In this document: piece after piece, positions 1 through 64,000 of the stretch
Position numbering within the stretch: the first letter of the stretch is position 1
Layout of the letters: each line of letters opens with the position of its first letter
The notes under the pieces: model-generated
What the model was told of the DNA's origin: nothing
Database searches by the model: none
The model's input: only the letters and a program-made list of their open reading frames with translations
Assembly (NCBI GenBank): GCA_030681835.1
Contig: JAUXRN010000075.1
Coordinates: forward strand, 1,561-65,560
Source: Actinomycetota bacterium
Lineage (GTDB): Bacteria > Actinomycetota > Actinomycetes > S36-B12
Direction: 5' to 3'
Length of the DNA stretch: 64,000 nt
Made by a program: the position numbers and the translations under genes

Positions 1-888
1 GTGGCGCGGCTGATCACTCCGGGTGGGGGCTCGGACATGGTCATCGGCCCCCGAGGTCGCTACGCCTGGATGAGCGGGAGCAACGGGTCCAAGGTGTTCG
101 CCCTCGACGTGCGCGCCGAGGAGGTCGGCTTCACCGTGAAGCTCGGGGACAGCCAGTCGGCCATCGCGATCTCCCCGGACGGCAGGCTGGTCTACACCAG
201 CCTGTTCGACAGCACGCGCGTCGTCGTCATCAACGCCAGGACGGGCCGGGTGGTCGACCGGATCGCCGTCCACCGCGATGTCGTGAGCCTGGCCGTCAGC
301 CCCGACGGTCGGGAGCTGTACGTCGGGTCCCGTGGCAGCGGGAGCGTGCAGGTCATCGACACCTCGACGCGCAAGGCGGTCGCCGACATCCCGGGCAGCC
401 CGGTTCCGTGGCAGATCCTGTTCAGCCCGGACGGCGCCCGCGCTTACGTCCTCGAGACGTCCTCCGGCACCGTCTTCGCCATCGACACGTCGACGCGGCA
501 GAGGACGGGGCAGGTCGAGGTCGGCAGCGATCCGTTCGCGATGGACATCAGTCCGCTCGGCGACCGGCTGTACGTCGCGGGCAACGAGTCGCAGTCGCTC
601 CGCCTGCTGGACACGGCAAGCCTGCAGGTCCTCACCCGGCTGAAGCTTCCCTTCGAGGCCCGGGACATCGCGGTCGGCCCGGACGGGGACAGGGTCTACC
701 TGGCGACCGATCACCGCGGCGGCAGCGTCGGCGTCGTCGACGCGACGGCCAGCACCGTCATCGGCGCCATCCCCGTGGGCGGCAACTCCCTGTGGAGTCT
801 GGTCGTCACCGCGGATGGCCGGAGGGTCGTCACGAACGACTCGGGGCGGTTCACGTACATCGTCGACGTGTCCGGCTTCGCGGGCTAG
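1..888 (+). CDS. YVTN-type beta-propeller repeat protein (5' end outside window)
   Basis: ORF is open to the window edge. It has repeated ~40-aa units with SPDG-x-x-x-Y motifs (AISPDGRLVYT, AVSPDGRELYV, LFSPDGARAYV, DISPLGDRLYV, AVGPDGDRVYL). Confidence 0.8.
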   Translation: MARLITPGGGSDMVIGPRGRYAWMSGSNGSKVFALDVRAEEVGFTVKLGDSQSAIAISPDGRLVYTSLFDSTRVVVINARTGRVVDRIAVHRDVVSLAVSPDGRELYVGSRGSGSVQVIDTSTRKAVADIPGSPVPWQILFSPDGARAYVLETSSGTVFAIDTSTRQRTGQVEVGSDPFAMDISPLGDRLYVAGNESQSLRLLDTASLQVLTRLKLPFEARDIAVGPDGDRVYLATDHRGGSVGVVDATASTVIGAIPVGGNSLWSLVVTADGRRVVTNDSGRFTYIVDVSGFAG

Positions 889-895
889 CGCGGTC

Positions 896-1903
896 ATGCC
901 ACGCACCGCCGCCCGTCACGCGCTGATCCGTGTCGTGCTCGCCGTCGTCGCCATCGCGTCGCTGGGAGTCGTAGCCGCCGCGTCGGCGCAAGCACGGGTC
1001 CCTCGGGACGACGCCCGCATCGTCGCCAGGATCGCGCCGCCCGGAGGCGCCGCGCACCTCGCCATGGGGCCCAAGGGCCGCTACCTGTGGACGGTGGCGT
1101 CGAAGGCCAACCTGCTCACCCCGATCGAGGTCGCCGACAATTCCGTCGCGACAGGGACGGCCATCCCGCCAGGGCTCCAGAGCGGTGTCGCCCTGGCGAC
1201 CAACGGCCGGACGGCGTACCTCAGCTACTCCTCCAAGCGGATGGTCGCCGTCGTCGACCTCAGGAGCGGGCGGGTCAACGCGCGCATCGACGTCGGACGG
1301 CGCCCCGGAGGTATCGCGGTCAGCCCGGACGGCAGGCAGGTCTACGTGTCCTGCTGGGGCGACCAGTCGGTGTTCGTGATCAGCACGGCCTCGAATCGGG
1401 TCCTCGCCGAGATCCCCGTGCGCGGGCGGCCGGATGCGCTGGCCTTCGCGCCCGACGGCCGGCGGGCGTACGTGGCCAGCCTGTCCGAGGACCTTGTGTC
1501 GGTCATCGACACGAGGTCGCGGCGCGAGGTTGGCATGATCGCCAGCCCGAGCCCGAACGCGCTGGCGGTCAGCCCCGACGGCACCCGGCTGTTCGTGTCA
1601 AGCGTGGTTCCTGATGACCGGCTGTTCGCGATCGACACCACGAGCCTGGTAGCAGTGGCGTCACTGGGCCTGCCCGATCGACCGGAGAGCCTTGTTGTCA
1701 GCCCCGACAGCACCCGCGTGTACCTGGCCATGAAGGGCCTGGGTGTCGTCGATGCGCGCAGCCTGTCCTTCCTGGGCACCATCCCCCTGGACGGCAAGGC
1801 CATGACCCACGTGGCCGTCGGGCCTGACGGCACCCGCGCCTACGCGACGAACGCGGGCAGGTACGTGTATGTGGTCGACGTCGCCGGGTATGCGGGCCCG
1901 TAG
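896..1903 (+). CDS. Secreted YVTN-type beta-propeller repeat protein (tandem paralog of the upstream gene)
   Basis: ATG at 896 gives a signal-peptide-like N-terminus (MPRTAARHALIRVVLAVVAIASLGVVAAASAQA). It has the same SPDG-x-x-x-Y repeat units as the preceding ORF. Confidence 0.8.
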   Translation: MPRTAARHALIRVVLAVVAIASLGVVAAASAQARVPRDDARIVARIAPPGGAAHLAMGPKGRYLWTVASKANLLTPIEVADNSVATGTAIPPGLQSGVALATNGRTAYLSYSSKRMVAVVDLRSGRVNARIDVGRRPGGIAVSPDGRQVYVSCWGDQSVFVISTASNRVLAEIPVRGRPDALAFAPDGRRAYVASLSEDLVSVIDTRSRREVGMIASPSPNALAVSPDGTRLFVSSVVPDDRLFAIDTTSLVAVASLGLPDRPESLVVSPDSTRVYLAMKGLGVVDARSLSFLGTIPLDGKAMTHVAVGPDGTRAYATNAGRYVYVVDVAGYAGP

Positions 1904-1913
1904 TCGCCGACGG

Positions 1914-2711
1914 TCACATCTCCGAGTAGACCCGCGAGGGGTCGTAGCCGTAGCGCTCGGTCCGGGCGGCGCGACGCTGCTGCGCCTCGGCCTCCGACTC
2001 GCGGGCGAACCGCTCGTCCATGTGCGCCGACTCGACCTTCGCGACCGGGTTGCGCTCGAACAGCCACTTCTCCAGCGCCGGGCCTGACTCGAAGGAGTTG
2101 ATCAGGCAGTAGCGAGGCTTGTCGTCGACGTGCCACACCGAATGCCACATGCGCTCGGAGTCGACGATGAGCTGGGCCCCGGCGGGCAGGGCGAGCCGGG
2201 TCTCCGTGCTCGGGTCGTCGATGTCCTCGCGCAGGATCATGTACGAGTCGGGGTTGTCGGTGAGCTGCATGAACGAGCGGATCACCCATCCCTCGCCGTC
2301 GGGGTTGCGGCGGTTGTTGTCGTCGAGGTGCGAGTTGTACAGCGCGTCCGCGTAGGAGTTCGGCTGGAGCTCGATGACGCGGCAGCGGCCCACGCGCGCG
2401 TCGACCTCCTTCACCCGCTGGACGAGCGTCGGCGCCTTGGCCGCTTGCGAGTCGATCCACACGCCGTCCTTGTCGTCCCGCGGCGGGTCGAAGTGCCAGA
2501 AGGCGTTGCACTCGATCTCGCCGGTGGCGCTGGCGATCGGGGCGAACCGGGTGTCGCCCGAGGACTTCCAGTCGACGTACTCCAGCGACATCCACTCCGA
2601 CGGGTCGACGACACGTTCAAAGCGGTCGAGCACGACGTAGCCGGTCTCTTCGAGGATGGGCATGCGGTAGTGCGCCACGGGAACCTCCAGCGGTGATGGG
2701 CTTCCCGCCAT
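1914..2711 (-). CDS. Hypothetical protein, possibly a cupin / Fe(II)-oxygenase-like fold
   Basis: 265-aa ORF with coding-like GC3. An H-x-D (NSHLDD) and a later WHSVWH histidine cluster are reminiscent of a facial triad. The fold assignment is by eye only. Confidence 0.55.
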   Translation of the reverse strand: MAGSPSPLEVPVAHYRMPILEETGYVVLDRFERVVDPSEWMSLEYVDWKSSGDTRFAPIASATGEIECNAFWHFDPPRDDKDGVWIDSQAAKAPTLVQRVKEVDARVGRCRVIELQPNSYADALYNSHLDDNNRRNPDGEGWVIRSFMQLTDNPDSYMILREDIDDPSTETRLALPAGAQLIVDSERMWHSVWHVDDKPRYCLINSFESGPALEKWLFERNPVAKVESAHMDERFARESEAEAQQRRAARTERYGYDPSRVYSEM

Positions 2712-2774
2712 TGTCGCGCCGCGGAAGCGGGGTCCCGCGCGCCGAAGGTCCCGGCGGGACCGGGACCTTGGTCC

Positions 2775-3215
2775 CTATCGGGGACGCGCGCTGCGGCGCA
2801 CGAGGTAGGTGATGATGAGCGCCGCTCCCCAGGGACCCATGACCCAGATGGGCCAGTACGAGGGGAAGGAGCCGGGGTTGGTCAGCCAGGTGGCCCACCA
2901 GATGACGTTGACCAGGACGCTGACGCCGAGCCAGATGGCCCAGGCCTTGCGCATGTCCGGTCCCTCGGCTGCTGCAGCGTCGCCGGCAGCGCCGCTGCCC
3001 GGTACCGGCAGCGCAGCCCGCATGACGGGCATCGACGTGGGCAGGTCGGACGTCAGCGCATCGAGGTCGCCGAAGGTGCGGGCCTGCTGGGCGCGGCCGA
3101 GCCGGTCGGTGAACTCGGCGTCGCTCAGCCGCCCCGCGGCGAAGGCCTCCCGCAGCACCGCGATAACGCGGTCGCGGTCCTCGTCGCCGGCACGCATGCC
3201 GGGGCTGGCCGTCAT
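2775..3215 (-). CDS. DUF1707 (SHOCT-like) domain membrane protein
   Basis: N-terminal RAGDEDRDRVIAVLREAFAAGRLSDAEFTDRL motif is typical of DUF1707. The C-terminus is Trp-rich with two TM helices. The start overlaps the upstream gene's stop (ATGA). Confidence 0.8.
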   Translation of the reverse strand: MTASPGMRAGDEDRDRVIAVLREAFAAGRLSDAEFTDRLGRAQQARTFGDLDALTSDLPTSMPVMRAALPVPGSGAAGDAAAAEGPDMRKAWAIWLGVSVLVNVIWWATWLTNPGSFPSYWPIWVMGPWGAALIITYLVRRSARPR

Positions 3216-4102
3216 GCGCCGAGCCTAGCCGCGACGGCACGCGCCAGCCGGTCGGCGGAGCCGGGCGCGTGGGACAGGAAGAGCGACGGCTCGGCGAGCT
3301 CGAGCTCGAGGAGCATCGGGGCACCCGTCGCGTCCGGGATCAGGTCGACCCGCGCGTACAGCAGGGCGGCCGGGCCCCCGGGGACCGCGGCCAGGGCGGT
3401 CGTAGCGACCGCCAGTTGCGCGGACGTCGCCTCGCGCGGGTCGATCTGCTCCTGGACGAACAGGCCGCCGACCTTCTCCCCCTCGACGTCGCGCTCGAGC
3501 AGCGGTCCCTTGCGGATGGCGTGCGAGAACTCCCCGCCGAGGAAGAGCAGCGCGGTCTCGCCCTCGCTGTCCACGGCGTCGAGGTAGGGCTGGACCATGA
3601 CGGTGCGGCCGTCCGCGACGAGCCGACGGACGTGCTCGCGCGCGGCGCCGAGGTCGCCTTCCGTCGCGTAGCGCACGGTGTCCCGGGAGCCGGCAGAGAC
3701 CGCAGGCTTGACGACGAAGTCACGGGACCCGGCCGGAGGAGCCCAGCCGTCAACGCCATCCCCGGGCTCGATGAAGGCCGTCGGCACGATCGGCACGCCG
3801 GCGTCGGCCAGCACGCGCAGGTAGCGCTTGTCGGTGTTCCACCGCACCACGGCAGGCGGATTGAGCATGCGGCTGACGGAATCGACGTGCTCGAGCCAGG
3901 CCAGGAAGGCATCGCGGACCTCGACGTAGTCCCACGTCTCGCGCAGGACGACGGCGTCGAACGACGACCAGTCGACGGCAGGGTCGTCCCACACCGCAGG
4001 CACGCCGGTGATGCCCAGCGCCGCGAGGGTCGGGATGGCCAGCCGGTCCTCGTCGTCGAGGTTCGGGAAGGCCCGGCAGGTGGCGAGCGCAACGGACGGC
4101 AT
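3212..4102 (-). CDS. ATP-grasp domain protein (RimK / glutathione-synthetase-like)
   Basis: Start placed at ATG 4102, preceded by GGAGAGGAG. It has ATP-grasp-like strands (FVVKPAVSAGSRDT, MVQPYL, LLELELAEPSLF). The longer ORF reaching 4243 is considered run-on. Confidence 0.7.
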   Translation of the reverse strand: MPSVALATCRAFPNLDDEDRLAIPTLAALGITGVPAVWDDPAVDWSSFDAVVLRETWDYVEVRDAFLAWLEHVDSVSRMLNPPAVVRWNTDKRYLRVLADAGVPIVPTAFIEPGDGVDGWAPPAGSRDFVVKPAVSAGSRDTVRYATEGDLGAAREHVRRLVADGRTVMVQPYLDAVDSEGETALLFLGGEFSHAIRKGPLLERDVEGEKVGGLFVQEQIDPREATSAQLAVATTALAAVPGGPAALLYARVDLIPDATGAPMLLELELAEPSLFLSHAPGSADRLARAVAARLGA

Positions 4103-4208
4103 GGGGCTCCTCTCCGAATCGTGCGGCAGACTGGCCGGCATGGCCGCGCGCAAGTATGCCCCGCCCCGGACGTGGGTGCGGGAGGGCGGATCGTGGCCGG
4201 CCGGGCCG

Positions 4209-4448
4209 ATGGCCGACGACGCCCCGCCGTATGCCACGGTCACGGCCGTCGTCGTGGAGCGCTACCTCGCGGCCGCTCAGGGACGCAGCCTGCGGTCGGT
4301 GGCCCGCGCCGCCGGCATCGACCCCACCAGCCTGGGCCGGATGCTGGCCGGCGAGACGGTGCCGGACGTGCACACCGTCGCGGTGCTCGAGCAGGCGCTC
4401 GACGCCGAGCTGTGGCCGCGCTACCCGGATCGTTCAGAGAGACGCTGA
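4209..4448 (+). CDS. Small helix-turn-helix (XRE-like) transcriptional regulator
   Basis: HTH pattern RSLRSVARAAGIDPTSLGRMLAGETVPDVHTV. Divergent from the ATP-grasp gene. The start is uncertain (ATG 4140 or 4209). Confidence 0.55.
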   Translation: MADDAPPYATVTAVVVERYLAAAQGRSLRSVARAAGIDPTSLGRMLAGETVPDVHTVAVLEQALDAELWPRYPDRSERR

Positions 4449-4582
4449 TTGCGCAAGCACGCGCTCGCGGGTCGACGGGGTTGGTCTCCATCCAGTGGAG
4501 GCACTACTCGAATCGCTGAGCAACAGGGGTGGCGCGTCGTTACGAGGCTCCACAGGGACCGCCGCGAGTGCTCTATGCACGC

Positions 4583-4810
4583 TCACGAGCGGCGTCCGCG
4601 ACGCATCCGCTGCTCCGGGTGATCGCGGGCGTACTCGATCTGGGCCTGCAGAGCAGCGTTCGCCAGAAACCTGTGCTCCAGCTCCGAGATGACGACCGCA
4701 GGCTCGAGGACCAGTGTTCCATCGTCCTCCTCGTGAACGAGGTACTGCCTATCCGGTTGCCCGACGGTGATGCGTCCCCGCAGATCCGCAGTCACCAGCC
4801 TTGCTGTCAT
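4583..4810 (-). CDS. AbrB/MazE/SpoVT-like small DNA-binding protein (orphan antitoxin-like)
   Basis: 75-aa ORF. The N-terminal RGRITVGQPDRQYLV resembles the swapped-hairpin AbrB/SpoVT motif. No adjacent toxin ORF was recognised. Confidence 0.45.
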   Translation of the reverse strand: MTARLVTADLRGRITVGQPDRQYLVHEEDDGTLVLEPAVVISELEHRFLANAALQAQIEYARDHPEQRMRRGRRS

Positions 4811-4867
4811 GGGTACCCCTTCGTCACGGACTCTGTCCGCGAGGAGCTTGCGGGCATGGCCACGACG

Positions 4868-5272
4868 TTACTCGCTGATCGTCACGGTGACCGTGCGCGT
4901 GCGTCCGTCGCCGTAGGAGATCGTCAGCACGGCCGTGCCCGGGGCGAGGACCTTGCCGCCTGGGTTGAAGGCCGCGCCGCCCTCCTCCTCGTAGGCCTGG
5001 GAGACCTCGATGAGCGAGGGGTCGTCGACCGTGACCTCGACGGCACCGAGCTCGTTGTCACTCACGAGGATGTCGAGGAAGTCGCCGACCTTGGCCTGCG
5101 CCTCGGCCTGGTCGGATTGGATGATGACGGGCGGCAGTGCCTGCGCGCTGGCCGTGGCCTCGGCGGACGAGGGTGACTCGGTCGGGCTCGATGACGACGA
5201 GCAGCCGGCGAGCAGGGCCAGGCCGAGGGCGGCCGAGGCGGCGATGGCCGCGGTGCGTCGGGCGGTGATCAT
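4868..5272 (-). CDS. Lipoprotein, unknown function
   Basis: ATG at 5272 is preceded by a GGGAG-type RBS. Lipobox LALLAGC is followed by a Ser-rich linker. The long ORF extending to 6238 is antisense run-on. Confidence 0.75.
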   Translation of the reverse strand: MITARRTAAIAASAALGLALLAGCSSSSSPTESPSSAEATASAQALPPVIIQSDQAEAQAKVGDFLDILVSDNELGAVEVTVDDPSLIEVSQAYEEEGGAAFNPGGKVLAPGTAVLTISYGDGRTRTVTVTISE

Positions 5273-5327
5273 GGGGTCTCCCTCGTTCGTCGGCCCGGGC
5301 ACGTCCCGTACCGCATGGTCTGACGCA

Positions 5328-6749
5328 TCACGGGGTGGCTGGGTTGCCGAGGTCGCCCGTCGCGTACCCGACCATCGCCGCCCGGCGCTCGCGCAGCAGC
5401 CCTGCCACCGCGGGGCGCGGAGTGAACGCCTCGGCATCGTCGGCGCGCATCGGCGGGGCGGCTCGGCCCGCGGCCAGCAGGCCCGCGCCCGCCACCGACG
5501 CGTCCGGCGCCTCCGCCGGCACCAGGGCAAGCCCGGTCGCATCGGCCAGCAGTTGCCGGAAGGCCGGGTCGTGGGTGCCGCCGCCGACCAGCGGCACGAG
5601 GTCCGGCAGCGTTGGACCCGCCTCCTGGACGGCGTCGACCGCCAGCGCGACCGCCTGGGCGACCCCCTCCAGCACGCTGCGCAGTAGGGCGGCCCGGTCG
5701 GTGGACAGGCCCTGCCGATGCCAGGCCCCGCGCAGGCCTGCCTGCATGAACGGCGTGCGCTCGCCCGCGAGGAACGGCACGAACACCGGATCGTCGGCGT
5801 GGACCCCGTCACGCAAGGCAGCGGAGGCCTCGCCGATCGAGGCCCCCAGCCACTCGAGGACCGTGGCGAGGACGAGCCCCGCGCTCTGCACCGCGCCCAG
5901 CCGGTACCAGCCGGAGCCGGGCGGGCCCGCCGTCGCGAGGGTGTGGGTCCGCAGCGTGGGGTCGCCAATGGCGGTGGGCAGCACGCGGACGACCTGCGCC
6001 CCGGTGCCCACGGCGACGAAGCCACCGTCCGCCCCCAGGCCGAGGCCGGCCAACGCGCAGGCCGTGTCGGCGCCTCCGGCGACCACGGGCCAGTCGCGGC
6101 CGGCCAGCCGGACGGTGCCGCAGGGCTCGCCGGACCCGACGATCGTCGGAAGCACCGCGGGGTCGAGGCCCAGCCAGTCGAGCACCGTCGCGGACCACGT
6201 GCCGCTGGCAACGTCGGCCATGAGGGTGCCGCTCGCATCGCTCGGGTCGGTGGCGACGGCCCCGCCGAGCATCGCCCGCAGCCAGTCCTTGGGCTGCAGG
6301 ACGTAGCGCGCCCGTCCCATCACCTCCGGCTCGTGACGGGCCAGCCAGGCCAGGGTCGTCGCCGCGAGTCCGGGGACCGCGGGGGACCCTAGCCGCGCAA
6401 GGGCCTGGGGCCCGAGGGCGTCGGACATCTCGCGAGCCTGCTCGGCGGCGCGGGTGTCGGCCCACAGGATCGCCGGCCGCAGCGGGACGAGGTCCTCGTC
6501 CACCACGACGACGCCGTGCATCTGCCCGCAGATCCCGACCGCGGTCGGCCGCTGCACGAGCCCCGACAGCGCGCTCTCGGCCACCGCACGGGTGGCGGCC
6601 AGCCAATCGCGGGGGTCCGCCTCGGCCCAGCCCGGCCGCGGCGACCGCGCCCGGTAGGGATGGCTGGCCCGGGACGCCACGCGGCCGTCGGCGTCCACGA
6701 TCGCCGCCTTGACCGAGCCCGTGCCCAGGTCGATTCCCAGGGTGGTCAC
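5328..6749 (-). CDS. FGGY-family carbohydrate kinase (xylulokinase-like)
   Basis: GTG 6749 is preceded by CAGGAGGTG. It has the N-terminal LGIDLGTGSVKAAIV motif and the C-terminal GGGTHDPAFRQLLADATG motif typical of FGGY kinases. Confidence 0.85.
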   Translation of the reverse strand: MTTLGIDLGTGSVKAAIVDADGRVASRASHPYRARSPRPGWAEADPRDWLAATRAVAESALSGLVQRPTAVGICGQMHGVVVVDEDLVPLRPAILWADTRAAEQAREMSDALGPQALARLGSPAVPGLAATTLAWLARHEPEVMGRARYVLQPKDWLRAMLGGAVATDPSDASGTLMADVASGTWSATVLDWLGLDPAVLPTIVGSGEPCGTVRLAGRDWPVVAGGADTACALAGLGLGADGGFVAVGTGAQVVRVLPTAIGDPTLRTHTLATAGPPGSGWYRLGAVQSAGLVLATVLEWLGASIGEASAALRDGVHADDPVFVPFLAGERTPFMQAGLRGAWHRQGLSTDRAALLRSVLEGVAQAVALAVDAVQEAGPTLPDLVPLVGGGTHDPAFRQLLADATGLALVPAEAPDASVAGAGLLAAGRAAPPMRADDAEAFTPRPAVAGLLRERRAAMVGYATGDLGNPATP

Positions 6750-6782
6750 CGCACCTCCTGCACGCCTGAGAGTATCGACCGC

Positions 6783-7706
6783 ATGACCGGGTGCGTCGTC
6801 GTCGTCGGGAGCCTCAACGTCGACCTCGTCGTCACCGTCGACCGGATGCCCGACCCGGGCGAGACGGTGCTCGGCACGTCGGTGCAGCAGCACGCCGGCG
6901 GCAAGGGCCTCAACCAGGCCGTGGCCGCGGCCAGGCTCGGTGCCGACGTGCACATGGTCGGCGCGCTGGGCACGGATGCCTCCGGTGAGTGGCTGCGCAG
7001 CGTCGTCGTCGGCGAGGGCATCGACGACTCGGCCCTGCTCGCGGTCGACGGCCCGTCGGGCACGGCGCTGATCGAGGTGGACGGCGCCGGTGCCAACCGC
7101 ATCGTCGTCGTGCCCGGCAGCAACGGCCTGCTCACCGCGGACGACGTCGACCGGGCGTTCGCGGCGATCGACGGTGTCGGCGTCGTGCTGGCCCAGGGGG
7201 AGGTGCCACCCGCCGCGGTCGCTGCCGCCATGCGTGCCGGGCGCGCTGCGGGGGCCGTCACGATCCTCAATCCCGCGCCGCCGCACCAGTACCCGGAGGA
7301 GGTGTACGCCGACGTCGACTACATCGTGCCCAACGAGCACGAGGCCGCGCACCTCACCGGCGACCCCACCGGGACTCTGGCGGATGCCACGGGTGCGGCA
7401 CGCGCGCTGGTGGACCTCGGGGTCGGCTGCGCCATCATCACCCGAGGCGCCCGCGGCGCGATCTGGGCCAACTCGTCGACGACGGGCACGAGCGGGGCCA
7501 TCCCCGTCAAGACCATCGACACGGTGGCGGCGGGCGACGCCTACTGCGGGGCGTTCGCGTCGGCGCTCGCGCAGGGACTCGGCATGGGCGAGGCCATGCG
7601 CTGGGCCAGCGGCGCGGGTGCGCTGGCCACCACCATCAGGGGCGCGGTGCCGTCGCTGCCGCGGCTGGAGGACCTGGAGAACCTGCTGGAGCCGCAGCCG
7701 CGCTAG
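6783..7706 (+). CDS. rbsK: Ribokinase (PfkB family)
   Basis: Motifs VVVVGSLNVDL and GGKGLNQAVAAARLG, plus the PfkB signature DTVAAGDAYCGAF. Divergent from the FGGY kinase, with a ~33-bp spacer. Confidence 0.85.
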   Translation: MTGCVVVVGSLNVDLVVTVDRMPDPGETVLGTSVQQHAGGKGLNQAVAAARLGADVHMVGALGTDASGEWLRSVVVGEGIDDSALLAVDGPSGTALIEVDGAGANRIVVVPGSNGLLTADDVDRAFAAIDGVGVVLAQGEVPPAAVAAAMRAGRAAGAVTILNPAPPHQYPEEVYADVDYIVPNEHEAAHLTGDPTGTLADATGAARALVDLGVGCAIITRGARGAIWANSSTTGTSGAIPVKTIDTVAAGDAYCGAFASALAQGLGMGEAMRWASGAGALATTIRGAVPSLPRLEDLENLLEPQPR

Positions 7707-7725
7707 CGGTCCGGCGAGCCCTGAG

Positions 7726-9678
7726 TCAGCGGGGGCTGGGCAGTGGGGTCGTGATGCTCACGCCGTTGCGCGTCACGGTGACCCCGTTGGCGTCGATCGT
7801 CACGGGCACCGACTCGCCGTCGAGCCGGGGCACGAGCACGGTGACCAGCACCTGGCTGTCGCCACGCGCACTGAGCGGCACGGCGCGGGACAGGACCGCG
7901 CTGGGCAGCTTCTCGCCCCAGGCCCCGGTGTGCCAGGCGATCGACGAGCCGTTGCGTGCCGTCTGCACGTTCCAGCCGCCCGGGCCGGACTTGTAGACGT
8001 CGAGCCGCTTGTCTCCGGCGAGAAGGGTGACGACGTCGTTGACGTTCTGCGCGCCCACGCCCGGCGTGAGCTGCCAGCGCTCGGTGAGCACCCGCGTCGC
8101 CGCCGCACGCTGAGCAGCCGCTCCCTTGATCTTGGTCGCGGTCACGTAGTCGACGACGATGAAGGCGTCGATCGACCGCACGTAGGCGGTGCACCGGATC
8201 ACGCCGACGCTGCCCCAGGTGCGGTCGTCGAGGCAGGTCAGGTCGTTTCCGCCGAGCGTCCAGTCCGACATCGAGTTGAGCTTGCGGACGCCCGCCTTCG
8301 TGTTGCGGGCCACGTTGCTCACCGTGACGGAGGAGTGCGCCGCGCGCGACCGGATGAAGCTGCGCAGCGCGCTGCCGTTCTCGTAGCGGTACGGGCCGGG
8401 GTCGCCGAACCAGCTGACCCCGCGGGAGTAGTAGGTGAGCGAGGCGCCGTCGTCATGCGCATGCGCCGTCGCGGGGCGGGCCGACGAGAAGCGCAGCGAG
8501 TAGAAGGTGTCGGGGCCGCCGGGCTGCGGGTTCCAGCCGGCCCGGCCGAAGACGTACCCGCCGCTAAAGGCGGTGTAGACGGGCGTGGGCGGCGTGCCGC
8601 TCTGGCCTGCCGTGCGGATCCACTCGGCCCGCCAGTCGCCGAGGCCGAATGTGCCGCGCAGCGACTGCACGATCGTGTCGCCCAGTGACTCGAGCTTGAA
8701 GTCGGGACGGACCGCCTGCGCGACGAACTGGTACAGCAGCCCGCGCAGCGTCGGGATCGGCTCGGCCGGGATCCCGCAGGTCGCGGCTGCCGCCTCCACG
8801 TTCTTGAGCAGCTTCTCGATGTACCTGGCGTAGCCGGGCGAGCCCTCGACGTCGGAGCCGTCCTCCTGGATCACGCCGCGCGCGACGGCCACGGTGTTGG
8901 TCCACGCCCGGTCGCGCTGCGGCACGTTGCCGGTCCAGCAGTACGCGGCGAGGGCACCGACCTGGCGCAGCAGGTCGGTGTTGTTCGTGCCGATGCCGAT
9001 CGTCCGGTTGGCCCAGAACGAGTTGACCATGCGCGCGGCATCGTCGAGCGCGGCGTTGATGAGCACGGGCTCGTTCAGGGTCTGCGCGGCGCAGACCAGG
9101 GTCTGCGTGCGCAGGCCGCCGTAGATCGAGGCGTTGACCCAGTAGGAGCGGCTGCGCTTGTTGTCGTCGATCCAGTAGTACAGGAGCTGGCGGAAGCGCT
9201 CGACGAGGACGGGGTTCTGCTTGTGCACGCCGCGGTAGAGCAGCGGCAGGGCCCAGTCCAGGGAGTTGATGTGCCGGTCGCCGGACGTGTCCGTGCCGGA
9301 CTGCGGCCGCCAGTTGGGCCTGGCGCTCAGGTAATAGGTGCCGCCGTTGCCCATGTCGACCTTGCCGGCCATGAGCTCCTGGGCCTTGCGCTTCTCCACG
9401 CGCGGCTTCTGCGACGGGAAGAGGGTCTCGCACCACGAGCCGAGCGCCGCGGGCATCACCAGCGGCGGCGGGGCTGCCGGATCAGGTGCCGGAGGAGCGG
9501 GCGGGGCCGGCACGGGGACGGTCGGGTCGGGGGTGGCGCTCGGCGTCGGGCTCGGCGTGGGTGCCGGGTCCTCGGCCGATGCCGGCGCGCTGGCGAGCAG
9601 GAGGGCGAGCGACGTCACGCCGGCGACCACGACGGTCAGGCCGGCGGTCCGCGTGCGGGCTCGCCTCGTTCGCAACAT
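7726..9678 (-). CDS. Secreted heparinase II/III-family polysaccharide lyase-like protein
   Basis: It has a signal peptide and a Pro-rich linker. The C-terminal region HAHDDGASLTYYSRGVSWFGDPGPYRY is typical of the heparinase II/III C-terminal domain. Confidence 0.75.
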   Translation of the reverse strand: MLRTRRARTRTAGLTVVVAGVTSLALLLASAPASAEDPAPTPSPTPSATPDPTVPVPAPPAPPAPDPAAPPPLVMPAALGSWCETLFPSQKPRVEKRKAQELMAGKVDMGNGGTYYLSARPNWRPQSGTDTSGDRHINSLDWALPLLYRGVHKQNPVLVERFRQLLYYWIDDNKRSRSYWVNASIYGGLRTQTLVCAAQTLNEPVLINAALDDAARMVNSFWANRTIGIGTNNTDLLRQVGALAAYCWTGNVPQRDRAWTNTVAVARGVIQEDGSDVEGSPGYARYIEKLLKNVEAAAATCGIPAEPIPTLRGLLYQFVAQAVRPDFKLESLGDTIVQSLRGTFGLGDWRAEWIRTAGQSGTPPTPVYTAFSGGYVFGRAGWNPQPGGPDTFYSLRFSSARPATAHAHDDGASLTYYSRGVSWFGDPGPYRYENGSALRSFIRSRAAHSSVTVSNVARNTKAGVRKLNSMSDWTLGGNDLTCLDDRTWGSVGVIRCTAYVRSIDAFIVVDYVTATKIKGAAAQRAAATRVLTERWQLTPGVGAQNVNDVVTLLAGDKRLDVYKSGPGGWNVQTARNGSSIAWHTGAWGEKLPSAVLSRAVPLSARGDSQVLVTVLVPRLDGESVPVTIDANGVTVTRNGVSITTPLPSPR

Positions 9679-9769
9679 CCGTCACATCATGACCCGAGAC
9701 CGCGGCTGCGCCCAAATCTGGCCACGCCGGCGGGCATGCGACGGCACCCGAGCAGGCATAGACACAAAC

Positions 9770-9785
9770 ATATCTGTACGGATAT
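9770..9785. promoter_or_regulatory. AT-rich imperfect palindrome ATATCTGTACGGATAT, candidate operator of the HTH-MntA/HepT operon
   Basis: The arms ATATC/GATAT flank a GTAC centre. It ends ~10 nt upstream of the mntA-like start (9796) and is strikingly AT-rich in a >70% GC context. Confidence 0.35.
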
Positions 9786-9795
9786 ATTTGGGTCC

Positions 9796-10296
9796 ATGGA
9801 CGCCGCTCTCCTGATCCGTGAAGCACGCGGCCGCGCCTCGATGACGCAGGTGCAACTCGCGCATGCCGCGGGGACCTCCCAATCGACCCTTGCCGCTTAT
9901 GAGTCGGGCGCCAAGTCCCCATCGGTGCGGACCCTGGACAAGATCGTCAGGGCGGCCGGGTCATCAATCCGCGTGGAACTCCTCGACGCGCCCGCCGCGA
10001 GGGGCGCACTGCTCACGTTCGTCCGAGCCCATCAAGCCGAGATCCGTGATGCCGCGCGGCGGCGCGGCATCAGGAACGTGCGGGTATTCGGCTCCGCCGC
10101 TCGGGGCCAGGAGACCAGGGGCTCGGACGTGGACTTCCTCGTTGACTTCGACGCCGAGCGCCGCGGCCTGGCCCCTCTAGCAGGGTTCATCGAGGAAGCG
10201 CGATCGATCCTCGGCCGCGACGTCGACGCCACCACGCCAGGCCTACTTCGAGATGCTGTCCGCACCAATGCTCTTGCTGAGGCGGTGCCCCTGTGA
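9796..10296 (+). CDS. XRE-HTH fused to MNT-type nucleotidyltransferase (MntA-like antitoxin)
   Basis: N-terminal HTH (MTQVQLAHAAGTSQSTLAAYESG). NTase motif VFGSAARGQETRGSDVDFLVDF (GS-x-x-RG...D-x-D). Confidence 0.8.
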   Translation: MDAALLIREARGRASMTQVQLAHAAGTSQSTLAAYESGAKSPSVRTLDKIVRAAGSSIRVELLDAPAARGALLTFVRAHQAEIRDAARRRGIRNVRVFGSAARGQETRGSDVDFLVDFDAERRGLAPLAGFIEEARSILGRDVDATTPGLLRDAVRTNALAEAVPL

Positions 10297-10589
10297 GCCG
10301 CGGTCCGGAGGAGCGCCTGAACGACATCGTCGGCGTCCGGGTTGCGTTCGACGCAATCCTCCACAATCTCTTCGTCATCGGAGAGGCATCGAAAGCCCTC
10401 CCGAAGGAGCTGGTCACGCTTGAGCCGGACATCCCGTGGGCAGACATAGCCGGAATGCGGGACGTCCTCGGCCACCAGTATCACCGAGTCGTGCCCAGCA
10501 TCATCCATGCGACCGTGCGCGAGAGCCTGGGGCCGCTTGAGGGGGCCGTCGGTCGCCTGCTGTCTCAGCTACGAAATGGCGCTCGGTAG
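10293..10589 (+). CDS. HepT-like (DUF86) RNase toxin, unusually short
   Basis: GTG start overlaps the mntA stop (GTGA). It has the IGEA motif and the R-x4-H-x-Y catalytic motif (RDVLGHQY). At 98 aa, the N-terminal helices appear shortened. Confidence 0.75.
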   Translation: MSRGPEERLNDIVGVRVAFDAILHNLFVIGEASKALPKELVTLEPDIPWADIAGMRDVLGHQYHRVVPSIIHATVRESLGPLEGAVGRLLSQLRNGAR

Positions 10590-11492
10590 CCCCTCGACCC
10601 GTGAGCGGGCGGCACGCTGGGACGGGGACGACTGCCCCAGCGCCAGTCCCAGTCCCCCCAGCACGGCCGCGACCGCGGGCCGGGTCAGGGCCTGGGGGTA
10701 CGCCGGCAGCCCGAGCATCTGCCGGTGCGCGTCGGGCAGGGTCGATGCCGCCCCGGCGAAGAGCGCCCGGTAGGCCGGCACGCCCATGGCCGGGACAGGG
10801 ACGTTGCGGACGAAGTCGACCGTGCGGGCGGAGGCCTCGTCGCCGCGAAGGACCGTCGCGTAGCCGTCGATCTGCTCCTGCAGCTCGGCGACACTGCGCG
10901 GCGCGTCCTGCACGCCGACCAGTTCCCCCGCCTTGGCCCACTCGCGCACGTAGGCGTCGGGGCCGCCCGGGATCGGGCCGCCCCAGACCCGGTGCGTGGC
11001 CAGGAAGGAATCGGTGAAGGCCACGTGCACCCAGCGCAGCAGGTCGGGATCGGTCGCCGCGTACGGGGCCTTGGCAACCGCTCCCCCGTCGACGATGGCG
11101 TCGTACGTGCCGACGACCTTGCGGTGCATGCCGCGCACGCGCGCGCACTCGCGGTCGGCCATCGCGCGGTCGCCGAACGTGACGACCGTGAGCCACTGCG
11201 TTGTGCCGGCAAGCCGGCCGAGCGCGTCCTGCTCGTAGCGGGAGTGCTGCTGCACGCCGGCCAGGGCGGCGGGGTGCAGTGCCTGCATGAGCAGGGCGCG
11301 GATCCCGCCGACGATGGTCGGCAGCGCGCCGTGCACCGCCCATGCGGCCGACCCCGGCCCGAAGTAGCCCGCGTCGGTGCCGTGCTCGAGCTGGCGCACC
11401 CAGTCAGGAGCGCCGGTCGGGTCACCGGACACCATGCGCCGGAAGCCGGACGCCACGCGCTCGCGGGCGCCGTCGACGAGGCCGGTGATCAT
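10569..11492 (-). CDS. MpaB-family oxygenase (DUF2236)
   Basis: Pattern GPGSAAWAVHG...IRALLMQALHPAALAGV...R..RVRGMHRKV is typical of the MpaB/DUF2236 family. Confidence 0.75.
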   Translation of the reverse strand: MITGLVDGARERVASGFRRMVSGDPTGAPDWVRQLEHGTDAGYFGPGSAAWAVHGALPTIVGGIRALLMQALHPAALAGVQQHSRYEQDALGRLAGTTQWLTVVTFGDRAMADRECARVRGMHRKVVGTYDAIVDGGAVAKAPYAATDPDLLRWVHVAFTDSFLATHRVWGGPIPGGPDAYVREWAKAGELVGVQDAPRSVAELQEQIDGYATVLRGDEASARTVDFVRNVPVPAMGVPAYRALFAGAASTLPDAHRQMLGLPAYPQALTRPAVAAVLGGLGLALGQSSPSQRAARSRVEGLPSAIS

Positions 11493-11631
11493 GCGTCAAC
11501 TGTGCATGCTCGGGCCCCAATTCGCATCCCGGGCCCGTGCGGACATGCGGACGGCCCGCGCTCGGGAGGAGTCACGAGTGCGGGCCGTCAGCGGCCTGGG
11601 CGGCGGGGGCTGCCCAGGTGTCAGTGTCGTT

Positions 11632-12849
<1,218 letters not shown>

Positions 12850-13008
12850 GGGGTTCCTCCTCCTCGGTGACCCCGGTCGGGGCCCACGTCGATTGTCAGG
12901 GGGTTCGACACTCGCGCGAGCCGCCGCGTTCCCGTCTGACAGGCATCGACGGGAGTTCTGACACTCCCCTTACAAATCCCCGAAACCCAGCACCGCGACA
13001 ATGGCCGC

Positions 13009-13980
13009 ATGCGCATGACGGACGACCCTCGGGAGGCCGCCGACGCCCTACTCGCGGGCCGCCTCGTGGCGCTGCCCACGGAGACCGTCTACGGCCTCGG
13101 TGCCCGCGCCGACTCCCCGCATGCCCTGGCCCGCGTGTACGCGGCGAAGGGGCGCCCGGCCGACCACCCCCTCATCGTCCATGTGCGCGATGCCTCCGCG
13201 CTCGCGGCATGGGCCACCGACGTGCCCGCGTACGCCGCCGCGCTGGCCGGTGCCTTCTGGCCGGGGCCGCTCACCCTGGTCGTGCGCCGGAGCGCTCGCG
13301 CGCTCGACGCCGTCACCGGCGGGCAGGACACCGTCGCGATCCGGGTACCGGCCCATCCCGCGGCCCGCGCGGTGCTCGATGCCCTCGTCGAGTCCACGGG
13401 CGACGCGGCTTTCGGGGTGGCCGCGCCGAGCGCCAACCGGTTCGGCCGGGTGAGCCCGACGACCAGCGCGCACGTCGTGTCCGAGCTGGCCGACGTGCTC
13501 GGCGACGGCGACCTCGTGCTCGAGGGCGGCGCCAGCGAGGTCGGCGTGGAGTCGACGATCGTCGACTGCACGGGCGCGTTGCCTGCCGTCCTGCGACCGG
13601 GCCGGGTCAGCGTGGCGGACATCGAGCGGGCCACCGGCCTGGCGATGGGCGAGCCATCGGGCGCGCGCGCCCCCGGGACGCTCGCCTCCCACTACGCGCC
13701 GCAGGCATCGGTCCGCATCGTCGACGCCGCGGCGCTCGCGCTGGCACCGGCCGCGGACGCCATGGTCGGCGTGCTCGCGCTGGCCGACGTGCCCACCCCA
13801 AGCGGGCACGTGCGGCTCAGCGCCCCCGGGACGACGGACGACTACGCCCGCGTCCTGTACGCCTCGCTCCGCGAGGCGGACGCGCTGGGCCTGGCGGAAG
13901 TCCTGGCCGTCCCCCCGCCCGCGGATGGGATCGGTGCGGCCGTCGCGGACCGGCTGGCCCGTGCCGCGGCCGGAGGCTAG
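13009..13980 (+). CDS. tsaC: L-threonylcarbamoyladenylate synthase (Sua5/TsaC family, with Sua5 C-terminal domain)
   Basis: Motifs LPTETVYGLGA and KGRPADHPLIVHV. The 323-aa length is consistent with YrdC plus the Sua5 domain. Confidence 0.9.
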   Translation: MRMTDDPREAADALLAGRLVALPTETVYGLGARADSPHALARVYAAKGRPADHPLIVHVRDASALAAWATDVPAYAAALAGAFWPGPLTLVVRRSARALDAVTGGQDTVAIRVPAHPAARAVLDALVESTGDAAFGVAAPSANRFGRVSPTTSAHVVSELADVLGDGDLVLEGGASEVGVESTIVDCTGALPAVLRPGRVSVADIERATGLAMGEPSGARAPGTLASHYAPQASVRIVDAAALALAPAADAMVGVLALADVPTPSGHVRLSAPGTTDDYARVLYASLREADALGLAEVLAVPPPADGIGAAVADRLARAAAGG

Positions 13981-13984
13981 GGCC

Positions 13985-14359
13985 TCAGGCGTCCAGCCAG
14001 GCGATCGCCTCGTCGCGGGAGTAGAACGCCTGGGCGTGGAAGCCCCGGTTCTGCTCGGCCGTCTTCCAGACCTCGTACGCCAGGCGGACCTGCATGTCGC
14101 TCGGCCACACCATGGCGTGGCGCAGCTCGGCGGCGACGCCCGCGGCCTGGAGCTGCTCCATCATCGCCAGCATGTCGGTGCCCCTCGGCACGGCCGTGGC
14201 GTCGGTGAAGTCGGAGAGGATGCTCCAGACCCCGTCGCGCTCGGCGAGGTCGCGCATCTGCTTGGCGCACCGCCGCATGTCCGACGCGGTCACGTCGCCG
14301 GCGTGCGTGCACTCGATGATGCGATGCACGGGCATGAGGCTCGAGACAGTGCTGGTCAC
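13985..14359 (-). CDS. Hypothetical protein (possibly STAS/SpoIIAA-like)
   Basis: 124-aa ORF with good GC3 bias, tightly packed between flanking genes. No firm motif was recognised. Confidence 0.5.
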   Translation of the reverse strand: MTSTVSSLMPVHRIIECTHAGDVTASDMRRCAKQMRDLAERDGVWSILSDFTDATAVPRGTDMLAMMEQLQAAGVAAELRHAMVWPSDMQVRLAYEVWKTAEQNRGFHAQAFYSRDEAIAWLDA

Positions 14360-14380
14360 GTGTCGCTCCTGTCGGTCGTG

Positions 14381-15154
14381 CTACTTGGGCGGCATCCGCA
14401 GGGCTCCGTCGATGCGGATGACCTCGCCGTTGAGGTAGGGGTTCTCGACGATGTGCTCGACGAGGTGCGCGAACTCGGCGGGCGTGCCCAGGCGGCGCGG
14501 GAACACGGGCTGCTTGGCCAGGCCTTCCTTCAGCTCAGGCGGGGCGAAGTCGTAGATGGGGGTGTCGACGAGCCCGGGCGCGACGGTGACCACGCGGATG
14601 CCGACCGGGCCCAGGTCGCGCGCCATCGGCAGCGTCATGCCGACGATGCCGCCCTTGCTCGCGCTGTAGGCGACCTGCCCGACCTGGCCGTCGAAGGCGG
14701 CGATCGAGGCCGTCATGATGATGACGCCGCGCTCCCCGTCCTCGCGCGGCTCGTTCACGCTCATCGCCGCGGCGCACTGGCTGGCAGCGTCGAACATGCC
14801 GACGAGGTTCACGCCGATGAGCTTGGCGAACGGCATGAGGGTGGCTGCCGCCCCGTCGCGGGAGACGGTGCGCTCGGCCCACGGGATCCCGGCGCAGCCC
14901 ACCAGGACGTCGATGCGCCCGAACGTGGCCTTGGCCGCGTCGATCGCCGCGGTGATCTGGGCGGAGTCGGTGATGTCGCCAGACGTGGCGAGCACGGTGC
15001 CGCCCAGCTCGTCGGCCAGCGCAGAAGCCTTGTCGGCGGAGACGTCGAAGATGACGACGCCCTTGGCGCCGGAGGCGACGCACCGGCGGACCACGGCAGC
15101 ACCCAGGCCGGACGCGCCACCGGTGACGAACACGACGGAGTCAGTGATCTTCAT
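14381..15154 (-). CDS. SDR-family oxidoreductase (3-hydroxyacyl-CoA dehydrogenase type-2-like)
   Basis: TGGASGLG cofactor motif and catalytic Y-x-x-x-K (YSASKGG). Confidence 0.9.
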   Translation of the reverse strand: MKITDSVVFVTGGASGLGAAVVRRCVASGAKGVVIFDVSADKASALADELGGTVLATSGDITDSAQITAAIDAAKATFGRIDVLVGCAGIPWAERTVSRDGAAATLMPFAKLIGVNLVGMFDAASQCAAAMSVNEPREDGERGVIIMTASIAAFDGQVGQVAYSASKGGIVGMTLPMARDLGPVGIRVVTVAPGLVDTPIYDFAPPELKEGLAKQPVFPRRLGTPAEFAHLVEHIVENPYLNGEVIRIDGALRMPPK

Positions 15155-15181
15155 GGGGCCATCCTGCCGGGTGCCCCGGGG

Positions 15182-15547
15182 CTATGCGTAGCCGAGTTCG
15201 TCGAGGCGCTCGTCGGTGATGCCGAAGTGGTGGGCGACCTCGTGGACGACGGTCACCCGCACCTGCTCGACCACCTCCTCTTCCGTCCGGCACATGCGCA
15301 GGATCGGCATCCGGTAGATGGTGATGGTGTCCGGCAGCGCGCCGGCGTACGTGTTCCCGCGCTCGGTCAGCGGGACCCCGTAGTACAGGCCGAGCAGGTT
15401 GCGGCCACGCGGCGGCACGTCCTCCACGAGCACGACGACGTTCTGCATGAGCCGGCCGAGCCCCTCGGGGATCTGGTCGAGGGCCTCCCCGACCAGGTCC
15501 TCGAACTGCTCCCGCGCCACCTGGATCATCCGTCCATCGTCACCCAC
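15182..15547 (-). CDS. Zinicin-like metallopeptidase family protein (DUF1025)
   Basis: C-terminal HEVAHHFG zinc motif. The start is possibly at the internal ATG 15529. Confidence 0.8.
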   Translation of the reverse strand: MGDDGRMIQVAREQFEDLVGEALDQIPEGLGRLMQNVVVLVEDVPPRGRNLLGLYYGVPLTERGNTYAGALPDTITIYRMPILRMCRTEEEVVEQVRVTVVHEVAHHFGITDERLDELGYA

Positions 15548-15629
15548 ACGGGCCGGTTGCGGCGAGCCGGGGTGCCTCCCTTATGCTTGGCCGGTCGCCA
15601 ACGGCTCACCGGTCGACGGGGACGAACCG

Positions 15630-15702
15630 GTCCCCATCGTCTAGTGGCCTAGGACTCCGCCCTTTCACGGCGGCAGCACGGGTTCGAATCCCGTTGGGGA
15701 TA
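15630..15702 (+). tRNA. tRNA-Glu (anticodon TTC)
   Basis: Cloverleaf by eye: acceptor GTCCCCA/TGGGGAT, anticodon stem CCGCC/GGCGG with loop CTTTCAC, and T-arm GGGTTCGAATCCC. Confidence 0.9.
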
Positions 15703-15715
15703 CGCCTCACCACGA

Positions 15716-15789
15716 GGCCCCGTAGCGCAGTTGGTTAGCGCGCCGCCCTGTCACGGCGGAGGTCGCGGGTTCGAGTCCCGTCGGGGTCG
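15716..15789 (+). tRNA. tRNA-Asp (anticodon GTC)
   Basis: Acceptor GGCCCCG/CGGGGTC, anticodon stem CCGCC/GGCGG with loop CTGTCAC, and T-arm GGGTTCGAGTCCC. Confidence 0.9.
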
Positions 15790-15814
15790 CCCATCACGAA
15801 GCCGCAAGGCTTCG

Positions 15815-16480
15815 TCATGCCCGCCGGCCGGCCAGGCTCCCCCACCGCAGCGCGGCATCCCGGTCGTAGCCCCGCCCGGACGTCACGCCGAGGATCCACC
15901 TGACGGGACCGGGCACCTGGCTCCGCAGGGCGGCCGCTCCCGCCGGGTCCGCGGAGTCCGCCATCCACATGAGCGACGTGCTCGCGTCCTTCATGGACAT
16001 GCCCTTGCGGTAGTAGTTCTTCTCCAGGTACTTCCAGTCGGCGTCGTCGAGCGTCGCGACCACGACGGGCACGGAGTCACGCTCCTCGTGCTCGAGGTGC
16101 GGCAGCGTCACTCCCGCCATCTCCGCCACCGCGGCGCGCAGCGCCTCCCTGTTGGCGTCCGACCCGTCGGCGTCGTAGGCGGCCGCCGCCGCGACCGTGC
16201 GGTCGGACGCGACCACCATCGCGTCGTGCTCCGCGCCGTTCACGGCCGCCAGCTCGGCCGCGTCCGGCCGCTTCGCCACGACCCTCGGCCACATGCCCTC
16301 GTCCTCGCCCACGTGGTGGTGGTGCACCGTCCGCACCAGCCACGGGACGAACGCGCAGACGGCCGCCCGGCGCTCGGCCGGCAGCGGCCCGGCCAGCACC
16401 GCGTCGAGCCGGGCGAGGTCCCGCCGCAGGGCGTTGTGGATGACGGTGTTCATCGCCATGTGATCGGTGCCAGTGGCCAT
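15815..16480 (-). CDS. Hemerythrin (HHE cation-binding) domain protein
   Basis: It has the His/Glu/Asp-rich pairs typical of hemerythrin-like domains (HNALRRD, HHHHVGEDE, HLEHEERD). It lies between tRNA-Asp and tRNA-Phe. Confidence 0.75.
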   Translation of the reverse strand: MATGTDHMAMNTVIHNALRRDLARLDAVLAGPLPAERRAAVCAFVPWLVRTVHHHHVGEDEGMWPRVVAKRPDAAELAAVNGAEHDAMVVASDRTVAAAAAYDADGSDANREALRAAVAEMAGVTLPHLEHEERDSVPVVVATLDDADWKYLEKNYYRKGMSMKDASTSLMWMADSADPAGAAALRSQVPGPVRWILGVTSGRGYDRDAALRWGSLAGRRA

Positions 16481-16622
16481 CGCGTGCCTCCCAGGACGGT
16501 CGAATCGCCGCCGTCCGGTGAGCGCCCCCGCCCCGGATCCGCGGCGAAATCCCCTGCTATCGTCTGTCGCCGGAAGATACGCGCCTGCCGCCCTCAGCGG
16601 AAGGCCCTTCCGGGCTCCACAC

Positions 16623-16699
16623 GGCCAGGTAGCTCAGTTGGTACGAGCGTCCGACTGAAAATCGGAAGGTCGGCGGTTCGACCCCGCCCCTGGCCACCA
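16623..16699 (+). tRNA. tRNA-Phe (anticodon GAA), with encoded CCA
   Basis: Acceptor GGCCAGG/CCTGGCC, anticodon stem TCCGA/TCGGA with loop CTGAAAA, T-arm GGTTCGACCCC, and 3' ACCA. Confidence 0.92.
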
Positions 16700-16766
16700 C
16701 TCGAACCCCTGAAAGCCTTGCCAATGCTTATTCTTAGGTGAGGAACAAGGTCGGAGTTAGTGCGAC

Positions 16767-16831
16767 TTGACTGTGCTAAACCTGTGCGAATTGTCGTTTG
16801 GCAATCCAAGACTGTGCTAATGCTGTGCTGA
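16767..16831. repeat. Cluster of short direct repeats (GACTGTGCTAA x2 plus two partial CTGTGC copies) in the noncoding island edge
   Basis: GACTGTGCTAA occurs at 16769-16779 and 16810-16820. CTGTGCGAA occurs at ~16782 and CTGTGCTGA at ~16824. The local sequence is much more AT-rich than the genome. Confidence 0.6.
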
Positions 16832-16976
16832 GGACCTGTCGTCGAATGCACCTGCTCGGAGTCACCTCCGACCGACCAAGTCAGCCAGATACCCGCTGAG
16901 CCGCGGCTCGACCTTCTCCACGATCCAGGGATTAGGCCTGATCTGCACCGACCAACCGTGACCCCGGCCGCAACCG

Positions 16977-16997
16977 CCAGCATTCAGTGAATGCTGG
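16977..16997. repeat. Perfect palindrome CCAGCATTCA-G-TGAATGCTGG (10-bp arms)
   Basis: Read directly from the sequence. It lies ~70 nt downstream of the methyltransferase stop (minus strand). There is no U-tract, so it is not called as an intrinsic terminator. Confidence 0.6.
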
Positions 16998-17069
16998 CGA
17001 CCAGCCCTTGAGACGCCCGGGTTCGGGATGCGTGCCTCCGCTGTGTTCTGCACCTCGTCTCGTTGCCGC

Positions 17070-19088
17070 CTACGGCTGGAGCAGGCTGCGCCGTTCTTCA
17101 CTGAGACGAGCGATGCTTAGTGCGGCGTGATTCATGGCATCGACCGCGCTGCGGTACTGCTCCCCGATCTCGGCCAGAGCCTTCGCATGGTCCGTGCCCT
17201 TAACCGGCACAGGAATCAGAACCTCCGCCAGTTCAGTAGTGCGAATCCGGTTGTGCGATGAAGACGTCCCAGAAGTGAGGCTGCCAATCTGCCTTTGCAC
17301 AACTTCCGATTGGAGTAGGAAAGCCAAGCTGTAGAGCGTTAGGGGTGACCCAGCCTTCATCCTCATGATCTCGAACTCACTCGAACAGGTCATTGGCCTG
17401 CCTAGATCCGGAACGACGCAGATCCGGGGAATACGAGGGTTGATCTTCGACAGGAGTAGATCTCCGGCCGTCACCCGAGGACCTGGCGTCTTCGGCCTGT
17501 AGGCGAGAGCGGCATGCACATCCAGAAACCCCTCCCCCAGCACATGCTTGACCGAGATACAGGCTGGCTCGACTTCGCTGGCGCTGTGCTTCGAGGGTCG
17601 ACTGCCGACGAAATCCACCAGGAGATCAAGCTTGGTCATGTCGACACTGGCATCGGCACCTTGCGACCCAATGATTGCCACCCGCTCCGCGCTGAAGTGT
17701 CTCGGCGTCCATGCACCTCGCCAGATTTCACGGTTCGGCACCACGACAGCAGAGGGTCGCTCAAGCAGCACGGTGGCCGCCCTCACTCCCGCTTCCATGT
17801 CCTGCGCCTCGATGGCGTCCAGCAGCGCCGGCAACTCGTTCACACCAACAGGCTTCTTGACCAACACCCCCTTGCGGGAGGAGACATCGAAGCCGAGCTC
17901 CTCGACGACACCCATGACCGCTGGCTCGTCGCCTCGCGCCTTGCCCTTCTGCAGATACAGAACGACCGTCTTGGTCCGAGTACCAGCCTGCGCGAAAGTG
18001 GTCGCGGGTAGCTCGACCAGGGCGCGCAGCCTCACCTCGTCTTGCAGGTGGCGCCGCAACTTCGCAGCCATGCCCCGCGCCGACACGACGCCGTCTGGGA
18101 GGACGATCAGCATGCGCCCCCCTTCCCTCAGGAACTCGAGGTTTCGCTCCAGGAAGAGCAGCTCAGAATCGATCACACCACGATCCACCGTGGACGAGAG
18201 GAATGGTGCTGTGTTCCTTCCCTGCCTGACCTCCTCCGCCATGATTCGCGCCCCGAACGGCGGGTTGGTCAGAATCACATCCACCTTGCCGATCCAGTCG
18301 TCGAGAGGCGTGCCTTCCAGCGCCGAGTCGCCTTGCGAGACCTGATGGCCTCCAGCCTCGAACATCTGCATGTTGATCGTGCACAGGCGAACCATCCGAT
18401 CGACTTTGTCCTGGGCAACGAGTTGCACTTGCTCCCGCGCCAGCCAGCCCACCTGAGGTGCCAGGTCGTAGACAGTCGTCAGGAATGAACCCACTCCGCA
18501 AGTCGGATCCATGAAGACCCAGTCCCTGTCCGCGACCTGGGTCAGCTCGTCAGTGCGGCCAAGGTCTTCGAGAACCAATCGCACCATGAACTGAGTGACC
18601 TCTGGCGGTGTCAGGTACTGCGCATCCTCGATGTTCCCTCTGAAGTTGTCCCGAACGAAGTGACCGAATGCCTCGTTCAGCAGATCAAACGGATGACCCG
18701 CCTGACGCACGGCGAACGCATCGTCGACTGCCTGCCGGACGACGGCGACAAGTTGGCGGGCCAGTTGCTCGTCACCCGCACGCAGCACGAGGCTCGGCGA
18801 TGGACCGAAGATCGAACGACCTTCTCGATCGCGGTACTCCGGAAGTTCGGCGGTCTTCCGGAAGGCCACTCCTAGCCGTTCCAGAAGATCTGCGTCCTCA
18901 GCGTCCGGGAATTCGATGGGGTTCCCGGCCTTCTCGGCGACGTAGGTTGCGAACATCTTGGCGATCTCATCGAGCTTCGCATTGGAGTCGTCCAGACGCC
19001 CGCTTCGATGAAAGACCTCCCGGAGTTCACCCAGGCCGGAGTACACGCGGCCGTAAGCTTCAGCTAGCTGCCGATCCTCTGCCTGCAT
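17070..19088 (-). CDS. N6-adenine DNA methyltransferase (gamma class) fused to a single HsdS-like target-recognition domain
   Basis: ATG 19088 is preceded by GGAGGAG. It has motif I FMDPTCGVGSFL and motif IV ILTNPPFG. The C-terminal ~200 aa resembles a type I S-subunit TRD (LLSKINPRIPRI..., SEFEIMR..., SSSHNRIRTTELAEVLIPVP). Confidence 0.85.
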   Translation of the reverse strand: MQAEDRQLAEAYGRVYSGLGELREVFHRSGRLDDSNAKLDEIAKMFATYVAEKAGNPIEFPDAEDADLLERLGVAFRKTAELPEYRDREGRSIFGPSPSLVLRAGDEQLARQLVAVVRQAVDDAFAVRQAGHPFDLLNEAFGHFVRDNFRGNIEDAQYLTPPEVTQFMVRLVLEDLGRTDELTQVADRDWVFMDPTCGVGSFLTTVYDLAPQVGWLAREQVQLVAQDKVDRMVRLCTINMQMFEAGGHQVSQGDSALEGTPLDDWIGKVDVILTNPPFGARIMAEEVRQGRNTAPFLSSTVDRGVIDSELLFLERNLEFLREGGRMLIVLPDGVVSARGMAAKLRRHLQDEVRLRALVELPATTFAQAGTRTKTVVLYLQKGKARGDEPAVMGVVEELGFDVSSRKGVLVKKPVGVNELPALLDAIEAQDMEAGVRAATVLLERPSAVVVPNREIWRGAWTPRHFSAERVAIIGSQGADASVDMTKLDLLVDFVGSRPSKHSASEVEPACISVKHVLGEGFLDVHAALAYRPKTPGPRVTAGDLLLSKINPRIPRICVVPDLGRPMTCSSEFEIMRMKAGSPLTLYSLAFLLQSEVVQRQIGSLTSGTSSSHNRIRTTELAEVLIPVPVKGTDHAKALAEIGEQYRSAVDAMNHAALSIARLSEERRSLLQP

Positions 19089-19181
19089 GGCAACCGCTCC
19101 TCCGATGACAATCTCTATTGGCAATAATGATGGCCACTCTAGCGGAGTGGTCTGACAGCGCTGACGACCCAGAATCGACAC
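19089..19181. promoter_or_regulatory. Divergent promoter/operator region between the M gene and the C-R operon (candidate C-box elements)
   Basis: It contains the inverted repeat TATTG-G-CAATA (19116-19126). It also contains CTGAC-AGCG-CTGAC with the core palindrome CAGCGCTG (19152-19165). The operator role is inferred only. Confidence 0.3.
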
Positions 19182-19397
19182 ATGGGGGTAACCGAGGACG
19201 TAGCCGCAAGAATCCGCAACGCTCGACTGCGTCGAGGCCTGTCGCAGGCGTCGGTAGCCAAGCTGGCAGGACTCTCCCGAACGCACTACGGCCAATTGGA
19301 GCGCGGCCAGTCATCGCCGACCGTCGTGACTCTCGAGGCGGTCGCCAACGCACTCGGCGAATCACTGCCTGAGCTCCTTGGGGAGCGTGCATCATGA
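19182..19397 (+). CDS. Controller (C) protein, XRE-type HTH regulator of the R-M system
   Basis: 71-aa HTH (LSQASVAKLAGLSRTHYGQLERGQSSPT). It lies immediately upstream of the nuclease gene, overlapping it by 4 nt, and is divergent from the methyltransferase. Confidence 0.75.
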   Translation: MGVTEDVAARIRNARLRRGLSQASVAKLAGLSRTHYGQLERGQSSPTVVTLEAVANALGESLPELLGERAS

Positions 19398-20041
19398 CGA
19401 GCGCACCCGAAGAACGCCTCGCGGAGGCCTTGCGACTCCTGGATCACCACCGTGAGGCATTTCATGCAGTGGTGGATGTCGCCTCGGAGACGGGGCACCC
19501 GGTTCCAATGGACACACGTGGTTGGTCCCAGATCATCGTGAGTGTCCTGACCGGCGTCCACGGGCTGGATCGCAAGAAAGGCGCCGATCTTGACGACGGT
19601 TCGGACGTCAAGGGCGCCAACACGTGGCACGCCATAGACACCCCACGGTTCAACGGAGTGGTCAAGGCTGGCACCCAGGCCGACGCATCCGACAGCATCG
19701 CCAGCCTCGACGCCATGCCCTACCTGTACTTCGTTCTCTGGGACACGTCGCCTCGTGGCCGCGATCGATGCCGAATCTGGGTCGTGCGTCCTGACACTGA
19801 TCCCGTGTTCCGGGCCATGGCTGATGACTGGTACGAGCAGCGGGCCATCGGCACCATCAAGTCGAACAACTTCCAGCTGCACCCTCCTCGGGGCAAGGAC
19901 TCTGACGAGATTCGGAACAGTTGCGGCAACTTGTTGTACCCGCTCTTCTTTGCCGCCGAGGTGGGTTCCAGCGACGAGTACGAGATCACAACCTACGATC
20001 CCGCTGTCCTAGTAAGCGGCATTTGTCGTCCATCTCGCTAG
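19394..20041 (+). CDS. Putative type II restriction endonuclease (PD-(D/E)XK-like)
   Basis: ATGA overlap with the C gene. It has the candidate catalytic motif GADLDDGSDVKGAN (D...D-x-K). The position is classic for the R gene of a C-R operon. The family was not identified. Confidence 0.6.
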   Translation: MTSAPEERLAEALRLLDHHREAFHAVVDVASETGHPVPMDTRGWSQIIVSVLTGVHGLDRKKGADLDDGSDVKGANTWHAIDTPRFNGVVKAGTQADASDSIASLDAMPYLYFVLWDTSPRGRDRCRIWVVRPDTDPVFRAMADDWYEQRAIGTIKSNNFQLHPPRGKDSDEIRNSCGNLLYPLFFAAEVGSSDEYEITTYDPAVLVSGICRPSR

Positions 20042-20203
20042 AGCGCCCGGGCGACTGCTATGTGTGCCCATCGTCCAGCTTGCACGACAACGGCCTCCCC
20101 AATTAGCAGTGAACGGACCAGTTCAGGGCTGACCCCGGTACTGCTGCTGGAGGCGGCCGCTCGTTGCTGTTCGGACGCCAAATCCGTCCACGCTCTGGGT
20201 CCT

Positions 20204-20515
20204 TCAGGGTGCGGATTGTGGGTCGACGATGGGTAACTCCACGTCAACTGTCAAGATGCCGCGATCCACGTAGCCGCCCCACTCCATCGCACTCATTCCG
20301 GATTCCACATACGCTTCACCAACAACTTGCACGGTGCCGTCGGGGAGCGTGGTCGCCCCGGTGATCTCATAGCCACCGATGTCGCCGTTGTCGTCGAAGA
20401 ACGCCTCGACGGCGGCCGTCACCTGTTCCTGGGTCACTCGGACGCGGACGGCGAAGGGTATCGCCATTAGGTCGGAGTCCGCGCCCGACTCTTCCTCGCC
20501 ACCTTCAACGTTCAT
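20204..20515 (-). CDS. Small acidic hypothetical protein (103 aa), downstream partner of the 410-aa gene
   Basis: ATG 20515 is preceded by a strong RBS (AGGAGGAG, 6-7 nt upstream). The protein is Asp/Glu-rich with no recognisable motif. Confidence 0.65.
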   Translation of the reverse strand: MNVEGGEEESGADSDLMAIPFAVRVRVTQEQVTAAVEAFFDDNGDIGGYEITGATTLPDGTVQVVGEAYVESGMSAMEWGGYVDRGILTVDVELPIVDPQSAP

Positions 20516-20693
20516 GTCGTCTCCTCCTACTTCACCTTGTCATCGAATTGAGCCCGGTCCACGCCGTTTGTGGCCGCGAGGCTTTCAAGTATTCAGCTAT
20601 CTCCTGCCAGATTCCGGGCAGACGATCACCTGTTCGTCTTGCTTCCAAAGCGCCTCCGCAGGTACTCGCCGCGTTGCCTAACTGGGATTCTGC

Positions 20694-21926
20694 CTATGAA
20701 TGTGGCATCGGAGTGGGACTGACAAGGTCGTCGAGTTGTACGAGCCACTGTGTTCCGAGTGCCGCTGCGGCTCGCTGCTCGAGTTCGGACACCTGCGAAG
20801 TGCGCTGCCAGTCCCAGGCTTGGTTGAGGTCATCGCGGCTGGGTTGCCGAGGCGTTCGGGGCCGCTTCAACCCGGCCCGGTCACACAGGAGCGCCAGCGA
20901 TAGGTCACCGAAAACCCATGTGCCGCGGAGACCACCAAAGCCGTAGGGCGAGGAATAGTAGACCCCGCCGTCGAGAAAGGCGTGGCACTCCGAGATCGAG
21001 GAGTACATGCTGACACCGGAACTGTTGTTGACCGCCTGCAGGTTCGCCAAAGCCATGAACACCCGCTGGAGGATGGCTTCGTCGGCGTTCGCTTTGAACG
21101 CGTACACGTGTGAGGCCCCACGGGAGCGCGAGAAGGCATGTGACCACAGCAACACGGGGCGATCCTCCCTGAGGAATCCCTCGGCAGTGAGATCCCGGGC
21201 AAGGATGCCCTCACCACGGAAGGCGCAAGCTTGATCGAGCGTGACGCCTCTCTGGGCGTAGCCGGTCGCGGACAGGTAGCTGAATCCCGCTTCGACCCAC
21301 GGCTCGACCTGCTGGGGATTCGCGAAGCCCTTCGACAGAATGCCGGCATCCTTTGCGGCAAAGCCCGCGTCACGCCACGAGAGCCAGACCGGCAGGGCCC
21401 AACCGAAGTGGTCGAACCACTCCTCGACGGCGTAGTCACCGAAGCCGGCGTCGAATGCAGCAAGGATCTGGTCCGCGGTAAGCATCGTCTGCAGAAGACG
21501 GCTACTCACCGTCACCTTGCCGCCACGGTTCGCCCAGTCGACGGCGAGCCGGGCGAACTCGTCCAACGAGTAGTGCTCGATCCAGGCGAGGTGGTCCCGG
21601 TTGAGGTGGTTCACCCCTAGTTCGCGCAATTGCATGGCGGCAACGGGCTCAATCAACGAGTCGTACATGGTCGCGTCCCACCTCATGCGGTCGCCCGGCG
21701 GGGGCATGCCCGCGGCTAGCCATTCCTTCGCCCTATCGATGCTCATTCCGCTTCCACGGCAGTGATTGGCGCTGTTCAAGGTGAAGCCGATGTCCCGCCA
21801 CGCCGATGCCTCTTCAGGGGCGTAGTCCATGCGGCCCCACTGGAACGCTTCGTCCTCGTCGAAACCGGCCGCCGCCCACGCGGCGAGTTCCTGCGGTGTC
21901 TGTTTGGACGTGTAGGTGCTGCCCAC
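20694..21926 (-). CDS. Hypothetical 410-aa protein with degenerate W-x-x-A-G-F repeats; no recognisable domain
   Basis: GTG 21926 has a G-rich RBS. Repeated motifs are LAAWAAAGF, ASAWRDIGF, AKEWLAAGM, ILAAFDAGF, LSWRDAGF and VEPWVEAGF. It is divergent from the Nudix gene. Confidence 0.7.
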   Translation of the reverse strand: MGSTYTSKQTPQELAAWAAAGFDEDEAFQWGRMDYAPEEASAWRDIGFTLNSANHCRGSGMSIDRAKEWLAAGMPPPGDRMRWDATMYDSLIEPVAAMQLRELGVNHLNRDHLAWIEHYSLDEFARLAVDWANRGGKVTVSSRLLQTMLTADQILAAFDAGFGDYAVEEWFDHFGWALPVWLSWRDAGFAAKDAGILSKGFANPQQVEPWVEAGFSYLSATGYAQRGVTLDQACAFRGEGILARDLTAEGFLREDRPVLLWSHAFSRSRGASHVYAFKANADEAILQRVFMALANLQAVNNSSGVSMYSSISECHAFLDGGVYYSSPYGFGGLRGTWVFGDLSLALLCDRAGLKRPRTPRQPSRDDLNQAWDWQRTSQVSELEQRAAAALGTQWLVQLDDLVSPTPMPHS

Positions 21927-22070
21927 GGTCGTTGCCCCTTCCCCCGGGTCCCACTATGTACCGGTCGTCTGGCGGTCTCCTGCTGATTCGCCCGGAGGGA
22001 GCCGATGCCCACACAGCACAGCCCGCCCTGTCGCACTGAATCTGTAAGCTCCAGGGACGAGGGAGGCACG

Positions 22071-22466
22071 GTGACAAGGCGGATTCGCGTGGTGGGGGCC
22101 GCGGTTCTCCACGACGGACTCATACTCTGCGCTCAACGTGGCCCACAAGGGAACCTGGCTGGCCTTTGGGAGTTCCCAGGAGGAAAGATCGAGCCAGGGG
22201 AATCACCCGCAGTTGCGCTTGAGCGCGAGATACGCGAGGAACTGGACTGCTCGGTCGAGGTTGGGCGCGAGATCACAACGACGACCCACGAGTACGACTT
22301 CGGTGTCGTCACTCTGACGACGTTCTACTGTCGCCTCGTGGCCGGTACGCCGACGCTAACCGAGCACGTAGCCCTCAAGTGGCTGCGACCAGACGAGCTC
22401 GACACCATCACTTGGGCGCCTGCCGACCTCCCGGCGGTGGCCATGATCCAGGCGGATCACGCCTGA
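22071..22466 (+). CDS. MutT/NudG-like Nudix hydrolase ((deoxy)nucleoside triphosphate pyrophosphohydrolase)
   Basis: GTG 22071 follows GGGAGG. Nudix box GGKIEPGESPAVALEREIREELD, preceded by LWEFPGG. The stop overlaps the helicase start (TGATG). Confidence 0.85.
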   Translation: MTRRIRVVGAAVLHDGLILCAQRGPQGNLAGLWEFPGGKIEPGESPAVALEREIREELDCSVEVGREITTTTHEYDFGVVTLTTFYCRLVAGTPTLTEHVALKWLRPDELDTITWAPADLPAVAMIQADHA

Positions 22467-25366
22467 TGGAAAGCGATCTCATCTGGGCCGATCGCTTCAA
22501 CCGCGACATCCAGTACGGCTATGTGGGAAGCCAGGCAGCGGGGCCAGGGCACTACAACCCAAGGCTGGTGCTCAACCAGGACGGGCGAACCGTCGAACAC
22601 GCACTCGTCGAGGAACTCGAGCTAGGCGGCGACTTCACGTTCTCGGTTGCCTTCATCTCCGCCGGAGCCATAGCGCAGCTGAAGCAGCACCTGCTTGAAC
22701 ACAGGGGCAATGGGAGAATCGTCACGTCAGACTTCCTCCGCTTCAACAATCCGCGGGCCTTCGCAGAGCTACTGAACCTCAAGAAGCACCTGGGCATCGA
22801 CGTCAGACGCCACGCAGCCGAGGGGTTCCATCCCAAGGGCTACATATTCCAACGGCCCCGGAGTGTTACTGCCATGATCGGCAGCTCGAACCTCACGAAC
22901 CGGGCTCTATCACAGAACCACGAATGGAATCTCAAAGTCTCGGCGGCCGCGGGCAGTGACCTTGCCGCACAGCTGATGAGGCTTCTCGACGATCAGATCG
23001 CCGCGTCCGAGCCACTGACTCAAGAGTGGATCGACGAATACGCGGCCACGTACGTCGCGCCCCCGAGTCGCGAAATAGGAAGGACCACGCTTCCTGGAGA
23101 GCCTTCGCTCGGTTCCCCAATCGAGCCCAACAGCATGCAGCAAGATGCTCTTCTCGCTCTGGATCTCGCCAGGGCACAGGGAAACAAACGCGCGATCGTC
23201 ATCTCGGCCACCGGAACAGGGAAGACGATGCTCTCCGCGCTGGACGTGCGTTCAGTAGACCCGAAACGCATGCTCTTTGTCGTCCACCGAGAGCAGATTC
23301 TTGCTCGCACGATTCGGGAGTATCAGCGGGTACTGCAAGGTCCTCCCACGAACTATGGCCTGCTCACCGGAACAAGCAAGCAACTGGACCGACGCTACGT
23401 CTTTGCCACCATCCAGACGCTGTCGCAAGAGGCCACTCTCACTTCCTTGCCATACGACGCCTTCGACTACGTCATCATCGACGAGGCGCATCGAGCTGGG
23501 GCTGCTTCGTATCAGCGAGTGATCGAGAGGCTCCGGCCTAGCTTTCTGCTTGGTATGACCGCAACGCCGGAACGAACTGACGGGTTCAACGTCTTTGAAC
23601 TCTTCGACTACAACGTCCCGTACGAGATTCGACTCAGCAAGGCGCTCGAAGCAGAGATGCTGTCGCCTTTCCACTACTACGGAATCTCCGACGTGGTCTA
23701 CGAAGGCGCCGGTACGACCACAGATGACACACCTCTTCACCTGTTGATTTCCCCCGAACGAGTGGAACATCTCATTCGAGCACTGGAGCTTTACGGTCAG
23801 GCAGGGGTGGCTCCACGAGGCCTGATCTTCTGTAGCCGCCGGGAGGAAAGCCACAGACTCGCCGAAGAGCTGAACCAACGCTCCCTGCGGGGCCGGCCTC
23901 TGCGAACAGTCGCACTTACCGGCGAGGATTCCATCGAAACCCGCGAACGCCGGGTCGCCCAACTGGAGGCTGGAGAGCTCGACTACATCCTCACTGTCGA
24001 CGTATTCAACGAAGGCGTCGATATCCCGAGCCTGAACCAAGTCGTCATGCTTCGGCAGACGCAGTCCGCAATCGTGTTCGTTCAGCAGTTGGGTCGAGGT
24101 TTGCGCCTCGCCGAGGGGAAGGAGTACCTGGCGGTCATTGACTTCATCGGCAACTACACCAACAACTTCCTCATTCCGATCGCACTGTTTGGCGATGACT
24201 CCCTTAACCGCGAGTCGCTTCGAGAGCGCTTGAATGAGGCAGTTGAAGGGGGCGCTCTCCCGGGCCTGTCAAGCGTCAGCTTCGACGAGATCGCTCGTGA
24301 CCGAATCCTGGAGTCGATCAAGCAGACGCAGCTCGACAGCATGGCGAACCTGAAGAACGCCCTCCTAGCGATGAGAAACCGAGTGGGCGGTGTGCCCAAA
24401 CTCTGGGACTTCTACCGCTTCCGCTCAGTGGATCCGGTGCTACTGGCCACGAAGAAGGAGCATTACCCCGCGCTAGCGCAATCCCTGCTTCGAGTCGATT
24501 CCATGCTTAGCTCGAGTGAATCGCGGGCTCTGGATCTCCTCTCACACGAGGTTCTCGCAAGCAAGCGCATGCACGAGTTCGTCCTCCTTGAGCTGCTCCT
24601 CGCGACTGGGGCCGTCACTTTGTCCGATATCCGCGATGCATTCGCCTTGGCTGACATTCCAAGCGATCCCTCACACATCACAAGCGCCGTCGACACGCTC
24701 ACGTTGACGGGTTACGCGCAGGCAGATGTCACCCGGTATCAGACCGGCATCGCGGAACGCCATGACGACACGGTGCGACTTACTGAGGAGTTTCGAGTCG
24801 CGTACGCCGAATCATCCGCCCTGAGTGACGCTGTTGCTGATCTCGTGAAGACCGGCAAGGAGCTCACTCGCGACCGCTATGAGGCGGGTCTTCCGTTCAC
24901 GTCGGGTATGCAGTACTCCCGACGAGATGCCGCCCGCATCGTCGGATGGCCTCGCGCCTTTGCCTCGACCATCTATGGCTATAAGACCGACGAGGCCACC
25001 GGCGTTTGTGCGATCTTTGTGACGCTTCACAAGTCCAGCGAAATCGACGCGAGCACAGCGTATGAAGACCAGTTGCTGGACCCGTCAACGATGCGGTGGT
25101 TCTCCAGAAGTAGGCGGACTCTGGAGAGTAGGGAGGTGAGGCTGGTCGTGGACGGCTTGGTTCACGTGCACGTATTCGTCAAGAAGGACGACGCAGAGGG
25201 CAGCGACCACTACTACCTGGGGCCAGCCACGGCAACCGAAGCCGAGGAAACGACCATGCCGGACGGCGACGGAAGGCCCCTGTCGGTGGTGACCATGCTG
25301 CTCAAATTCGACCAACCGATCAAACAGGGCCTATTCGACTACTTCCATCCGCTCCACGTTGGCTGA
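22466..25366 (+). CDS. PLD-family nuclease domain + SF2 (DEAH) helicase + large C-terminal domain (DUF3427-type architecture)
   Basis: PLD HKD motif (FHPKGYIF...IGSSNLT). Helicase motifs ATGTGKT (I), IIDEAHR (II), MTATPER (III) and QQLGRGLR (VI). The C-terminal ~330 aa carry no motif I can name. ATG 22466 was chosen over the upstream run-on. Confidence 0.85.
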   Translation: MESDLIWADRFNRDIQYGYVGSQAAGPGHYNPRLVLNQDGRTVEHALVEELELGGDFTFSVAFISAGAIAQLKQHLLEHRGNGRIVTSDFLRFNNPRAFAELLNLKKHLGIDVRRHAAEGFHPKGYIFQRPRSVTAMIGSSNLTNRALSQNHEWNLKVSAAAGSDLAAQLMRLLDDQIAASEPLTQEWIDEYAATYVAPPSREIGRTTLPGEPSLGSPIEPNSMQQDALLALDLARAQGNKRAIVISATGTGKTMLSALDVRSVDPKRMLFVVHREQILARTIREYQRVLQGPPTNYGLLTGTSKQLDRRYVFATIQTLSQEATLTSLPYDAFDYVIIDEAHRAGAASYQRVIERLRPSFLLGMTATPERTDGFNVFELFDYNVPYEIRLSKALEAEMLSPFHYYGISDVVYEGAGTTTDDTPLHLLISPERVEHLIRALELYGQAGVAPRGLIFCSRREESHRLAEELNQRSLRGRPLRTVALTGEDSIETRERRVAQLEAGELDYILTVDVFNEGVDIPSLNQVVMLRQTQSAIVFVQQLGRGLRLAEGKEYLAVIDFIGNYTNNFLIPIALFGDDSLNRESLRERLNEAVEGGALPGLSSVSFDEIARDRILESIKQTQLDSMANLKNALLAMRNRVGGVPKLWDFYRFRSVDPVLLATKKEHYPALAQSLLRVDSMLSSSESRALDLLSHEVLASKRMHEFVLLELLLATGAVTLSDIRDAFALADIPSDPSHITSAVDTLTLTGYAQADVTRYQTGIAERHDDTVRLTEEFRVAYAESSALSDAVADLVKTGKELTRDRYEAGLPFTSGMQYSRRDAARIVGWPRAFASTIYGYKTDEATGVCAIFVTLHKSSEIDASTAYEDQLLDPSTMRWFSRSRRTLESREVRLVVDGLVHVHVFVKKDDAEGSDHYYLGPATATEAEETTMPDGDGRPLSVVTMLLKFDQPIKQGLFDYFHPLHVG

Positions 25367-25495
25367 AGGGTCAGGTACCGAAGCCGGCTTCCGGGCCGAA
25401 AGACGCGAGGCGGCCTTCCGGATCCGTGTGCCACTCCCGTGCGTCGGACTCGGGGGCTAACGTGACCAGCAGCACTTAGCCTGCGCGGGGGTTCC

Positions 25496-26596
25496 ATGTC
25501 GACACTGCACGTAACAGACGCTCGAGCCGTCGAGAAAGCCCTCGACGAATTTGACCAAATAGGCCGCGACGAGTTCCTTCGCCGATATCGGTTTGGCAGG
25601 GCCCGCGCCTACTTCATTGTTCGCAACGGCAAGAAGTACGACTCCAAGGCCGTACTCGGTGCTGCGCATATGTTCCAGTTCGGCCGAGCCCTGCCACACG
25701 AGGAGTTCAGCGGAGGCGACGCCGGCGCAGCCCGCGAGCTTCGCCAACTCGGATTCACCGTGGTCGGGCCCGAAAGCACTCCGGTCCAAGCCGAGGTGAG
25801 GCCACAGACATTCATCCTTACCTGGAACTCGCTCAAGTGGGACTGGAACACGGGTGGCCGCCCGAACGCCATCGAGGCGACCGCGCTAGGTGAGCGGGTG
25901 CCGGACCGCTGGGCCACGGGAGTCCGCAGCGGAGGTATCCGGCCAGGTGACCGCGCGTTCCTATTGCAGCAGGGACCCCTTCGCGGCCTAGTCGCATCGG
26001 GCTGGTTCACCTCTGAGGTCTTCCAGGAACCGCACTGGGACGGAGCCCCGAGCAAGTTCGCCAACTACGCGAGCGTGTCTTGGGACAGAGTCTTGTCAGA
26101 CAACGCGATGCTCGATATCGACGACATCAAGGATCAAGTCCCCGGGTTGAATTGGGACCGTATCCAAGGCTCGGGGGTTCAGCTGCCGGCAGACGGGGCG
26201 CTCCAACTCGAGGCGCTGTGGACGGGCGATGAGCCGTTCACCAGCCCTGAGGAGGAGGGCGCCGAAACTCTCACTGAGGGGTCCCTCGCCAGGGTCACTG
26301 TGAATCGCTACGAGCGAAACCCGGCCGCGCGAGCTGCATGCCTCGCACACTACGGATCAGTGTGCGCCGTATGCGACATGTCATTCGGCGACCGTTACGG
26401 AAGCATCGGCGAGGGCTTCATACACGTGCATCACCTAAGGGAGATTTCGACGATCGGCCAGGAGTACACGATCGATCCCATCGTGGACCTGCGCCCGGTG
26501 TGCCCAAACTGCCACGCAATGCTGCACAAGCAGACACCGGCCTTCACTCCCGAGGAGCTCAGACGCTTACTCCTCGCAGAGGATCACGAGTTATGA
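25496..26596 (+). CDS. McrA-like type IV (modification-dependent) HNH endonuclease with a PUA/EVE-like middle domain
   Basis: C-terminal HNH (CAVCDMSF...IHVHHLREIS...PVCPNCHAMLH). The middle domain is EVE/PUA-like (FILTWNSLKWDW...GDRAFLLQQG...GLVASGWF). The N-terminal module DEFDQIGRDEFLRRYRFGRARAYFIVRNGKKYDSKAVLGAAH is common at the N-termini of type IV enzymes. Confidence 0.8.
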   Translation: MSTLHVTDARAVEKALDEFDQIGRDEFLRRYRFGRARAYFIVRNGKKYDSKAVLGAAHMFQFGRALPHEEFSGGDAGAARELRQLGFTVVGPESTPVQAEVRPQTFILTWNSLKWDWNTGGRPNAIEATALGERVPDRWATGVRSGGIRPGDRAFLLQQGPLRGLVASGWFTSEVFQEPHWDGAPSKFANYASVSWDRVLSDNAMLDIDDIKDQVPGLNWDRIQGSGVQLPADGALQLEALWTGDEPFTSPEEEGAETLTEGSLARVTVNRYERNPAARAACLAHYGSVCAVCDMSFGDRYGSIGEGFIHVHHLREISTIGQEYTIDPIVDLRPVCPNCHAMLHKQTPAFTPEELRRLLLAEDHEL

Positions 26597-26747
26597 GGGA
26601 GCGTCTCGGACCCTGTGGACAACGGCTCTTTTCTGCCCGCACTTCTGTCCTTTCTTTGTGGTTCTCAGTGCGTCTTGGTGAGTCTGGGTGCGCGAAAACT
26701 TCTCAATACCAACAACTACCAGAGTCCGATTCTCGAGGGGGAGGGTC

Positions 26748-26789
26748 TGAGAATTGGAAGGGGCTGCGTTTCGCCCACCCCTGGCCACC
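26748..26789 (+). repeat. Degenerate direct repeat of the tRNA-Phe 3' half (att remnant / pseudo-tRNA fragment)
   Basis: tgagaattggaaggggctgcgtttcgcccacccctggccacc aligns with tRNA-Phe tgaaaatcggaaggtcggcggttcgaccccgcccctggccacc. The terminal 12 nt are identical. Confidence 0.65.
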
Positions 26790-26916
26790 GCTCTCCCCTC
26801 ACGAGGCCTCTCTGAGGCCGGGCCCTACGCATCGCCGGTCGCCTCCCCCGTGCGGCTATACCGGCACCCGGGTCAATCGGCTAGACGCTGCCGGCAGGTT
26901 CGGTCGGTGTCGGCTG

Positions 26917-27765
26917 CTAACGCTGCGGGAAGTACTTGCGGTGCTTGCCGAACGACTCGAGATACGCAGTGGCTCCGTTCGCGGCTACGAACTCGGTGAC
27001 CCCCTCGTGGTCAGCCGCACCGGGCGTCCAGTCGTAGGTGTAGCCCAGTCGCGTCCACGGGAATCCGTAGCAGCGCTCGGTATTCCAGTTCACTGCGCAC
27101 GACACCGCGGCCTTCGGATGGAACGCTGACGGCAGCCGCCAGGCGTAGTTCGCCTGCGTCCACAGGAATGACGCGAGGTCGGTGGATCCGACCGTGCTCG
27201 GGACCGGATCCGCCGCAGATCCGGACGCAACCTGCTCTGGGCAGGAGCGCACAGTCACCCGCGGGTCGGTGCATGGTCTGAACATGTCCGACGGCTTGAC
27301 CCAGAAGCGAATGATGTAGTCGTAGTCAGCGTCCGGGGGGAGCCCGACGATCTGCCTGAGCTGGAGATCGAGTGCCGCATCGTCCATGCGCCGGCACTTG
27401 TACGCCGCGCATGCCTGCGCCAGGTCGCGCGGGACCGATACCCATCGATCGCCCGGCAACTGGAACTTCTGACCAGGATCCACTCCGGTGAACGGCGCGC
27501 CGCGCAACTGCCCCACCAGGAGGTATTGCTCGCCGTCGATCACCTTCCACTGGGTGCGGCCATCGCTTGGTGACAGCACGAGCAGGTTGGTCACGACCTC
27601 GTCCGGCCTGGCAACGGCCGAGTCGATGATCGCATCGCGGTAGGCGCTCCAGATCGACGCGGGGAACGTCGGTGTCGGCGGCGTGGCCGCACCGGCATTG
27701 CCGGCGATCGCCGTGGCAGCCAGCAGGGATGCCCCGATGCTGAGCCCGATCCGCGCCGCACGCAT
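26917..27765 (-). CDS. Secreted hypothetical protein
   Basis: It has a signal peptide (MRAARIGLSIGASLLAATAIAGNAGAA), several Cys pairs and backbone-like GC3. Confidence 0.7.
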   Translation of the reverse strand: MRAARIGLSIGASLLAATAIAGNAGAATPPTPTFPASIWSAYRDAIIDSAVARPDEVVTNLLVLSPSDGRTQWKVIDGEQYLLVGQLRGAPFTGVDPGQKFQLPGDRWVSVPRDLAQACAAYKCRRMDDAALDLQLRQIVGLPPDADYDYIIRFWVKPSDMFRPCTDPRVTVRSCPEQVASGSAADPVPSTVGSTDLASFLWTQANYAWRLPSAFHPKAAVSCAVNWNTERCYGFPWTRLGYTYDWTPGAADHEGVTEFVAANGATAYLESFGKHRKYFPQR

Positions 27766-27896
27766 GAGCGGACCCTAGCGATGCGAGAGTCCGAACAGGT
27801 CGAGAACCGCCACGATCGCACGTGGCTGACGAAACGCACGGATTCGGCTCACCTGATCCACTCGCGTGCTCGGATCTGCAAGTGGATAGAGATCAC

Positions 27897-28145
27897 TCAG
27901 GCGCTGCCCAACAGCTCCGGCCCCGCAGTCGGCGAGACCGACAGCAGCGTGAGGTTGAGATCCCGGATCTTGGCGAGCAGGCCGTGCAGTTCCGCCTGGT
28001 CGACGACGGCGCCTGTCAGAGACGTCGTGCCGTCCGCCTCGTGGGTGATCTCGAAGCCGTCGAACCACGCTTCGCGCCTTGCGGGAAGGCGGCTCGCGAC
28101 GCGCACCACGTAGGTGACGGACCCGTTGTCGGGGATACGGGTCAT
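27897..28145 (-). CDS. Small hypothetical protein (82 aa)
   Basis: ATG 28145 overlaps the stop of the upstream membrane-protein gene (ATGA). GC3 is coding-like. The long ORF reaching 28886 is antisense-frame run-on. Confidence 0.55.
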   Translation of the reverse strand: MTRIPDNGSVTYVVRVASRLPARREAWFDGFEITHEADGTTSLTGAVVDQAELHGLLAKIRDLNLTLLSVSPTAGPELLGSA

Positions 28146-28831
28146 GAGGTCAGCACCGCCGGGCGCGGAGCGCCGACCCGTGGGCGCCTGCGCATCCCGC
28201 GGCGGATGATGACCTCCGCGACGGCCAGGTTGATGAGCCAGGCCGAGCCCAGCGAGACGTCGTGGGCGACCACGCCGGTGCCGAGGATCGCCGCTCCGAA
28301 GCCGAGGGTGAACATCTGGGTGGCCGCGGCAAGCGCGATCGCGTAGGCGCGGATCATCCAGGCTCGGTGGGCAGCCACATCGCCGCGGCGGACTGTGGCC
28401 ACCCCGAGCACGAGGCAGGCGGCCATGAGGGAGCTGAACGCGATCCGCAGCATGAAGGCGATCTCGCCGCTGCCGGGCTGCCGGGCGTAGCGAATGGTCA
28501 TCCACAAGGCGGAGATCGCCACCGCCAGACCGAGGGCGACGGTGATCCGACCGGCCATACGGTGCCACCCCGGGTAGCGACGGCGCAGGCCGCCGGAGAG
28601 CTGCAGGGCACCGAGCACGGCGAACCCGATCGCTCCCACCACATGGGCGGCGATGGGCAGCGGCGAGCTGGTCATCCGGGGGTCGGCCGGGAGGGTGGCA
28701 GGGCCGCCGGCAAGCTCCACGAGGCGGAGCGTGCCCGCGATAGCGGGGAAGGCGACGAAGGCAACGAGGACCAGCTGCACCCACCCGACCGCACGAGGCG
28801 GCCGGGTGGGGCGGGCTGCTGGGGAGCTCAT
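28142..28831 (-). CDS. DUF2306-like integral membrane protein
   Basis: About six predicted TM helices. ATG 28831 overlaps the upstream stop (ATGA). The family call is from memory of similar actinobacterial proteins. Confidence 0.65.
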   Translation of the reverse strand: MSSPAARPTRPPRAVGWVQLVLVAFVAFPAIAGTLRLVELAGGPATLPADPRMTSSPLPIAAHVVGAIGFAVLGALQLSGGLRRRYPGWHRMAGRITVALGLAVAISALWMTIRYARQPGSGEIAFMLRIAFSSLMAACLVLGVATVRRGDVAAHRAWMIRAYAIALAAATQMFTLGFGAAILGTGVVAHDVSLGSAWLINLAVAEVIIRRGMRRRPRVGAPRPAVLTS

Positions 28832-29511
28832 CGGGCAACCGGCGCATCGAGCACGTTGGCCATGACGGCGACGGGTGCGGCAGCATCCGAGGCGCGGGTG
28901 AACAGCGAGTAGCCCAGGCCGATCATCGCGATGCCCGTCGGGATGGCGAGCAGGCGATCGTTGAAGTCGGGGAGCATCGCCAGCAGGACGGTGGCGATGG
29001 TGCCGGCGGACAGCACGACCGCCGCCCAGCGGGCCAGGACGTTCGCCCGGAACAAGGCGATGCCGAAGACGAGCCCGCCGAGCATGTAGGCCAGGCCGCC
29101 GACGGTGCTGAGCGTGGAGAGCGCCCCGATGTCGGCGGTGGAGGTCCCGCCGCCGAGGCCGGCCAGGACGCTGTCGACGTACCCGGGGGCGAACCCGGCG
29201 ACGGTCGGGAGGATGGTCACGCTGATGACCGTGATGGTCAGGATGGAAAGGAATCCCGCGGCGAAGACCGAGCCGCCGATGAGTCCCAGGACCCCTGACT
29301 GCCGGACCTGCCGCAGGTACATGCCGGTGATGCCGATGAGTCCGAGCAGGGCCATGGCGACCTTGGCGTACTCGCGGACGAAGTACTCGGTGGTGGTGGC
29401 GAAGGCCGCGTCGAGCGTGGGGTGCCCGATCTGGACGGCGACGAAGAGTGCCCCCGAGGCGATGGCGGCGATGCCGGCGGTCCGGGTCAGTGCGGTGGGC
29501 GTGATGGACAT
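28828..29511 (-). CDS. Integral membrane protein, unknown function
   Basis: 227-aa ORF that is hydrophobic throughout (multiple TM helices). It is first in a three-gene minus-strand operon. Confidence 0.7.
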   Translation of the reverse strand: MSITPTALTRTAGIAAIASGALFVAVQIGHPTLDAAFATTTEYFVREYAKVAMALLGLIGITGMYLRQVRQSGVLGLIGGSVFAAGFLSILTITVISVTILPTVAGFAPGYVDSVLAGLGGGTSTADIGALSTLSTVGGLAYMLGGLVFGIALFRANVLARWAAVVLSAGTIATVLLAMLPDFNDRLLAIPTGIAMIGLGYSLFTRASDAAAPVAVMANVLDAPVAR

Positions 29512-29634
29512 GTGCGCTCCTGGTGTCAGGTCCGGGCGGGCTTGCCTCGGTACCTGGACGGTAGGAACGAACAGGGTGACGGCGCGTCACCCAATGATGT
29601 GACCGACGGGGTGATTCCCCGCGGCTCGCCTGCC

Positions 29635-32337
29635 CTAGATGAGCCCCCGCTCGCGGGCGCGGGCGACGGCGGCGCGCCGGCTGGTGACGTCCAGCTTGGT
29701 GAAGATCCGCTTGGTGTGGGTCCGCATGGTGTTGTGGGAGATGAACAGCTCGCGCGCGATCTGCGGGCCGGTCAGCTCGGTGTCGAGCATCCGCAGCACG
29801 GCCCGCTCCCGCTCGCTGAGCGCATCCGCGCCCGCAGGTCCCGGGTGCTTGCGTGCGGCCCGCGGCCGGGCCGCCCGGGCACGGACCCGGTCGGCCTTCT
29901 CAGCCTCTGGTCCCGGCAGCGCGGCCTCGGCCAGCAGGGGCTCGAGCACGCCCCAGTCCGAGGCGAACAGGTCCGCGAACGCCTGCGGCTCGGGCAAGCG
30001 CACCAAGGCGTCCGCGAGCACGCCCGCGGCTCCCGTGGCGTCACCCATGCGGTCGCGGATCAGCGCCTCGCAGACGGCGATCTCGAGGAGGCTCCCGAGT
30101 CGTCCGGCTTCAGCGGCGTGCTCCCTGAGCGCCTGGAGCCGCTCGGCCTGCTCTGCGAGGATTCCGGCTCCGCCTGATGGCGCGAGGGCGAGCTGCAGCC
30201 GGACGCGCGTGAGGTCCTCGTACTCGCGGAGGTACTCGGACCTGCCGCCACGGGCGCCGGCCCCTGCCTCCGCCCACCGCACGGCCTCGGCGATGTTTCC
30301 GCGCCGAAGGTCGATGCGGGCCCTGATCGCGGGAATCGGGCGGACCTCGGGCAGGAAGAGCGGCCGGTACATCGCCTCGGCCTGCTCGAGGCAGGCCACC
30401 GCGGCGTCGTAGTCGCCCTCAGCGGCGCGCAGGTCAGCCAATGCCACGTACCAGCGGAAGCCTCCCTCGCCGATGCCCTCGGGGTCGCTCAGCCGTGCAG
30501 CGTCATCGAGGTGGCGCCGGGCCGACTCGGGATCCCCCGCGCCGGTCGCGAGCTGGCTCGCCGCCACGTGCAGGTAGGCCGCCGCCCGGTCGGCCTGCGC
30601 GCCATGCTGCTCGGCACGCGCGAGCGCGGCTGCGTTCAGGCGTGCTGCCTCGCTCGGGCAGCCGGAGACGACCCACATGTCCGCCAGCGCCACCGTGCTG
30701 ATCAGCTCGTCGACGATGTTCCCGCCTGCGTGGAGGCTGGCCAGCGCCTGGGCGAAGACGGTCCGCGCCTCGACGATGTCGCCGACCGACCAGGCCGCGA
30801 GCCCGAGGAAGCCCGCTGCCGAGCCGCGGGCGAAGTGGTCATCGGGACCGGCGAGGTCGAGGGCGCGAGCGGCCTGCTCGCGCATCGTGGCCACGTCGCC
30901 CCTGGCCTGCGCGATCGCCGCGCGGTACGTGGCGATCGTCGCCGGGAGGGTCCGCAGCGCGTCGGTCTGCGCCCATTGCGAACGGGCGTCCTCGCCTGCG
31001 CGGGACAGGGCCACCTCGGCCTCGGCGAACCGGCGGTCGGCGGAATCGAGGTCCCCGGCGACCAGGCTCATGTGGCCGGAGTAGACCGCCAGTACGGGAC
31101 GGGCGGTGATCTCCTCCGCCGGCAGAGCGGCCAGCCAGTCCGCGAGCAGAGACTCGCGCCGCTCCCGGAGGATGGCGGGGATCGCCAGCTCCACCAGGAA
31201 GGCGGCGCGCGGGACGTCGCCCGCGGCGAACGCGTGCGCGATGGCCTCGTCGAGCAGCCCCTTCGCCTCGAGCCACGCGCTCGCGCGGCGGTGCAGGTCC
31301 GCTGCCAGGCCCGGGTGGTCGCTGAGGAGGGTGGCGCGGAGGACGTCGGCGAACAGATGGTGGTAGCGGTACCACTCGCGGCGGTCATCCAGCGGGACGA
31401 GGAAGAGGTTGCTGCGCTCGAGGGAGGCGAGGCGGTCCTTGCCGTTCGACTGCCCGGTGACGGCGTCGCACAAGGGTCCGCTGAAGGTGTCCAGCAGGCT
31501 GGTGCGCAGGAGGAACTCCCGCACGTCGTCAGGCTGGCGCGCGAGCACCTCGTCGACCAGGTAGTCGACGACGTACCGGTCATCCCCGGCGAAGCTGGCG
31601 ATGAAGGAGTGGGCATCCTCGCGTCCTTGGACGGAGAGCGCGGCGAGCTGGAGTGCCGCGATCCAGCCTTCCGTGCGCGCTTCCAGGGACGCGACGTCGG
31701 ACGGCGCCAGGGCCAGCCCCATCGAGTCGTTGAGGTAGCTGACGGCCTCGTCGAGGGTGAACCGCAGGTCGGTCACGCGGATCTCCATCAGCTGGCCCCG
31801 TGCCCGCATCTGCGCAAGCGGCAGCCCCGGATCCGCCCGGGTCGCCAGGATGAGATGCGCGTTGCCGGGCAGGTGCTCGACGAAGAACTCGACGCTGGAG
31901 CGGACGTCCGACGCCTCGACCAGGTGGAGGTCGTCGAGGACGATCGTCAGGGGCGTGGCGAGGCGGTCGATGTCGTTGAGCAGGGACGTGACGACCGATT
32001 CGGTGGACGAGGCGGGAAGTGCGAGGAGCGCCAAGGCCTGGCTGCCGACGCCGTGCGCTGCCGCGTCGACCGCCGATGCCAGGTACGTCCAGAAGGCCAC
32101 GGGATCGTTGTCGCGCGACGTCAGAGACACCCACGCGACGGCGTGCGACTGCAGGCGGGCCGACTCGGCCCACTGGCTGACGAGGGTGGTCTTGCCGAAG
32201 CCGGCCGGAGCGGAGACAAGGGTCACGGGGACGCTGGCGCTCCGGCTCAGCTGGTCCAGCAACCGCTGGCGCGCGATCGCCTCGGGCCGGAGCGAAGGGA
32301 TGCGGAGCTTGGTCTCCAGCAGTGTCATGGCCATCAT
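29635..32337 (-). CDS. LAL/MalT-type large ATP-binding LuxR-family transcriptional regulator
   Basis: Walker A SAPAGFGKTTL, a TPR-like central region, and a C-terminal LuxR HTH (LSERERAVLRMLDTELTGPQIARELFISHNTMRTHTKRIFTKL). The start was set at ATG 32337 (MMAMTLLETKLRIP). Confidence 0.9.
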   Translation of the reverse strand: MMAMTLLETKLRIPSLRPEAIARQRLLDQLSRSASVPVTLVSAPAGFGKTTLVSQWAESARLQSHAVAWVSLTSRDNDPVAFWTYLASAVDAAAHGVGSQALALLALPASSTESVVTSLLNDIDRLATPLTIVLDDLHLVEASDVRSSVEFFVEHLPGNAHLILATRADPGLPLAQMRARGQLMEIRVTDLRFTLDEAVSYLNDSMGLALAPSDVASLEARTEGWIAALQLAALSVQGREDAHSFIASFAGDDRYVVDYLVDEVLARQPDDVREFLLRTSLLDTFSGPLCDAVTGQSNGKDRLASLERSNLFLVPLDDRREWYRYHHLFADVLRATLLSDHPGLAADLHRRASAWLEAKGLLDEAIAHAFAAGDVPRAAFLVELAIPAILRERRESLLADWLAALPAEEITARPVLAVYSGHMSLVAGDLDSADRRFAEAEVALSRAGEDARSQWAQTDALRTLPATIATYRAAIAQARGDVATMREQAARALDLAGPDDHFARGSAAGFLGLAAWSVGDIVEARTVFAQALASLHAGGNIVDELISTVALADMWVVSGCPSEAARLNAAALARAEQHGAQADRAAAYLHVAASQLATGAGDPESARRHLDDAARLSDPEGIGEGGFRWYVALADLRAAEGDYDAAVACLEQAEAMYRPLFLPEVRPIPAIRARIDLRRGNIAEAVRWAEAGAGARGGRSEYLREYEDLTRVRLQLALAPSGGAGILAEQAERLQALREHAAEAGRLGSLLEIAVCEALIRDRMGDATGAAGVLADALVRLPEPQAFADLFASDWGVLEPLLAEAALPGPEAEKADRVRARAARPRAARKHPGPAGADALSERERAVLRMLDTELTGPQIARELFISHNTMRTHTKRIFTKLDVTSRRAAVARARERGLI

Positions 32338-32458
32338 GCTCCCGCGCTGTCGCCGGCCTTCACCCGGAAGCAGCCACCATAGTTGCTCATCGGGCGGGCC
32401 TGGCCGTTCCACCGTGGCAGTAGCCTGCGAGGGCGGTGCGCAGACTGACGGAGAGTCC

Positions 32459-33226
32459 ATGAGCAGGCGAGCGATCCGCGAGGCCATCGCCGTCGGCGGA
32501 GCGTGCGTGGTCATGCTGGCGGGAGTCATCTCAGGCGCTGCACCCGCCCAGGCGCGCGAGCTCGAGGCCGTCGACGTCACCAGCGCCACCACCCGCAACC
32601 TGTGGGTGGCGCCGCTGTGGAGGCAGTACGGAGCCGGGGTCTTCCGGCAGGAGGACTACCAGGCCTCCCCCGAGGGTCGCTTCGTGTACACCATGGAAGT
32701 CGGCGAGATGTGGGACAACGGGAGGCGATGCGTCCTCACCCGCAATGGCACGGTGATCATCGACGGGAAGTGCAAGGACAGCATCCCGTGGGGCGGCCTG
32801 GAGCTGCCCGGATCCGGCAAGTACTCCTTGGCATTCAACGGCCGCCGGGTCGCATCGTGGACGTTCACGATGCCGACGGACGTCCCGACGCCGCTGGCGC
32901 CGGCCGCGTGCGCGATCACCTCGTTCAAGCCCGGCCTCGTCAGCGAACTCGGGCCGACCTTCCAGGTCACCACGAACGGGCTGTGCAGCGGCGGCTACTG
33001 GTACTACCAGGCCGACTACCCCGGCGGCGGGCAGGCGTACCGGCGCTTCCGGCTGCCCGCCGACGGCGTCTTCCTCGTCCGGGTCCTCATCTCCAATACT
33101 GATGCCGTGACCCTGACCGTCGCTTTCCTGCCCCGCGACTACCAGGTGCTGACCGCCTCGTCGCTGGCGACGCCCGCGGGGGCGACGCCGGCGTGGCGTG
33201 CGGTGCCCCAGCAGATCGGCTCCTGA
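32459..33226 (+). CDS. Secreted hypothetical protein
   Basis: ATG 32459 follows GGAGAG. It has a signal peptide ending AQA and is divergent from the LuxR gene. Confidence 0.7.
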   Translation: MSRRAIREAIAVGGACVVMLAGVISGAAPAQARELEAVDVTSATTRNLWVAPLWRQYGAGVFRQEDYQASPEGRFVYTMEVGEMWDNGRRCVLTRNGTVIIDGKCKDSIPWGGLELPGSGKYSLAFNGRRVASWTFTMPTDVPTPLAPAACAITSFKPGLVSELGPTFQVTTNGLCSGGYWYYQADYPGGGQAYRRFRLPADGVFLVRVLISNTDAVTLTVAFLPRDYQVLTASSLATPAGATPAWRAVPQQIGS

Positions 33227-33831
33227 TGGATGCCGGTCGCCAGTCGCCGACTGCGCGCGTGCGGCTATGCACGCTGGACGACGTCGATGCGGTGGCGTCG
33301 ATGGTGGCGGCTGCCTTCGCCACGGACCCGGCTTGGGCGTTCATGATCGGGCCGGGCAGGCCTGGTGCGATGGAGGCGTTCGCCCGCGCCCTGCTCGTGC
33401 CGCGGATCGGCCGGGGGACGGCGTGGGTCACCGACGACTGCGCGGCCGTCGCGATGTGGGACCGCGTCGCCGTTGGGGGCACGGTCGACGACGGCCATGC
33501 CGCGCTCTGGGCCGCATTCCGGGCCGAGGTCGGCGAGGAGACATGGGCACGGCTCCAGGCGTACGAGGCAGCGCTCAAGTCGGTCGCCCCCGTGCGGCCG
33601 TACTGGTACCTCGGGGTGCTGGCCACCCACCCCGGCCAGCAGGGCCGCGGCCTGGCGAGCGCGGTGCTCGTCCCGGGCCTGGCGGCGGCCGAGGCCGAGG
33701 GCTGGGACTGCTGGCTGGAGACGTCGACTCCGGCCAACAAGTCCTTCTACGCCGGTCGCGGCTTCACCGACGCCGTACCGGTCGACGTGCCCGGCGGTCC
33801 CCCGACCTGGTGGCTGCGGCGTCCCGCCTGA
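33226..33831 (+). CDS. GNAT-family N-acetyltransferase (copy 1)
   Basis: Acetyl-CoA motif HPGQQGRGLASAVL. The start overlaps the upstream stop (TGATG). It has a close paralog at 38423-39022. Confidence 0.8.
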   Translation: MDAGRQSPTARVRLCTLDDVDAVASMVAAAFATDPAWAFMIGPGRPGAMEAFARALLVPRIGRGTAWVTDDCAAVAMWDRVAVGGTVDDGHAALWAAFRAEVGEETWARLQAYEAALKSVAPVRPYWYLGVLATHPGQQGRGLASAVLVPGLAAAEAEGWDCWLETSTPANKSFYAGRGFTDAVPVDVPGGPPTWWLRRPA

Positions 33832-34096
33832 GCGAAGCGGCCGGGAGGCGTCGGCGGGCAGGCTATTACGCCCCAGGAGCAGCCGTTCTTGCAGAGCGCC
33901 CCGTAGTTGCCGATGCCGAACCACATCGGTGGCGTCCCCAGAAGTGATTCCAGCAGCGGAATCCACGCGATCGCATTGAGGATGCCCTGCAGTCGCTCAT
34001 CGCGCGGCGGGCTCTCCAAGGTGGCCCCGGATGCTCGGACGGTTTGGTCGAGCGTAGGCACCGCGGAGACCATGCTCGTGGCCTGTCGGCCGTGGT

Positions 34097-35707
34097 TCAC
34101 ATGGCGAGAATGCTGCGGAACCCGAGCCACAGCCCAGCGGCCACGACCGTGACCGCCGCGATCACCGGGAGCAGGCGCAGCGCCGCGGCGATCGGCAACG
34201 GGACGGCCGCCCCGGCGGCGACTCGTCGCGACAGACCACCAGCCCGGACGAGCACGAGACCCGTCAGGCACAGCGTGAGGGCCATGCCCATGCCGTAGGC
34301 CACCACGAGGAGCAGCGCGAACCACGAGCGGCCGAGGGCGAACCCGGCGAGCAGCACGACGACCGCCGACGGGGACGGAACGAGGCCACCGGCGAGGCCG
34401 AGTGCGACGAACCGGCGGGTTGCGGGCCGCTGCACAACCGGTGCGTGCGACCGCGCGGCCACTCGCAGGGCGCCGGGCGCAGCGTCGTGCCCGTGATCGT
34501 GCTGACCGTGATCGTCGTGCCGGTGTTCGTCGTGCCCGTGGTCGTGGTGGTCATGGCCGGGATGACCCGGGGCGTGATCGTCGTGATCGTGATCGTGCGC
34601 GTGTGGGTGCGGATGTGAGTGCGCATGCCCGCCGCGGCGCGCCTGGCGGAGCAGGCTCACCCCGACGGCCACCGCGATGACGGCACTGGCCAGGCCCAGC
34701 CACGGGTACGCGGACTCGGCTGCGACGGCCGACGAGAGCGTGAGAGCCACGGCGAGGATGACGACGCCCGCGGTGTGCGAGACGGTGACGGACGCGCCGA
34801 GGGCGAAGGCGTCGCGACGTCGGCCCGTGGTGCCGACGAGCGCAGCCGCCATCATCGTCTTGCCGTGGCCGGGAGCCATGGCATGTAGGCCGCCCAGGAA
34901 GACGGCGATGAGGACCGCGAGCAGGGCGAAGCCGACGGTCACGTCCTGCCGGCCGATGAGGTCGGTGAACGCCCGGGCGGCGCCGTCCAGGCCGATGGGG
35001 GCCAGCGCAGATGCCGTGGCGCTCGCGGGGTCGGACACGGGCGGCTGAAGTGCTGCGGCGGGAGCACCCGCAGCGGCGACACCCGCGATGCCCCCTGCGC
35101 CACCCCAGCCGATCGCGACGGACGTGACGTCCATCGTGGAGCCGTCGACGGGGTAGGCGGTGAGGCGCTGGCTCGGCGAGGAGTCCGGGGCCCCCGACGT
35201 GACAGCGATGCCGTCGCCGACCGCGGTGATCTCATGCCAGCCCGCCCGCCCCTGAGCAACGTCGACGTTGGCCTCGAACGTCCGCGCGCCGGCCACGTCG
35301 GCGCTGAGCCCGCACTCCAGACGGGTTGTCGGCAGGCCGCCCTCGCCTTCGGGGAAGGTGATGGTCGCCGGGCCGGTGGACCACGCCACGGGCCCGAGGT
35401 CGGTCGTGGCGACGATCCGCGTCGCAGCGGCCGCGCAGCGCGCGGTGGCCCAGGCGTCTGCCTCGGCCGAGCTCACGGCGCCGTCGCCGTCGGCGTCCAT
35501 TGCCGAGCGCTCCTGGAACGTCGGGATCTCGGCGAGGTCCAGCACGTGGTCGACGGCGACGCTGTCGGTGCTCACGGAGAATCCGACGTAGGTGTTGTGG
35601 GTGAAGTTTCCGAGCGGGTGGGCGCTCGCGACGGGCGAGAGCGCCGTCACCAGCCCGACGCCAATAGTCGCGGTCGCGATGAGCGCGGCCACGCGTGCGC
35701 GCGTCAC
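34097..35707 (-). CDS. Nickel/cobalt transporter (NicO/RcnA-like) with an N-terminal extracytoplasmic domain and a His-rich loop
   Basis: GTG 35707 overlaps the TPR gene stop (GTGA). It has a signal/TM segment, the motif GGLHAMAPGHGKTMMAA, and a loop HAHSHPHPHAHDHDHDDHAPGHPGHDHHDHGHDEHRHDDHGQHDHGHD. Confidence 0.8.
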   Translation of the reverse strand: MTRARVAALIATATIGVGLVTALSPVASAHPLGNFTHNTYVGFSVSTDSVAVDHVLDLAEIPTFQERSAMDADGDGAVSSAEADAWATARCAAAATRIVATTDLGPVAWSTGPATITFPEGEGGLPTTRLECGLSADVAGARTFEANVDVAQGRAGWHEITAVGDGIAVTSGAPDSSPSQRLTAYPVDGSTMDVTSVAIGWGGAGGIAGVAAAGAPAAALQPPVSDPASATASALAPIGLDGAARAFTDLIGRQDVTVGFALLAVLIAVFLGGLHAMAPGHGKTMMAAALVGTTGRRRDAFALGASVTVSHTAGVVILAVALTLSSAVAAESAYPWLGLASAVIAVAVGVSLLRQARRGGHAHSHPHPHAHDHDHDDHAPGHPGHDHHDHGHDEHRHDDHGQHDHGHDAAPGALRVAARSHAPVVQRPATRRFVALGLAGGLVPSPSAVVVLLAGFALGRSWFALLLVVAYGMGMALTLCLTGLVLVRAGGLSRRVAAGAAVPLPIAAALRLLPVIAAVTVVAAGLWLGFRSILAM

Positions 35708-37194
35708 GACGCGGTCCCGAGGCCGGCGAGCGCCGCGCGGGCACGCTCGGTGAGCAGGGGGTCGAGGGTCGGGCTGAGGTCCAGCCCGGTGCGCAGCAGC
35801 TCTGTCGCCCGAGCCTCGTCGCCGTTGGCCGCGTGGGCGAGCCCCGCATGCAGGAGGAGCCGCGGGTCCAGCGTGCCCAGGGCGAGCGCGCGGTCGGCCA
35901 TCGTGGCCGCCTCGGCCGCCTGGCCGTCGGCGAGCAGTGCCCAGGCGAGCGCGTCGTATCCGTAGACGTCCTGGCGCACGCGCAGCTCGGCGCGCGCATC
36001 GCGCACCGCGGCGTCGGTGTCCACTCCCCGATCGGCTCGGGACAGGACGATCGCCCTGCTGGCGAGTTGCTGGACCGACTCCAGCCGGGCCACGACGTCG
36101 ACCGTCCCGTACGCCACCTCGGCTCCGGCAGTGTCGCCGAGGGCCGTGCGGACGTCGCCGAGCGCGGTGAGCGTCTCGGGGAGCGGCACGATCCCGGTGG
36201 AAGCGGCCAGTGCCTCCTCGGCTCCGACGAGGTCGCCGGAGGCGGCGCGGGCGCGGCCCAGGCCGGCGAGCGCGGCGTGCCAACCGGGCGCGGCGGCGAG
36301 GGCCGACTCGTATGCGCCGAGCGCGATCGCGTAGCGGCCTTCGTCGAGGGCAAGCTTGCCGACGAGCAGGTCGTAGCCCGCGCGCGCGGTGCCCACGATC
36401 CCGGTCGTCGTGGCGATGGCGCGGGCGCGGGCCGCGATGGTGGCGGCGCCGACCGGGTCGCCGCCGAGGGCGGCCCAGCGCGCCTGTCGGAACAGCACCT
36501 GCGGGGAGGCGGGCGCGAGGCGGGCGAGGGCGGCGAGGAATCCCTCGGCATCGGCGTACTGGCCGGTCTCGAATGCTGCGTCGTAGGCGGCGCCCAGGGC
36601 ACCGAGGTGGTCGTGGATCACGGCGAGGACGCGCTGCGCGTCCGTCGCGGCGCCCGCGAAGTCATGGGTGGTGACGCGCGCGGCGGCGCGCGCAGCGAGG
36701 AGGTCCAGGTCGCCGGGGGCGGACGCGACCGCCTGGTCCAGGCTGGCCAGGGCCCGCGCGTAGCTGTCGGCATCGCCGGTCACGGCGGCCCGCTGCAGTA
36801 GCAGCTGAGCCCGAAGGGCGAGCTGCCCCGGGGACGCCGCGAGGTCAGACGCGGCGACCACCCGATCGAGGGTGGCCTGCGCGGCGGCGTCGGCCAGGGG
36901 GATGCCTACCGGTCCGGTGGCCGCCTCGGGAGCGGTGTCGACGTCCTGCGCGTCGGACACGGGGAACTCGACGTAGGCGGTGGCCTCGGCATCGGACGAG
37001 GCCGCCCGGACGAGATAGGCGGTCGCGATGACCACGAGGGCGAACGCGATGACCGCGCTGGCCGGACCGATCCGGCGACGGCGCGGTGGGCGCACCGGCG
37101 CGGGGGCCGGGTCAGCAAGGGCGAGGGTGATGGGCACGACGAGCCTCTCGGGTCGGTGGGGTCGGGACTTCACCAGCGAGGTGGGACGCGGCAC
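35704..37194 (-). CDS. Membrane-anchored tetratricopeptide (TPR) repeat protein
   Basis: It has an N-terminal TM helix followed by Ala/Leu-rich TPR-like helical repeats. It is the middle gene of the DUF4331-TPR-transporter operon. The exact start is uncertain. Confidence 0.7.
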   Translation of the reverse strand: MPRPTSLVKSRPHRPERLVVPITLALADPAPAPVRPPRRRRIGPASAVIAFALVVIATAYLVRAASSDAEATAYVEFPVSDAQDVDTAPEAATGPVGIPLADAAAQATLDRVVAASDLAASPGQLALRAQLLLQRAAVTGDADSYARALASLDQAVASAPGDLDLLAARAAARVTTHDFAGAATDAQRVLAVIHDHLGALGAAYDAAFETGQYADAEGFLAALARLAPASPQVLFRQARWAALGGDPVGAATIAARARAIATTTGIVGTARAGYDLLVGKLALDEGRYAIALGAYESALAAAPGWHAALAGLGRARAASGDLVGAEEALAASTGIVPLPETLTALGDVRTALGDTAGAEVAYGTVDVVARLESVQQLASRAIVLSRADRGVDTDAAVRDARAELRVRQDVYGYDALAWALLADGQAAEAATMADRALALGTLDPRLLLHAGLAHAANGDEARATELLRTGLDLSPTLDPLLTERARAALAGLGTAS

Positions 37195-37232
37195 CGGCTA
37201 GGTGCGTGCCGCGTCCCACCGACTCGCGATGG

Positions 37233-38279
37233 CTACCGCGGCGCGCCCAGGTACGGGAACGTCGACCGGTAGTCCGTGTGCGCGGAGACGCAGTCGCCCT
37301 TGACCGCGCCCTGCGTCACCAGGTTCAGCTCGACGTCGATGACGTCGTCCGCGAGAGCCCGGCCGTTGAGCGGGCCGACTGCCTTGGTGCTCGTGTCGTA
37401 GGTGAGCACGTCCGGAAGCAGCAGGTCGGCGAGCTCGCCGGCGGCCTTGTCGGAGTAGCCGCCCAGCGCCTTCAGCGTGCTGACGACGTTGGCCCGGTAC
37501 AGGGCCGGATCGCGGTTGGGCATGGTGACGTTGAAGGCGTTCTTGTCCTCGCCCTTGTTGAACACCGTGTTGATCGCGGGTCGGCCCATGCGATCCACCC
37601 GGCCGTCGGGGGTGACCGTCATGCCCCAGACCCCGATGTTCTTGCCGAGGTCGGCATCCGGGACCTCCAGCACGATGGAGTTGACGTTCAGCGGCGCGAA
37701 GAAGTCGGTCTTCTTGGCGTCGCAGAACGTGCGGCCGTTCCCGCTGCCGCCGACTGCGCCGAGGAAGGCGTCGAGGTCGAAGAAGAACGGATCGGAGCGC
37801 AGCCCGGCAAAGACCTTCGAGTCCCCACCGAAGCTCTTCGTCGCGCCCGTCTTGCCGGAAGCGACCTTCGTGCCCTTGGTGAGATTGCGGGCACCTGCGC
37901 CCATGTACTTCGTGACGGTGTAGGCCTGGCCCTTGCCGGTGCCGTTGCCCTTGCCGAAGCGCAGGACGTAGGCGAGATCACGCTTGGCGTCCCCAGTGTT
38001 GTCGACGGAGATGACGTACTGGACGTCGGTTCCGTAGTCGAGCGGTGCAATGGCGCCTGCGCCCGGGCCGGTGTTCAGCACGAGCACGGTGTTGCTGGCG
38101 TCCTTGCCCTGGAAGGCGTAGACGTCGGTGATGTCGGCGTCGGCCCGGCCGGACGGCGCCATGAGGCCGGGGGCATCGAGGTGGTCAGCGGCTCCTGCCA
38201 GGAGGGGTGGCCCGGCGAAGGCGAGGACGAGCGTGGCGATGCCCGCCCCTGCGACGGCGGTCTTCGTTTGCGTTCGCAT
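37233..38279 (-). CDS. Secreted DUF4331-like protein
   Basis: It has a signal peptide, then DHLDAPG...ADITDVYAF near the mature N-terminus. The family call is from memory. Confidence 0.65.
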   Translation of the reverse strand: MRTQTKTAVAGAGIATLVLAFAGPPLLAGAADHLDAPGLMAPSGRADADITDVYAFQGKDASNTVLVLNTGPGAGAIAPLDYGTDVQYVISVDNTGDAKRDLAYVLRFGKGNGTGKGQAYTVTKYMGAGARNLTKGTKVASGKTGATKSFGGDSKVFAGLRSDPFFFDLDAFLGAVGGSGNGRTFCDAKKTDFFAPLNVNSIVLEVPDADLGKNIGVWGMTVTPDGRVDRMGRPAINTVFNKGEDKNAFNVTMPNRDPALYRANVVSTLKALGGYSDKAAGELADLLLPDVLTYDTSTKAVGPLNGRALADDVIDVELNLVTQGAVKGDCVSAHTDYRSTFPYLGAPR

Positions 38280-38422
38280 GAGGACTCCTTTGGTCGAGTG
38301 ATGGGTGGTCGATCACTCGGTGTTCGGAGCGGGAGTCGCCTCGGATGGGTCCGGGCCCAGGGAATCTTCAGGCGAGCGGCACGGAAGGTGCGGGCGTCGT
38401 GGCCGCGCGTACCCTTCCCCCC

Positions 38423-39022
38423 GTGGACACCGTCCGAGCCGGCGTGCGCCTCGCCACTGACGCCGACGTCGGAGCCGTGGCGACGATGGTTGCCGCTGCC
38501 TTCGCCACCGACCCCGCCTGGTCGTTCATCATCGGGCCCGGCAACCCCCGCGCGAGGGAAGCGTTCGCCCGCACCCTGCTCATGCCGCGCATCGGACGGG
38601 GCACAGCGTGGGTCACCGACGACTGCACGGCCGTCGCGATGTGGGACCGCTTCGCTGTCGGGGGCCCGGTCGACGCTGACCATGGCGCGCGATGGGCCGC
38701 ATTCCGAGACGAGGTGGGCGAGCACGTCTGGGCCCGGCTCGAGGCGTACGAGGCCGGACTCAAGGCCGCCTCACCCGCCCGGCCGTACTGGTACCTCGGG
38801 GTGCTCGCCACCCACCCCGACCTGCACGGTCGTGGCCTGGCAAGTGCCGTGCTGCGTCCGGGACTGGACGCGGCCGATGCCGACGGGTGGGACTGCTGGC
38901 TCGAGACGTCGACCCCCGCCAACAAGGCGTTCTACGCCGGTCGCGGCTTCACCGATGCCGTGCCGGTCGACGTGCCCGGCGGGCCCCCGACGTGGTGGCT
39001 GCGGCGACCGGCGCGGCACTAG
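38423..39022 (+). CDS. GNAT-family N-acetyltransferase (copy 2, paralog of 33226-33831)
   Basis: By manual alignment, roughly four-fifths of residues are identical to copy 1, and the C-terminal 40 aa are nearly identical. The start is uncertain (GTG 38423, or upstream to 38345). Confidence 0.8.
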   Translation: MDTVRAGVRLATDADVGAVATMVAAAFATDPAWSFIIGPGNPRAREAFARTLLMPRIGRGTAWVTDDCTAVAMWDRFAVGGPVDADHGARWAAFRDEVGEHVWARLEAYEAGLKAASPARPYWYLGVLATHPDLHGRGLASAVLRPGLDAADADGWDCWLETSTPANKAFYAGRGFTDAVPVDVPGGPPTWWLRRPARH

Positions 39023-39088
39023 GGAGGGACGTCGACCAGATCGCGGCAACATATTCCCATCGGGGAATATGTCAGATAGGGTCGGCCC

Positions 39089-39403
39089 ATGCAGGTCGAG
39101 ACGCTGGTGGCGTTGGGCGAGCCGAATCGCCTGCGCATCGTCGAGCTGCTGAAACGAGGGCCATGCTCCGTGGGCGAGATCGCCGACCGGCTCTCGCTTC
39201 GCCAGCCGCAGGCGTCCAAGCACCTGCGGGTGCTGAGCGACGCCCGGCTGCTGAAGGTCGAGGCCGTCTCGCGACGACGGATCTACCGACTCAACGAGGA
39301 GCCCTTCAGCGACATGGCCGAGTGGCTCACGTCGTTCGAGGGCACGTGGCAGTCGCGCCTCGACGCCCTCGGCGCCTTCCTTGCAACCGACGGAGACAGA
39401 TGA
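39089..39403 (+). CDS. ArsR/SmtB-family transcriptional regulator
   Basis: Pattern LGEPNRLRIVELLKRGPCSVGEIADRLSLRQPQASKHLRVL. Confidence 0.9.
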   Translation: MQVETLVALGEPNRLRIVELLKRGPCSVGEIADRLSLRQPQASKHLRVLSDARLLKVEAVSRRRIYRLNEEPFSDMAEWLTSFEGTWQSRLDALGAFLATDGDR

Positions 39404-39780
39404 TGCTGGGCAAGTTGATACCCGTGAAGAAGGACCTGCTCTTCGAGCGCACCTACGCGGCCCCGCGCTCACGGGTGTGGGAGGCCTGGACGCGGCCCGA
39501 ACTGCTGAAGCAGTGGTGGGGCCCGGAGAAGACGTTCATCCCCGAGTGCGAGGTGGACCTGCGCATCGAGGAGGCGGGGACCACCATCCATCACGACAAC
39601 GAGCTGACGCTGGCAGACGGGCCGGACGGCAGCACCGTGATGACGCTTCGCGTCACCATCACGGACATCGGGCCCGACGCCAGGCTCGCCGCCTTCGGCA
39701 TGAAGTGGGGCTACAAGCAGCCGTTCGGCAAGCTCGCGGCCCTGCTGTCCGCGCAGGTGACGACCAACGGAGAATCCTGA
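39400..39780 (+). CDS. SRPBCC/AHSA1-like domain protein (short)
   Basis: Pattern RVWEAWTRPELLKQWWGPE is typical of AHSA1/SRPBCC proteins that follow ArsR genes. ATGATG overlaps the arsR stop. Confidence 0.7.
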   Translation: MMLGKLIPVKKDLLFERTYAAPRSRVWEAWTRPELLKQWWGPEKTFIPECEVDLRIEEAGTTIHHDNELTLADGPDGSTVMTLRVTITDIGPDARLAAFGMKWGYKQPFGKLAALLSAQVTTNGES

Positions 39781-39782
39781 CC

Positions 39783-40337
39783 ATGGCCACCAACCCCGAC
39801 CGCGCGTCGTACTTCCCGGCGATCGAGAAGAAGCACGGGCAGCCAATGTCCTACTGGTTCGACCAGATGGACCAGATCTCCGACCGCAAGTACCCCGAGC
39901 AGATCGCCTTCCTGCGCGAGAACCACGGGTTCAGCCAGGCCCACGCCAACGCGCTGGTCCTGTACTCCCGCGGCTCGACGAGCGCCCACCGCGTCCACAC
40001 CGTCGACGAGTACCTGGCGCCGTTCGACGAGACCAAGCAGCAGACCGTGCGCGCGATCTTCACGGCCATCACGACGAAGTACCCGAGGATGGAACTCGTC
40101 ATCGCCTGGAACCAGCCGATGCTCAAGCTCGACGGCCAGTACATCTTCGGGGTCTCGGTGCATACCAACCACATCCTCATCGCGCCGTGGGGTGACGGGG
40201 TCATCGACGAGTTCCGCCCACGCCTGGCCGGCTACAAGGTGAACAAGAAGACCATCCAGGTCCCGGTCGACTGGAAGCCCGACGCGAAGCTGCTGCGTGA
40301 CATGGCGGCAGCCGGCATCGCCGCGGCGTCCGGGTGA
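39783..40337 (+). CDS. DUF4287/DUF5655-like protein
   Basis: It has an N-terminal SYFPAIEKKHGQPMSYWF motif and lies 2 nt after the upstream stop. The family call is from memory. Confidence 0.65.
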   Translation: MATNPDRASYFPAIEKKHGQPMSYWFDQMDQISDRKYPEQIAFLRENHGFSQAHANALVLYSRGSTSAHRVHTVDEYLAPFDETKQQTVRAIFTAITTKYPRMELVIAWNQPMLKLDGQYIFGVSVHTNHILIAPWGDGVIDEFRPRLAGYKVNKKTIQVPVDWKPDAKLLRDMAAAGIAAASG

Positions 40338-40771
40338 GCGCCACAGGCGTCGATCCCACGCGGTTCGGTTCCGCAGACCCGGGGCCGTTCTTCCATGGCA
40401 CGAAGGCCGAGCTGAGGGCCGGGGACCTGCTCGAGCCCGGCAAGGGCTCCAACTTCGGCGAGGGGAGGACGGCGAACTTCGTCTACCTGACCGCCACGTT
40501 GGATGCCGCCGTCTGGGGCGCGGAGCTCGCGGCGGGCGAGGCGCCCGGCCGCGTCTACCTGGTCGAGCCGACGGGCGGGTTCGAGGACGACCCGAACCTC
40601 ACCGACAAGAAGTTCCCCGGCAACGTGACCCGCTCCTACCGCACTCGCGAGCCCTTGCGCGTGATCGGCGAGGTCGTCGGCTGGGCTGGCCATCCAGCCG
40701 AGGTTCTGCAGGGGATGCGGGACCATCTCGATGAACTGAAGCGGCAGGGCGTCGAGGCCATCAACGACTGA
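40334..40771 (+). CDS. arr: Rifampin ADP-ribosyltransferase
   Basis: Matches the Arr family along its full length: FFHGTKAEL, YLTATLDAAVWGAELA, and YLVEPTGGFEDDPNLTDKKFPGNVTRSYRTREPLRV. The GTG start overlaps the upstream stop. Confidence 0.88.
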   Translation: MSATGVDPTRFGSADPGPFFHGTKAELRAGDLLEPGKGSNFGEGRTANFVYLTATLDAAVWGAELAAGEAPGRVYLVEPTGGFEDDPNLTDKKFPGNVTRSYRTREPLRVIGEVVGWAGHPAEVLQGMRDHLDELKRQGVEAIND

Positions 40772-40794
40772 CTGGACGCGCCTTCACCGGTCGA

Positions 40795-41283
40795 ATGCTG
40801 GGAGAATCGGCTGCCATGAGCGCACCGACAAGTCCCGCCACCCCGACGATCTCCCGACGAGCCGGCTGGCGCATCGGGTACTCCGTGGCCATCATCGTCA
40901 ACCTGCTCGTGTACTGCTTCATCAACGTGTGGCCGGGCTGGGAGTCGCTCGACTTCGTCACGCCGGCGGCCGCAGACGTCGTGCCGCTGGTCAACATCTC
41001 GATCGGCGTCGCGATCCTCGTCAACGTCGTCTACCTCGTCGCCGACGGCACGCGCATCAAGGCCCTGGGCGAGATGGTCAGCGCCGCCGTGACGCTGGTC
41101 GCGTCCGTCGTCGTGCTGAGCGTCTTCCCCTTCGACTTCAGCGCATACGCATTCCCGTGGGAGCTCGTGACACGCGTCGTCCTGGTGATCGCCGTGGTAG
41201 GCAGCGCGATCTCCGTGCTCGTGAACCTCTACCGACTGGTCCGCGGACCCGTGCGGAAGGCCGCTACGTCACCGACGCCGTGA
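40795..41283 (+). CDS. Integral membrane protein, unknown function
   Basis: 162 aa with four hydrophobic helices. Confidence 0.65.
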   Translation: MLGESAAMSAPTSPATPTISRRAGWRIGYSVAIIVNLLVYCFINVWPGWESLDFVTPAAADVVPLVNISIGVAILVNVVYLVADGTRIKALGEMVSAAVTLVASVVVLSVFPFDFSAYAFPWELVTRVVLVIAVVGSAISVLVNLYRLVRGPVRKAATSPTP

Positions 41284-42211
41284 CCCTGGCCCGCCGGAAG
41301 CGCTTGTCCTCGTACAGCAGCGCGTCGGCACGGCCCAGCGCCGCCTCGAACGGCTCGTCAGTCGTCCACTCGACTACCCCGCACGACCATGGGCCCGGGG
41401 ATTGCTCGCGAAGGCGGCTGACCAGCGTGCCCGTGGCCGAGGGCGCGGTCTGCGCCAGGATGACGAGGAACTCGTCCCCGCCCATCCGGACGGCCAGGTC
41501 GTCGGGCCTCAGGCCGTGGCGCAGCACGGAGCCGAAGTCCCGCAGCAGCCGGTCGCCCGCCTGATGCCCGTGCGAGTCGTTGATTGCCTTGAGCCCGTCG
41601 AGGTCGATCGAGATCAGGGTGCTGGGCAAGGTGGCCCGGCCCGGCCTCGGCCGGATCCGACGGTACTCGCTGAGGCCATGGCGGTTGAGCAGTCCGGTGA
41701 GGGAGTCGTGCGTCGCCGCGCGAGTCACCTCGCCCACCACCAGGCTCAGCCCGAACGCAACCCCGAACAGCATCACCGTCAGGATGAACCAGGGCTCTGC
41801 CTGGGAACCCATCACCCCGTTGAGGTGCATCACGGCAAGGTAACCGGCCGAGCCGAGGCCGGCCACGGCGTACGTGAACCAGCCGCGCCACCACATGCCG
41901 CAGTAGAGGACCGCGATGATCGAGACCGACGCCTCGGCGAGCATCCCGACTGGGGTCGCTTCCTGAGCCGAAGAATGCAAGATGACGGCCAGTTGGGTCA
42001 GCACGACGACCCTCAGGAACCACGTCGGCGTGCTGGCTCGCCAGATGAGCAGGATGACGATGATGGCGAGGTCGATGACGATGTATGACACCCGGTCCGG
42101 GTTCCCTATGGGAACTCCGACCACCTGGGCGATCGTGGTAGCGATGTCGAGGCTGCACCACAGCAGCATCGTCCACACCGGGCCGCCCATGCGCTGGAAG
42201 ACGTGCTTCAT
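41264..42211 (-). CDS. Membrane-bound diguanylate cyclase (GGDEF domain)
   Basis: About five N-terminal TM helices. It has DSLTGLLNR, the metal site ISIDLDGLKAINDSHGH, and the active site RMGGDEF. Confidence 0.9.
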   Translation of the reverse strand: MKHVFQRMGGPVWTMLLWCSLDIATTIAQVVGVPIGNPDRVSYIVIDLAIIVILLIWRASTPTWFLRVVVLTQLAVILHSSAQEATPVGMLAEASVSIIAVLYCGMWWRGWFTYAVAGLGSAGYLAVMHLNGVMGSQAEPWFILTVMLFGVAFGLSLVVGEVTRAATHDSLTGLLNRHGLSEYRRIRPRPGRATLPSTLISIDLDGLKAINDSHGHQAGDRLLRDFGSVLRHGLRPDDLAVRMGGDEFLVILAQTAPSATGTLVSRLREQSPGPWSCGVVEWTTDEPFEAALGRADALLYEDKRFRRARVTASVT

Positions 42212-42244
42212 GGTCCCTCCCGCCGCGGTTGTGCGGATCAGAGG

Positions 42245-42820
42245 CTAGAACTCCCAGTACTGGACCGTGATCCGCGTGATCGCGTCGCCGACCTTGATCC
42301 GGTAGTCGTACGTCCCGTCGCACCAGGTGCCGTTCTGGCACCACGGATCGAGGAACAGCTTCGCGGCGCCGTTCGAGGCCCGCGTGATCCACTCCGTGTT
42401 CCACTCGCCGTCCTGCATGAACTGCAGGTACACCATCGGCGTCTCGCCCTGGGGGACCGTCACGAGGATCCTCGGCACCTCGCCGCCCGGGTAGTCCGCC
42501 GCACGGAAGGTACGGTCGCCACCACGCACGTCGTCGCTCCAGACCCACGAGTAGTCCGCCCGCGCACCCTTCTTCTCCGTCGAGCCACTCATGCCCGTCG
42601 TCGCCACCGTGGCGGTCCCGGCCAGCATGACCAAGGCAGCCATCGCGGCGATCGTCGACGCCAGTGTCGCCATGGGATGGCGTCGGTAGGTGAGGCGGTA
42701 CGTCCGCTCCGGCCGGCTCCACCGGCGCGTGCGCGTCGTGCCGTCGGGCAGGTAGTCGTTCACGCGCCGGAGCGGGTGATGGGTGTCGCGGCGCTCGTGC
42801 TGGCCTTCGTAGTCGTTCAT
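42245..42820 (-). CDS. Hypothetical secreted/membrane-anchored protein
   Basis: It has coding GC3 and an internal signal-like segment (MATLASTIAAMAALVMLAGTA), so the true start may be ATG 42673. Confidence 0.6.
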   Translation of the reverse strand: MNDYEGQHERRDTHHPLRRVNDYLPDGTTRTRRWSRPERTYRLTYRRHPMATLASTIAAMAALVMLAGTATVATTGMSGSTEKKGARADYSWVWSDDVRGGDRTFRAADYPGGEVPRILVTVPQGETPMVYLQFMQDGEWNTEWITRASNGAAKLFLDPWCQNGTWCDGTYDYRIKVGDAITRITVQYWEF

Positions 42821-42948
42821 CGGACCTCCTGACCGCGTGTCCTGGCCTGGTGCCGGTGTCTGCGTTCATCTCGACGCTAGGGGCCGATCCCGGCCGATCC
42901 CGCGTCGAGAAGCGGTTCAGCCGGGACCATCCCTGCGCGGGGCCTCGA

Positions 42949-44529
42949 TCAGGGGCGCTTCCTGACCAGCGTGCCCAGCCCGAACTGGTCGAAGTGCTCG
43001 ATCGTCACGGTCCCGGCATCGGGGCGGAAGTCGACGGCCGACCGTCCGAGCCCTCCCTCGCCTGGCATGCGGTAGGAGAAGCGGTTGCCGCCCCAGGCGG
43101 TCAACGGGAAGGCCATCGACCGAGGGCCGAGAAGGAGGACAAGCCGATTCCCGCGACGGACGACGCGGGCATCGCCCACGTACTCGTTGGCGTAGGTGCC
43201 GACGTATGCGGCGAGCGAGCGGACGGGCGTCGCTCCCGGGGGCGGCGTGCGGCCGGCGAGCATCGTCCGGTCGACGAGGATCGGCGCGAATGCCTGCGCG
43301 TACACCTCGAACCAGTCCCGCTGGAGGGCCCCGGTCTCGGCGATGTCGAAGAAGGAGGCGGCGACCGCCTCGGACTCCCCGCGCGGCAGCCCGTTGGACA
43401 GGACCACGATGCCGAGGTCGGCCGCAGGTGCCATGTCGACGATCGTCCCCGCGCCCGCGTAGAACGCTCCACTGTGGCTCCAGCGGACGTGCCCCGTCCC
43501 GTCGACTCCCGTGCCGATGCCGTAGCCGTACAGCCCCGGGCGCGCAGTCGGGTCGGTCGGAGGCGCGCTCACCGAATGCGGCTGCCGCATGACCTGGAGC
43601 ACCGCGGGGTCGATCAGCTGGCGGCCATCGATGGTCCCGTCGCCCAACTGCAGCAGCATCCACCGGGCCATGTCGTGGGCCGTCGAACTCAATCCCCCGG
43701 CAGGTGCCTCAGGGTCGCCGTCGAGCGACTCCAGGTGCTGCCACACGCCATTCACCGGCCGGTGCGTGAGCGCCTTGTTCGGCGAGCGGTTGTAGTCGGC
43801 GAAACGGTACGACGACGACGTCATGCCTGCCGGCGTGAACAGGAGCCGGTCCGCGAGGTTCGCCCACGTGCTCTTCGCGGCCGCCGCGACCGCCTCGCCG
43901 CCGGCCGTCAGTCCGAAGTTCGTGTAGTCGTACCCTTCGCGGAACGGCGACAGCGGCACGTACCGCAACCGGTCGAGGATGTACTCCTGCTGGTAGCCGA
44001 TGCTTTCCAGGTCGTCGCCCGCGTGGTCGGGCAGGCCGCTGCGATGGGCGTACATGTCGCCGATCGTCACGTTCCTCGTGACGTACGCGGAGTCGAGGGC
44101 GAAGCCCGGCAGGTACCGCCGGATGGGGTCATTCCATTGCACGAGGCCCTGCGACACGGCCCGCGAGATGACGGTCGCGCCGACCGGCTTGGAGACGCTC
44201 GCCATCTGGAAGACGGTGTCTGCGTCGACGGGGAGGCCGCTGCCGGCCACGCGCTCGCCGTACCCGGCGGCCAGGAGGACCTTGCCGTGGGAGACGACCG
44301 CCACGGCCATGCCGGGCACCCCGGCTCGCGCGCGGGCAGTGGCGATGAGGCCAGGCACCGCCGCGACGGCCCGGGCGACGTTGGCGTCGGTGATGTCGGT
44401 GGTGGTCCAGGTCGACGGGCCTGCGTCGGTGGTCTCTGCACGGGCGGCCTGGCCCCCCATCAGGCCAGCGACGATGACGAGCGCCGCCGCAACGGGCAGC
44501 AGGGGTGATCGCAGTCCCATGGCGGGCAT
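42949..44529 (-). CDS. Secreted serine hydrolase of the beta-lactamase / D-aminopeptidase family
   Basis: It has a signal peptide, the S-x-x-K motif (MASVSKPVG) and a Y-x-N motif (DYTNFG). The start is at ATG 44529 or 44520. Confidence 0.85.
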   Translation of the reverse strand: MPAMGLRSPLLPVAAALVIVAGLMGGQAARAETTDAGPSTWTTTDITDANVARAVAAVPGLIATARARAGVPGMAVAVVSHGKVLLAAGYGERVAGSGLPVDADTVFQMASVSKPVGATVISRAVSQGLVQWNDPIRRYLPGFALDSAYVTRNVTIGDMYAHRSGLPDHAGDDLESIGYQQEYILDRLRYVPLSPFREGYDYTNFGLTAGGEAVAAAAKSTWANLADRLLFTPAGMTSSSYRFADYNRSPNKALTHRPVNGVWQHLESLDGDPEAPAGGLSSTAHDMARWMLLQLGDGTIDGRQLIDPAVLQVMRQPHSVSAPPTDPTARPGLYGYGIGTGVDGTGHVRWSHSGAFYAGAGTIVDMAPAADLGIVVLSNGLPRGESEAVAASFFDIAETGALQRDWFEVYAQAFAPILVDRTMLAGRTPPPGATPVRSLAAYVGTYANEYVGDARVVRRGNRLVLLLGPRSMAFPLTAWGGNRFSYRMPGEGGLGRSAVDFRPDAGTVTIEHFDQFGLGTLVRKRP

Positions 44530-44601
44530 CCTCCGGCTCGATGGCTGCCCGTCATTGTGGCACCGCGCGGGCAATGCCCTACTGGCCCGTTGCGGTGCGC
44601 C

Positions 44602-46917
44602 TCAGGACGAGGCTGGTTCCTCCCTCGGGGCGATCCGCAGCTTCACGTAGCGCACCTCGCCCCCGCTGGTGCTGTCGACGTCCACCAATGCCACCGGGTA
44701 CATGCCAGCCCGGCTGAAGGAGACGACCGGCAGGTCCGCCAGCCCGTCCTCGTCAGCGGTGACCGTCGCGAGGTCGACGTACTTGCCGCGCAACTTGACG
44801 CGCACCTCGTACGTGGTGTCCGGCTCCAGTCCGCGAACCCGCAGCGACACCGGCTCCCCGGCCATTCCCTTGACGATCGGTGCCGCGGCGAGGGAATCGC
44901 CCACGGGCTTGCGCATCGTGCGCAGGGTCGCGTCGTCCGCCTCGTCCTCGCTGGCCAGCCAGAGCCCCGGGGCGACCGGCACGGGGTCCGGCCCGTACAG
45001 CACCTCGTCAAGCGTCGATGCGCCGCCGCCCGACGACGTGCCGCCAGTCCCCTCCGCACTCACGGTGATCGTGATCGTCGCGGTTGCCGAGCCACCGGCC
45101 GATCCGCTCGCCGTGACGGTGAAACGCGTCGCAGCCTGAGTCGCGGTGGGCGTACCGGTCACCACGCCGGTGCTCGCATTCAGCGACAGCCCGCCGGGCA
45201 GGGCGGGCGAGATGCGGAAGGTCCGCGTGCCTGAGAGCCCGGTCGAGGAGTACGAGCGCGTCGCGGTGATCGCGGTGCCGACGCTCGCAGCGACCGTCTG
45301 CGTCGACGGCGTGAGGGTCGCTGCCGACACCGTGATCGTCACCGTCGCCGTGGCCGAGCCGGCGTCCGCGCCGGTTGCGGTCAGCGTGTAGCGGGTGGCG
45401 GCCTGCACCGCGGACGGAGTTCCCGAGACCACGCCGGTGGTGATATCGAGGCCCAGCCCCGCGGGGAGGGCCGGCGAGACGGCATATGCCTTCGTGCCGA
45501 CGATGCCCGTCGACGTGAAGGTACGGGTCGATGTGATCGCGGTGTTGACGGTGGCAGAGACCGTCTGCGTCGACGGCGACAGCGATGCGGCGGCAACCGT
45601 GATGGTCATGGTTGCCGTGGCGGTGCCCGACGGGGTGCCCGTGCCGGTGATGGTCACGGTGCCCGCCGCCTGGGATGCCGTCGGCGTGCCCGACACCACG
45701 CCCGTCGACGTGTCCACGCTCAGGCCCGCCGGCAGCGTCCCCGACGTGACGGCGTACGTCACCGGGGCGGTCAGCCCGGATGCGGTGAATGCCGTGGTCG
45801 ACGTGATGGCGGTGTTGACGGTGGCGGAGACCGTCTGCGTCGACGGGGAGAGCGACGCCGCAGCCGTGACGGTGAACGAGATGGTCGCCGTGGCGGTCAG
45901 GGCCGTGCCCGCAGTGGAGTCCGTCGCGGTGATCGTCACCGACGCCGCCGACTGCACGGCGGTCGGGGTTCCCGACACCACGCCCGTCGACGTGTCCAGG
46001 CTCAGGCCGGTCGGCAGGGTTCCCGACGTGACGGCGTAGGTCACTGGAGCCGTCAGCCCCGTGGGCGTGAACGCGGTCGTGGCGGCGATCGCGGAGTTGA
46101 CGGCCGATGACACCGTCTGCGTGGCCGGTGCGATGGACTCCGCGCGAACGGTGAACGTGATCGTCGCGGTGGCGTTTCCGGTGCCGGAGCCCGTGGCGGT
46201 GATGGTGACCGCGGCCGCGGACTGCGCAGCGGTCGGCGTGCCGGACACCACGCCGGTCGACGCGCTCAGCGAGAGGCCGGCCGGGAGGGTCCCCGAGGTG
46301 ACGGCATACGTCGCCGTCCCGACGATGCCGCTCGTCGTGAAGGCCGTCGTCGCCGTCAGTGCCGCGTTCACCGCACCCGTCACCGTCTGCGTGGCCGGCG
46401 AGAGCGAGGCGGCCGCCACCGTGATGCTGACCGTGGCCGTCGCCGTCAGCGGAGTCACCGCCGTGGAGTCGGTCGCGGTGATGGTCACGGTCGCGGCCGG
46501 GTCCTGCACGGCCGTCGGCGTCCCGAAGACCACGCCGGTGGTGGTGTTCAGGCTCAGCCCGGTGGGCAGGGTGCCGGAGGTGACCGCGTACGTGACGGGG
46601 GCGGTCATGTCGACGGGGGTGTACGAAGTCGTCGGCGTGATAGCCGTGTTGAGGGTGCCGGACACGGCCTGGCTGGCGGGCGTGATGGCTGCAGCAGCGC
46701 TGGCCGGGGATGCGCCCGCGATGACCCCGCCGAGCATGGCGCCGGGCAGGACCACGAGCCCGGCGAGCACGCGGGCAAGCCGCCACGCCGCCCCTCGCCC
46801 CGCCTTGCGCTCGTTCGACACCGCAACCCCACTGCCCGAATCGCGCCCCCGGCCACTCCCACGTGCCCGGCCGGCGCCTACGACGTCAGTAGAACACGGC
46901 GGGCAGGTACCTGCCAC
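44602..46917 (-). CDS. Large secreted surface protein with six tandem Ig-like (putative-Ig/cadherin-like) repeats
   Basis: Six ~90-aa repeats each contain TYAVTSGTLP(A/T)GLSL.TSTGVVSGTPTA, followed by a distinct C-terminal domain. The true start is probably GTG ~46827. Confidence 0.85.
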   Translation of the reverse strand: MAGTCPPCSTDVVGAGRARGSGRGRDSGSGVAVSNERKAGRGAAWRLARVLAGLVVLPGAMLGGVIAGASPASAAAAITPASQAVSGTLNTAITPTTSYTPVDMTAPVTYAVTSGTLPTGLSLNTTTGVVFGTPTAVQDPAATVTITATDSTAVTPLTATATVSITVAAASLSPATQTVTGAVNAALTATTAFTTSGIVGTATYAVTSGTLPAGLSLSASTGVVSGTPTAAQSAAAVTITATGSGTGNATATITFTVRAESIAPATQTVSSAVNSAIAATTAFTPTGLTAPVTYAVTSGTLPTGLSLDTSTGVVSGTPTAVQSAASVTITATDSTAGTALTATATISFTVTAAASLSPSTQTVSATVNTAITSTTAFTASGLTAPVTYAVTSGTLPAGLSVDTSTGVVSGTPTASQAAGTVTITGTGTPSGTATATMTITVAAASLSPSTQTVSATVNTAITSTRTFTSTGIVGTKAYAVSPALPAGLGLDITTGVVSGTPSAVQAATRYTLTATGADAGSATATVTITVSAATLTPSTQTVAASVGTAITATRSYSSTGLSGTRTFRISPALPGGLSLNASTGVVTGTPTATQAATRFTVTASGSAGGSATATITITVSAEGTGGTSSGGGASTLDEVLYGPDPVPVAPGLWLASEDEADDATLRTMRKPVGDSLAAAPIVKGMAGEPVSLRVRGLEPDTTYEVRVKLRGKYVDLATVTADEDGLADLPVVSFSRAGMYPVALVDVDSTSGGEVRYVKLRIAPREEPASS
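45070..46695 (-). repeat. Intragenic tandem repeat array (6 x ~270 bp) encoding the Ig-like domains
   Basis: The repeat units are visible in the protein (ITV/FTV ... SLSPSTQTVSATVNTAITST ...). Adjacent units 4 and 5 share near-identical stretches. Confidence 0.8.
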
Positions 46918-47020
46918 GGGTGCCGCCCGCGCAAGGCACCCGCGACTCGCCCGTCATTCGGCCCGGGAGGTGGCCGTTCATCACTATCGTTCCGGCTAGG
47001 AGCCCAGCCCGTGGGCCTCC

Positions 47021-47293
47021 GTGAGCGGTCGGGAGAACTCGATGAGCGACCAGGTTGCGAAGCCAGACGCCAAGCGGCTCGGCGGCGGGGTGATCGCCTC
47101 GCTCGTGGGCCTGGGCGTCCTCGTCGTCTTCGTCCTGCAGAACCGCGAGGACGTCACGTTCACCTTCTTGTTCCTGGAGTTCACCTGGCCGATGTGGCTG
47201 TACACGATCGTCATCGCGATCGTCGGAGCCCTCATCTGGTTCGGCCTCGGCGTCATGCGGCGGCACCGCCGCCGCCAGGCCCGTCGCGACTAG
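47021..47293 (+). CDS. LapA/DUF1049-like small membrane protein
   Basis: It has two TM helices, a basic C-terminal tail (RRHRRRQARRD), and a NREDVTFTFLF motif. Confidence 0.7.
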   Translation: MSGRENSMSDQVAKPDAKRLGGGVIASLVGLGVLVVFVLQNREDVTFTFLFLEFTWPMWLYTIVIAIVGALIWFGLGVMRRHRRRQARRD

Positions 47294-47296
47294 CGC

Positions 47297-48550
47297 CTAG
47301 CCCGTCCGACCCAGCGGGGCGGCGACGGCGATGTTCGGCTGGTCGCCCGCCAGGTAGTAGCCCGTGACGTCGACCGTCAGGTCCGTTGCTCCTGCCGATG
47401 TGGTCAACACGATCGTGCCGTCCGAGGCGACCGGCACGATGGCCGTCCCCTGGCCGCGGCCGTTCATCGCTACCTTGACGACGGGCAGGTCGGTGCCCTT
47501 CGGCATGCGCACGCCGATCGTCGCGGGCGCCGTCGACCCGAGCGCGGTGACCGTCACCGCGACGGCGACGACTCCCTCCGCCGGGACGCTGCCCTGGCCT
47601 GTCACCATCGTGCGCACGCCGCCGCTGTCGCCGCGCCAACCCGAGGCCTGCAGCCGGCATGGGTCCTGGGGCGCCGGCGTGGCAGAAGGCGTCGGCAGCG
47701 GGTCCTCGCGCTGTCCGTCCCAGCCATCGCCCCAATCGCCCCAGTCTCCCCACCCTGGGTCGAAGCCGGTGACCACGCCCACGCCGGCGCGCGTGGCGAG
47801 GACCCGCGTCGGGGGGACTGCGACCATGTCGGCAGCCCGTCCGCCGGCAACCGCGTCGGCACTGCTGCGCCCCGAGGGGCAGAAGCCCGGCAGCACCGTG
47901 CCGTCCCACAAGGACGTGCGACCGCTGGCCCCGTCCCACGTCAGGGAGATGTGGATGTGGTTGCGATGGCACGACGTGTCGTTGCCCGACTTCGGATCCG
48001 AGAGGCAGTTGTCCAGCTCCGTCCAGCCGCGCTCTGGCGCGTAGGCAGCCCAGAAGCGGTTGTTCCACCCGATGTACATGATGCCCAGCCGGGTGGCGTT
48101 GCCGTGCGGCGTGCCGGCCTTGTCCGGCCCGACCAGCCAGGCCAGGAAGGCCTTCGCGTTGGCCTTGCCCTGCCGGCTGCGCACGCTGGTCATCCAGTCC
48201 AGGGCGCGGCCGTCCTTGTGCTCGCTGGTCCCGCCCACGCCGCAGCCTCGCGACGTGCCGATCGCCTGGCCCTGCCCGTACGTCCGCTTGATCAGCCGGA
48301 CGAGGGACGCGGTGCCGGGCCACGGCGTGGGGTGGCACGTGCGCTGGGCCTCGTAGCTCGCCGGGGCGTCGTACTCCGCCGGAAGCGCGCGGGTGATGAC
48401 CGGGGCCTTCGCCAACGGATACGCCGTGCTCGTCGCGCCGGGCTCCGCGACGGTCGTGGGGGATGCGGGGGCCGCGAGCGCCACGGCAAGGGCGAGCGCC
48501 CCGCTCGTCGCGAGGATGGGGCGAGCATGGCCGAGCCAGCGGAGCGTCAT
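47297..48550 (-). CDS. Secreted LAS-superfamily (M15/VanY-like) zinc-peptidase-like protein with a C-terminal beta-rich domain
   Basis: ATG 48550 follows GGAGAAGGG. It has a signal peptide, the S-x-H-x-x-G-x-A-x-D-like motif (TSEHKDGRALDWM), and a later HRNHIHISL motif. Confidence 0.7.
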   Translation of the reverse strand: MTLRWLGHARPILATSGALALAVALAAPASPTTVAEPGATSTAYPLAKAPVITRALPAEYDAPASYEAQRTCHPTPWPGTASLVRLIKRTYGQGQAIGTSRGCGVGGTSEHKDGRALDWMTSVRSRQGKANAKAFLAWLVGPDKAGTPHGNATRLGIMYIGWNNRFWAAYAPERGWTELDNCLSDPKSGNDTSCHRNHIHISLTWDGASGRTSLWDGTVLPGFCPSGRSSADAVAGGRAADMVAVPPTRVLATRAGVGVVTGFDPGWGDWGDWGDGWDGQREDPLPTPSATPAPQDPCRLQASGWRGDSGGVRTMVTGQGSVPAEGVVAVAVTVTALGSTAPATIGVRMPKGTDLPVVKVAMNGRGQGTAIVPVASDGTIVLTTSAGATDLTVDVTGYYLAGDQPNIAVAAPLGRTG

Positions 48551-48702
48551 CGATAACCCTTCTCCTGCAGGTGAGGAGTTGGCGTTCCCTATGGGCGTAT
48601 CGGCTCGTCGCTGCGCAGTGCTCCGGTTCGTCCGTCCCCCGAACCCTTCGACCCTACGTCTTCGGCGCCCGGAGGCCGGTGCGGGCGGTGTATAACGACC
48701 CG

Positions 48703-49491
48703 ATGAGCACATTGGGCGTCGTCGTCACGGGAGCAGGCAACGGGATCGGTCGCGCGTTGGCGCGACGCATGGCCGCCGAGGGGGCGCGGGTCGTCGTCAA
48801 CGACCTCGACCCGGTGGCCGCGGAGGCCGTGGCCGCCGACGTGGGCGGGTTCGCGATGCCCGGGGATGCTGCCAGCGAGGACGGCGTGACCGCCCTCATC
48901 GAAGGGGCGCGTGAGCACCTGGGCTCGATCGACGTGTACTTCGCCAACGCCGGCATCGACGTCGCGGGCGGGCTCGACGCCACGGCCGAGGACTGGCAGC
49001 GGTCGATGGACATCAATGTCATGGCGCACGTGCGGGCCGCGCGGCTGCTGGTGCCCACGTGGCTCGAGCAGGGCAAGGGCCGCTTCGTCGTCACCGCCTC
49101 CGCAGCGGGCCTGCTTACCATGCTGGGCAGCGCCCCGTACGCGGTGAGCAAGCATGCGGCGGTGGCGTTCGGCGAGTGGCTGTCCGCGACGTACGGGCAC
49201 CGGGGCGTCATCGTGCAGCTCATCTGCCCGCAGGGCGTGCGCACGAGGATGCTCGACGAGGCGGGCCCGGTGGCGGAGATCCTCATCCGTGATGCGGCGC
49301 TGGAGCCGGAGGACGTGGCCGAGGCCGCGTGGCAGGCGATGCAGGACGACCGCTTCCTCATCCTCCCGCACCCCGAGGTGGCCGACTACTACGCCGTGCG
49401 CGCCACGGACACCGAGAAGTGGCTGCGCAGCATGCGCAAGCTGCAGGGCAAGCTGGACGCCCTCGAGGCGTCCCGCGCCGGCCGCGACTGA
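48703..49491 (+). CDS. SDR-family oxidoreductase
   Basis: TGAGNGIGRA cofactor motif and Y-x-x-x-K (YAVSKHA). Confidence 0.88.
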   Translation: MSTLGVVVTGAGNGIGRALARRMAAEGARVVVNDLDPVAAEAVAADVGGFAMPGDAASEDGVTALIEGAREHLGSIDVYFANAGIDVAGGLDATAEDWQRSMDINVMAHVRAARLLVPTWLEQGKGRFVVTASAAGLLTMLGSAPYAVSKHAAVAFGEWLSATYGHRGVIVQLICPQGVRTRMLDEAGPVAEILIRDAALEPEDVAEAAWQAMQDDRFLILPHPEVADYYAVRATDTEKWLRSMRKLQGKLDALEASRAGRD

Positions 49492-49565
49492 CCCACGCGC
49501 CGACACCTGCCAGTGGCGTCAATCCGCGGCCCCGGGAGCGACGCCAGGTGCTGGTGTCGGCGGGG

Positions 49566-50597
49566 CTAGCGACGGACGACCCAGACCAGGGAGCCCTTCA
49601 CCTTGGTGCAGACCAGCTTCTTGCCCTTGTAGGTGGCCTTGGCGCCGGCCTTCGTGCACGGTGCCCCCGGCTTGGCCACGGTGGTGGCCTTCCCGAGCGT
49701 CAGCACCGCGCTGCTGATCCGGGCCTGCTGGTCATCGGATCCCACGACGTAGGAGAACCAGACCCGCAGCTGGCCGTTGACCAGCTTCAGCACCGGGTCG
49801 AGGGCGCGGGCGCCCTTGGGCGCGTAGAGCGGCGCCGCCCGCTTCGTCCACGTCAGGCCATCCGGTGAGCTGAGGATCTCGAGCTGCTGCAACGAGCCCC
49901 CGCTTCCACGATTCGACGTGACCATGAGGTACGTGCCGTCCGGCATCGCGAGCGGCGCGGGGTCGACGAGGTCCGGCGTGTCGGCGACGAGTCCGTCACG
50001 CTTGGTCCACGTCAGCCCGTCTGGCGACGTCGCCATGTGGATGCCGTGCTGCGACGTGATCGTGTTGTAGAAGAGCAGGTACGAGCCGTCCGGCTTCGTG
50101 ATCACGACGGGCACGCCGCACCCGACGTCGTCGAAGATCGGCCCGGGCTGCTGGGTCCAGTGCAGCAGGTCGCTCGAGGTCGCGTAGTAGAGCTGCTTCT
50201 TCTGCTTCGAGCACTGCACGGTCGGCGGCGCGCTGAAGCTCACCCCCGAGTAGTACATGCGGTAGCTGCCCGGGCCCATCCGCACGATCGAGTAGTCGAA
50301 GCCTGGCGGCAGTGCGACGTCGGTGGCCTTGGTCCAGGAGACGCCGTCCGTCGAGGTGTACGCCGAGGGCTGCAGCGACGTCGGGTAGAGGTAGTACGTG
50401 CCGCTCGCGTCGTCGTAGTAGACCTCGGGGGACACGCCCAGCGGCGATGCGGGCGTCGCCAGGGTGATGTCGAGGGTCGCGCCGGAGATCGTTGATGGCG
50501 TGGCCGACAGGATGGCGGCGCTGGCTGGCCCGACCAGGCCGACCAGCAGCGCCAGCGCGGCGATCCCGGCCATGCCCGTGCGCAGGCGAGTCTTCAT
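49566..50597 (-). CDS. Secreted BNR/Asp-box repeat beta-propeller protein (sialidase/glycosyl-hydrolase-like)
   Basis: It has a signal peptide and Asp-boxes STDGVSWT, SPDGLTWT (x2) and SSDLLHWT. The start was set at the internal ATG by ORF arithmetic. Confidence 0.7.
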   Translation of the reverse strand: MKTRLRTGMAGIAALALLVGLVGPASAAILSATPSTISGATLDITLATPASPLGVSPEVYYDDASGTYYLYPTSLQPSAYTSTDGVSWTKATDVALPPGFDYSIVRMGPGSYRMYYSGVSFSAPPTVQCSKQKKQLYYATSSDLLHWTQQPGPIFDDVGCGVPVVITKPDGSYLLFYNTITSQHGIHMATSPDGLTWTKRDGLVADTPDLVDPAPLAMPDGTYLMVTSNRGSGGSLQQLEILSSPDGLTWTKRAAPLYAPKGARALDPVLKLVNGQLRVWFSYVVGSDDQQARISSAVLTLGKATTVAKPGAPCTKAGAKATYKGKKLVCTKVKGSLVWVVRR

Positions 50598-50693
50598 GGC
50601 ATCCCCCATCGTCGGCGTCACGGGTGCGGTCACGGTACCGCTGTCAGCGCAGCGAATCCGCGAGAGCGTGCATCCGGTCCGGGGCTGGACCGG

Positions 50694-51059
50694 CTAGGAC
50701 CACGACCAGGGGGCACCGAAGAGGATCGTCAGGTTCACGGCCAGCCCCACGACGGGGAGCAGCACGATCAGCACCAGTGCGATCACCCGGCTCAGTCGTC
50801 CCGCCGAGGTCGTGCGCTTGGCGATGAGTCCCCAGGCCATCGCGCCGAGCGGGCCGAGGTAGCTGATCGCCGCCCAGACTCCCGTGGCCACCATTGCCCG
50901 ATCGGCGCAGCCCTCGGATCCCGAGTCGCACGTCATCACGTTGGCCATCAGCACCCCGATGCCGACGACCGTCACCACGAACAGGACGACGACGCACACC
51001 ACGATGAGAACGGTGTTGGGCAGGCCGCCCGGTCGGGCCTGCGACGCCTCATCGCTCAT
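50694..51059 (-). CDS. Small membrane protein, unknown function
   Basis: It has three hydrophobic helices. ATG 51059 (MSDEASQ) is preferred over the upstream run-on. Confidence 0.6.
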   Translation of the reverse strand: MSDEASQARPGGLPNTVLIVVCVVVLFVVTVVGIGVLMANVMTCDSGSEGCADRAMVATGVWAAISYLGPLGAMAWGLIAKRTTSAGRLSRVIALVLIVLLPVVGLAVNLTILFGAPWSWS

Positions 51060-51123
51060 GTCCGCTCCCTTCGCGCCGCTTAGGTGAAGCCACAGTAGGG
51101 CCACGGGCTATCGTGCCGGGGGA

Positions 51124-51723
51124 ATGGACGAGGATGGAGAGCCGATCGTGATCATCGCGCGCACCCGGCAGCGCCCGTCAGGCGTGGCCCTCGGCATCGT
51201 CGTGGCGGCGTTCTCGCTGCTGGTTGCGGCCGGGCCTGCGGCGGCGCACACCGACCTGGTGTCGAGCGATCCCGCCGACGGCGCGGTGCTGGCCACGGCT
51301 CCGCCCGCGGTGTCGTTCACGTTCAGTGAGTCGCTGCTGCCCGACACGGCCACGATCTCGGTGAACGACGCTGGCGGGAACGTCATCGCGAGCAGCCCGG
51401 TCGAGCCGGATGGTGCGACCGTGTCGGCACCATGGCCCGCTGAGGCGGCCGCCGGCACCTTCCAGGTCGCCTACCGCGTGGTCGCCGAGGACGGGCACCC
51501 GCTGACCGGGGCGATCACCATCGCCATCGACGCGGTGGCGTCCGCCCCAGCGTCCTCCGCGGCCTCGCCGTCACCCGCGGCATCGGCGACGCAGGGCCCG
51601 GTTGGCGAGCCCGCCGAGCCTGCCCGCGGCGTGGCGGGAGCGCTCGTCGTCACCGTGCTGATCGCCGTGGTCGTGCTCGCCATCGTCGCCGCGGCCGTGA
51701 CCTGGCGGCGGCGTTCATCCTGA
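51124..51723 (+). CDS. copC: CopC-domain copper-resistance protein with a C-terminal membrane anchor
   Basis: The mature N-terminus HTDLVSSDPADGAVL is typical of CopC. It also has ...YRVVAEDGHPLTG and a C-terminal TM helix. Confidence 0.85.
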   Translation: MDEDGEPIVIIARTRQRPSGVALGIVVAAFSLLVAAGPAAAHTDLVSSDPADGAVLATAPPAVSFTFSESLLPDTATISVNDAGGNVIASSPVEPDGATVSAPWPAEAAAGTFQVAYRVVAEDGHPLTGAITIAIDAVASAPASSAASPSPAASATQGPVGEPAEPARGVAGALVVTVLIAVVVLAIVAAAVTWRRRSS

Positions 51724-51731
51724 CGGTTCCG

Positions 51732-52310
51732 TCAGCCCGTGGCGGACGGCGAGGCCGGCGCTGACGGGGTGGCGGGCGTGGACGGAACGGACGGCGTGAG
51801 CCCCTGATCCGGCTGCGTGGGCACCCTGGGCTGCATGCCCGGGAACCCCGGCTGCTGGGCACGGTCGTGGCCGTGGCCCGGTCCCCCACGCTGGCCTGGG
51901 CCTTGACCCGGCCCTTCACCCGGGCCCTGCTGCCCGGGGAACCCGGGGCGGCCCTGGCCGTCGCCGAACTGCGGACCGCCCTGGGACCGCTCGCCGCCGA
52001 GGACGAGCCGCTCGCCACGCGGCCCGTCGGAGGAATCGGCGGTGAGGTTGCCGATGGCGAAACCACCGATGCCGGCGACCACGATCAGGCCGGCGGCGAC
52101 CACCCCGCCGACGACCTCCAGGATCGTGCGGGTGTGCGAGGCCGCCGGCGCAGCGGGAGCGACCGGTGCCGCGGTGACCGGATGCTGGTCGACGAGAGGT
52201 AGCGGCTCGGGCAAGGCCGAACCGATGGGGGTGGTGTCGTCCGTGGGCTCGCTCACGCTGGCGCCTTTCGCTGGTGACCGCCCAGGGGGGCGGGTCGGTG
52301 ACGGTCCCAC
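51732..52310 (-). CDS. Pro/Gly-rich membrane-anchored hypothetical protein
   Basis: It has one TM helix (ILEVVGGVVAAGLIVVAGIGGFAIG) and a low-complexity GPG/QGP-rich C-terminus. The start is uncertain. Confidence 0.55.
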   Translation of the reverse strand: MGPSPTRPPGRSPAKGASVSEPTDDTTPIGSALPEPLPLVDQHPVTAAPVAPAAPAASHTRTILEVVGGVVAAGLIVVAGIGGFAIGNLTADSSDGPRGERLVLGGERSQGGPQFGDGQGRPGFPGQQGPGEGPGQGPGQRGGPGHGHDRAQQPGFPGMQPRVPTQPDQGLTPSVPSTPATPSAPASPSATG

Positions 52311-52358
52311 TGTGGCCCGGCTTCGTGAAGGAACCGTCCCGCCCGTGTTAGGGCTGTG

Positions 52359-52946
52359 TCAGGAGGCAGGCTCGTCCGGGCAGGTCCCCCAACGGCCCAG
52401 GCCCGCCGCGACGGCCCGCTCCTCGGCCGCCCTCAGCTCGGCCTGCCAGGCCCCCGGCCGGGGTCCGTACTGGAGCTCCTCGGCGTATCCCCCCTCGACC
52501 GCCTCGAGGTTGAACAGCGACAGTCCGCCCGCTCCCTCGATCCACACGTAGGCGAGCGTCCGGCCGTACCGGTCCTCGCGATCCTGCGCCTCGTCGAACT
52601 CCAGGGTCACCTGCTGGTCCGCCAGCCGGTCCTGCGCGAACTGCGATGACTCGGGGCCGAAGCAGGCGACCGGGCTGCCCGGCTTGACCGTCTCGGGAGT
52701 GTCGATGGCGATGAGCCGCACGGTGACGTCCTCGCCCGCGACGTCGACGTGGATGGTGTCGCCATCGACGACCTTCGTGACGCGCAGGCCGGCTATCGTC
52801 TCGCCCCGGGGGACGAGCCCGGACGTGGCCACGGGGGTGCTCGTCGAAGCCGCGGGCAGCGTCGCTTGCGACGAGGTGCCGCATGCCGCCAGGGCCACCG
52901 CGGCGCACGAGGCCGACCCCGCGAGGGCCACCCGGCGCCAGGTCAC
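52359..52946 (-). CDS. Thermonuclease-family (staphylococcal nuclease-like) lipoprotein
   Basis: GTG 52946. It has the lipobox LAACG and SNase motifs (VVDGDTIHV, RLIAIDTPE, DRYGRTLAYV). The ORF extension to 53516 is antisense run-on over ppk2. Confidence 0.85.
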   Translation of the reverse strand: MTWRRVALAGSASCAAVALAACGTSSQATLPAASTSTPVATSGLVPRGETIAGLRVTKVVDGDTIHVDVAGEDVTVRLIAIDTPETVKPGSPVACFGPESSQFAQDRLADQQVTLEFDEAQDREDRYGRTLAYVWIEGAGGLSLFNLEAVEGGYAEELQYGPRPGAWQAELRAAEERAVAAGLGRWGTCPDEPAS

Positions 52947-53027
52947 TCCCGCAACGTAGCCGACCGGCCCGACACCGGATCGCGGCCCGGGCCCACCTCG
53001 ATCGCGCCCGGGTGCTTGACTTGCCGC

Positions 53028-53882
53028 GTGGCGAAGAAGGGCAAGGCCGAGGACTCCGTCGACCGCATCCCCAAAGGGCTGTACGAGAAGGAGCTGTACG
53101 CCCTGCAGGCCGAGCTGGTGAAGCTCCAGGAGTGGGTCCGCAACGAGGGCAGGCGCATGGTGGTGGTCTTCGAGGGCCGCGATGCCGCGGGCAAGGGCTC
53201 GGCGATCAAGCGGGTCACCCAGTACCTCAACCCCCGCGTCGCCGGCATCGTCGCCCTCCCCACTCCCACCGACCGGCAGAAGACCGAGTGGTACTTCCAG
53301 CGGTACGTGGCCGAGCTCCCGGCGGCCGGCGAGATCCGCTTGTTCGACCGGTCCTGGTACAACCGCGCGGGCGTCGAGCGGGTCATGGGCTTCTGCACAC
53401 CCGATGAGTACCGGCGGTTCCTGCACCAGACGCCGATCTTCGAGCGGCTGCTGATCGAGGACGGCATCATCCTGCGCAAGTACTGGTTCAGCGTCAGCGA
53501 CGAGGAGCAGGAGCACCGCTTCCGGTCCCGCCTGCGCGACCCCATGCGCCAGTGGAAGCTCTCCCCGATGGACATGGAGTCCATCACCCGTTGGGAGGAC
53601 TACTCACGGGCGAAGGACGAGATGCTCGTCCACACCGACATCCCCGAATCGCCCTGGTACATCATCGAGGGCGACGACAAGCGGCGGGCGCGCCTGAACA
53701 TGATCCACCACCTGCTGTCGAGCATCCCCTACTTCGGTGACGTGCGGCCGCCGCTCGACCTGCCCAAGCGCCCGGAGCCCACGGGGTACGAGCGCCCCCC
53801 GCGCGAGCTCAGCCACTACGTGCCCGACTATGCGGCCGAGCTACTCGAGCGCAAGGCCGAGGCCGGAAGCAAGGCCGACTAG
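53028..53882 (+). CDS. ppk2: Polyphosphate kinase 2
   Basis: Motifs VVFEGRDAAGKGS, FDRSWYNRAGVERV and WKLSPMD are PPK2 hallmarks. GTG start at 53028. Confidence 0.9.
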   Translation: MAKKGKAEDSVDRIPKGLYEKELYALQAELVKLQEWVRNEGRRMVVVFEGRDAAGKGSAIKRVTQYLNPRVAGIVALPTPTDRQKTEWYFQRYVAELPAAGEIRLFDRSWYNRAGVERVMGFCTPDEYRRFLHQTPIFERLLIEDGIILRKYWFSVSDEEQEHRFRSRLRDPMRQWKLSPMDMESITRWEDYSRAKDEMLVHTDIPESPWYIIEGDDKRRARLNMIHHLLSSIPYFGDVRPPLDLPKRPEPTGYERPPRELSHYVPDYAAELLERKAEAGSKAD

Positions 53883-54469
53883 GCCCAGGCCTCGCCGGTC
53901 ACGTCGGTGAGGTGATGGATGGGGTCGTGCAGGACGTAGCGCGCGAAGCTCTCCACCGTGAACGGCTTGTCGTCGCTTCGACGTCCCGGACGTGCCCACT
54001 GGTCCTCATCGAGTGCGGCGAGGTCATCTGCGAAACCCGATGCGCGGGCGGCGAGCGCGGGCATGACCGCGTCGAGATACTGCGAGGCGTACTGCTCCTC
54101 GACCGCCGCGGCATCCTGGTCCCAGTTGGCGAAGAGCGGGTCGTCCTGCTCGAGCATGAGCGCTGTTCGGTAGCGGGCCAGCGCGAAGACGTCGCGCACA
54201 TGGCATGCGTACTCCAGCGGCGACCAGGTGCCTGGATCGGGCCTCGCGGTGACATCGGCCACGCTTGCCATCGCCACCACCCATCGGTGGCCGAGTTCGG
54301 CTGCCAGTCCCGACAGATCGGCGCGCGCGGGCTCCCGCGAGTCGAAGCCGCAGTCAGGGCAGCGCTCGCCGAGCACCCACGTCCAGTCCTTCGTATCCGG
54401 TGAGATGTTCACGCCGCAACCGTACTTGTCGCGCCCTACGGTGAGGTGCGTGACCGGCAACATGGGCAT
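53879..54469 (-). CDS. DinB-family (mycothiol-dependent isomerase-like) metal-binding protein
   Basis: It has an N-terminal Zn-ribbon-like C-x-x-C (CPDC) and DinB-type His residues (YACHVRD, HDPIHH). Confidence 0.7.
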   Translation of the reverse strand: MPMLPVTHLTVGRDKYGCGVNISPDTKDWTWVLGERCPDCGFDSREPARADLSGLAAELGHRWVVAMASVADVTARPDPGTWSPLEYACHVRDVFALARYRTALMLEQDDPLFANWDQDAAAVEEQYASQYLDAVMPALAARASGFADDLAALDEDQWARPGRRSDDKPFTVESFARYVLHDPIHHLTDVTGEAWA

Positions 54470-56144
54470 CCACCGCCTGCTGCACTACGACAGGCGCGAC
54501 CTGCGCGGTGACCTCCTCGCCGGCGTGACCGTCACGGCGTACCTCATCCCGCAGGTCATGGCCTACTCCACGCTCGCCGGCCTCGCCCCCCAGACGGGCC
54601 TGTGGATCATCGTGGTGTCGATGGTCGTCTACGCGGTCGTCGGCACGTCGCGCGTGCTGTCGGTCGGCCCGGAATCGACGACCGCACTCCTCACCGCCGC
54701 GGTGCTGGCGCCCCTTGCGGTGGGCGATGCCGCGCGATACGCGACCCTTGCCGCGATCCTCGCCCTGCTCGTCGGCGGCTACGCGCTCCTGGCGTGGGTG
54801 TTCCGCCTCGGCTTCATCGGCGACCTGCTGTCCAAGCCCGTCCTCACCGGGTACATGGCGGGCGTGGCCATCATCATGATCGCCAGCCAGCTCACGAAGG
54901 TCACGGGCGTGGAGACGGCCGGGGACAGCTTCCTCGCAATCGCGCGGTCGTTCGTCGGCAACATCGGCGGCGGCGTCTCGTGGATCACGCTGGCCATCGG
55001 GCTCGGTGTCGCGGCGCTCCTGCTGGTCTTCACCCCGCGCTTCCCGAGGGTGCCGGTCCCGCTCATCGTGATGCTGGGCGCCACGGTCGCCGTGGCGGTC
55101 TTCGGGCTGGCCGACAGGGGCGCACTCACGGTGGGCGACTTCGACGCGGGCCTGCCGACCGTGGGGTTCCCGTCGCTCACGTCCGCGGACCTGAGCCTGC
55201 TGCTCCTGCCCGCGCTCGGCATCTTCGTCGTGGGATACGCCGACAACATCCTCACCGCGCGTGTCTTCGCGGCCCGCCACGGAGACCGGGTGCACAACAA
55301 CGGTGAGTTCCTCGCCATGGGTGCCGCCAACCTCGGCTCGGCCGCCGTGTCCGGGTTCCCGGTGAGCTCGAGCGCCAGCCGGACGGTCATCGCCGACTCC
55401 ACCGGGGCGCGGACGCAGCTCTACTCGATCGTGTCCGCCGTGCTCGTCGTGGCGTCCGTGCTTGCCTTCAGCGGCCTCATCGCGATGTTCCCGCTTGCCG
55501 CCCTCGGCGGCCTCGTCGTCTATGCCGCCATCCGCCTGATCGACCTCAACGAGTTCCGCAGGCTGTGGCACTTCCGCCGTCGCGAGTTCCTGCTGGCGGT
55601 GTTTGCCCTGGTCGCCGTGCTGGCGTTCGACATCCTGTACGGCGTCATCGCGGCCGTCGCACTGTCGGTCATCGAGCTGCTCACCCGGGTGGCCCGCCCC
55701 CACGCGGCCGTCCTCGGCCAGCCCGACGGAGTGGCCGGCTGGCACGACATCGACGACTACCCGCTGGCCCGCCAGACGCCCGGGCTCGTGGTCTTCCGTT
55801 ACGACTCCCCGCTGTTCTTCGCCAACGCGGAGAACTTCATCGAGGCGGCCCGAGCGGCCGCGGACACCGCCACCACCCCGCCACGCTGGCTGCTCATCAA
55901 CATGGAGGGGGTCACCGAGGTCGACATCACCGGACTCGACGCCCTGGAGGAGGTGCGCGGCCACTGCGAACGGCACGGCATCGTGCTCGCCCTCGTACGG
56001 GTCAAGAGCGAGCTCCTCGAGGAGCTGCACCGGCACGGCGTGGCCGGCCGGATCGGGGGCGAACGCATCTACCCCACGCTCCCCACCGCGGTCGCCGCAT
56101 TCATCCAGTGGGCGCAGGCGAACCCGGCAACGCCGCCGGACTAG
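54462..56144 (+). CDS. SulP-family anion (sulfate) permease with a C-terminal STAS domain
   Basis: It has LLAGVTVTAYLIPQVMAYSTLAGL, about 11 TM helices, and a C-terminal STAS (GLVVFRYDSPLFFANAENF...). The start is approximate. Confidence 0.9.
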   Translation: MGIHRLLHYDRRDLRGDLLAGVTVTAYLIPQVMAYSTLAGLAPQTGLWIIVVSMVVYAVVGTSRVLSVGPESTTALLTAAVLAPLAVGDAARYATLAAILALLVGGYALLAWVFRLGFIGDLLSKPVLTGYMAGVAIIMIASQLTKVTGVETAGDSFLAIARSFVGNIGGGVSWITLAIGLGVAALLLVFTPRFPRVPVPLIVMLGATVAVAVFGLADRGALTVGDFDAGLPTVGFPSLTSADLSLLLLPALGIFVVGYADNILTARVFAARHGDRVHNNGEFLAMGAANLGSAAVSGFPVSSSASRTVIADSTGARTQLYSIVSAVLVVASVLAFSGLIAMFPLAALGGLVVYAAIRLIDLNEFRRLWHFRRREFLLAVFALVAVLAFDILYGVIAAVALSVIELLTRVARPHAAVLGQPDGVAGWHDIDDYPLARQTPGLVVFRYDSPLFFANAENFIEAARAAADTATTPPRWLLINMEGVTEVDITGLDALEEVRGHCERHGIVLALVRVKSELLEELHRHGVAGRIGGERIYPTLPTAVAAFIQWAQANPATPPD

Positions 56145-56923
56145 TCGGCGGGCTTGGCCTCGGGTGGCTTGCCCTCGGCCGCCCTGCGCGCGGCCTTCTC
56201 CTCGCGCACCCGCTCCTCGATCGCCAGCGCCTCCTCCAGCGTGGGCGCGCTGCCGCCGCGGCGCGCCGGGATCCACCAGGCGCCGGCCGGCTTGTCGGGG
56301 TAGCGGTCGATCGTGGCGTCAAGCAACTCCGCCATCCGCGCATGCAATTGCTCGGTGACGACGTCGGGATCCACGCCACGCGGGATCGGCATGGGCTCGC
56401 CCACGGTGATGCAGATCGGCTTGCCGCGCGAGAAGTCCTTGACCCCGTAGGACAGCAGGCGCGCACCGCCGAAGATGATCATCGGGATGAGCGGCACGTC
56501 GGCCGCCCGCGCCATGCGCACCGCGCCGTTCTTGATCTCCTTGATCTCGAACGAACGGCTCATGGTCGCCTCGGGGAACACGCCGACGAGCTCGCCCGCC
56601 TTCAATGCGGCGACGGCGTCGCGGAAGGCCGCCGACCCGGCGTCGCGATCGACCGGGATGTGCTTCATGCCGCGCATGAGCGGTCCGGCCACCGGGTGCT
56701 TGAAGATCCCGTCCTTGGCCATGAACCGGACGAGCCGGTGGTGGGAGTAGTGCGCGGAAAGGCCGCCGAGGGCGAAGTCGAGGTAGCTCGTGTGATTGAT
56801 GGCCAGGACTGCGCCGCCGCTGCGAGGGGTGTTCTCGATCCCGACCATGTCGAGCTTGAGGCCGAGCGCGGCGAAGAGGGTCCGCGCGGTGAGGATGATC
56901 GGGCGGTAGACCAGTTCAGCCAC
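56141..56923 (-). CDS. plsC: 1-acyl-sn-glycerol-3-phosphate acyltransferase (lysophospholipid acyltransferase family)
   Basis: H-x4-D motif (NHTSYLD) and the FPEATMSR motif. Confidence 0.85.
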   Translation of the reverse strand: MAELVYRPIILTARTLFAALGLKLDMVGIENTPRSGGAVLAINHTSYLDFALGGLSAHYSHHRLVRFMAKDGIFKHPVAGPLMRGMKHIPVDRDAGSAAFRDAVAALKAGELVGVFPEATMSRSFEIKEIKNGAVRMARAADVPLIPMIIFGGARLLSYGVKDFSRGKPICITVGEPMPIPRGVDPDVVTEQLHARMAELLDATIDRYPDKPAGAWWIPARRGGSAPTLEEALAIEERVREEKAARRAAEGKPPEAKPAD

Positions 56924-57149
56924 GCGGGTCTCCCGCGGGCGGCACGTCGAGGCGGCGGGCAGGCGACTGGCTCTGCAGCAGGGTATGCACCTCCGCGGCC
57001 CGGTACCGGCGGTGGCCGCCGAGGGTGCGGATGCTGGAGAGCTTGCCGGCCTTCGCCCAGCGGGTCACCGTCTTGGGGTCCACCCGGAACAGGGCGGCCA
57101 CCTCGGCGGGGGTCAGCAGGTGCTCCGGCTCGGCGCTGTTCGTGGACAT
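56916..57149 (-). CDS. bldC: BldC-like MerR/excisionase-type HTH DNA-binding protein
   Basis: LLTPAEVAALFRVDPKTVTRWAKAGKLSSIRTLGGHRRYRAAEV is nearly superimposable on Streptomyces BldC as I remember it. ATG 57149 follows AAGGAGG. Confidence 0.85.
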   Translation of the reverse strand: MSTNSAEPEHLLTPAEVAALFRVDPKTVTRWAKAGKLSSIRTLGGHRRYRAAEVHTLLQSQSPARRLDVPPAGDPRG

Positions 57150-57291
57150 GCCCGCCTCCTTCACGATGCGGTCCCGTCGGGGCCGATGAGCGTCCCATTC
57201 ATCCGATTCGTCACTCTGGCACCGGAGCCCTCCCGGAGGCAACTCGACGCGGCGATCGCCCCTAGGGTGGGCGTGCGACAGAGGAGACCCC

Positions 57292-58377
57292 ATGCCCGAG
57301 CCGGAGACCGACCCCTGGCACGACTTCGACGGTCACGAGCAGGTGATCGTGGCCCAGCACGACGGGGTCCGGATGGTCGTCGCCCTGCACTCCACTGTCC
57401 TGGGCCCAGCCCTCGGCGGCACCCGGATGGCCACGTACTCCGATTCGGCGAACCCCGCGGCCGCCGCGTACGGCGATGCGCTGCGACTGTCGCGGGCGAT
57501 GACCTACAAGAACGCCCTCGCCGGCCTGGGCCACGGCGGCGGCAAGGGGGTCATCCTCGCCGACCCGGCGGTCAAGCCGCGCGACCTGCTGCACGCGTAT
57601 GCCCGACTCGTCGAAGGCCTGGGCGGGCGATACGTCACGGCGGGCGACGTCGGGATGACGGTCGCGGACATGGACGTCATCGGCGAGCAGTGCCGCTGGA
57701 CGACCGGCCGCTCGCCCGAGCACGGCGGCGTGGGCGACTCGGGGATCCTCACCGCCTTCGGTGTCTTCGAGGGGATGCGCGCCAGCGCGGCCGCGGTGTG
57801 GGGCACGCCCGACCTCGCCGGCCGACGCGTCGGCGTCATTGGCGCGGGCAAGGTGGGTGGGCGGCTGATCGGGCACCTCGTGCAGGCCGGTGCCGTCGTG
57901 GCGGCGGTCGACCCCTCGGCTACCGCACGGGCAGCCGTGCTCGACGCGTCCCCTGAGGTCCGCTTCGTCGACGCGATCGATGACCTGCTCGCCGAGGACC
58001 TCGACATCGTCTCGCCCAACGCCCTGGGCGGCTTCCTCACCCGCGCCCGGGCGGCAGCGCTCCGTGCGGCACTCGTGTGCGGAGGCGCGAACAACCAGCT
58101 CGCCGAGCCTGCCGTGGGCGATCTGCTCGCGCAGCGCGGCGTCGTCTACGCCCCCGACTTCATGGTCAACTGCGGCGGCGTCATCCAGGTCGCCGAGGAA
58201 CTGGTCGGGTGCGACCTCGACCGGGCGCGCGCGCAGACCGCCCGGGTGTTCGAGACGACGGCCAGGGTGCTCGCCCGGGCGGCCAGCGAGGGCGTGACGC
58301 CCGTCGCCGCGGCGGAGGCCGAGGCCGAGGACCGGATTCGGACGGCTCTGGCGGCGGCCGGGCGGCCGGTGCTCTAA
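57292..58377 (+). CDS. vdh: Leu/Val/Phe dehydrogenase family (valine dehydrogenase-like)
   Basis: It has GPALGGTRM, the catalytic-Lys motif GGGKGVI, and the Rossmann motif GAGKVGG. Confidence 0.85.
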   Translation: MPEPETDPWHDFDGHEQVIVAQHDGVRMVVALHSTVLGPALGGTRMATYSDSANPAAAAYGDALRLSRAMTYKNALAGLGHGGGKGVILADPAVKPRDLLHAYARLVEGLGGRYVTAGDVGMTVADMDVIGEQCRWTTGRSPEHGGVGDSGILTAFGVFEGMRASAAAVWGTPDLAGRRVGVIGAGKVGGRLIGHLVQAGAVVAAVDPSATARAAVLDASPEVRFVDAIDDLLAEDLDIVSPNALGGFLTRARAAALRAALVCGGANNQLAEPAVGDLLAQRGVVYAPDFMVNCGGVIQVAEELVGCDLDRARAQTARVFETTARVLARAASEGVTPVAAAEAEAEDRIRTALAAAGRPVL

Positions 58378-58458
58378 AGTGGACCCGTTCGCGCCGGGAT
58401 GGCGACGAACGTTCCGTTGCGAGCCGGGGCGCTGACCTCGGATGGAGGGGGTCGAGCC

Positions 58459-58689
58459 ATGGGGCGCGGCCGTGCAAAGGCGAAGCAGACCAAGGTCGCC
58501 CGTGAATTGAAGTACGGGGGGCCGCAGACCGACTTCGATCGGCTGCAGGCCGAACTCGGATCCAACGGTGCCAGCACCCCGACGCGCCTCGACGACACCG
58601 TCGACGTCGTCGAGGACCCCTACGCCGACGACCCCTACGCGAAGTACTACGACGACGAGGATGGCGTGGACTCCCAGGGGCCTAAGTAG
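58459..58689 (+). CDS. DUF3073 family protein
   Basis: It has the MGRGRAKAKQTKVARELKY N-terminus and an acidic C-terminus, in the conserved position next to purM in actinobacteria. Confidence 0.85.
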   Translation: MGRGRAKAKQTKVARELKYGGPQTDFDRLQAELGSNGASTPTRLDDTVDVVEDPYADDPYAKYYDDEDGVDSQGPK

Positions 58690-58707
58690 TCCCCTGCCTC
58701 GACCCGC

Positions 58708-59829
58708 CTAGGCGGGGTGCTCCGCGACGAGGCTGACGGCCCCGCCGGATCCCCCCTTGGCCTCGGCGTCGCCGGCCTCCCCCTCCCGCCGCTCCCGCAC
58801 CGTGCCGCACACCCACGCCGGCACCCCGCGCGCCCCGAGCAGGGCGACCGCGGCCTCGGCGTCGGCCGCAGCAACGACGGCGACCATGCCGATCCCCATG
58901 TTGAACGTCCGCTCGAGGTCGACCCGGTCCACGCGCCCGATTCCCCCGATCAGCCCGAACACCGGCTGGGGCCGCCAGGTCGACCTGTCCACGTCGACCG
59001 CGGCGCGGGCCGGCAGCACCCGGGCGAGGTTGGCAGCGAGCCCGCCCCCGGTGACGTGGCTGATCGCGTGCACGTCGACCGCCTCGGCCAGGGCCAGGCA
59101 GTCGCGCGCGTAGATGCGGGTCGGCTCGAGCAGTTCCTCCCCGACGGTCCGGCCGAGGAGGTCGACATGGGCACCCAGCCCCGGTCCGCCCTCGCCGAGC
59201 AGGACCAGGCGGGCGAGGGAGTACCCGTTGGAATGCAGTCCGGACGAGCCCATCGCGATGACTGCGTCGCCGATGCGGACCCGGTCCGGGCCCAGCAGCC
59301 GCTCCGCATCGACCACCCCGGTGCCCGCGCCGGCGACGTCGTACTCGTCGGGCGCCATGAGCCCCGGATGCTCGGCCGTCTCCCCGCCGAGCAGCGCGCA
59401 GCCGGCCTGCTGGCAGCCGTCCGCGATGCCGCGCACGATCGCCGCGATGCGCTCGGGGACCACGGATCCGACCGCGATGTAGTCGGTCAAGAACAGCGGC
59501 TCGGCGCCGCAGACGACGAGGTCGTCGATGACCATGGCGACGAGGTCGATGCCGATGGTGTCGTGCACGTCCATGGCCCGGGCCACGGCGATCTTGGTGC
59601 CGACCCCGTCGGTCGACGTGGCCAGCAACGGGCGGCGCATGCGGGCCAGGGCCGAGACGTCGAACAGGCCGGCGAACCCGCCTAGCTCGCCCACGACCTC
59701 GGGGCGCCGCGTGGCGGCGACCGATGCCTTCATGAGGGCGACGGCTCGCTCGCCCGCCTCCACATCGACGCCGGCGGCGGCGTACGAGGCCCCGGGCTCG
59801 CGCTGTCCGGGCTCGATCGGGTCGGTCAC
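58708..59829 (-). CDS. purM: Phosphoribosylformylglycinamidine cyclo-ligase (AIR synthetase)
   Basis: It has YAAAGVDVEAGERAV and STDGVGTK. GTG 59829 overlaps the purF stop (GTGA). Confidence 0.92.
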   Translation of the reverse strand: MTDPIEPGQREPGASYAAAGVDVEAGERAVALMKASVAATRRPEVVGELGGFAGLFDVSALARMRRPLLATSTDGVGTKIAVARAMDVHDTIGIDLVAMVIDDLVVCGAEPLFLTDYIAVGSVVPERIAAIVRGIADGCQQAGCALLGGETAEHPGLMAPDEYDVAGAGTGVVDAERLLGPDRVRIGDAVIAMGSSGLHSNGYSLARLVLLGEGGPGLGAHVDLLGRTVGEELLEPTRIYARDCLALAEAVDVHAISHVTGGGLAANLARVLPARAAVDVDRSTWRPQPVFGLIGGIGRVDRVDLERTFNMGIGMVAVVAAADAEAAVALLGARGVPAWVCGTVRERREGEAGDAEAKGGSGGAVSLVAEHPA

Positions 59830-61388
59830 GGTCGGTCGAGCGCGTCCGCCGCCCCGCCGCCGCCGACCAGGGTGGGGACCCCGTCGATGTCGGCCGAGGC
59901 CCCGGCGACCGCGCGGCGCTCGATGCCCTCGAGCACGTGCTTGCCGAGGAGCTCGGGCTCTGGGAGCGCAACCGGGTAGACGCCGTCGAAGCAGGCCCGG
60001 CAGAGCTTCTCGCGGTCGACCGTCGTGGCCTCGATGAGCTGCTCGAGGTCGATGAAGCCGAGCGAATCGGCGCCGATGGAGGTGCAGACCTCCTCGACGG
60101 ACAGGCCATTCGCGATCAGCTCGGCCCGGCTGGCGAAGTCGATTCCGTAGAAGCACGGCCACTTGACCGGCGGGCTGGAGATGCGCACATGCACCTCGCG
60201 GGCACCGGCCTCCCGGAGCATGCGCACGAGCGCCCGCTGCGTATTACCGCGCACGATCGAATCGTCGACGACGACGAGCCGCTGGCCGGCGATGACGTCG
60301 CGCAGCGGATTGAGCTTGAGCCGGATGCCGAGCTGGCGGATCGTCTGCGACGGCTGGATGAACGTCCGGCCCACGTAGGCGTTCTTGACCAGCCCCTCGG
60401 CGAACGGGATGCCGGACTCCTGGGCGTAGCCGATGGCCGCGTAGCGGCCCGACTCCGGCACCGGGATGACGAGGTCGGCATCGACGGCGTGCTCGCGGGC
60501 CAGCCGGCGGCCGGTCTCGACCCGGGCGGCCTGGACGCCGCGGCCCGAGATCGAGGTGTCCGGGCGGGCGAGGTAGACGAACTCGAACAGGCACCCCTTG
60601 GGGGCCGCCTCGGCGAACCGGTGCGAGCGCAGGCCGTTCTCGTCGACGACGATCAGCTCGCCCGGCTCCACCTCGCGCACGAAGGAGGCGCCCACGATGT
60701 CGAGGGCGGCGGTCTCGCTGGCGATGACCCAGCCGCGCTCGAGCCGGCCGAGCACGAGCGGGCGGATCCCCTGCGGGTCGCGGGCGCCGTACAGGGCGTC
60801 GTCGTCCATGAAGACCAGGGAGAAGGCGCCACGCAGGACCGGCAGCTCCATCAGCGCGGCCGCCTCGACGCTCAGCTCGGGGTGGGCGGCAAGGAGGGCG
60901 GCGATGGTGTCGGTGTCGCTGGTGGCCAGCATCCGGGTGTTGAGCGGGAGCTCGCCCGAGGCCTCGGCAAGCTCGACGACGCGGCGCTTGAGCTCGTGGG
61001 TGTTGGTGAGGTTGCCGTTGTGCCCGAGGGCGAGGTGGCCGGTCGCGGTGGCCCGGAAGGTCGGCTGGGCGTTCTCCCACACGCTCGACCCGGTCGTGGA
61101 GTAGCGGGTATGGCCGATGGCGACGTGGCCATGGAGGGACTCCAACGAGGCCTCGGTGAACACCTGGGAGACCAGGCCCATGTCCTTGTAGACGACGATG
61201 TGGGAGCCGTCGCTGACCGCGATGCCGGCCGACTCCTGGCCGCGGTGCTGGAGGGCGTAGAGCCCGAAGTAGGTGAGCTTGGCGACTTCCTCGCCGGGGG
61301 CCCAGACCCCGAAGACCCCGCAGGCGTCCTGAGGACCCTTCTCACCCGGGAGGAGCTCGTGCGACAGAAGACCGTCACCGCGTGGCAC
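59826..61388 (-). CDS. purF: Amidophosphoribosyltransferase
   Basis: It has the N-terminal nucleophile context CGVFGVW and the PRPP motif VVVDDSIVRGNT. Confidence 0.93.
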   Translation of the reverse strand: MPRGDGLLSHELLPGEKGPQDACGVFGVWAPGEEVAKLTYFGLYALQHRGQESAGIAVSDGSHIVVYKDMGLVSQVFTEASLESLHGHVAIGHTRYSTTGSSVWENAQPTFRATATGHLALGHNGNLTNTHELKRRVVELAEASGELPLNTRMLATSDTDTIAALLAAHPELSVEAAALMELPVLRGAFSLVFMDDDALYGARDPQGIRPLVLGRLERGWVIASETAALDIVGASFVREVEPGELIVVDENGLRSHRFAEAAPKGCLFEFVYLARPDTSISGRGVQAARVETGRRLAREHAVDADLVIPVPESGRYAAIGYAQESGIPFAEGLVKNAYVGRTFIQPSQTIRQLGIRLKLNPLRDVIAGQRLVVVDDSIVRGNTQRALVRMLREAGAREVHVRISSPPVKWPCFYGIDFASRAELIANGLSVEEVCTSIGADSLGFIDLEQLIEATTVDREKLCRACFDGVYPVALPEPELLGKHVLEGIERRAVAGASADIDGVPTLVGGGGAADALDRP

Positions 61389-61413
61389 GGCTGGAGTCTA
61401 TCCGTCGCCCCGG

Positions 61414-62220
61414 CTAGATCAGACCGCCGCCGCGCTCGTCGGCATTCGAGAACCGCTGGGCGATGTAGATCGGCAGGATGCTGACGACCACGAGGGCCGC
61501 GGCGACCACGTTGACGATCGGCGCCTGGTTGGGGCGGAAGAGGTTCTGGTAGATCCAGATGGGAAGCGTCTCGACCCCCGGCCCGGCCGTGAAGGTCGTG
61601 ACGATGATCTCGTCGAACGAGAGCCCGAACGCCAGGATCGCCCCGGCGATCAGCGCCGATCGCATGAGCGGGAAGGTGATGTAGATGAACGTGCGCCAGC
61701 CCGTCGCGCCGAGGTCGGCCGACGCCTCCTCGACACTGCCGCCCATGCGGCGCAGCCGGGCGATCGCGTTGTTGAACACCACGACGATGCAGAAGGTCGC
61801 GTGGCCGATGATCAGCGTGTAGATGGTCAGGCCGCCGAGGAACGACGTGAAGACGTTGTTCAGGGCGATGCCCGTGACGATGCCCGGCAGCGCGATCGGC
61901 AGCACGACGAGCAGGGACACCGACTCGCGGCCGAAGAACTGGTAGCGGGACAGGGCGAACGACAGCAGAGTGCCGAGGATGAGGGCGACGACCGTCGCGG
62001 CGACGGCGACACCGACCGACGTGATGAGGGCATCGCGGACACCCTGGCTCTCGACGGCCTTGCCCCACCACTCGATGGTGAAGCCGCTCGGCGGCCAGGT
62101 CAGGCTCTTGTCGACGCTGAACGAGTTGATCAGGATCACGCCCAGGGGGACGTAGATGAAGGCGAAAGCCACCAGCGCGAACAGCGTGAGGACCACCTTG
62201 GTGCCGCGGGAGAGGGTCAT
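61414..62220 (-). CDS. ABC transporter permease (PotC/spermidine-putrescine-type)
   Basis: It has six TM helices and the EAA loop EEASADLGATGWRTFIYITFP. Confidence 0.88.
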   Translation of the reverse strand: MTLSRGTKVVLTLFALVAFAFIYVPLGVILINSFSVDKSLTWPPSGFTIEWWGKAVESQGVRDALITSVGVAVAATVVALILGTLLSFALSRYQFFGRESVSLLVVLPIALPGIVTGIALNNVFTSFLGGLTIYTLIIGHATFCIVVVFNNAIARLRRMGGSVEEASADLGATGWRTFIYITFPLMRSALIAGAILAFGLSFDEIIVTTFTAGPGVETLPIWIYQNLFRPNQAPIVNVVAAALVVVSILPIYIAQRFSNADERGGGLI

Positions 62221-62226
62221 GGCCGC

Positions 62227-63099
62227 CTACAGGTTGTCCAGCGCGCCCGAGCGACGGACGGCGAACAGGTAGAGCAGCACGATGACCACCGGGATGGTGG
62301 CCACGGCCGCGGCGAAGGGGAGGTTGGTGACATAGGTGGTCTGCACAATGTTGCCGAGCATCGTCACCTTGCCGCCGACGATCTGCGCGGTGATGTAGTC
62401 GCCCAGGCTGAGCGAGAACGTGAAGATCGAGCCCGCGACGATCGATGGGAAGACGAGCGGCATGACGACGCTGCGGAACGTCCGGCCGCCCTTGGCCCCG
62501 AGGTCCGCCGAGGCATCGAGCATGGAGTCGGGCAGCCGGGTCAGGCCGGCGTAGATCGGCAGGATCATGTACGGCAGCCACAGGTACGTCAGCGTGATGA
62601 CGATGCCGATGTACCCGTACCCCGGTGAGTTCAGCCCGAGCGGGTCCAGGAACCAGGCGAGCACGCCCGTCTCGGGCTGGAGCATCGACCGCCAGGCGTA
62701 GACCTTGACCAGGTACGACGCCCACAGCGGCGTGAGGACGAGGGCCACGAGCAGCGGCCGCCAGCGGGGGTTGGCCACCCGCGCCATGAAGAAGGACAGC
62801 GGAAGCGCCAGAACGAGGCTGATCATCGTGACCAGCAGGGCGATGCTCAGGGTGCGCAGCATCGAGCTGAGGTAGGCCGGATTGGTGAAGACCTGCTGGA
62901 AGTTCTTGAGGGTGAACTCCCGGACCAGCTGGCCGGTGAAGTCGTCGACCGTCCAGAAGGCGGTCAGGAAGAGCGCCGCGAGAGAGCCCAGGTAGACCAC
63001 GACCAGCCACGCCATCGGGGCGGTCAGCAGGCCGGCGAGCCGAAGGCTCGGATGCCGGTAGCCGAAGCCGCCCCGAGGCGGGCTGGTCGTGGTCGTCAC
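62227..63099 (-). CDS. ABC transporter permease (PotB-type)
   Basis: It has six TM helices and the EAA loop LDASADLGAKGGRTFRSVVMP. Confidence 0.88.
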   Translation of the reverse strand: MTTTTSPPRGGFGYRHPSLRLAGLLTAPMAWLVVVYLGSLAALFLTAFWTVDDFTGQLVREFTLKNFQQVFTNPAYLSSMLRTLSIALLVTMISLVLALPLSFFMARVANPRWRPLLVALVLTPLWASYLVKVYAWRSMLQPETGVLAWFLDPLGLNSPGYGYIGIVITLTYLWLPYMILPIYAGLTRLPDSMLDASADLGAKGGRTFRSVVMPLVFPSIVAGSIFTFSLSLGDYITAQIVGGKVTMLGNIVQTTYVTNLPFAAAVATIPVVIVLLYLFAVRRSGALDNL

Positions 63100-63118
63100 T
63101 GGGTCAGGTGCCTATCCG

Positions 63119-64000
63119 TCAGGAGCTGCGCAGGGCAGCCCAGGCGGTTCCCCACTCGCTGTAGGGGACGCACTCGACATCCGTGCGGCCGTCAATGCAG
63201 GCGGCCGTCGGGGTGTTCCAGTAGTACACGTCCTCCCAGTAGGCGGTGTCGCCTGCGTGGTACTTCGTGCAGTGGTCCGCGTCAGCGGTGAGGTCGCAGG
63301 ACTTCTCGTTGGACGGCGCCTCGCCGAACCACTCGGTCGCGGCCGCATTCACCTCGGGTGAGGCGATGTGGTCGAGCCAGAGGTACGCGCAGTTGATATT
63401 CGGCGTGTCCTTGGCGATCATCCACGTGTCCGACCAGCCGGTGGCGCCCTCCTTGGGCTTCACCGCCTCGACGTTGCCGCCCTCGGCCGACGCCAGGTTC
63501 GCGATGACCTGCCACGTGGTGCCGACCGCGGTGGTGCCGGACACGAAGGCCTGGAGGGCCTTGGTGTAGTCCGACCAGTACTCGCCGACGAGGGCCTTCT
63601 GCTGCTCGAGAAGCGCGATGGCCGCGTCGAACTGCGTCCGGTCCAGTGAGTACGGATCGGTGATGCCCAGCTCAGGCTGGGTGGCCATGAGGTACACGGC
63701 CGCGTCAGCGATGAAGATGGGCGAGTCGTACGCCGTGACGGCGCCCGCGTACGGGGAGTCCGCCTCGAAGGTCGCCGCCCACGAGTCCAGCGGCTCGGTC
63801 ACCTTGTCGGTGTTCCACATGAGCAGGTTGGCACCACGGCCGTGCGGCACGCCGAACGGCACCCCGCCGACGCTGTTGTGCGTCTGCAGCTTCAGGTCCT
63901 CGTAGATGTCCGCGTAGCTCGGCACCAGGTCGGGGTTGAGGGGCTGCAGGTTGTCGCCGTAGATCAGCCGCAGCGTGGCGTCGCCGGATGCCGACACGAC
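63119..64000 (-). CDS. ABC transporter substrate-binding protein (PotD/PotF-like), 5' end outside window
   Basis: The ORF runs to the window edge. It has a periplasmic-binding-protein-like sequence and lies upstream of the two permease genes. Confidence 0.8.
   Translation of the reverse strand, partial: VVSASGDATLRLIYGDNLQPLNPDLVPSYADIYEDLKLQTHNSVGGVPFGVPHGRGANLLMWNTDKVTEPLDSWAATFEADSPYAGAVTAYDSPIFIADAAVYLMATQPELGITDPYSLDRTQFDAAIALLEQQKALVGEYWSDYTKALQAFVSGTTAVGTTWQVIANLASAEGGNVEAVKPKEGATGWSDTWMIAKDTPNINCAYLWLDHIASPEVNAAATEWFGEAPSNEKSCDLTADADHCTKYHAGDTAYWEDVYYWNTPTAACIDGRTDVECVPYSEWGTAWAALRSS

What the first reader, a model, noticed from the sequence alone, without database searches (positions are those of the whole stretch)
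16623..26789. ~10 kb integrase-less defence island inserted at tRNA-Phe, bounded by a decayed copy of the tRNA 3' half
Seen:
- An intact tRNA-Phe(GAA) lies at 16623-16699.
- At 26748-26789 the string tgagaattggaaggggctgcgtttcgcccacccctggccacc aligns with the anticodon-loop-to-acceptor part of that tRNA (tgaaaatcggaaggtcggcggttcgaccccgcccctggccacc). The last 12 nt are identical.
- Between the two, base composition drops visibly. Individual 60-nt lines count near 50-60% GC by hand, against >70% in the flanks.
- There are unusually long noncoding stretches at both edges (16700-17069 and 26597-26747).
- Every recognisable gene is defence-related: C/R/M type II R-M, Nudix plus PLD-helicase, and McrA-like HNH.

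Established: tRNA 3' ends are classical att sites for tyrosine-integrase elements, and integration duplicates the tRNA 3' portion.

Inference: this is a horizontally acquired island that has lost its integrase and is fixed in place. I could find no integrase, excisionase or transposase ORF at either edge.
Basis: partly seen in the sequence, partly recalled or inferred. Interest (0 to 1): 0.7.

Follow-up and report, generated by a model that had tools for sequence, protein, structure and literature searches.

The report
Integrase-less defence island at tRNA-Phe
A 10-kb block of anti-phage genes sits next to a tRNA-Phe gene and is the immobilised, integrase-less relative of a family of mobile elements that use this same tRNA site in related actinobacteria; this is a well-known kind of genome feature.

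Summary
tRNA-Phe(GAA) lies at 16623-16699. A 43-nt imperfect copy of its 3' part (36 of 45 aligned columns, last 12 nt identical) lies at 26747-26789 and beats every shuffle. GC falls to 0.59-0.64 between them, against about 0.72 outside. All recognisable genes there are defence genes: a MamI-type C/R/M system, Nudix coupled to a full-length SauUSI homologue, and a ScoMcrA-like HNH enzyme. No recombinase gene or remnant was found.

Comparison with relatives supports the reading. In two close relatives, homology to the window stops at the tRNA-Phe 3' end. The closest one carries a different 24-kb element there, with a tyrosine integrase, a TrwC relaxase and other defence systems, ending in its own 43-nt tRNA repeat. 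The 135 nt before that repeat are homologous to window 26612-26746, with the same tandem TTCTGYCC sites at the same spacing, and a third island shares this arm. Integrase-bearing members elsewhere carry the same Nudix-SauUSI pair (73% nt identity).

The window lacks the integrase, the excisionase-like gene and the family's conserved tRNA-side arm. It is best read as a decayed, possibly composite, CIME-like remnant.

No empty site was found, and the right flank could not be shown to be native. Ordinary in kind.

The parts
16623..16699 (+). tRNA-Phe(GAA), intact, with CCA encoded. It is the integration target (attL core). Homology to close relatives ends at 16697.
   Evidence: ARAGORN; Rfam 70.6 bits; blastn to L001 and L002 stops at 16697
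16700..17069 (.). Left noncoding edge (GC 0.589). It is not homologous to the family's conserved tRNA-side arm 'S'. It holds two 19-nt direct repeats, GACTGTGCTAANNCTGTGC, at 16769-16787 and 16810-16828. It also holds a perfect 12-bp hairpin at 16975-16999, which is probably the terminator of the methylase gene.
   Evidence: repeats; 0.05 expected by chance; no similarity to S; no protein-domain remnant
17070..19088 (-). N6-adenine DNA methyltransferase (672 aa) of the type II R-M system
   Evidence: N6_Mtase, E 1.3e-27; MTase_I/MTase_II models; gene call of 672 aa
19182..19397 (+). Controller (C) protein, HTH_3/XRE type. It is divergent from M and overlaps the start of R by 4 nt.
   Evidence: HTH_3, E 2.5e-16; Control_protein models
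19394..20041 (+). MamI-family type II restriction endonuclease (215 aa)
   Evidence: RE_MamI, E 7.5e-39; REase_II
20204..20515 (-). 103-aa ORF of unknown function with no detectable homologues
   Evidence: no family hit; absent next to the u410 homologue in L146
20694..21926 (-). 410-aa orphan protein ('u410'). The N-terminal ~260 aa are short helical-hairpin repeats and the C-terminal domain is unknown. Only two close homologues were found in 5.8 billion clusters. One of them sits beside a type III R-M system and directly against the same family arm.
22005..22466 (+). Nudix hydrolase (PADLOC candidate PDC-S07). Its stop codon overlaps the next gene's ATG.
   Evidence: NUDIX_4, E 5e-19; PDC-S07, E 4e-51; 71% aa identity to L155-L158
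22466..25366 (+). Full-length SauUSI-type modification-dependent (type IV) restriction enzyme: PLD nuclease, SF2 helicase and DUF3427
   Evidence: mREase_IV, E 2e-202; PDB 7CLG, E 2e-203, residues 10-959 against 7-950; 73% nt and 77% aa identity to integrase-bearing elements L155-L158
25496..26596 (+). ScoMcrA-like HNH endonuclease (366 aa): ScoMcrA N-terminal head domain plus a C-terminal HNH domain
   Evidence: HNH; mREase_IV; 5ZMM, E 4e-16; 6GHC, E 5.5e-4; PF26345 ScoMcrA_N
26597..26746 (+). Right noncoding edge, which is the conserved attachment arm (P arm) of the element family (GC 0.556). It holds tandem TTCTGCCC (26631) and TTCTGTCC (26643), 116 and 104 nt before the repeat, and AATACCAACAACTAC at 26705-26719.
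   Evidence: 66% and 70% identity over 135 nt to L151 and L146, far above shuffles; 24 of 27 nt identical to the tRNA-side arm of L155
26747..26789 (+). Degenerate direct repeat of the tRNA-Phe anticodon-loop-to-acceptor segment (attR core). The compositional boundary falls here.
   Evidence: same extent as the 43-nt repeat in L151

Best explanation
The block 16700-26789 is a horizontally acquired defence island at the 3' end of tRNA-Phe.

Where it came from. It descends from a family of integrative elements, some of them mobilizable, that use a 474-aa tyrosine integrase. That integrase most likely recombines at the anticodon loop. This restores the tRNA with an element-borne 3' part and leaves a copy of the 43-nt anticodon-loop-to-acceptor segment at the far end.

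What is left. The window copy keeps the family's far-end arm, with its tandem TTCTGYCC sites, and the repeat. It has lost the integrase, the HTH_17 excisionase-like gene, any relaxase and the family's tRNA-side arm. Its left third (the edge with CTGTGCTAA-type repeats, and perhaps the R-M module) is probably of different origin. It may have been joined by tandem accretion followed by internal deletion, or by recombination. It therefore cannot excise by itself and is probably locked in.

What it does. The cargo is intact and acts as layered restriction:
- A C-controlled MamI-type system cuts unmethylated incoming DNA.
- A Nudix-coupled SauUSI-type enzyme and a ScoMcrA-like HNH enzyme cut DNA that carries foreign modifications.

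Shown: the anatomy, the homologies, and the absence of recombinase genes. Inferred: the crossover position, the order of events, the loss of mobility, and the enzymatic activities.
For: - Boundaries: the tRNA and a significant repeat; a sharp compositional step at both ends; homology to the two close relatives L001 and L002 ends at the tRNA 3' end.
- Family: the relative's 24-kb element at the same tRNA has a tyrosine recombinase and a TrwC relaxase. It ends in a 43-nt repeat, 41 of 43 nt identical to the tRNA.
- Shared arm: the 135 nt upstream of the repeat are 66-82% identical among the window, L151 and L146. Global scores are 39-87, against shuffle maxima of at most 2. The site spacing is identical.
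- The same 27-nt tandem-site block (24 of 27) occurs in the tRNA-side arm of L155.
- Integrase homologues (82-97% identical) lie in elements abutting tRNA-Phe in L153, L154, L155 and L156. L160 shows the same left-flank gene order; its tRNAs were not scanned.
- Shared cargo: the Nudix-SauUSI module has 73% nt identity over 3.3 kb with L155-L158. The u410 homologue lies directly against the family arm in L146.
- Absences: no integrase, Xis or relaxase homologue or domain in the window. No S arm in the window.
- Cargo identity and completeness.
Against: - No empty site was found in any relative, so the insertion itself is not directly demonstrated.
- DNA right of the repeat (a 282-aa secreted protein, DUF2306, a MalT-like regulator) has no syntenic counterpart in the relatives. 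The first gene there has intermediate GC3 of 0.83. The variable region may therefore extend beyond 26789.
- Only one integrase-bearing member could be followed to its far end, so the link between that integrase and this arm rests on L001/L151 alone.
- The composite-origin idea for the left third rests only on the absence of S and on one motif match next to a tRNA-Leu in a viral contig.
- Contig breaks in the source sample suggest that the exact 43-nt repeat occurs in another context there. A unique decayed scar does not predict this.
Confidence: 0.78

Rival explanations
1. The island is not dead. It is a cis-mobilizable element (CIME). It keeps usable att sites and is moved when a related integrase-bearing element lands beside it (accretion) and excises together with it, or when the integrase is supplied in trans.
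For: - The family arm with its tandem sites, and the core repeat, are retained.
- Related integrase elements circulate in the same environment series: L152 comes from the sibling run SRR13727526.
- Tandem scars beyond the repeat in L151 and L146 show repeated events at this site.
- Contigs of the source run break exactly at both ends of the 43-nt repeat, as expected if that exact sequence has other contexts in the sample.
- CIMEs and their cis-mobilisation are documented, including in Streptomyces (PMC5704250).
Against: - The tRNA-side arm S of the family is missing.
- The repeat differs from the tRNA inside the anticodon loop (CTGAGAA against CTGAAAA) and at 8 further columns. If the anticodon loop is the crossover region, this heterology should block exchange between attL and attR (established for lambda-type integrases; inference here).
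- The contig ends give no sign of attB or attP junctions formed within the 12-nt identical core (my reasoning).
Confidence: 0.12
2. In this lineage the block arrived by homologous recombination in the conserved flanks of a hotspot, not by site-specific integration. A whole pre-formed island with its att scars was swapped in from a diverged donor.
For: - The gene next to the tRNA (hemerythrin, 15815-16480) has 4-fold-site divergence of 0.33 from the closest relative, against 0.10-0.14 for four genes further left. Such a patch is expected from imported flank DNA.
- Every relative has a different cargo at the same site.
- The repeat is more diverged than expected for decay since the split from that relative.
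Against: - No donor or recombination breakpoint on the right side could be identified, because the right flank has no counterpart in the relatives.
- This is a route of arrival, not an alternative identity. The island would still be a decayed integrative element.
Confidence: 0.08
3. There is no island: the repeat is a chance match and the low-GC block is native.
For: None found beyond the lack of an empty site.
Against: - The repeat score of 42 exceeds all 300 shuffles.
- Its extent equals the 43-nt repeat of a bona fide integrase element.
- The arm next to it is conserved in two other islands.
- GC3 is 0.67-0.79, against 0.93-0.96 in flank genes.
- Relatives lack the block.
Confidence: 0.02

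Closest known systems
CIMEs (cis-mobilizable elements): decayed ICE/IME derivatives that keep attL and attR but have lost integration and transfer genes (Pavlovic 2004 and Bellanger 2011, as summarised in PMC5704250)
   Same: It sits at the 3' end of a tRNA gene and is bounded by the tRNA and a repeat of its 3' part. It lacks integrase, excisionase and relaxase genes, while relatives at the same site have them. Scars of repeated events at the site occur in relatives.
   Different: Only the far-end arm of the family is retained. The tRNA-side arm is replaced, and the core repeat is 20% diverged, including in the probable crossover region. Mobilisability is therefore doubtful and untested.
Actinomycete integrative elements that target tRNA-Phe (AICEs pSE211, pMEA100, pMR2; PMC2440964)
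   Same: An actinobacterial host, a tRNA-Phe target, and tyrosine-integrase logic in the related elements.
   Different: Neither the window nor the related elements show an AICE replication (RepAM/Prim-Pol) or FtsK/TraB-type transfer module. Related members carry a TrwC relaxase or no transfer gene at all. Their cargo is defence systems.
Defence islands and integration hotspots carried on chromosomally integrated mobile elements (e.g. PMC10201445)
   Same: Several unrelated restriction-type systems are packed together in a compositionally foreign block at a tRNA. Cargo differs between close relatives at the same site, and modules are shared between elements.
   Different: Nothing essential. 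This is a new instance, in an uncultured high-GC actinobacterium.
SauUSI (PDB 7CLG; PMC3141236), ScoMcrA (5ZMM) and MamI-type R-M systems
   Same: Full-length architecture match to SauUSI. ScoMcrA head domain plus an HNH domain. MamI REase with an N6-methylase and a C protein.
   Different: The SauUSI homologue is translationally coupled to a Nudix hydrolase, and the pair is conserved as a pair in elements L155-L158. The HNH protein is much shorter than ScoMcrA (366 against 561 aa) and its middle region matches nothing known. Specificities are unknown.

Membership tests
tRNA-targeting tyrosine-integrase genomic island | Abuts the 3' end of a tRNA gene | tested here: met
   The island starts at 16700, immediately after tRNA-Phe. 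Homology to relatives ends at 16697.
tRNA-targeting tyrosine-integrase genomic island | Far end marked by a direct repeat of the tRNA 3' segment | tested here: met
   26747-26789, 36 of 45 columns matching, score 42 against a shuffle maximum of 32. Its extent is the same as the 43-nt repeat of the integrase-bearing relative.
tRNA-targeting tyrosine-integrase genomic island | Encodes an integrase | tested here: not met
   No recombinase domain in any ORF or in the six-frame edge translations. No tblastn hit to 10 family integrases with E below 0.05.
tRNA-targeting tyrosine-integrase genomic island | Foreign composition and variable occupancy among relatives | tested here: met
   GC 0.59-0.64 against 0.72; GC3 0.67-0.79 against 0.93-0.96. 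Relatives hold different cargo at the site. No empty site was seen.
CIME (cis-mobilizable element) | Derived from an ICE/IME family and lacks integration and transfer genes | tested here: met
   Arm homology and a shared cargo module with integrase- and relaxase-bearing elements. These genes are absent from the window.
CIME (cis-mobilizable element) | Retains functional attL and attR | tested here: inconclusive
   The attR arm and core are present but the core is 20% diverged. The family's tRNA-side arm S is absent. Function cannot be judged from sequence.
CIME (cis-mobilizable element) | Mobilised in cis after accretion with an incoming element | not testable with these tools
   Needs read-level junction searches or an experiment.
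474-aa-integrase tRNA-Phe element family (defined here from L001/L151, L153-L156, L160) | Integrase plus HTH_17 excisionase-like gene | tested here: not met
474-aa-integrase tRNA-Phe element family (defined here from L001/L151, L153-L156, L160) | Conserved ~130-nt arm 'S' directly after the tRNA | tested here: not met
   S is present in L001, L002 and L153-L156, and after the repeat in L146. It is absent from the window.
474-aa-integrase tRNA-Phe element family (defined here from L001/L151, L153-L156, L160) | Far-end arm with tandem TTCTGYCC sites 116 and 104 nt before a 43-nt tRNA-Phe repeat | tested here: met
AICE (pSE211/pMEA100 type) | Replication (RepAM/Prim-Pol) and FtsK/TraB-like transfer modules | tested here: not met
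   No such domains in any island ORF.
Defence island | Several independent defence systems clustered together | tested here: met
   Type II R-M with a C protein, Nudix plus SauUSI-type type IV, and ScoMcrA-like type IV.
SauUSI-type type IV restriction enzyme | PLD nuclease, SF2 helicase and DUF3427 in one polypeptide | tested here: met
   Pfam domains; end-to-end match to 7CLG, E 2e-203. Modification-dependent cleavage was not testable.

The most novel reading that the evidence does not exclude
The integrase-less island is still in circulation as a cis-mobilizable defence cassette. Its conserved far-end arm and 43-nt core would be recognised by the 474-aa integrases of sister elements. Those elements would pick it up by accretion and co-excision, so whole restriction cassettes could be traded between strains without encoding any mobility gene. 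The trace of this would be the exact 43-nt core occurring in more than one context in the source metagenome. A second possibility is that the orphan 410-aa repeat protein, found only in such islands, is a new defence gene.
Probability: 0.12. Interest if true: 0.5.

Novelty: new member of a known kind. Interest (0 to 1): 0.3.

Why it matters
For annotation, this case shows that an island with no integrase can still be assigned to a specific element family from its noncoding attachment arm alone.

The tRNA-Glu/Asp/Phe cluster in this clade of uncultured Actinomycetota was occupied in every relative examined, and the elements there shuffle defence modules (MamI, MvaI and MmeI R-M systems, Kiwa, CBASS, Nudix-SauUSI).

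The conserved Nudix-SauUSI pairing and the orphan 410-aa protein are candidates for experimental follow-up. Otherwise the finding is an ordinary example of a decayed integrative element.

Tried and rejected
- Empty-site search. Scans with the left-flank hemerythrin in genome contigs and metagenome contigs gave only two close relatives in genome contigs, both occupied. The only close metagenome hit (L124) extends the wrong way.
- Right-flank search. The 282-aa protein gave only non-syntenic homologues of 55-59% identity. The MalT-like regulator gave only homologues of at most 53%. No ortholog was found in the relatives' MAGs, so the native right flank could not be established. The second of these scans was largely wasted.
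- Megablast of the whole island against plasmids and phages: no match.
- Exact searches for the 41-nt and 25-nt repeat core and for the arm pattern in viral contigs: no match.
- Recombinase remnants. Pfam on six-frame translations of both edges at E up to 1 found nothing. tblastn of all ORFs of the relative's element against the island found nothing.
- Test of whether the 410-aa orphan is a hidden recombinase. The AlphaFold model has pLDDT 68, good only for the N-terminal repeats. Foldseek against PDB gave no match below E 0.004, and Cre appeared only at E 1.3 with TM about 0.1. Rejected.
- L002 as a comparator beyond 3 kb. Its first 8.1 kb form a 90%-identical palindrome at a contig end, probably an assembly artefact.
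- A second, older repeat further right in the window: the next best tRNA-like hit scores 31, within the shuffle range, and is on the wrong strand.
- Rfam over 15-29 kb: only the three tRNAs.
- The viral contig L159 with CTGTGCTAA repeats beside tRNA-Leu: its neighbouring ORFs gave no integrase, so it remains only a lead.
Full report

Yes.

- ARAGORN and Rfam place an intact tRNA-Phe(GAA), with CCA encoded, at 16623-16699. It follows tRNA-Glu and tRNA-Asp and a hemerythrin gene.
- A local alignment of the tRNA against the window finds its best non-tRNA match at 26747-26789: CTGAGAATTGGAAGGGGCTGCGTTTCGCCCACCCCTGGCCACC against tRNA 16655-16698. There are 36 matches in 45 columns, with 6 substitutions and 2 indel events. 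The score is 42.
- The best score in each of 300 Markov shuffles of the 10.3-kb region, both strands, averaged 23.7 (sd 2.2, maximum 32).
- The terminal 12-mer CCCCTGGCCACC occurs exactly only at these two places.
- GC is 0.585-0.643 between the two sites and 0.69-0.77 outside. Tetranucleotide distance from the rest of the window doubles over 16-28 kb.
- GC3 of the island genes is 0.67-0.79, against 0.93-0.96 for left-flank genes. The noncoding DNA just before the repeat has GC 0.556 and just after it 0.717.

**2. Gene content**

From the tRNA rightwards:

| Coordinates | Strand | Product |
|---|---|---|
| 17070-19088 | - | N6-adenine methyltransferase |
| 19182-19397 | + | HTH controller protein |
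| 19394-20041 | + | MamI-family endonuclease, overlapping the controller gene's end |
| 20204-20515 | - | unknown, 103 aa |
| 20694-21926 | - | unknown, 410 aa ('u410') |
| 22005-22466 | + | Nudix hydrolase; stop overlaps the next ATG |
| 22466-25366 | + | 966-aa protein: PLD, helicase and DUF3427 domains |
| 25496-26596 | + | 366-aa HNH protein |

- The 966-aa protein aligns end to end with the SauUSI structure 7CLG (E 2e-203).
- The HNH protein matches the ScoMcrA head domain (5ZMM, E 4e-16) at its N terminus and the E. coli McrA HNH domain at its C terminus.
- These genes fill the block. The gaps between them are at most 178 nt.
- No ORF carries a recombinase or transposase domain. Six-frame translations of both noncoding edges gave no Pfam hit at E up to 1.

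**3. Relatives: the left boundary**

- A scan with the hemerythrin protein found two close relatives, both MAGs of unclassified Actinomycetota. L001 is about 95% identical in nucleotides over 10 kb of left flank. L002 is about 81% identical.
- Both have the same tRNA-Glu/Asp/hemerythrin/tRNA-Phe order. In both, similarity to the window ends at window position 16697, the tRNA 3' end.
- What follows is different low-GC DNA.
- No empty site was found in genomes or metagenomes.

**4. The relative's element**

Two extra fetches (L145, L151) let me follow the element in L001's genome to its end.

- It is about 24 kb long and carries:
  - two Fic proteins;
  - a PD-(D/E)XK nuclease;
  - a 474-aa tyrosine recombinase;
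  - a TrwC/AAA_30 relaxase;
  - a kinase::adenylosuccinate-synthetase, MazG-like and lyase module;
  - KwaA/KwaB;
  - a Dcm, MvaI/BcnI and Vsr system.
- It ends at L151 15521-15563 with a 43-nt direct repeat of the tRNA-Phe 3' part, 41 of 43 nt identical. The repeat spans the same segment (CTGAAAAT...GGCYAC) as the window's repeat.

**5. The shared arm**

- blastn aligns L151 15442-15563 with window 26658-26788 (E 9e-8).
- Over the 135 nt upstream of the repeats, the window is 66% identical to L151.
- A pattern built from the shared motifs (TTCTGYCC-N4-TTCTGYCC-N45-65-AATACCAACAAC) also hit L146/L147. These are the metagenome contigs that carry the only close homologue of the 410-aa orphan.
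- That arm is 70% identical to the window and 82% identical to L151. All three comparisons lie far outside shuffles.
- In the window and in L151 the two TTCTGYCC sites lie exactly 116 and 104 nt before the repeat.
- The repeat in L146 is more decayed still (33 of 46).
- The 'unusually long noncoding stretch' at 26597-26746 is therefore a conserved attachment arm. It is shared by three islands with three different cargoes.

**6. The integrase family**

- The L001 recombinase has 91 homologues.
- I fetched contexts for four of them. In each, the gene lies in a low-GC element next to the tRNA-Glu/Asp/Phe cluster and the Zincin_1 gene. In L154-L158 an HTH_17 excisionase-like gene lies next to the integrase.
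- tRNA-Phe itself was confirmed in L153, L154, L155 and L156. L160 was not scanned for tRNAs.
- Their cargo is defence:
  - L153: an MmeI-type enzyme.
  - L154: a relaxase and a NERD/UvrD-like helicase.
  - L155-L158: CBASS, an HNH-helicase, a GIY-YIG protein and a Nudix-SauUSI pair.
- That Nudix-SauUSI pair is 73% identical in nucleotides over 3.3 kb to window 22039-25350, and 71% and 77% identical in protein.
- It has the same orientation relative to the tRNA, and in the loci that could be checked it also lies in the half of the element away from the tRNA.

**7. What the window lacks**

- All integrase-bearing members, and L002, share a conserved segment of about 130 nt, called 'S' here, directly after the tRNA. 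Its landmarks are TCGAAATCC..CAGCGCAACGACTTTCG..CTGCCCTATTCTCTGCCC..CACAATCTGTGGATAAC..GATCGGAAGGTC. It ends in a short further tRNA-like scar.
- In L146, S follows the decayed repeat. This is what tandem accretion of a newer island onto an older element would produce.
- S contains the same tandem-site block as the far-end arm: 24 of 27 nt match between L155's S and window 26632-26658. This fits integrase arm sites on both arms.
- The window has no S anywhere.
- Its left edge instead holds two 19-nt repeats, GACTGTGCTAANNCTGTGC. The only other occurrence I found is beside a tRNA-Leu, between that tRNA and a repeat of its 3' half, in a viral contig.
- I read this cautiously. The window island may be a composite whose left part comes from a different element, or a product of deletion or recombination that removed S, xis and int.
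- No integrase, Xis or relaxase homologue exists anywhere in the 64 kb.

**8. Age and route**

- Four-fold-site divergence between the window and L001 is 0.10-0.14 for four left-flank genes. It is 0.33 for the hemerythrin gene next to the tRNA.
- The repeat has about 14% substitutions plus two indels. That is more than expected (about 6% per lineage) if it had only been decaying since the split from L001. The scar is therefore older than that split, or it was imperfect at integration, or the whole segment was imported by homologous recombination.
- The diverged hemerythrin patch favours some recombination at this hotspot.
- Across the three islands, repeat decay rises from L151 (2 differences; integrase present) through the window (9 differing columns) to L146 (13 differing columns). 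In all three, the part next to the arm (CTGARAATYGG) is well kept (9-11 of 11 nt).
- This fits a crossover at the anticodon loop, with the distal remainder free to decay. The crossover position is an inference.

**9. The right side is unresolved**

- The 282-aa secreted protein, a small ORF, a DUF2306 protein, a membrane protein and a MalT-like regulator to the right of the repeat have no syntenic counterparts in the relatives.
- L151 has unrelated genes there (Psd, a cupin).
- Composition returns to background gradually (GC3 0.83, 0.88, 0.89, 0.93). The 127 nt immediately after the repeat already look native.
- The repeat is therefore a sound boundary for this island. More old accessory DNA may lie beyond it.

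**10. An unexplained detail**

- Logan contigs of run SRR13727519 are 100% identical to the window.
- They break at 16660/16667 (inside the tRNA), at 22237/22239 (the signature of a single variant base) and at 26776/26760.
- At the last break, the 13 missing 31-mers are exactly those lying wholly inside 26747-26789.
- In a de Bruijn graph this is the signature of an exact 43-nt repeat with different neighbours on both sides. It hints that this 'decayed' core exists elsewhere in that sample.
- I could not search that sample by DNA. The pattern does not fit simple attB or attP junctions formed in the 12-nt core.

**11. Comparison with what is known**

- tRNA-Phe is a documented target of actinomycete integrative elements: pSE211, pMEA100 and pMR2 (PMC2440964). 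The elements here lack AICE replication and transfer modules.
[quoted passage not shown] The caveat is that one arm is replaced and the core is diverged.
- SauUSI and its DUF3427 domain are characterised (PMC3141236).
- As a kind, a defence island at a tRNA hotspot derived from an integrative element is well known.
- New here are only the specific family, its recognisable noncoding arm, and two follow-up candidates: the Nudix-SauUSI pairing and the 410-aa orphan.

**12. Verdict**

This is a new member of a known kind, of modest interest.

Noticed in passing
window 26747-26789; loci L149 and L148 (also L120, L150): De Bruijn (k=31) contigs of run SRR13727519 are identical to the window. They break so that exactly the 31-mers lying wholly inside the 43-nt repeat are missing. 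This is the signature of an exact repeat with other neighbours on both sides somewhere in that sample. It is unexplained.
   Followed up: partly
window 20694-21926 (-); L146 526-1782: The 410-aa orphan protein has only two close homologues in 5.8 billion clusters. One sits beside a type III R-M system and directly against the same family arm. Its N-terminal ~19-aa helical-hairpin repeat recurs in 804 proteins, including 1,500-aa Ser/Thr-kinase/repeat/UvrD-helicase fusions. The C-terminal domain matches no Pfam family or solved fold. It is a possible new defence gene.
   Followed up: partly
L151 3260-9004 (= L145 2334-8078): The relative's element carries a cluster of an AAA-kinase::adenylosuccinate-synthetase fusion, a MazG/PRA-PH-like pyrophosphohydrolase, an adenylosuccinate-lyase-like protein, a Peptidase_M78 protein and DUF7002, next to KwaA/KwaB. 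It resembles PurZ/MazZ-type 2-aminoadenine genes or a nucleotide-targeting defence module.
   Followed up: no
window 15792-16622; L001 10700-11634; L155 16902-17918; L153 12648-12694: The spacer between tRNA-Asp and tRNA-Phe is itself variable. The window, L002 and L154 have a hemerythrin gene there. L001 has that gene plus an extra ~0.95 kb. L155 has a luciferase-like monooxygenase. L153 has nothing. The hemerythrin gene is far more diverged from L001 (4-fold sites 0.33) than neighbouring genes (0.10-0.14).
   Followed up: partly
L159 13865-14175 (IMG/VR UViG_3300048574_000064): A tRNA-Leu(TAG) is followed by ~145 nt that hold four direct copies and one inverted copy of CTGTGCTRA, and then by a ~50-nt repeat of the tRNA's 3' half. 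This is a miniature att-bounded remnant. Its repeat motif matches the window's left edge (16769-16828).
   Followed up: partly
L151 15621-15641; the ~10-15 nt (33 nt in L154) directly downstream of S in L001, L002 and L154; L146 (reverse strand) ~150 nt after its repeat: Extra partial tRNA-Phe-like scars (TCGGAAGGTC...) lie 58-150 nt beyond the tRNA or the main repeat. They suggest repeated integration and accretion events at this site.
   Followed up: partly
L002 1-8113: The first 8.1 kb of this locus form a 90%-identical inverted duplication at a contig end. The locus comes from a MAG with an MFD sample code. It is probably a fold-back assembly artefact. It produces a spurious second tRNA-Phe.
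   Followed up: partly
window 26917-27765 (-): This 282-aa predicted secreted protein has no Pfam family and intermediate GC3 (0.83). Its distribution is patchy: 55-59% identity in a few Actinomycetota MAGs at non-syntenic sites, and about 27% in Bacteroidota. It may be older accessory DNA just outside the island.
   Followed up: partly
window 44600-47000; 39000-42500; 61000-64000: Other compositional oddities occur in the window. There is a tetranucleotide-distance peak at 45-47 kb with normal GC. There are lower-GC patches (0.66-0.68) at 39-42.5 kb and 61-64 kb.
   Followed up: no

What the first reader, a model, noticed from the sequence alone, without database searches (positions are those of the whole stretch)
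20204..21926. Unrecognisable two-gene module (410-aa W-x-x-A-G-F repeat protein + 103-aa acidic protein) embedded between defence systems: candidate novel system
Seen:
- Two same-strand genes sit exactly between the R-M module and the Nudix/helicase-nuclease module of the island.
- The 410-aa gene starts with GTG preceded by a G-rich RBS. The 103-aa gene has a near-perfect AGGAGGAG RBS.
- The large protein has at least six degenerate repeats of an amphipathic motif ending in aromatic/AGF: LAAWAAAGF, ASAWRDIGF, AKEWLAAGM, ILAAFDAGF, LSWRDAGF and VEPWVEAGF.
- These repeats are followed by a non-repetitive C-terminal ~170 aa (…VYAFKANADEAILQRVF…GGVYYSSPYGFGGLRGTWVFGD…).
- The small protein is strongly acidic (MNVEGGEEESGADSD…).
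- I recognise no catalytic motif, NTPase loop, TM helix or HTH in either protein.

Established: genes of unknown function embedded in defence islands are strongly enriched for new defence systems.

Inference: the repeat array could be a sensor or scaffold, and the acidic partner could be a DNA mimic, an inhibitor or an effector partner. This is the most likely place for an undescribed system in the window.
Basis: partly seen in the sequence, partly recalled or inferred. Interest (0 to 1): 0.8.

Follow-up and report, generated by a model that had tools for sequence, protein, structure and literature searches.

The report
Two unrelated orphan genes in defence island
Both genes are real and match no known family, but they are not a conserved pair: the 410-aa protein belongs to an undescribed family that turns up alone next to restriction, McrBC, BREX and ADP-ribose conflict genes, and the small acidic protein travels separately beside restriction enzymes.

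Summary
Two minus-strand genes, A (410 aa, 20694-21926) and B (103 aa, 20204-20515), lie between a type II R-M module and a Nudix/type IV module. They sit in a 10-kb, low-GC island at tRNA-Phe. Both are under purifying selection and hit nothing in Pfam, NCBIfam, PHROGs, PADLOC or PDB.

The "two-gene module" reading fails. No locus encoding an A relative carries B, and no B locus carries A.

A has two parts:
- An array of about 13-16 short helices with 13-residue period (TPEEAxxWxxAGF).
- A new ~130-aa C-terminal domain (W..FSRSRG / MFSS / FLDGG / YGFG / C.R.GL..PR).

The repeat alone also occurs in kinases, UvrD helicases and WD40 proteins. The C-domain family sits beside R-M genes, McrBC, BREX and, in distant members, inside or fused to parts of published "ARG-centric" anti-ADP-ribosylation systems.

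My best reading is that A is a stand-alone conflict-system protein of an undescribed family, with a variable recognition array and a conserved output domain. B is an independent, very acidic (pI 4.05) small protein that recurs beside restriction endonuclease genes.

Function is inferred only from genomic context; no fold or catalytic assignment was possible.

The parts
20694..21926 (-). Gene A, 410 aa: a stand-alone protein of an undescribed repeat + C-domain family
   Evidence: ORF. Homologues at 61%, 46% and 33-37% identity. dN/dS 0.24. No library hit.
21174..21899 (-). A residues 10-251: array of about 13-16 short helices with 13-residue period (consensus T-P-E-E-A-x-x-W-x-x-A-G-F). There are two regular blocks (aa 10-74 and 150-251) around a less regular helical stretch.
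   Evidence: Motif count and lag-13 periodicity. AF2 helices at pLDDT 70-90. Unit consensus and acidic charge, pI 4.67, net -15. Related arrays in 120 of the 155 retrieved proteins (the best 150 hits of the exhaustive search plus the earlier A and B sequences).
20772..21164 (-). A residues ~255-385: conserved C-terminal domain with no known relative. Motifs are W261..FSR267SRG, MYSS310, FLD319GG, Y328GFGG, GTW337VFG, ALALLC348DRAGL..RPR.
   Evidence: Domain boundaries by hmmsearch. 25-sequence alignment with G320, Y328, G329, G340, C348 and L367 invariant, and W261, R267, D319 and P356 in >=90%. No PDB sequence relative. AF2 confidence is poor here.
21935..21945 (-). G-rich ribosome-binding region upstream of the GTG start of A
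   Evidence: Sequence read.
20204..20515 (-). Gene B, 103 aa: very acidic small protein with a variable acidic N-terminal tail and a conserved core (ESGMSAMEWGGYVDRG). It is not a conserved partner of A.
   Evidence: ORF. Two homologues at 74% identity. pI 4.05. dN/dS 0.12-0.15. Model is beta-alpha-beta-beta-(alpha)-beta, pLDDT 58.
20522..20529 (-). AGGAGGAG ribosome-binding site of B
   Evidence: Alignment of B upstream regions.
20516..20693 (-). 178-bp A-B spacer with no terminator-like or promoter-like signal. Co-transcription is possible but unproven.
   Evidence: Pattern scan. RNA fold z = +1.2. The spacer is not conserved with B upstream regions elsewhere.
16700..26793 (.). Context: a ~10-kb low-GC island next to tRNA-Phe, bounded on the right by a degenerate copy of the tRNA-Phe 3' half. 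No integrase is seen. It carries a type II R-M, B, A, Nudix + DUF3427 type IV enzyme and an HNH type IV enzyme.
   Evidence: tRNAs. Repeat. GC 61.4% against 71.4%. Gene families.
26625..26770 (+). Context: conserved non-coding island-end segment (GTGnnTCT iterations followed by a pseudo-tRNA-Phe half). It is shared with L001/L002, where it lies directly upstream of the A homologue.
   Evidence: blastn and alignment. No Rfam, phage or plasmid match.

Best explanation
A and B are two separate, independently mobile orphan genes packed side by side in a tRNA-Phe defence island. They are not a two-gene system.

**A.** A is a stand-alone member of an undescribed family of conflict-system proteins built from two modules. 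The first is a W-x3-G-F alpha-helical repeat array. I infer that it is the recognition or adaptor surface, more likely for a protein or a modified macromolecule than for the DNA backbone. The second is a conserved ~130-aa C-terminal domain. I infer that it is the output module, with D319, Y328, C348 and R267 as candidate ligand-binding or catalytic residues. Shown here: gene reality, architecture, family membership, and recurrent placement beside R-M, McrBC, BREX and ARG-centric (anti-ADP-ribosylation) genes. Inferred: that A acts in phage or mobile-element conflict, and the sensor/output division of labour.

**B.** B is a very acidic ferredoxin-like small protein found within ~160 bp of a restriction endonuclease gene in every locus seen. 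I infer that it modulates or accompanies restriction enzymes. This is speculative.
For: **The pair is not conserved.**

**A stands alone.** In L001 and L012 its neighbours are convergent or divergent.

**C-domain family contexts.**
- Window: type II R-M and two type IV enzymes.
- L001: two MTases and an Mrr-helicase.
- L012: HNH, McrB, McrC, a PDC-S11-like gene, SbcCD-like genes and ARG-DSPc.
- L016: two type II MTases.
- L019: BrxA/B/C, with BrxC at E = 6e-299.
- L006-11: an operon of Nudix | ARPP-1, TY-Chap1, ARG-DSPc, C-domain gene. This matches the ARG-centric systems of PMC9503650.
- TY-Chap3 is fused to repeat + C-domain proteins in P0044 and P0123.

**Independent modules.** The domain order is shuffled between family members.

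**Repeat array.** Its charge ranges from -16 to +8 across the family. It is reused in kinases, UvrD helicases, WD40, S1 and MerR proteins.

**Selection.** Both genes are under purifying selection.

**B context.** B lies next to hsdR in L003/4 and L005, and next to the MamI-like REase in the window.
Against: - There are no functional data, and no fold or catalytic assignment for the C-domain. AF2 pLDDT is below 50 with a 3-sequence alignment, and no PDB or BFVD match was found.
- Only about seven informative loci exist. The window and L001 share the same island end, so they are not independent.
- L017/18, L015 and L020 show no defence genes, though these contigs are short.
- The family is absent from 185,579 GTDB species genomes, IMG/VR, INPHARED and PLSDB by the scans used. 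The sample is therefore metagenomic and sparse.
- The B loci amount to two independent contexts only. L003, L004 and L005 are syntenic, with hsdR 97% identical.
- B was never searched exhaustively.
Confidence: 0.45

Rival explanations
1. One reading: A and B form one two-gene defence system, with the repeat protein as sensor or scaffold and the acidic protein as partner, inhibitor or effector.
For: - The genes are adjacent, on the same strand, and have no detectable terminator in the 178-bp spacer.
- Both are orphan genes in a defence island.
- L015 has an unrelated but also acidic 100-aa ORF just upstream of an A homologue.
Against: - No B homologue was found in any A-family locus searched for it (L001/2, L006-11, L012/13, L014, L015, L016). 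No A homologue was found in the B loci.
- B has its own strong RBS, and its upstream region is not conserved.
- Homology between the window and L001 ends within A's last ~9 codons, just before its stop codon, so it never reaches B.
Confidence: 0.07
2. A is a backbone or maintenance gene of a family of tRNA-Phe-associated islands, for example an architectural, recombination-directionality or regulatory factor. It is not a defence effector.
For: The window and L001 share only A and the ~150-nt island-end segment. All the surrounding R-M and type IV cargo differs. In L001 the segment lies ~90 bp upstream of A. No integrase is visible in either island.
Against: - More distant homologues sit in unrelated settings (McrBC island L012, BREX L019, ARG operon L006), and blastn did not detect that segment in any locus held at the time (L001-L019) other than L001/L002.
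- A shows no similarity to recombinases, excisionases or HTH proteins.
- The repeat array is acidic, which is unusual for a DNA-architectural protein.
Confidence: 0.13
3. One or both genes are counter-defence genes of a mobile element. B would be a DNA-mimic or anti-restriction protein, and A an inhibitor or decoy.
For: - B has net charge -17 over 103 aa, with an acidic tail conserved in charge but not in sequence.
- B is always beside a restriction endonuclease gene.
- The island has the marks of a mobile element.
Against: - Neither gene matched IMG/VR, and INPHARED phages held no match to A (B was not searched there). PLSDB held no match to B and only one weak partial match to A's repeat region (28% identity, E 1e-3).
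- B's model is a generic ferredoxin-like fold with no match to Ocr, ArdA or other mimics.
- The genes sit in chromosomal islands next to resident R-M genes, not in the leading region of a transferring element.
Confidence: 0.12
4. They are passenger genes with no conflict-related role. Their island location would reflect hitch-hiking in a recombination hot spot.
For: - There are no recognisable effector motifs.
- Several short homologue contigs show no defence genes.
- The repeat is a general adaptor found in many signalling proteins.
Against: Six of seven informative C-domain-family loci carry R-M, McrBC, BREX or ARG-centric genes within a few kb. Fusions to TY-Chap3, a domain defined from conflict systems, also argue against this.
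Confidence: 0.18

Closest known systems
ARG-centric predicted anti-ADP-ribosylation systems (Iyer, Burroughs, Anantharaman & Aravind, Viruses 2022, PMC9503650): Nudix/WYL regulator, ADP-ribosylglycohydrolase + rhodanese-phosphatase, ARPP, TY-Chap1-3 chaperones
   Same: - A distant relative with only the C-domain (P0090) is the gene directly downstream of, and overlapping, ARG-DSPc in an ARPP-1/TY-Chap1 operon beside a Nudix gene.
- Two repeat + C-domain proteins carry an N-terminal TY-Chap3 domain.
- An ARG-DSPc gene lies 9 kb from the A homologue in L012.
   Different: - The paper does not describe this C-domain or the repeat.
- Window A has no TY-Chap domain.
- The island has no ARG, phosphatase or ARPP gene.
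- The adjacent Nudix is a 153-aa MutT-like PDC-S07 protein. It appears coupled to the type IV enzyme through a TGATG stop/start overlap, on the assumption that the enzyme starts at Met30. It is not a Nudix-HTH regulator.
Pfam PF25296 'Decapeptide repeat region'
   Same: It matches the same kind of helical array in 16 of 69 repeat-only relatives and in 1 of 39 in the C-domain set. P0016 scores 48.1 bits against a cut-off of 45.
   Different: A itself has no hit at E <= 0.1. The most canonical arrays examined individually (P0011, P0012, P0014) are not matched either. The period here is 13 residues, not 10. I found no literature on this family.
Single-protein defence candidates built as repeat sensor + effector (for example TPR/WD40-bearing Avs/STAND proteins, or PADLOC 'PDC-S' single-gene candidates)
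   Same: A is a stand-alone gene in defence islands. It combines a variable repeat array with a conserved terminal domain.
   Different: A has no NTPase and no recognisable nuclease, TIR, SIR2 or protease effector. It has no PADLOC hit.
Tandem helix-hairpin-helix arrays (Topo V) and the Pol X 'fingers' HhH element
   Same: Both are short helices joined by G-hydrophobic turns. Weak sub-threshold PF10391 hits occur in 5 relatives. Weak Foldseek matches were found to Topo V, TdT, TALE and mTERF.
   Different: All matches are non-significant (Foldseek E >= 0.76, probability <= 0.18). A's array is acidic (pI 4.67), unlike DNA-backbone binders. No PDB sequence match exists.
Acidic DNA-mimic anti-restriction proteins (Ocr, ArdA), compared with B
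   Same: B is small, has an extreme negative charge and lies next to restriction genes.
   Different: There is no sequence or fold similarity. B's model is ferredoxin-like (beta-alpha-beta-beta-alpha-beta), and its best Foldseek hits are generic ACT/PII/RRM folds at E >= 0.04. It is not found in IMG/VR viral contigs or PLSDB plasmids.

Membership tests
Conserved two-gene (A+B) system | Homologues of the two genes co-occur as neighbours in other genomes | tested here: not met
   No B was found in the A-family loci searched for it (L001/2, L006-11, L012/13, L014, L015, L016). For L017/18 only the small ORFs upstream of A were compared with B. No A was found in B loci L003-5.
Conserved two-gene (A+B) system | Operon organisation (short spacer or translational coupling, shared promoter) | tested here: inconclusive
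   The spacer is 178 bp and B has its own strong RBS. No terminator or promoter was detected by simple scans.
ARG-centric anti-ADP-ribosylation system (PMC9503650) | ADP-ribosylglycohydrolase core gene in the neighbourhood | tested here: not met
   No ARG domain is present among the island ORFs. It is present only with distant relatives in L006 and L012.
ARG-centric anti-ADP-ribosylation system (PMC9503650) | Coupled phosphatase (rhodanese-phosphatase, HD or calcineurin-like) and TY-Chap, vWA or SseB chaperone | tested here: not met
   None is present in the window island, and A has no TY-Chap hit. TY-Chap3 fusions occur only in P0044 and P0123.
ARG-centric anti-ADP-ribosylation system (PMC9503650) | Nudix-HTH or WYL-HTH regulator | tested here: not met
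   The adjacent Nudix is 153 aa with NUDIX_4 only and no HTH. It appears coupled to the DUF3427 enzyme.
Pfam PF25296 Decapeptide repeat region | Score at or above the Pfam gathering threshold (45 bits) | tested here: not met
   A has no hit at E <= 0.1. Only some relatives match.
Known anti-phage defence families (PADLOC-DB v2.0.0) | Match to any defence or candidate (PDC) profile | tested here: not met
   There are 0 families for A and for B at E <= 0.1.
Helix-hairpin-helix DNA-binding arrays | Significant sequence or structure match to HhH domains, and a basic DNA-binding surface | tested here: not met
   Foldseek E >= 0.76. No Pfam HhH hit for A. The array has pI 4.67 and net charge -15.
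DNA-mimic anti-restriction proteins (Ocr/ArdA), for B | Sequence or fold similarity to a known mimic | tested here: not met
   No family hit. Foldseek gives only generic ferredoxin-like folds, and the model pLDDT is 58.
DNA-mimic anti-restriction proteins (Ocr/ArdA), for B | Inhibition of restriction enzymes by occupying their DNA-binding groove | not testable with these tools
   This needs restriction-alleviation and binding assays.
   No PHROGs, NCBIfam or Pfam hit. No phage tblastn hit for A. BFVD matches are non-significant.

The most novel reading that the evidence does not exclude
The conserved C-terminal domain of A is a new enzymatic or ligand-binding effector fold. It would be used by a previously unrecognised single-gene anti-phage system whose W-x3-G-F repeat array senses a phage protein or an ADP-ribosylated host target. 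Distant family members would be the missing effector or partner of ARG-centric systems, for example a cryptic ADP-ribose-directed enzyme paired with the glycohydrolase. B could separately be a new class of restriction-enzyme modulator.
Probability: 0.22. Interest if true: 0.8.

Novelty: categorically new. Interest (0 to 1): 0.55.

Why it matters
If A protects against phages, it would define a new defence family built from two undescribed modules. One is a 13-residue helical repeat that is also wired to kinases and UvrD helicases in hundreds of uncharacterised bacterial proteins. The other is a new ~130-aa domain.

A would also give an experimental handle on the still purely predicted ARG-centric systems that are proposed to counter viral ADP-ribosylation.

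B offers a small, tractable candidate for a new restriction-associated factor.

There is a methodological lesson too. Adjacency inside one defence island is not evidence for a multi-gene system, and comparing neighbourhoods split this "pair" into two independent units.

Tried and rejected
**Family libraries.** A and B gave nothing in Pfam, PADLOC, PHROGs or NCBIfam.

**Structure.**
- AF2 of A with a 3-sequence alignment modelled the repeat array well, but the C-domain had pLDDT below 50.
- Foldseek against PDB and BFVD found nothing significant.
- I therefore could not re-model the C-domain with the deeper 25-sequence alignment built later.

**PDB sequence and profile searches.** The C-domain profile, the A repeat region and a canonical repeat array all gave nothing.

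**Collection scans for more loci all came back empty.**
- GTDB genomes, for A and B.
- JGI metagenomes, for A and B.
- IMG/VR, for A and B.
- INPHARED phages.
- PLSDB, where the only hit was a weak repeat match in a Nonomuraea chromosome.

**Third word-indexed search.** Run with the C-domain profile, it returned only 6 proteins.

**Literature.** I found nothing on the repeat, the C-domain or PF25296. The supplements of PMC9503650 are not held.

**Ideas considered and rejected.**
- HhH-like DNA-binding array: matches are non-significant and the array is acidic.
- ADP-ribosyltransferase R-S-E motif in the C-domain: R267 and the S309-S310 spacing are suggestive, but there is no conserved Q/E-x-E and no profile match.
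- PTP-type C-x5-R loop: the spacing does not fit.
- PD-(D/E)xK, HNH or GIY-YIG nuclease: the motifs are absent.
- A conserved small partner gene upstream of A: the upstream ORFs are unrelated to one another.
- An RNA element in the spacer or the island end: none found.
Full report
**1. Observation**

ORF listing shows two minus-strand genes: A (20694-21926, GTG start, 410 aa) and B (20204-20515, ATG start, 103 aa).

Their neighbours are as follows:
- To the left: an N6-adenine MTase, a 71-aa HTH controller protein and a MamI-like REase.
- To the right: a 153-aa Nudix protein (PADLOC PDC-S07, E 4e-51) and a PLD-helicase-DUF3427 type IV restriction enzyme (E 2e-202).
- Further right: a 366-aa HNH protein, which is another type IV-like enzyme.

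The Nudix stop codon and the Met30 ATG of the DUF3427 ORF overlap as TGATG. If the enzyme starts at Met30, as the PADLOC alignment suggests, the Nudix gene belongs with that enzyme and not with A.

The RBS claims hold.

The repeat is statistically real. There are 10 matches to [WFY]xxxG[FMYWVIL], against 1.24 +/- 1.06 in shuffles, and lag-13 periodicity has z = 4.1.

B has 20 acidic and 3 basic residues and pI 4.05. Neither protein has a TM-like segment. Neither matches Pfam, PADLOC, PHROGs or NCBIfam at E <= 0.1.

Both are real genes. Homologues align end to end, and dN/dS is 0.24 for A and 0.12-0.15 for B at dS > 1.

**2. The island**

GC drops from 71.4% to 61.4% between about 16.7 and 26.8 kb. 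tRNA-Glu, tRNA-Asp and tRNA-Phe lie at 15630-16699. A degenerate copy of about 50 nt of the tRNA-Phe 3' half lies at about 26745-26793.

The genes therefore sit in a ~10-kb tRNA-Phe-associated island. I found no integrase in it.

**3. Is it a pair?**

A word-indexed search of 5.8 billion proteins found only two relatives of each gene. I fetched their contigs.

*A relatives:*
- The 61%-identical A homologue (L001/L002) is followed by two convergent MTases and an Mrr-helicase. There is no B.
- A relatives found by the exhaustive profile search (P0007, P0008, P0009, the P0003 clade and others) also lack B.

*B relatives:*
- The 74%-identical B homologues (L003/L004, L005) lie divergent from a type I hsdR gene. 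There is no A.

tblastn and B-profile hmmsearch over all six-frame ORFs of the loci then held found B only in L003-5, and A only in A loci. For L017/18 only the small ORFs upstream of A were compared with B. L019 and L020, fetched later, were not searched for B.

The 178-bp spacer has no detectable terminator or promoter, so co-transcription here cannot be excluded.

**4. What A is**

*Repeat array.* AlphaFold models residues 10-250 as about 16 nine-residue helices joined by four-residue G-F turns, at pLDDT 70-90. The C-terminal 150 residues are poorly modelled.

*Family size.* An exhaustive HMM search of 1.84 billion representatives found 804 hits. Most match only the repeats.

*The repeat elsewhere.* The unit consensus is T-P-E-E-A-x-x-W-x-x-A-G-F. 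The array occurs in Ser/Thr kinases (12 of 69 surveyed), kinase-repeat-UvrD helicase fusions, and WD40, S1 and MerR proteins. It overlaps Pfam PF25296 "Decapeptide repeat region" in 16 of 69 proteins, but not in A itself.

*The C-domain.* Of the 155 retrieved proteins (the best 150 profile hits plus the earlier A and B sequences), 32 also carry the C-terminal domain. A 25-sequence alignment defines these motifs: W..F.RSR, MFSS, FLDGG, YGFG, G.W..G and AL.L.C.R.GL..PR. In A numbering, G320, Y328, G329, G340, C348 and L367 are invariant. W261, R267, D319 and P356 are present in at least 90%.

*Modularity.* The C-domain can lie on either side of the repeats, so the two are independent modules.

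*No known relative.* The C-domain has no PDB relative by profile search. Foldseek of the A model against PDB and BFVD found nothing significant.

*Charge.* The repeat array is acidic in A (pI 4.67, net -15) and ranges from -16 to +8 across the family. This argues against a generic DNA-backbone-binding (HhH-like) role and fits a variable recognition surface better.

**5. Context of the C-domain family**

| Locus | Neighbouring genes |
|---|---|
| Window | Type II R-M and two type IV enzymes |
| L001 | Two MTases and an Mrr-helicase |
| L012 | HNH, McrB, McrC, a divergent PDC-S11-like gene, HD, SbcCD-like genes; ARG-DSPc further on |
| L016 | Two type II MTases 3.4 kb away |
| L019 | TY-Chap3 + C-domain + repeat protein, divergent from brxA/brxB/brxC (BrxC E 6e-299) |
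| L006-L011 | C-domain-only gene overlapping the end of ARG-DSPc, in an ARPP-1 / TY-Chap1 operon beside a Nudix gene |
| L014 | An integrase nearby |
| L015, L017/18, L020 | Short contigs, uninformative |

The L006 operon matches the "ARG-centric" systems that Iyer et al. 2022 predicted to counter viral ADP-ribosylation. That paper mentions neither the C-domain nor the repeat. TY-Chap3 is fused to the family in P0044 and P0123, above the Pfam threshold.

One caveat applies. The window and L001 share A plus a ~150-nt island-end segment (window 26625-26770) with GTGnnTCT iterations and a pseudo-tRNA-Phe half. Their homology breaks exactly where the window carries the 4.7-kb Nudix/DUF3427/HNH block. 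These two contexts are therefore related islands with swapped cargo, not independent observations.

**6. What B is**

B has a variable acidic N-terminal tail and a highly conserved core. Its model is beta-alpha-beta-beta-(alpha)-beta at pLDDT 58. Foldseek gives only generic ferredoxin-like matches (ACT, PII, RRM) at E >= 0.04.

In all loci B lies within about 160 bp of a restriction endonuclease gene. It is convergent with the MamI-like REase here and divergent from hsdR elsewhere. The hsdR loci are syntenic, with hsdR 97% identical, so there are only two independent contexts.

B's upstream DNA is not conserved between contexts.

**7. Interpretation**

Best explanation (confidence 0.45): A is a stand-alone protein of an undescribed conflict-system family, with a repeat recognition array and a conserved output domain. 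B is an independent, restriction-associated acidic protein.

Rivals:
- True two-gene system: 0.07.
- Island backbone gene: 0.13.
- Counter-defence or DNA mimic: 0.12.
- Neutral passengers: 0.18.

Only architecture, selection, family membership and neighbourhoods are shown. The roles are inferred.

**8. Novelty and score**

No public copy carries a name other than "hypothetical protein". No library or paper that I could search describes either module.

In sequence and domain terms, A lies outside every known kind of system, so I rate it categorically new. However, it is a context-only candidate from a sparse metagenomic family, and the specific claim of a two-gene system is wrong. Interest is 0.55.

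Noticed in passing
window 16623-16699 and 26745-26793: An intact tRNA-Phe gene sits at the left edge of the low-GC island, and a degenerate ~50-nt copy of its 3' half sits at the right edge. These are att-like boundaries of a ~10-kb island with no integrase gene.
   Followed up: partly
window 26625-26770; L001 302-432; L002: A ~150-nt non-coding segment with three or four GTGnnTCT iterations, followed by the pseudo-tRNA-Phe half, is 74% identical to the DNA immediately upstream of the A homologue in L001/L002. Homology between the two islands consists of this segment plus gene A. The window has a 4.7-kb Nudix/DUF3427/HNH block inserted between them. The iterations could be arm-type recombinase sites. 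No Rfam, phage or plasmid match was found.
   Followed up: partly
window 25496-26596 (+): A 366-aa protein has a C-terminal HNH domain and an N-terminal region matching PADLOC type IV methyl-directed restriction enzymes (E 4e-17). It is a third restriction-type function in the island.
   Followed up: partly
window 22464-22468: The Nudix (PDC-S07) stop codon overlaps an ATG of the DUF3427 type IV enzyme as TGATG (Met30 of the listed ORF). This suggests translational coupling of Nudix and the helicase-nuclease.
   Followed up: partly
L019 3-3974 (-) and 4253-5908 (+): A TY-Chap3 + C-domain + W-x3-G-F repeat protein lies divergent from a BREX operon (brxA, brxB, brxC), with an 81-aa gene in between.
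   Followed up: partly
L006 7102-13355: The operon runs ARPP-1, TY-Chap1, ARG-DSPc, C-domain-only gene (overlapping the ARG-DSPc stop by 62 nt), then two unannotated genes of 443 and 465 aa. A divergent 327-aa Nudix gene lies upstream. The three downstream genes are not part of the published ARG-centric description.
   Followed up: no
L015 374-676 (+): A 100-aa strongly acidic ORF lies 130 bp upstream of an A homologue. It is unrelated in sequence to B. This may be coincidence, or it may be an analogous acidic companion.
   Followed up: partly
P0011, P0012 (search hits): These ~1,600-aa proteins combine an N-terminal Ser/Thr kinase, about 35 W-x3-G-F repeats and a C-terminal UvrD-type helicase. 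This uncharacterised architecture uses the same repeat.
   Followed up: no
window 17070-19295 (-) and 19182-19397 (+): The mechanically listed MTase ORF (TTG start) overlaps the divergent controller-protein gene by ~110 bp. The true MTase start is probably downstream (the Pfam match begins at residue 204), leaving a shared C-protein-regulated promoter region.
   Followed up: no

Follow-up and report, generated by a model that had tools for sequence, protein, structure and literature searches.

The window analyzed (64,000 nucleotides of contig JAUXRN010000075.1 from an Actinomycetota bacterium) carries a small Nudix gene directly followed by a gene encoding a large nuclease-helicase protein, both located in a defence island (Table 1). 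The description given in the first-pass annotation is borne out by the sequence: the 131-aa Nudix gene ends in TGATG (the stop codon TGA occupies positions 22464-22466), the ATG of which (22466-22468) opens a 966-aa ORF ending at 25366, and the motifs LWEFPGGKIEPGES...REIREELD, HPKGYIF...GSSNLT, GTGKT, DEAH, TATPER and QQLGRGLR are all present in the translations. The Nudix ORF has two possible starts, ATG 22005 (153 aa) and GTG 22071 (131 aa). The latter was accepted, since GAGGGAGG lies just upstream of it and the homologues, which are about 130 aa long, align from residue 1-3; the longer form was rejected, its extension being absent in the homologues.

Table 1. Coordinates of the Nudix gene, the large gene and the surrounding island in the window.
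Feature	Positions	Strand	Basis
Low-GC defence island, ~10 kb, at tRNA-Phe	16700..26793	.	GC, tRNAs, gene identities
N6-adenine MTase	17070-19295	-	island gene
MamI-like REase	19394-20041	+	island gene
410-aa ORF, no identity assigned	20694-21926	-	island gene
Shine-Dalgarno-like GAGGGAGG preceding Nudix start GTG 22071	22059..22066	+	read from sequence
Nudix (MutT/NudG-like) NTP pyrophosphohydrolase, predicted, 131 aa, SauUSI-linked subfamily (PADLOC PDC-S07)	22071..22466	+	Pfam, PADLOC and PDB matches
Shine-Dalgarno-like AGGCGGA, 9 nt before the large-gene ATG	22450..22456	+	read from sequence
TGATG stop/start, 1-nt overlap of the Nudix and large genes	22464..22468	+	read from sequence
SauUSI-family ATP-dependent Type IV (5mC/5hmC-dependent) restriction endonuclease, predicted, 966 aa	22466..25366	+	7CLG, PADLOC
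N-terminal PLD/HKD nuclease domain, aa 1-195, H122 and K124 in HPKGYIF, GSSNLT	22466..23050	+	Pfam PLDc_2 2e-8
SF2 helicase-like ATPase/translocase core, aa 219-565: GTGKT, DEAH, TATPER, QQLGRGLR	23120..24160	+	ResIII 6e-36, Helicase_C 2e-12
DUF3427, aa 692-960: part of coupler and SRA-fold target-recognition domain (about aa 814-960)	24539..25345	+	Pfam DUF3427 2e-68
McrA-like HNH enzyme	25496-26596	+	island gene

The product of the large gene is almost certainly a SauUSI-family Type IV restriction endonuclease, judging from its full-length collinear match with SauUSI (PDB 7CLG; E 2.3e-203, aa 10-959 on 7-950) and from that with the PADLOC model mREase_IV PDLC03658 (E 2e-202, 10-960 on 7-951 of 953). 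Residues 1-195 align with the nuclease domain of SauUSI (1-191), including the catalytic H119/K121, and the corresponding H122/K124 and GSSNLT, as well as GTGKT, DEAH, TATPER and QQLGRGLR, are invariant in the alignment of homologues. The C-terminus, which had been suspected of being DUF3427, was identified as such by the profile search. The SRA pocket consists of Y839, F851, V852, D868 and W878, as indexed by hand from the 7CLG alignment; the SauUSI counterparts are Y831, F841, I842, D858 and W868, with M829 as the wedge (PMC7913695). Five of the six SauUSI residues are thus kept, the wedge Met-829 being replaced by Tyr-837. SauUSI recognizes S5mCNGS, whereas the recognition sequence of the window enzyme is not predictable from the sequence. 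On foreign DNA, the SRA domain would flip out 5-methylcytosine or 5-hydroxymethylcytosine; base flipping would switch on the SF2 ATPase and set the dimer moving along the duplex, and the PLD nuclease at the N-terminus would cut repeatedly until the foreign DNA is shredded. The family match agrees with the earlier proposal that the helicase-nuclease attacks foreign DNA, the predicted target being specifically modified DNA.

The small gene was matched by the Pfam families NUDIX_4 (3e-19) and NUDIX (4e-17), and its product by PADLOC PDC-S07 (7e-52, over 1-128), by PDB 5X1X, a solved staphylococcal-type homologue (3e-41), and by MutT2 (2e-25) and NudG (3e-23). Both the Nudix and the large protein have close homologues whose structures were determined experimentally; literature searches on 5X1X yielded no relevant paper. 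The Nudix box GX5EX7REUXEEXGU (aa 38-60, GKIEPGESPAVALEREIREELDC) is present, E44, R52, E53, E56 and E57 being invariant in 112 linked and 19 orphan members of the subfamily; the last Gly position varies in the subfamily and is occupied by Asp in the window protein. The other subfamily invariants (Y75, E98-H99, W104, W115 and A118-D119) are all kept. The pyrimidine (d)NTP pyrophosphohydrolases NudG (Orf135) of E. coli and mycobacterial MutT2 have the same fold and Nudix box, and share with the window protein the Glu of LWEFPGGK and the Asp of a C-terminal (A/V)PAD; Tyr-75 is the subfamily's own, whereas Trp-115 is common to MutT2 but not NudG. At the base-contact position, the SauUSI-linked subfamily invariably has Asp, as do NudG and MutT2, whereas MutT, an 8-oxo-dGTPase, has Asn: Asp-119 aligns to Asn-119 of MutT, the 8-oxoG-reading position, in an alignment which serves as a lead. 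We know of no description of NudG or MutT2 as restriction-linked enzymes.

In the NCBIfam scan of the two proteins, no model reached its cut-off and no equivalog name was therefore given. The Nudix protein was rejected as an equivalog of NudG (102 bits, below the cut-off of 156; NF007834) and of the 8-oxo-dGTP diphosphatase MutT (65 bits, below the cut-offs of 97.9 and 148; TIGR00586/NF008044); on these scores it is a relative of NudG but not a NudG orthologue. R72 and R77 of NudG, which we take to be substrate determinants, are replaced by His and Gly, so that the sequence does not reveal the substrate specificity, and literature searches yielded no published substrate for any member of the SauUSI-linked subfamily. 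The gene is that of an intact Nudix NTP pyrophosphohydrolase, which looks enzymatically competent and of the cytosine type. Hydrolysis of a signalling nucleotide or of RNA 5' ends, by which restriction would be tied to the stress response, is highly improbable: MutT and NudG were reportedly found to hydrolyse (p)ppGpp in a study of new (p)ppGpp-binding or -metabolising proteins of E. coli, but nothing specific in the sequence speaks for this reading, the nearest relatives that have been solved and characterised act as (d)NTP pyrophosphohydrolases, and the models for the decapping enzyme RppH matched weakly (E 1e-6 to 1e-3).

The island has a GC content of 60-64%, as against 70-75% in the flanks, and contains a degenerate copy of the 3' half of tRNA-Phe at 26745-26793. 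Its sole methyltransferase is of the N6-adenine type and adjoins the MamI-like REase; no C5-methyltransferase was found among the annotated island genes. The other island genes were rejected as parts of a cassette, as they do not travel with the pair: in tblastn searches of 159 loci, the 410-aa ORF, the McrA-like HNH enzyme, the MamI-like REase and a 282-aa ORF gave zero matches, and the methyltransferase gave a single weak one (locus L055).

The distribution of the two genes was analyzed in two samples of loci, consisting of the best 80 of at least 587 and of at least 596 hits and hence biased to closer relatives. In the helicase-seeded sample (36-83% identity; Actinomycetota, Bacillota, Bacteroidota, Treponemataceae, Methanobrevibacter and one Bathyarchaeota archaeon), a Nudix gene is adjacent in 71 of the 75 assessable SauUSI-family loci, directly upstream in 67 cases and convergent downstream in four; two of the four exceptions (L122 and L124) have a Nudix gene of the subfamily elsewhere in the same assembly. 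In the Nudix-seeded sample, a SauUSI-family enzyme is present in 57 of 76 loci and no nuclease in the remaining 19. The dependence is asymmetric: the nuclease rarely occurs without the Nudix gene, whereas the Nudix gene is commonly found without the nuclease. The two genes show correlated divergence (Spearman 0.90, n=71). For the nuclease, this ancient coupling is close to obligatory, and the two genes form a cassette which travels as a unit. The conservation of the adjacency, which had been proposed as a check in the first-pass annotation, supports the functional pair suggested there. It also weighs, along with its spread across bacterial phyla and archaea, the overlapping junctions, the location of the pair inside mobile islands and the correlated divergence, against the idea that the Nudix protein has an ordinary antimutator or house-cleaning role (acting on 8-oxo-dGTP, 2-OH-dATP or (d)CTP in general) and hitch-hikes with no functional link. 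The protein does belong to the MutT/NudG branch, and deleting nudix in S. aureus did not reproduce the transformability obtained by deleting sauUSI (Monk et al., 2012); given the Asp in the place of the 8-oxoG-reading Asn and the scores below the MutT cut-offs, this explanation nonetheless seems quite unlikely.

Stop/start overlaps similar to that in the window were found in 49 of 82 non-redundant same-strand pairs from other genomes, the start codons being picked heuristically; the overlaps amount to -1, -4, -8, -11 or -17 nt, with one outlier at -55, and the non-overlapping pairs mostly have gaps of less than 35 nt. The two genes are probably translationally coupled on one message. A simple promoter/terminator scan of positions 21800-26800 detected nothing above the shuffled expectation, and did not set the ends of the operon. 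Coupling of this kind would fit the near-equal expression of two subunits, and the Nudix protein might act on the chemistry of SauUSI itself, by removing an inhibitory nucleotide or pyrophosphate, by tuning the ATP/dATP supply or as a bound regulatory subunit; Xu et al. (2011; PMC3141236) proposed the breakdown of pyrophosphate arising from ATP/dATP hydrolysis. This is very unlikely, as SauUSI needs no partner for full activity in vitro or in E. coli and its translocase releases inorganic phosphate rather than pyrophosphate in assays (PMC7913695; 10.1101/2025.10.16.682607), while the unlinked genes in L122 and L124 and the presence of the same invariants in orphan copies argue for a freely acting enzyme. 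The first-pass annotation held that its reading would fail if the pair matched a described system or if the helicase protein gave an identical phenotype alone, and by these criteria the reading as a new defence system falls: the pair matches a described one, SauUSI by itself gives about 2500-fold restriction of Dcm+ lambda in E. coli, and loss of nudix did not render S. aureus transformable in the way that loss of sauUSI does.

The possibility, raised earlier, of an unnamed system with a novel composition is not borne out. The helicase belongs to the SauUSI family, Xu et al. described the linkage of a Nudix gene to SauUSI in 2011 from at least 60 genomes (PMC3141236), PDC-S07 and a Type IV RM system are co-localised in all 23 occurrences in S. 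suis, and PADLOC carries models for both genes. The pair is an actinobacterial copy of a described one, i.e. SauUSI and its conserved small Nudix neighbour. SauUSI (SAUSA300_2431) of S. aureus shows the same order of domains over its whole length (PLD nuclease, SF2 ATPase, coupler, SRA/DUF3427), and its Nudix gene (SAUSA300_2432) is located immediately upstream on the same strand, as in the window. The window enzyme shows about 37-40% identity with the staphylococcal homologues (tblastn, L081-L084), and the pair differs from that of S. aureus in its high-GC actinobacterial host, its 1-nt overlap and its location in an island at tRNA-Phe which also holds two further restriction systems. The find itself is ordinary, adding to the SauUSI-type Type IV cassettes in defence islands that standard tools already recognise. 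The point of interest is the near-universal Nudix gene of the SauUSI family in bacteria and archaea, which is a 15-year-old loose end: our literature searches on the function of the linked Nudix protein yielded only the studies of 2011 and 2012 by Xu and Monk, and the structural and single-molecule papers on SauUSI make no mention of it.

That the Nudix enzyme sanitises or depletes a pool of modified nucleotides, as suggested in the first-pass annotation, is reasonable and is the reading we prefer. In the form which we favour, to which we give a probability of about 0.4, it would hydrolyse 5-methyl- and 5-hydroxymethyl-dCTP, so that the host never writes the target mark of SauUSI in its own DNA. 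These nucleotides could come from the salvage of degraded methylated DNA, including DNA shredded by SauUSI, or could alternatively be made by an infecting phage; once they were removed, the host polymerase would no longer place 5mC in the chromosome, in which SauUSI would need just one hemimethylated site to attack self DNA. The Nudix enzyme would thus be a metabolic safety partner standing outside the cutting machinery, and the starvation of phages building 5mC or 5hmC genomes would be a side benefit. SauUSI linearises and then fragments DNA having one hemimethylated site, its dimers being autonomous (10.1101/2025.10.16.682607), and is toxic in Dcm+ E. coli. Since a single such site triggers these enzymes and they have no fail-safe, it can tentatively be proposed that they are safely carried only together with the Nudix enzyme, as a dedicated partner in "metabolic immunity". 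The view agrees with the asymmetric dependence of the two genes and with the S. aureus genetics, in which loss of nudix, unlike loss of sauUSI, did not make the cells transformable. Any such protection would be conditional, because S. aureus survives the loss of nudix while its SauUSI is active (Monk et al., 2012).

NudG hydrolyses 5-methyl-dCTP well, as does MutT2 (as cited in PMC10742078). The same cytosine-type relatives also fit the idea that the Nudix protein is mainly a second anti-phage effector, which would hydrolyse the modified dNTPs made by phages (5hm-dCTP, 5m-dCTP or other hypermodified precursors) and thereby starve the replication of modified-base phages, leaving SauUSI to cut whatever modified DNA is made. 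PADLOC lists the Nudix gene alone as a defence candidate (PDC-S07), and several of the orphan genes adjoin DISARM DrmB, a DrmD/DpdE-like SNF2 protein, PDC-S41 or an HNH protein. The neighbours of the orphan genes are mixed (Lhr helicase, SNF2/DrmD-like, DrmB, PDC-S41, HNH and unknowns), and no single alternative partner was found among those examined. We consider this explanation unlikely: it leaves unexplained why the nuclease almost never lacks the Nudix gene while the latter is often alone, a constitutive 131-aa enzyme of the house-cleaning type without a sensor would have to outrun the phage kinases, and literature searches yielded no phage phenotype for PDC-S07.

The removal of modified precursors by a safety partner has an analogue in human DCTPP1, which acts on 5-methyl-dCTP and has been reported to modulate its metabolism and, depending on its level, global DNA methylation (PMC4491611); this MazG-type dCTP pyrophosphatase is eukaryotic, has an unrelated, all-alpha fold and is not coupled to a nuclease. 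The idea of removing a dNTP needed by the phage recurs in the dCTP deaminase and dGTPase depletion defences. The latter are known to deplete canonical dNTPs when a phage infects, and to do so by themselves. If the Nudix enzyme removes 5-methyl- and 5-hydroxymethyl-dCTP, this would explain how a nuclease triggered by a single hemimethylated site is tolerated, and the sanitation of the precursor pool would be added to the mechanisms already known to prevent autoimmunity. It would be of practical relevance as well: SauUSI is the chief obstacle to transforming staphylococci, and its homologues probably limit genetics in many actinobacteria and Bacillota.

McrBC, McrA/ScoMcrA and the SRA-HNH enzymes (e.g. 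TagI) are likewise modification-dependent enzymes acting on 5mC/5hmC DNA, several of them with SRA-type readers, but their motors and nucleases differ from those of SauUSI. The proposed self/non-self safeguard, operating at the level of the precursors rather than by DNA modification, may extend to other restriction enzymes of the SRA type. In the literature searched, no conserved Nudix partner was reported for the enzymes mentioned above, and the one weak hint is a candidate SRA-domain ORF located upstream of the orphan Nudix gene in two Microbacterium genomes, where the matches were weak (E 0.005 and 3e-4).

The pair in the window adds a new orthologue to a known system. SauUSI-linked Nudix genes were reported by Xu et al. 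(2011; PMC3141236), who counted at least 60 linkages and left their function open. Since this composition has been described before and standard tools annotate it, the suggestion of a possibly unnamed system made in the first-pass annotation falls, and novelty is contradicted on two counts which that annotation had itself listed as refuting it. In a survey of S. suis (2025), PDC-S07, the PADLOC candidate model for the SauUSI-linked Nudix, was co-localized with Type IV RM in 23/23 occurrences. The Nudix is absent from the structural and single-molecule studies on SauUSI (PMC7913695; 10.1101/2025.10.16.682607), and in our literature search no paper was found giving it a substrate or a role. The remaining value of the pair lies in the role of the Nudix partner, which is now clearly testable.

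The Nudix frame has two possible starts in the ORF listing and the raw sequence, ATG 22005 and GTG 22071. The latter, giving 131 aa, was taken as the probable start because of GAGGGAGG at 22059-22066 and because the homologues in other genomes, which are approximately 130 aa long, align from residue 1-3. The A of the Nudix TGA codon (22464-22466) is shared with the ATG (22466-22468) of the 966-aa ORF. This junction, as well as all the motifs quoted previously, was borne out by the ORF listing, the raw sequence and the translation. A stop/start overlap occurs in 49 of 82 non-redundant same-strand pairs, the start codons being picked heuristically.

Features of the Nudix/SauUSI pair and of the island carrying it
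Feature	Position	Strand	Remarks
tRNA-Phe	16623-16702		Degenerate ~50-nt copy of its 3' half at 26745-26793, ~10.1 kb downstream; the two copies bracket the low-GC stretch
N6-adenine methyltransferase, 741 aa	within 17070-20041	-	Island gene
MamI-family restriction endonuclease	within 17070-20041	+	Pfam RE_MamI, 7.5e-39
410-aa ORF	20694-21926	-	Between the MamI-like gene and the Nudix
Nudix, 131 aa	22071-22466	+	
SauUSI-family nuclease, 966 aa	22466-25366	+	
PLDc_2	aa 84-170 of the 966-aa protein		Pfam
ResIII/DEAD	aa 219-370 of the 966-aa protein		Pfam
Helicase_C	aa 440-548 of the 966-aa protein		Pfam
DUF3427	aa 692-960 of the 966-aa protein		Pfam, E 2e-68
McrA-like HNH enzyme, 366 aa	25496-26596	+	C-terminus: HNH nuclease like E. 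coli McrA (6GHC)

The Pfam match means that the C-terminal third of the 966-aa protein, left unnamed at first, is DUF3427, as had been suspected; this part of the earlier interpretation stands, unlike the unnamed system, which is a known pair. The protein aligns end-to-end with the SauUSI structure PDB 7CLG (aa 10-959 on 7-950, E 2.3e-203) and matches PADLOC mREase_IV PDLC03658 (E 2e-202); at least 7974 proteins belong to the SauUSI family at E <1e-20 in a protein search. The crystal structure of SauUSI comprises a PLD nuclease (residues 1-191), two RecA-like ATPase domains, a coupler (618-805) and an SRA-fold target-recognition domain (806-953) (PMC7913695). The 7CLG alignment, indexed by hand, gives Tyr-839, Phe-851, Val-852, Trp-878 and Asp-868 as the equivalents of the SauUSI pocket and Tyr-837 as that of the wedge position, and the SRA reader pocket is retained. 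The catalytic residues H122 and K124 and every ATPase motif are invariant in an alignment of 12 actinobacterial homologues. By analogy, the SauUSI mechanism can be transferred with high confidence to the window nuclease: recognition of 5mC or 5hmC by the SRA domain would switch on the ATPase, the PLD site would cleave, and repeated cycles would shred the DNA.

The 131-aa protein belongs to the Pfam families NUDIX_4/NUDIX and matches PDC-S07 (E 7e-52). Its best solved-structure match is 5X1X, a 130-aa "mutator MutT protein" (E 3e-41), followed by M. smegmatis MutT2 (2e-25), the Bacteroides "putative CTP pyrophosphohydrolase" 3GWY and E. coli NudG 2RRK (3e-23). 5X1X is a staphylococcal-type Nudix: its nearest genomic matches are found in Staphylococcus species (77% identity), with a SauUSI homologue immediately downstream of the gene. 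The score of the window Nudix is under the NCBIfam cut-offs for both the NudG and the MutT equivalogs; it constitutes a separate subfamily in the NudG/MutT2 branch. Among 112 nuclease-linked and 19 unlinked members of the subfamily, the catalytic E44, R52, E53, E56 and E57 are invariant, as are Y75, E98-H99, W104, W115 and A118-D119, and the unlinked copies are indistinguishable from the linked ones at the conserved positions. The residues found suggest an intact, freely acting NTP pyrophosphohydrolase. Asp-119 aligns with NudG Asp-118 and, provisionally, with Asn-119 in the MutT of E. coli. We take MutT Asn-119 to be the reader of 8-oxoguanine, and NudG Asp-118 is presumably important in substrate recognition. 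The best substrate of NudG is 5-methyl-dCTP.

In the helicase-seeded scan, the helicase alignment was run against contigs with one genome per species, and the best 80 of at least 587 matches were kept; this sample and that of the reverse scan (best 80 per seed) are both biased to closer relatives, and adjacency was assigned by tblastn. These 80 loci range from 83% to 36% identity and come from Actinomycetota, Bacillota, Bacteroidota, Treponemataceae, Methanobrevibacter and one Bathyarchaeota MAG. The adjacency of the two genes was found to be conserved: among the 75 loci of this sample with sufficient flanks, the Nudix is directly upstream on the same strand in 67 and just downstream and convergent in 4, and in the other 4 (L047-L050) none was detected within 6 kb. 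These exceptions are from Salinicoccus, Jeotgalicoccus, Corticicoccus and Aliicoccus, relatives of Staphylococcaceae, and in two of them (Salinicoccus hispanicus and Aliicoccus persicus; loci L122 and L124) a Nudix of the same subfamily occurs on another contig. In the reverse scan, seeded with the 5X1X sequence, a PLD-SF2-DUF3427 gene lies beside the Nudix in 57 of the 76 assessable loci among the best 80 and is absent in 19. Divergent nuclease variants of 1040-1060 aa retain both the architecture and the Nudix. Divergence from the window pair is correlated between Nudix and nuclease (Spearman 0.90, n=71), as would fit a pair that moves together; common phylogeny would by itself give the same correlation. 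The module consists of two genes, since no other gene of the window island recurs by the pair in homologous loci. In a Nocardioides locus (L003, 4008-4382 and 5609-5992) and a Propionicimonas locus (L033, 2431-2814 and 5616-5987), a single SauUSI-family gene is preceded within a few kb by two Nudix copies.

Membership of the NudG branch suggests that the Nudix may sanitize the modified-dCTP pool and thereby protect the chromosome. We tentatively favor this role, at a probability of about 0.4, because the characterized Nudix relatives prefer 5-methyl-dCTP, the enzyme looks intact and the dependence is asymmetric. In the sampled loci the nuclease almost never occurs without the Nudix, whereas the Nudix often occurs without the nuclease, and this is the pattern expected for the safeguard of a hazardous gene. 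SauUSI is toxic to Dcm+ E. coli, and a single 5mC wrongly incorporated at a suitable sequence could endanger the host. Plasmid-borne SauUSI alone brings the plating of Dcm+ lambda in E. coli down to 0.03-0.04%. Deletion of sauUSI makes S. aureus transformable, but deletion of the Nudix gene in strain Newman did not (Monk et al., 2012), as expected if the Nudix stands outside the cutting machinery. The main rival to sanitation, in which the primary role of the Nudix is the depletion of phage-made modified dNTPs, is rather unlikely. Less weight goes to a hitch-hiking antimutator, which seems improbable, to an enzyme that modulates SauUSI directly or forms a subunit of it, which is very improbable, and to a hydrolase of signaling nucleotides or RNA ends, which is highly implausible.

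Some orphan Nudix genes (loci L127, L144, L151 and L094) adjoin defense-type genes, the neighbors including a DrmD/DpdE-like SNF2 helicase, PDC-S41 (a Schlafen-type helicase), DISARM DrmB and an HNH protein. Hence, even where SauUSI is missing, the Nudix remains in defense surroundings. In two Microbacterium loci (L110, 4025-4978; L118, 4021-4989), an ORF of 317-322 aa, 92% identical between the two, lies directly upstream of the orphan Nudix. Its YDG...YTGxG motif weakly matches ScoMcrA region 301-345 (E 0.005), which we take to be the SRA part, and the ORF matches PADLOC mREase_IV at 3e-4. The product may be a nuclease that reads 5mC, is not a helicase and has the same Nudix as its partner; in that case, the Nudix would be tied to 5mC reading and not to the helicase.

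The stretch carrying the cassette has a GC content of 60-64%, vs. 70-75% in the flanks, and starts right after tRNA-Glu, tRNA-Asp and tRNA-Phe. It resembles an old genomic island, approximately 10 kb long, that inserted at tRNA-Phe and in which the tRNA-Phe copy marks a decayed attachment repeat; no recognizable integrase was found in it. The methyltransferase and the MamI-like gene probably form a divergent Type II R-M pair, and since N6-adenine methylation would not make SauUSI targets, the systems of the island are compatible. The 366-aa HNH protein, the N-terminus of which (aa 12-91) matches the ScoMcrA head domain (PDB 5ZMM, 4e-16) and in which aa ~100-260 have no domain assignment, is likely to be another Type IV enzyme. 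The 410-aa ORF contains four 'W..AG[F/M]' repeat units, has no match in Pfam, PADLOC or NCBIfam, and occurs beside the pair in 0/159 other loci. Just outside the island, a 987-aa STAND-type regulator (29635-32598, - strand) combines an AAA_16 ATPase, a MalT-like TPR and a LuxR/GerE helix-turn-helix; its GC content is at the normal level, and it therefore probably belongs to the host and has no relation to the island.
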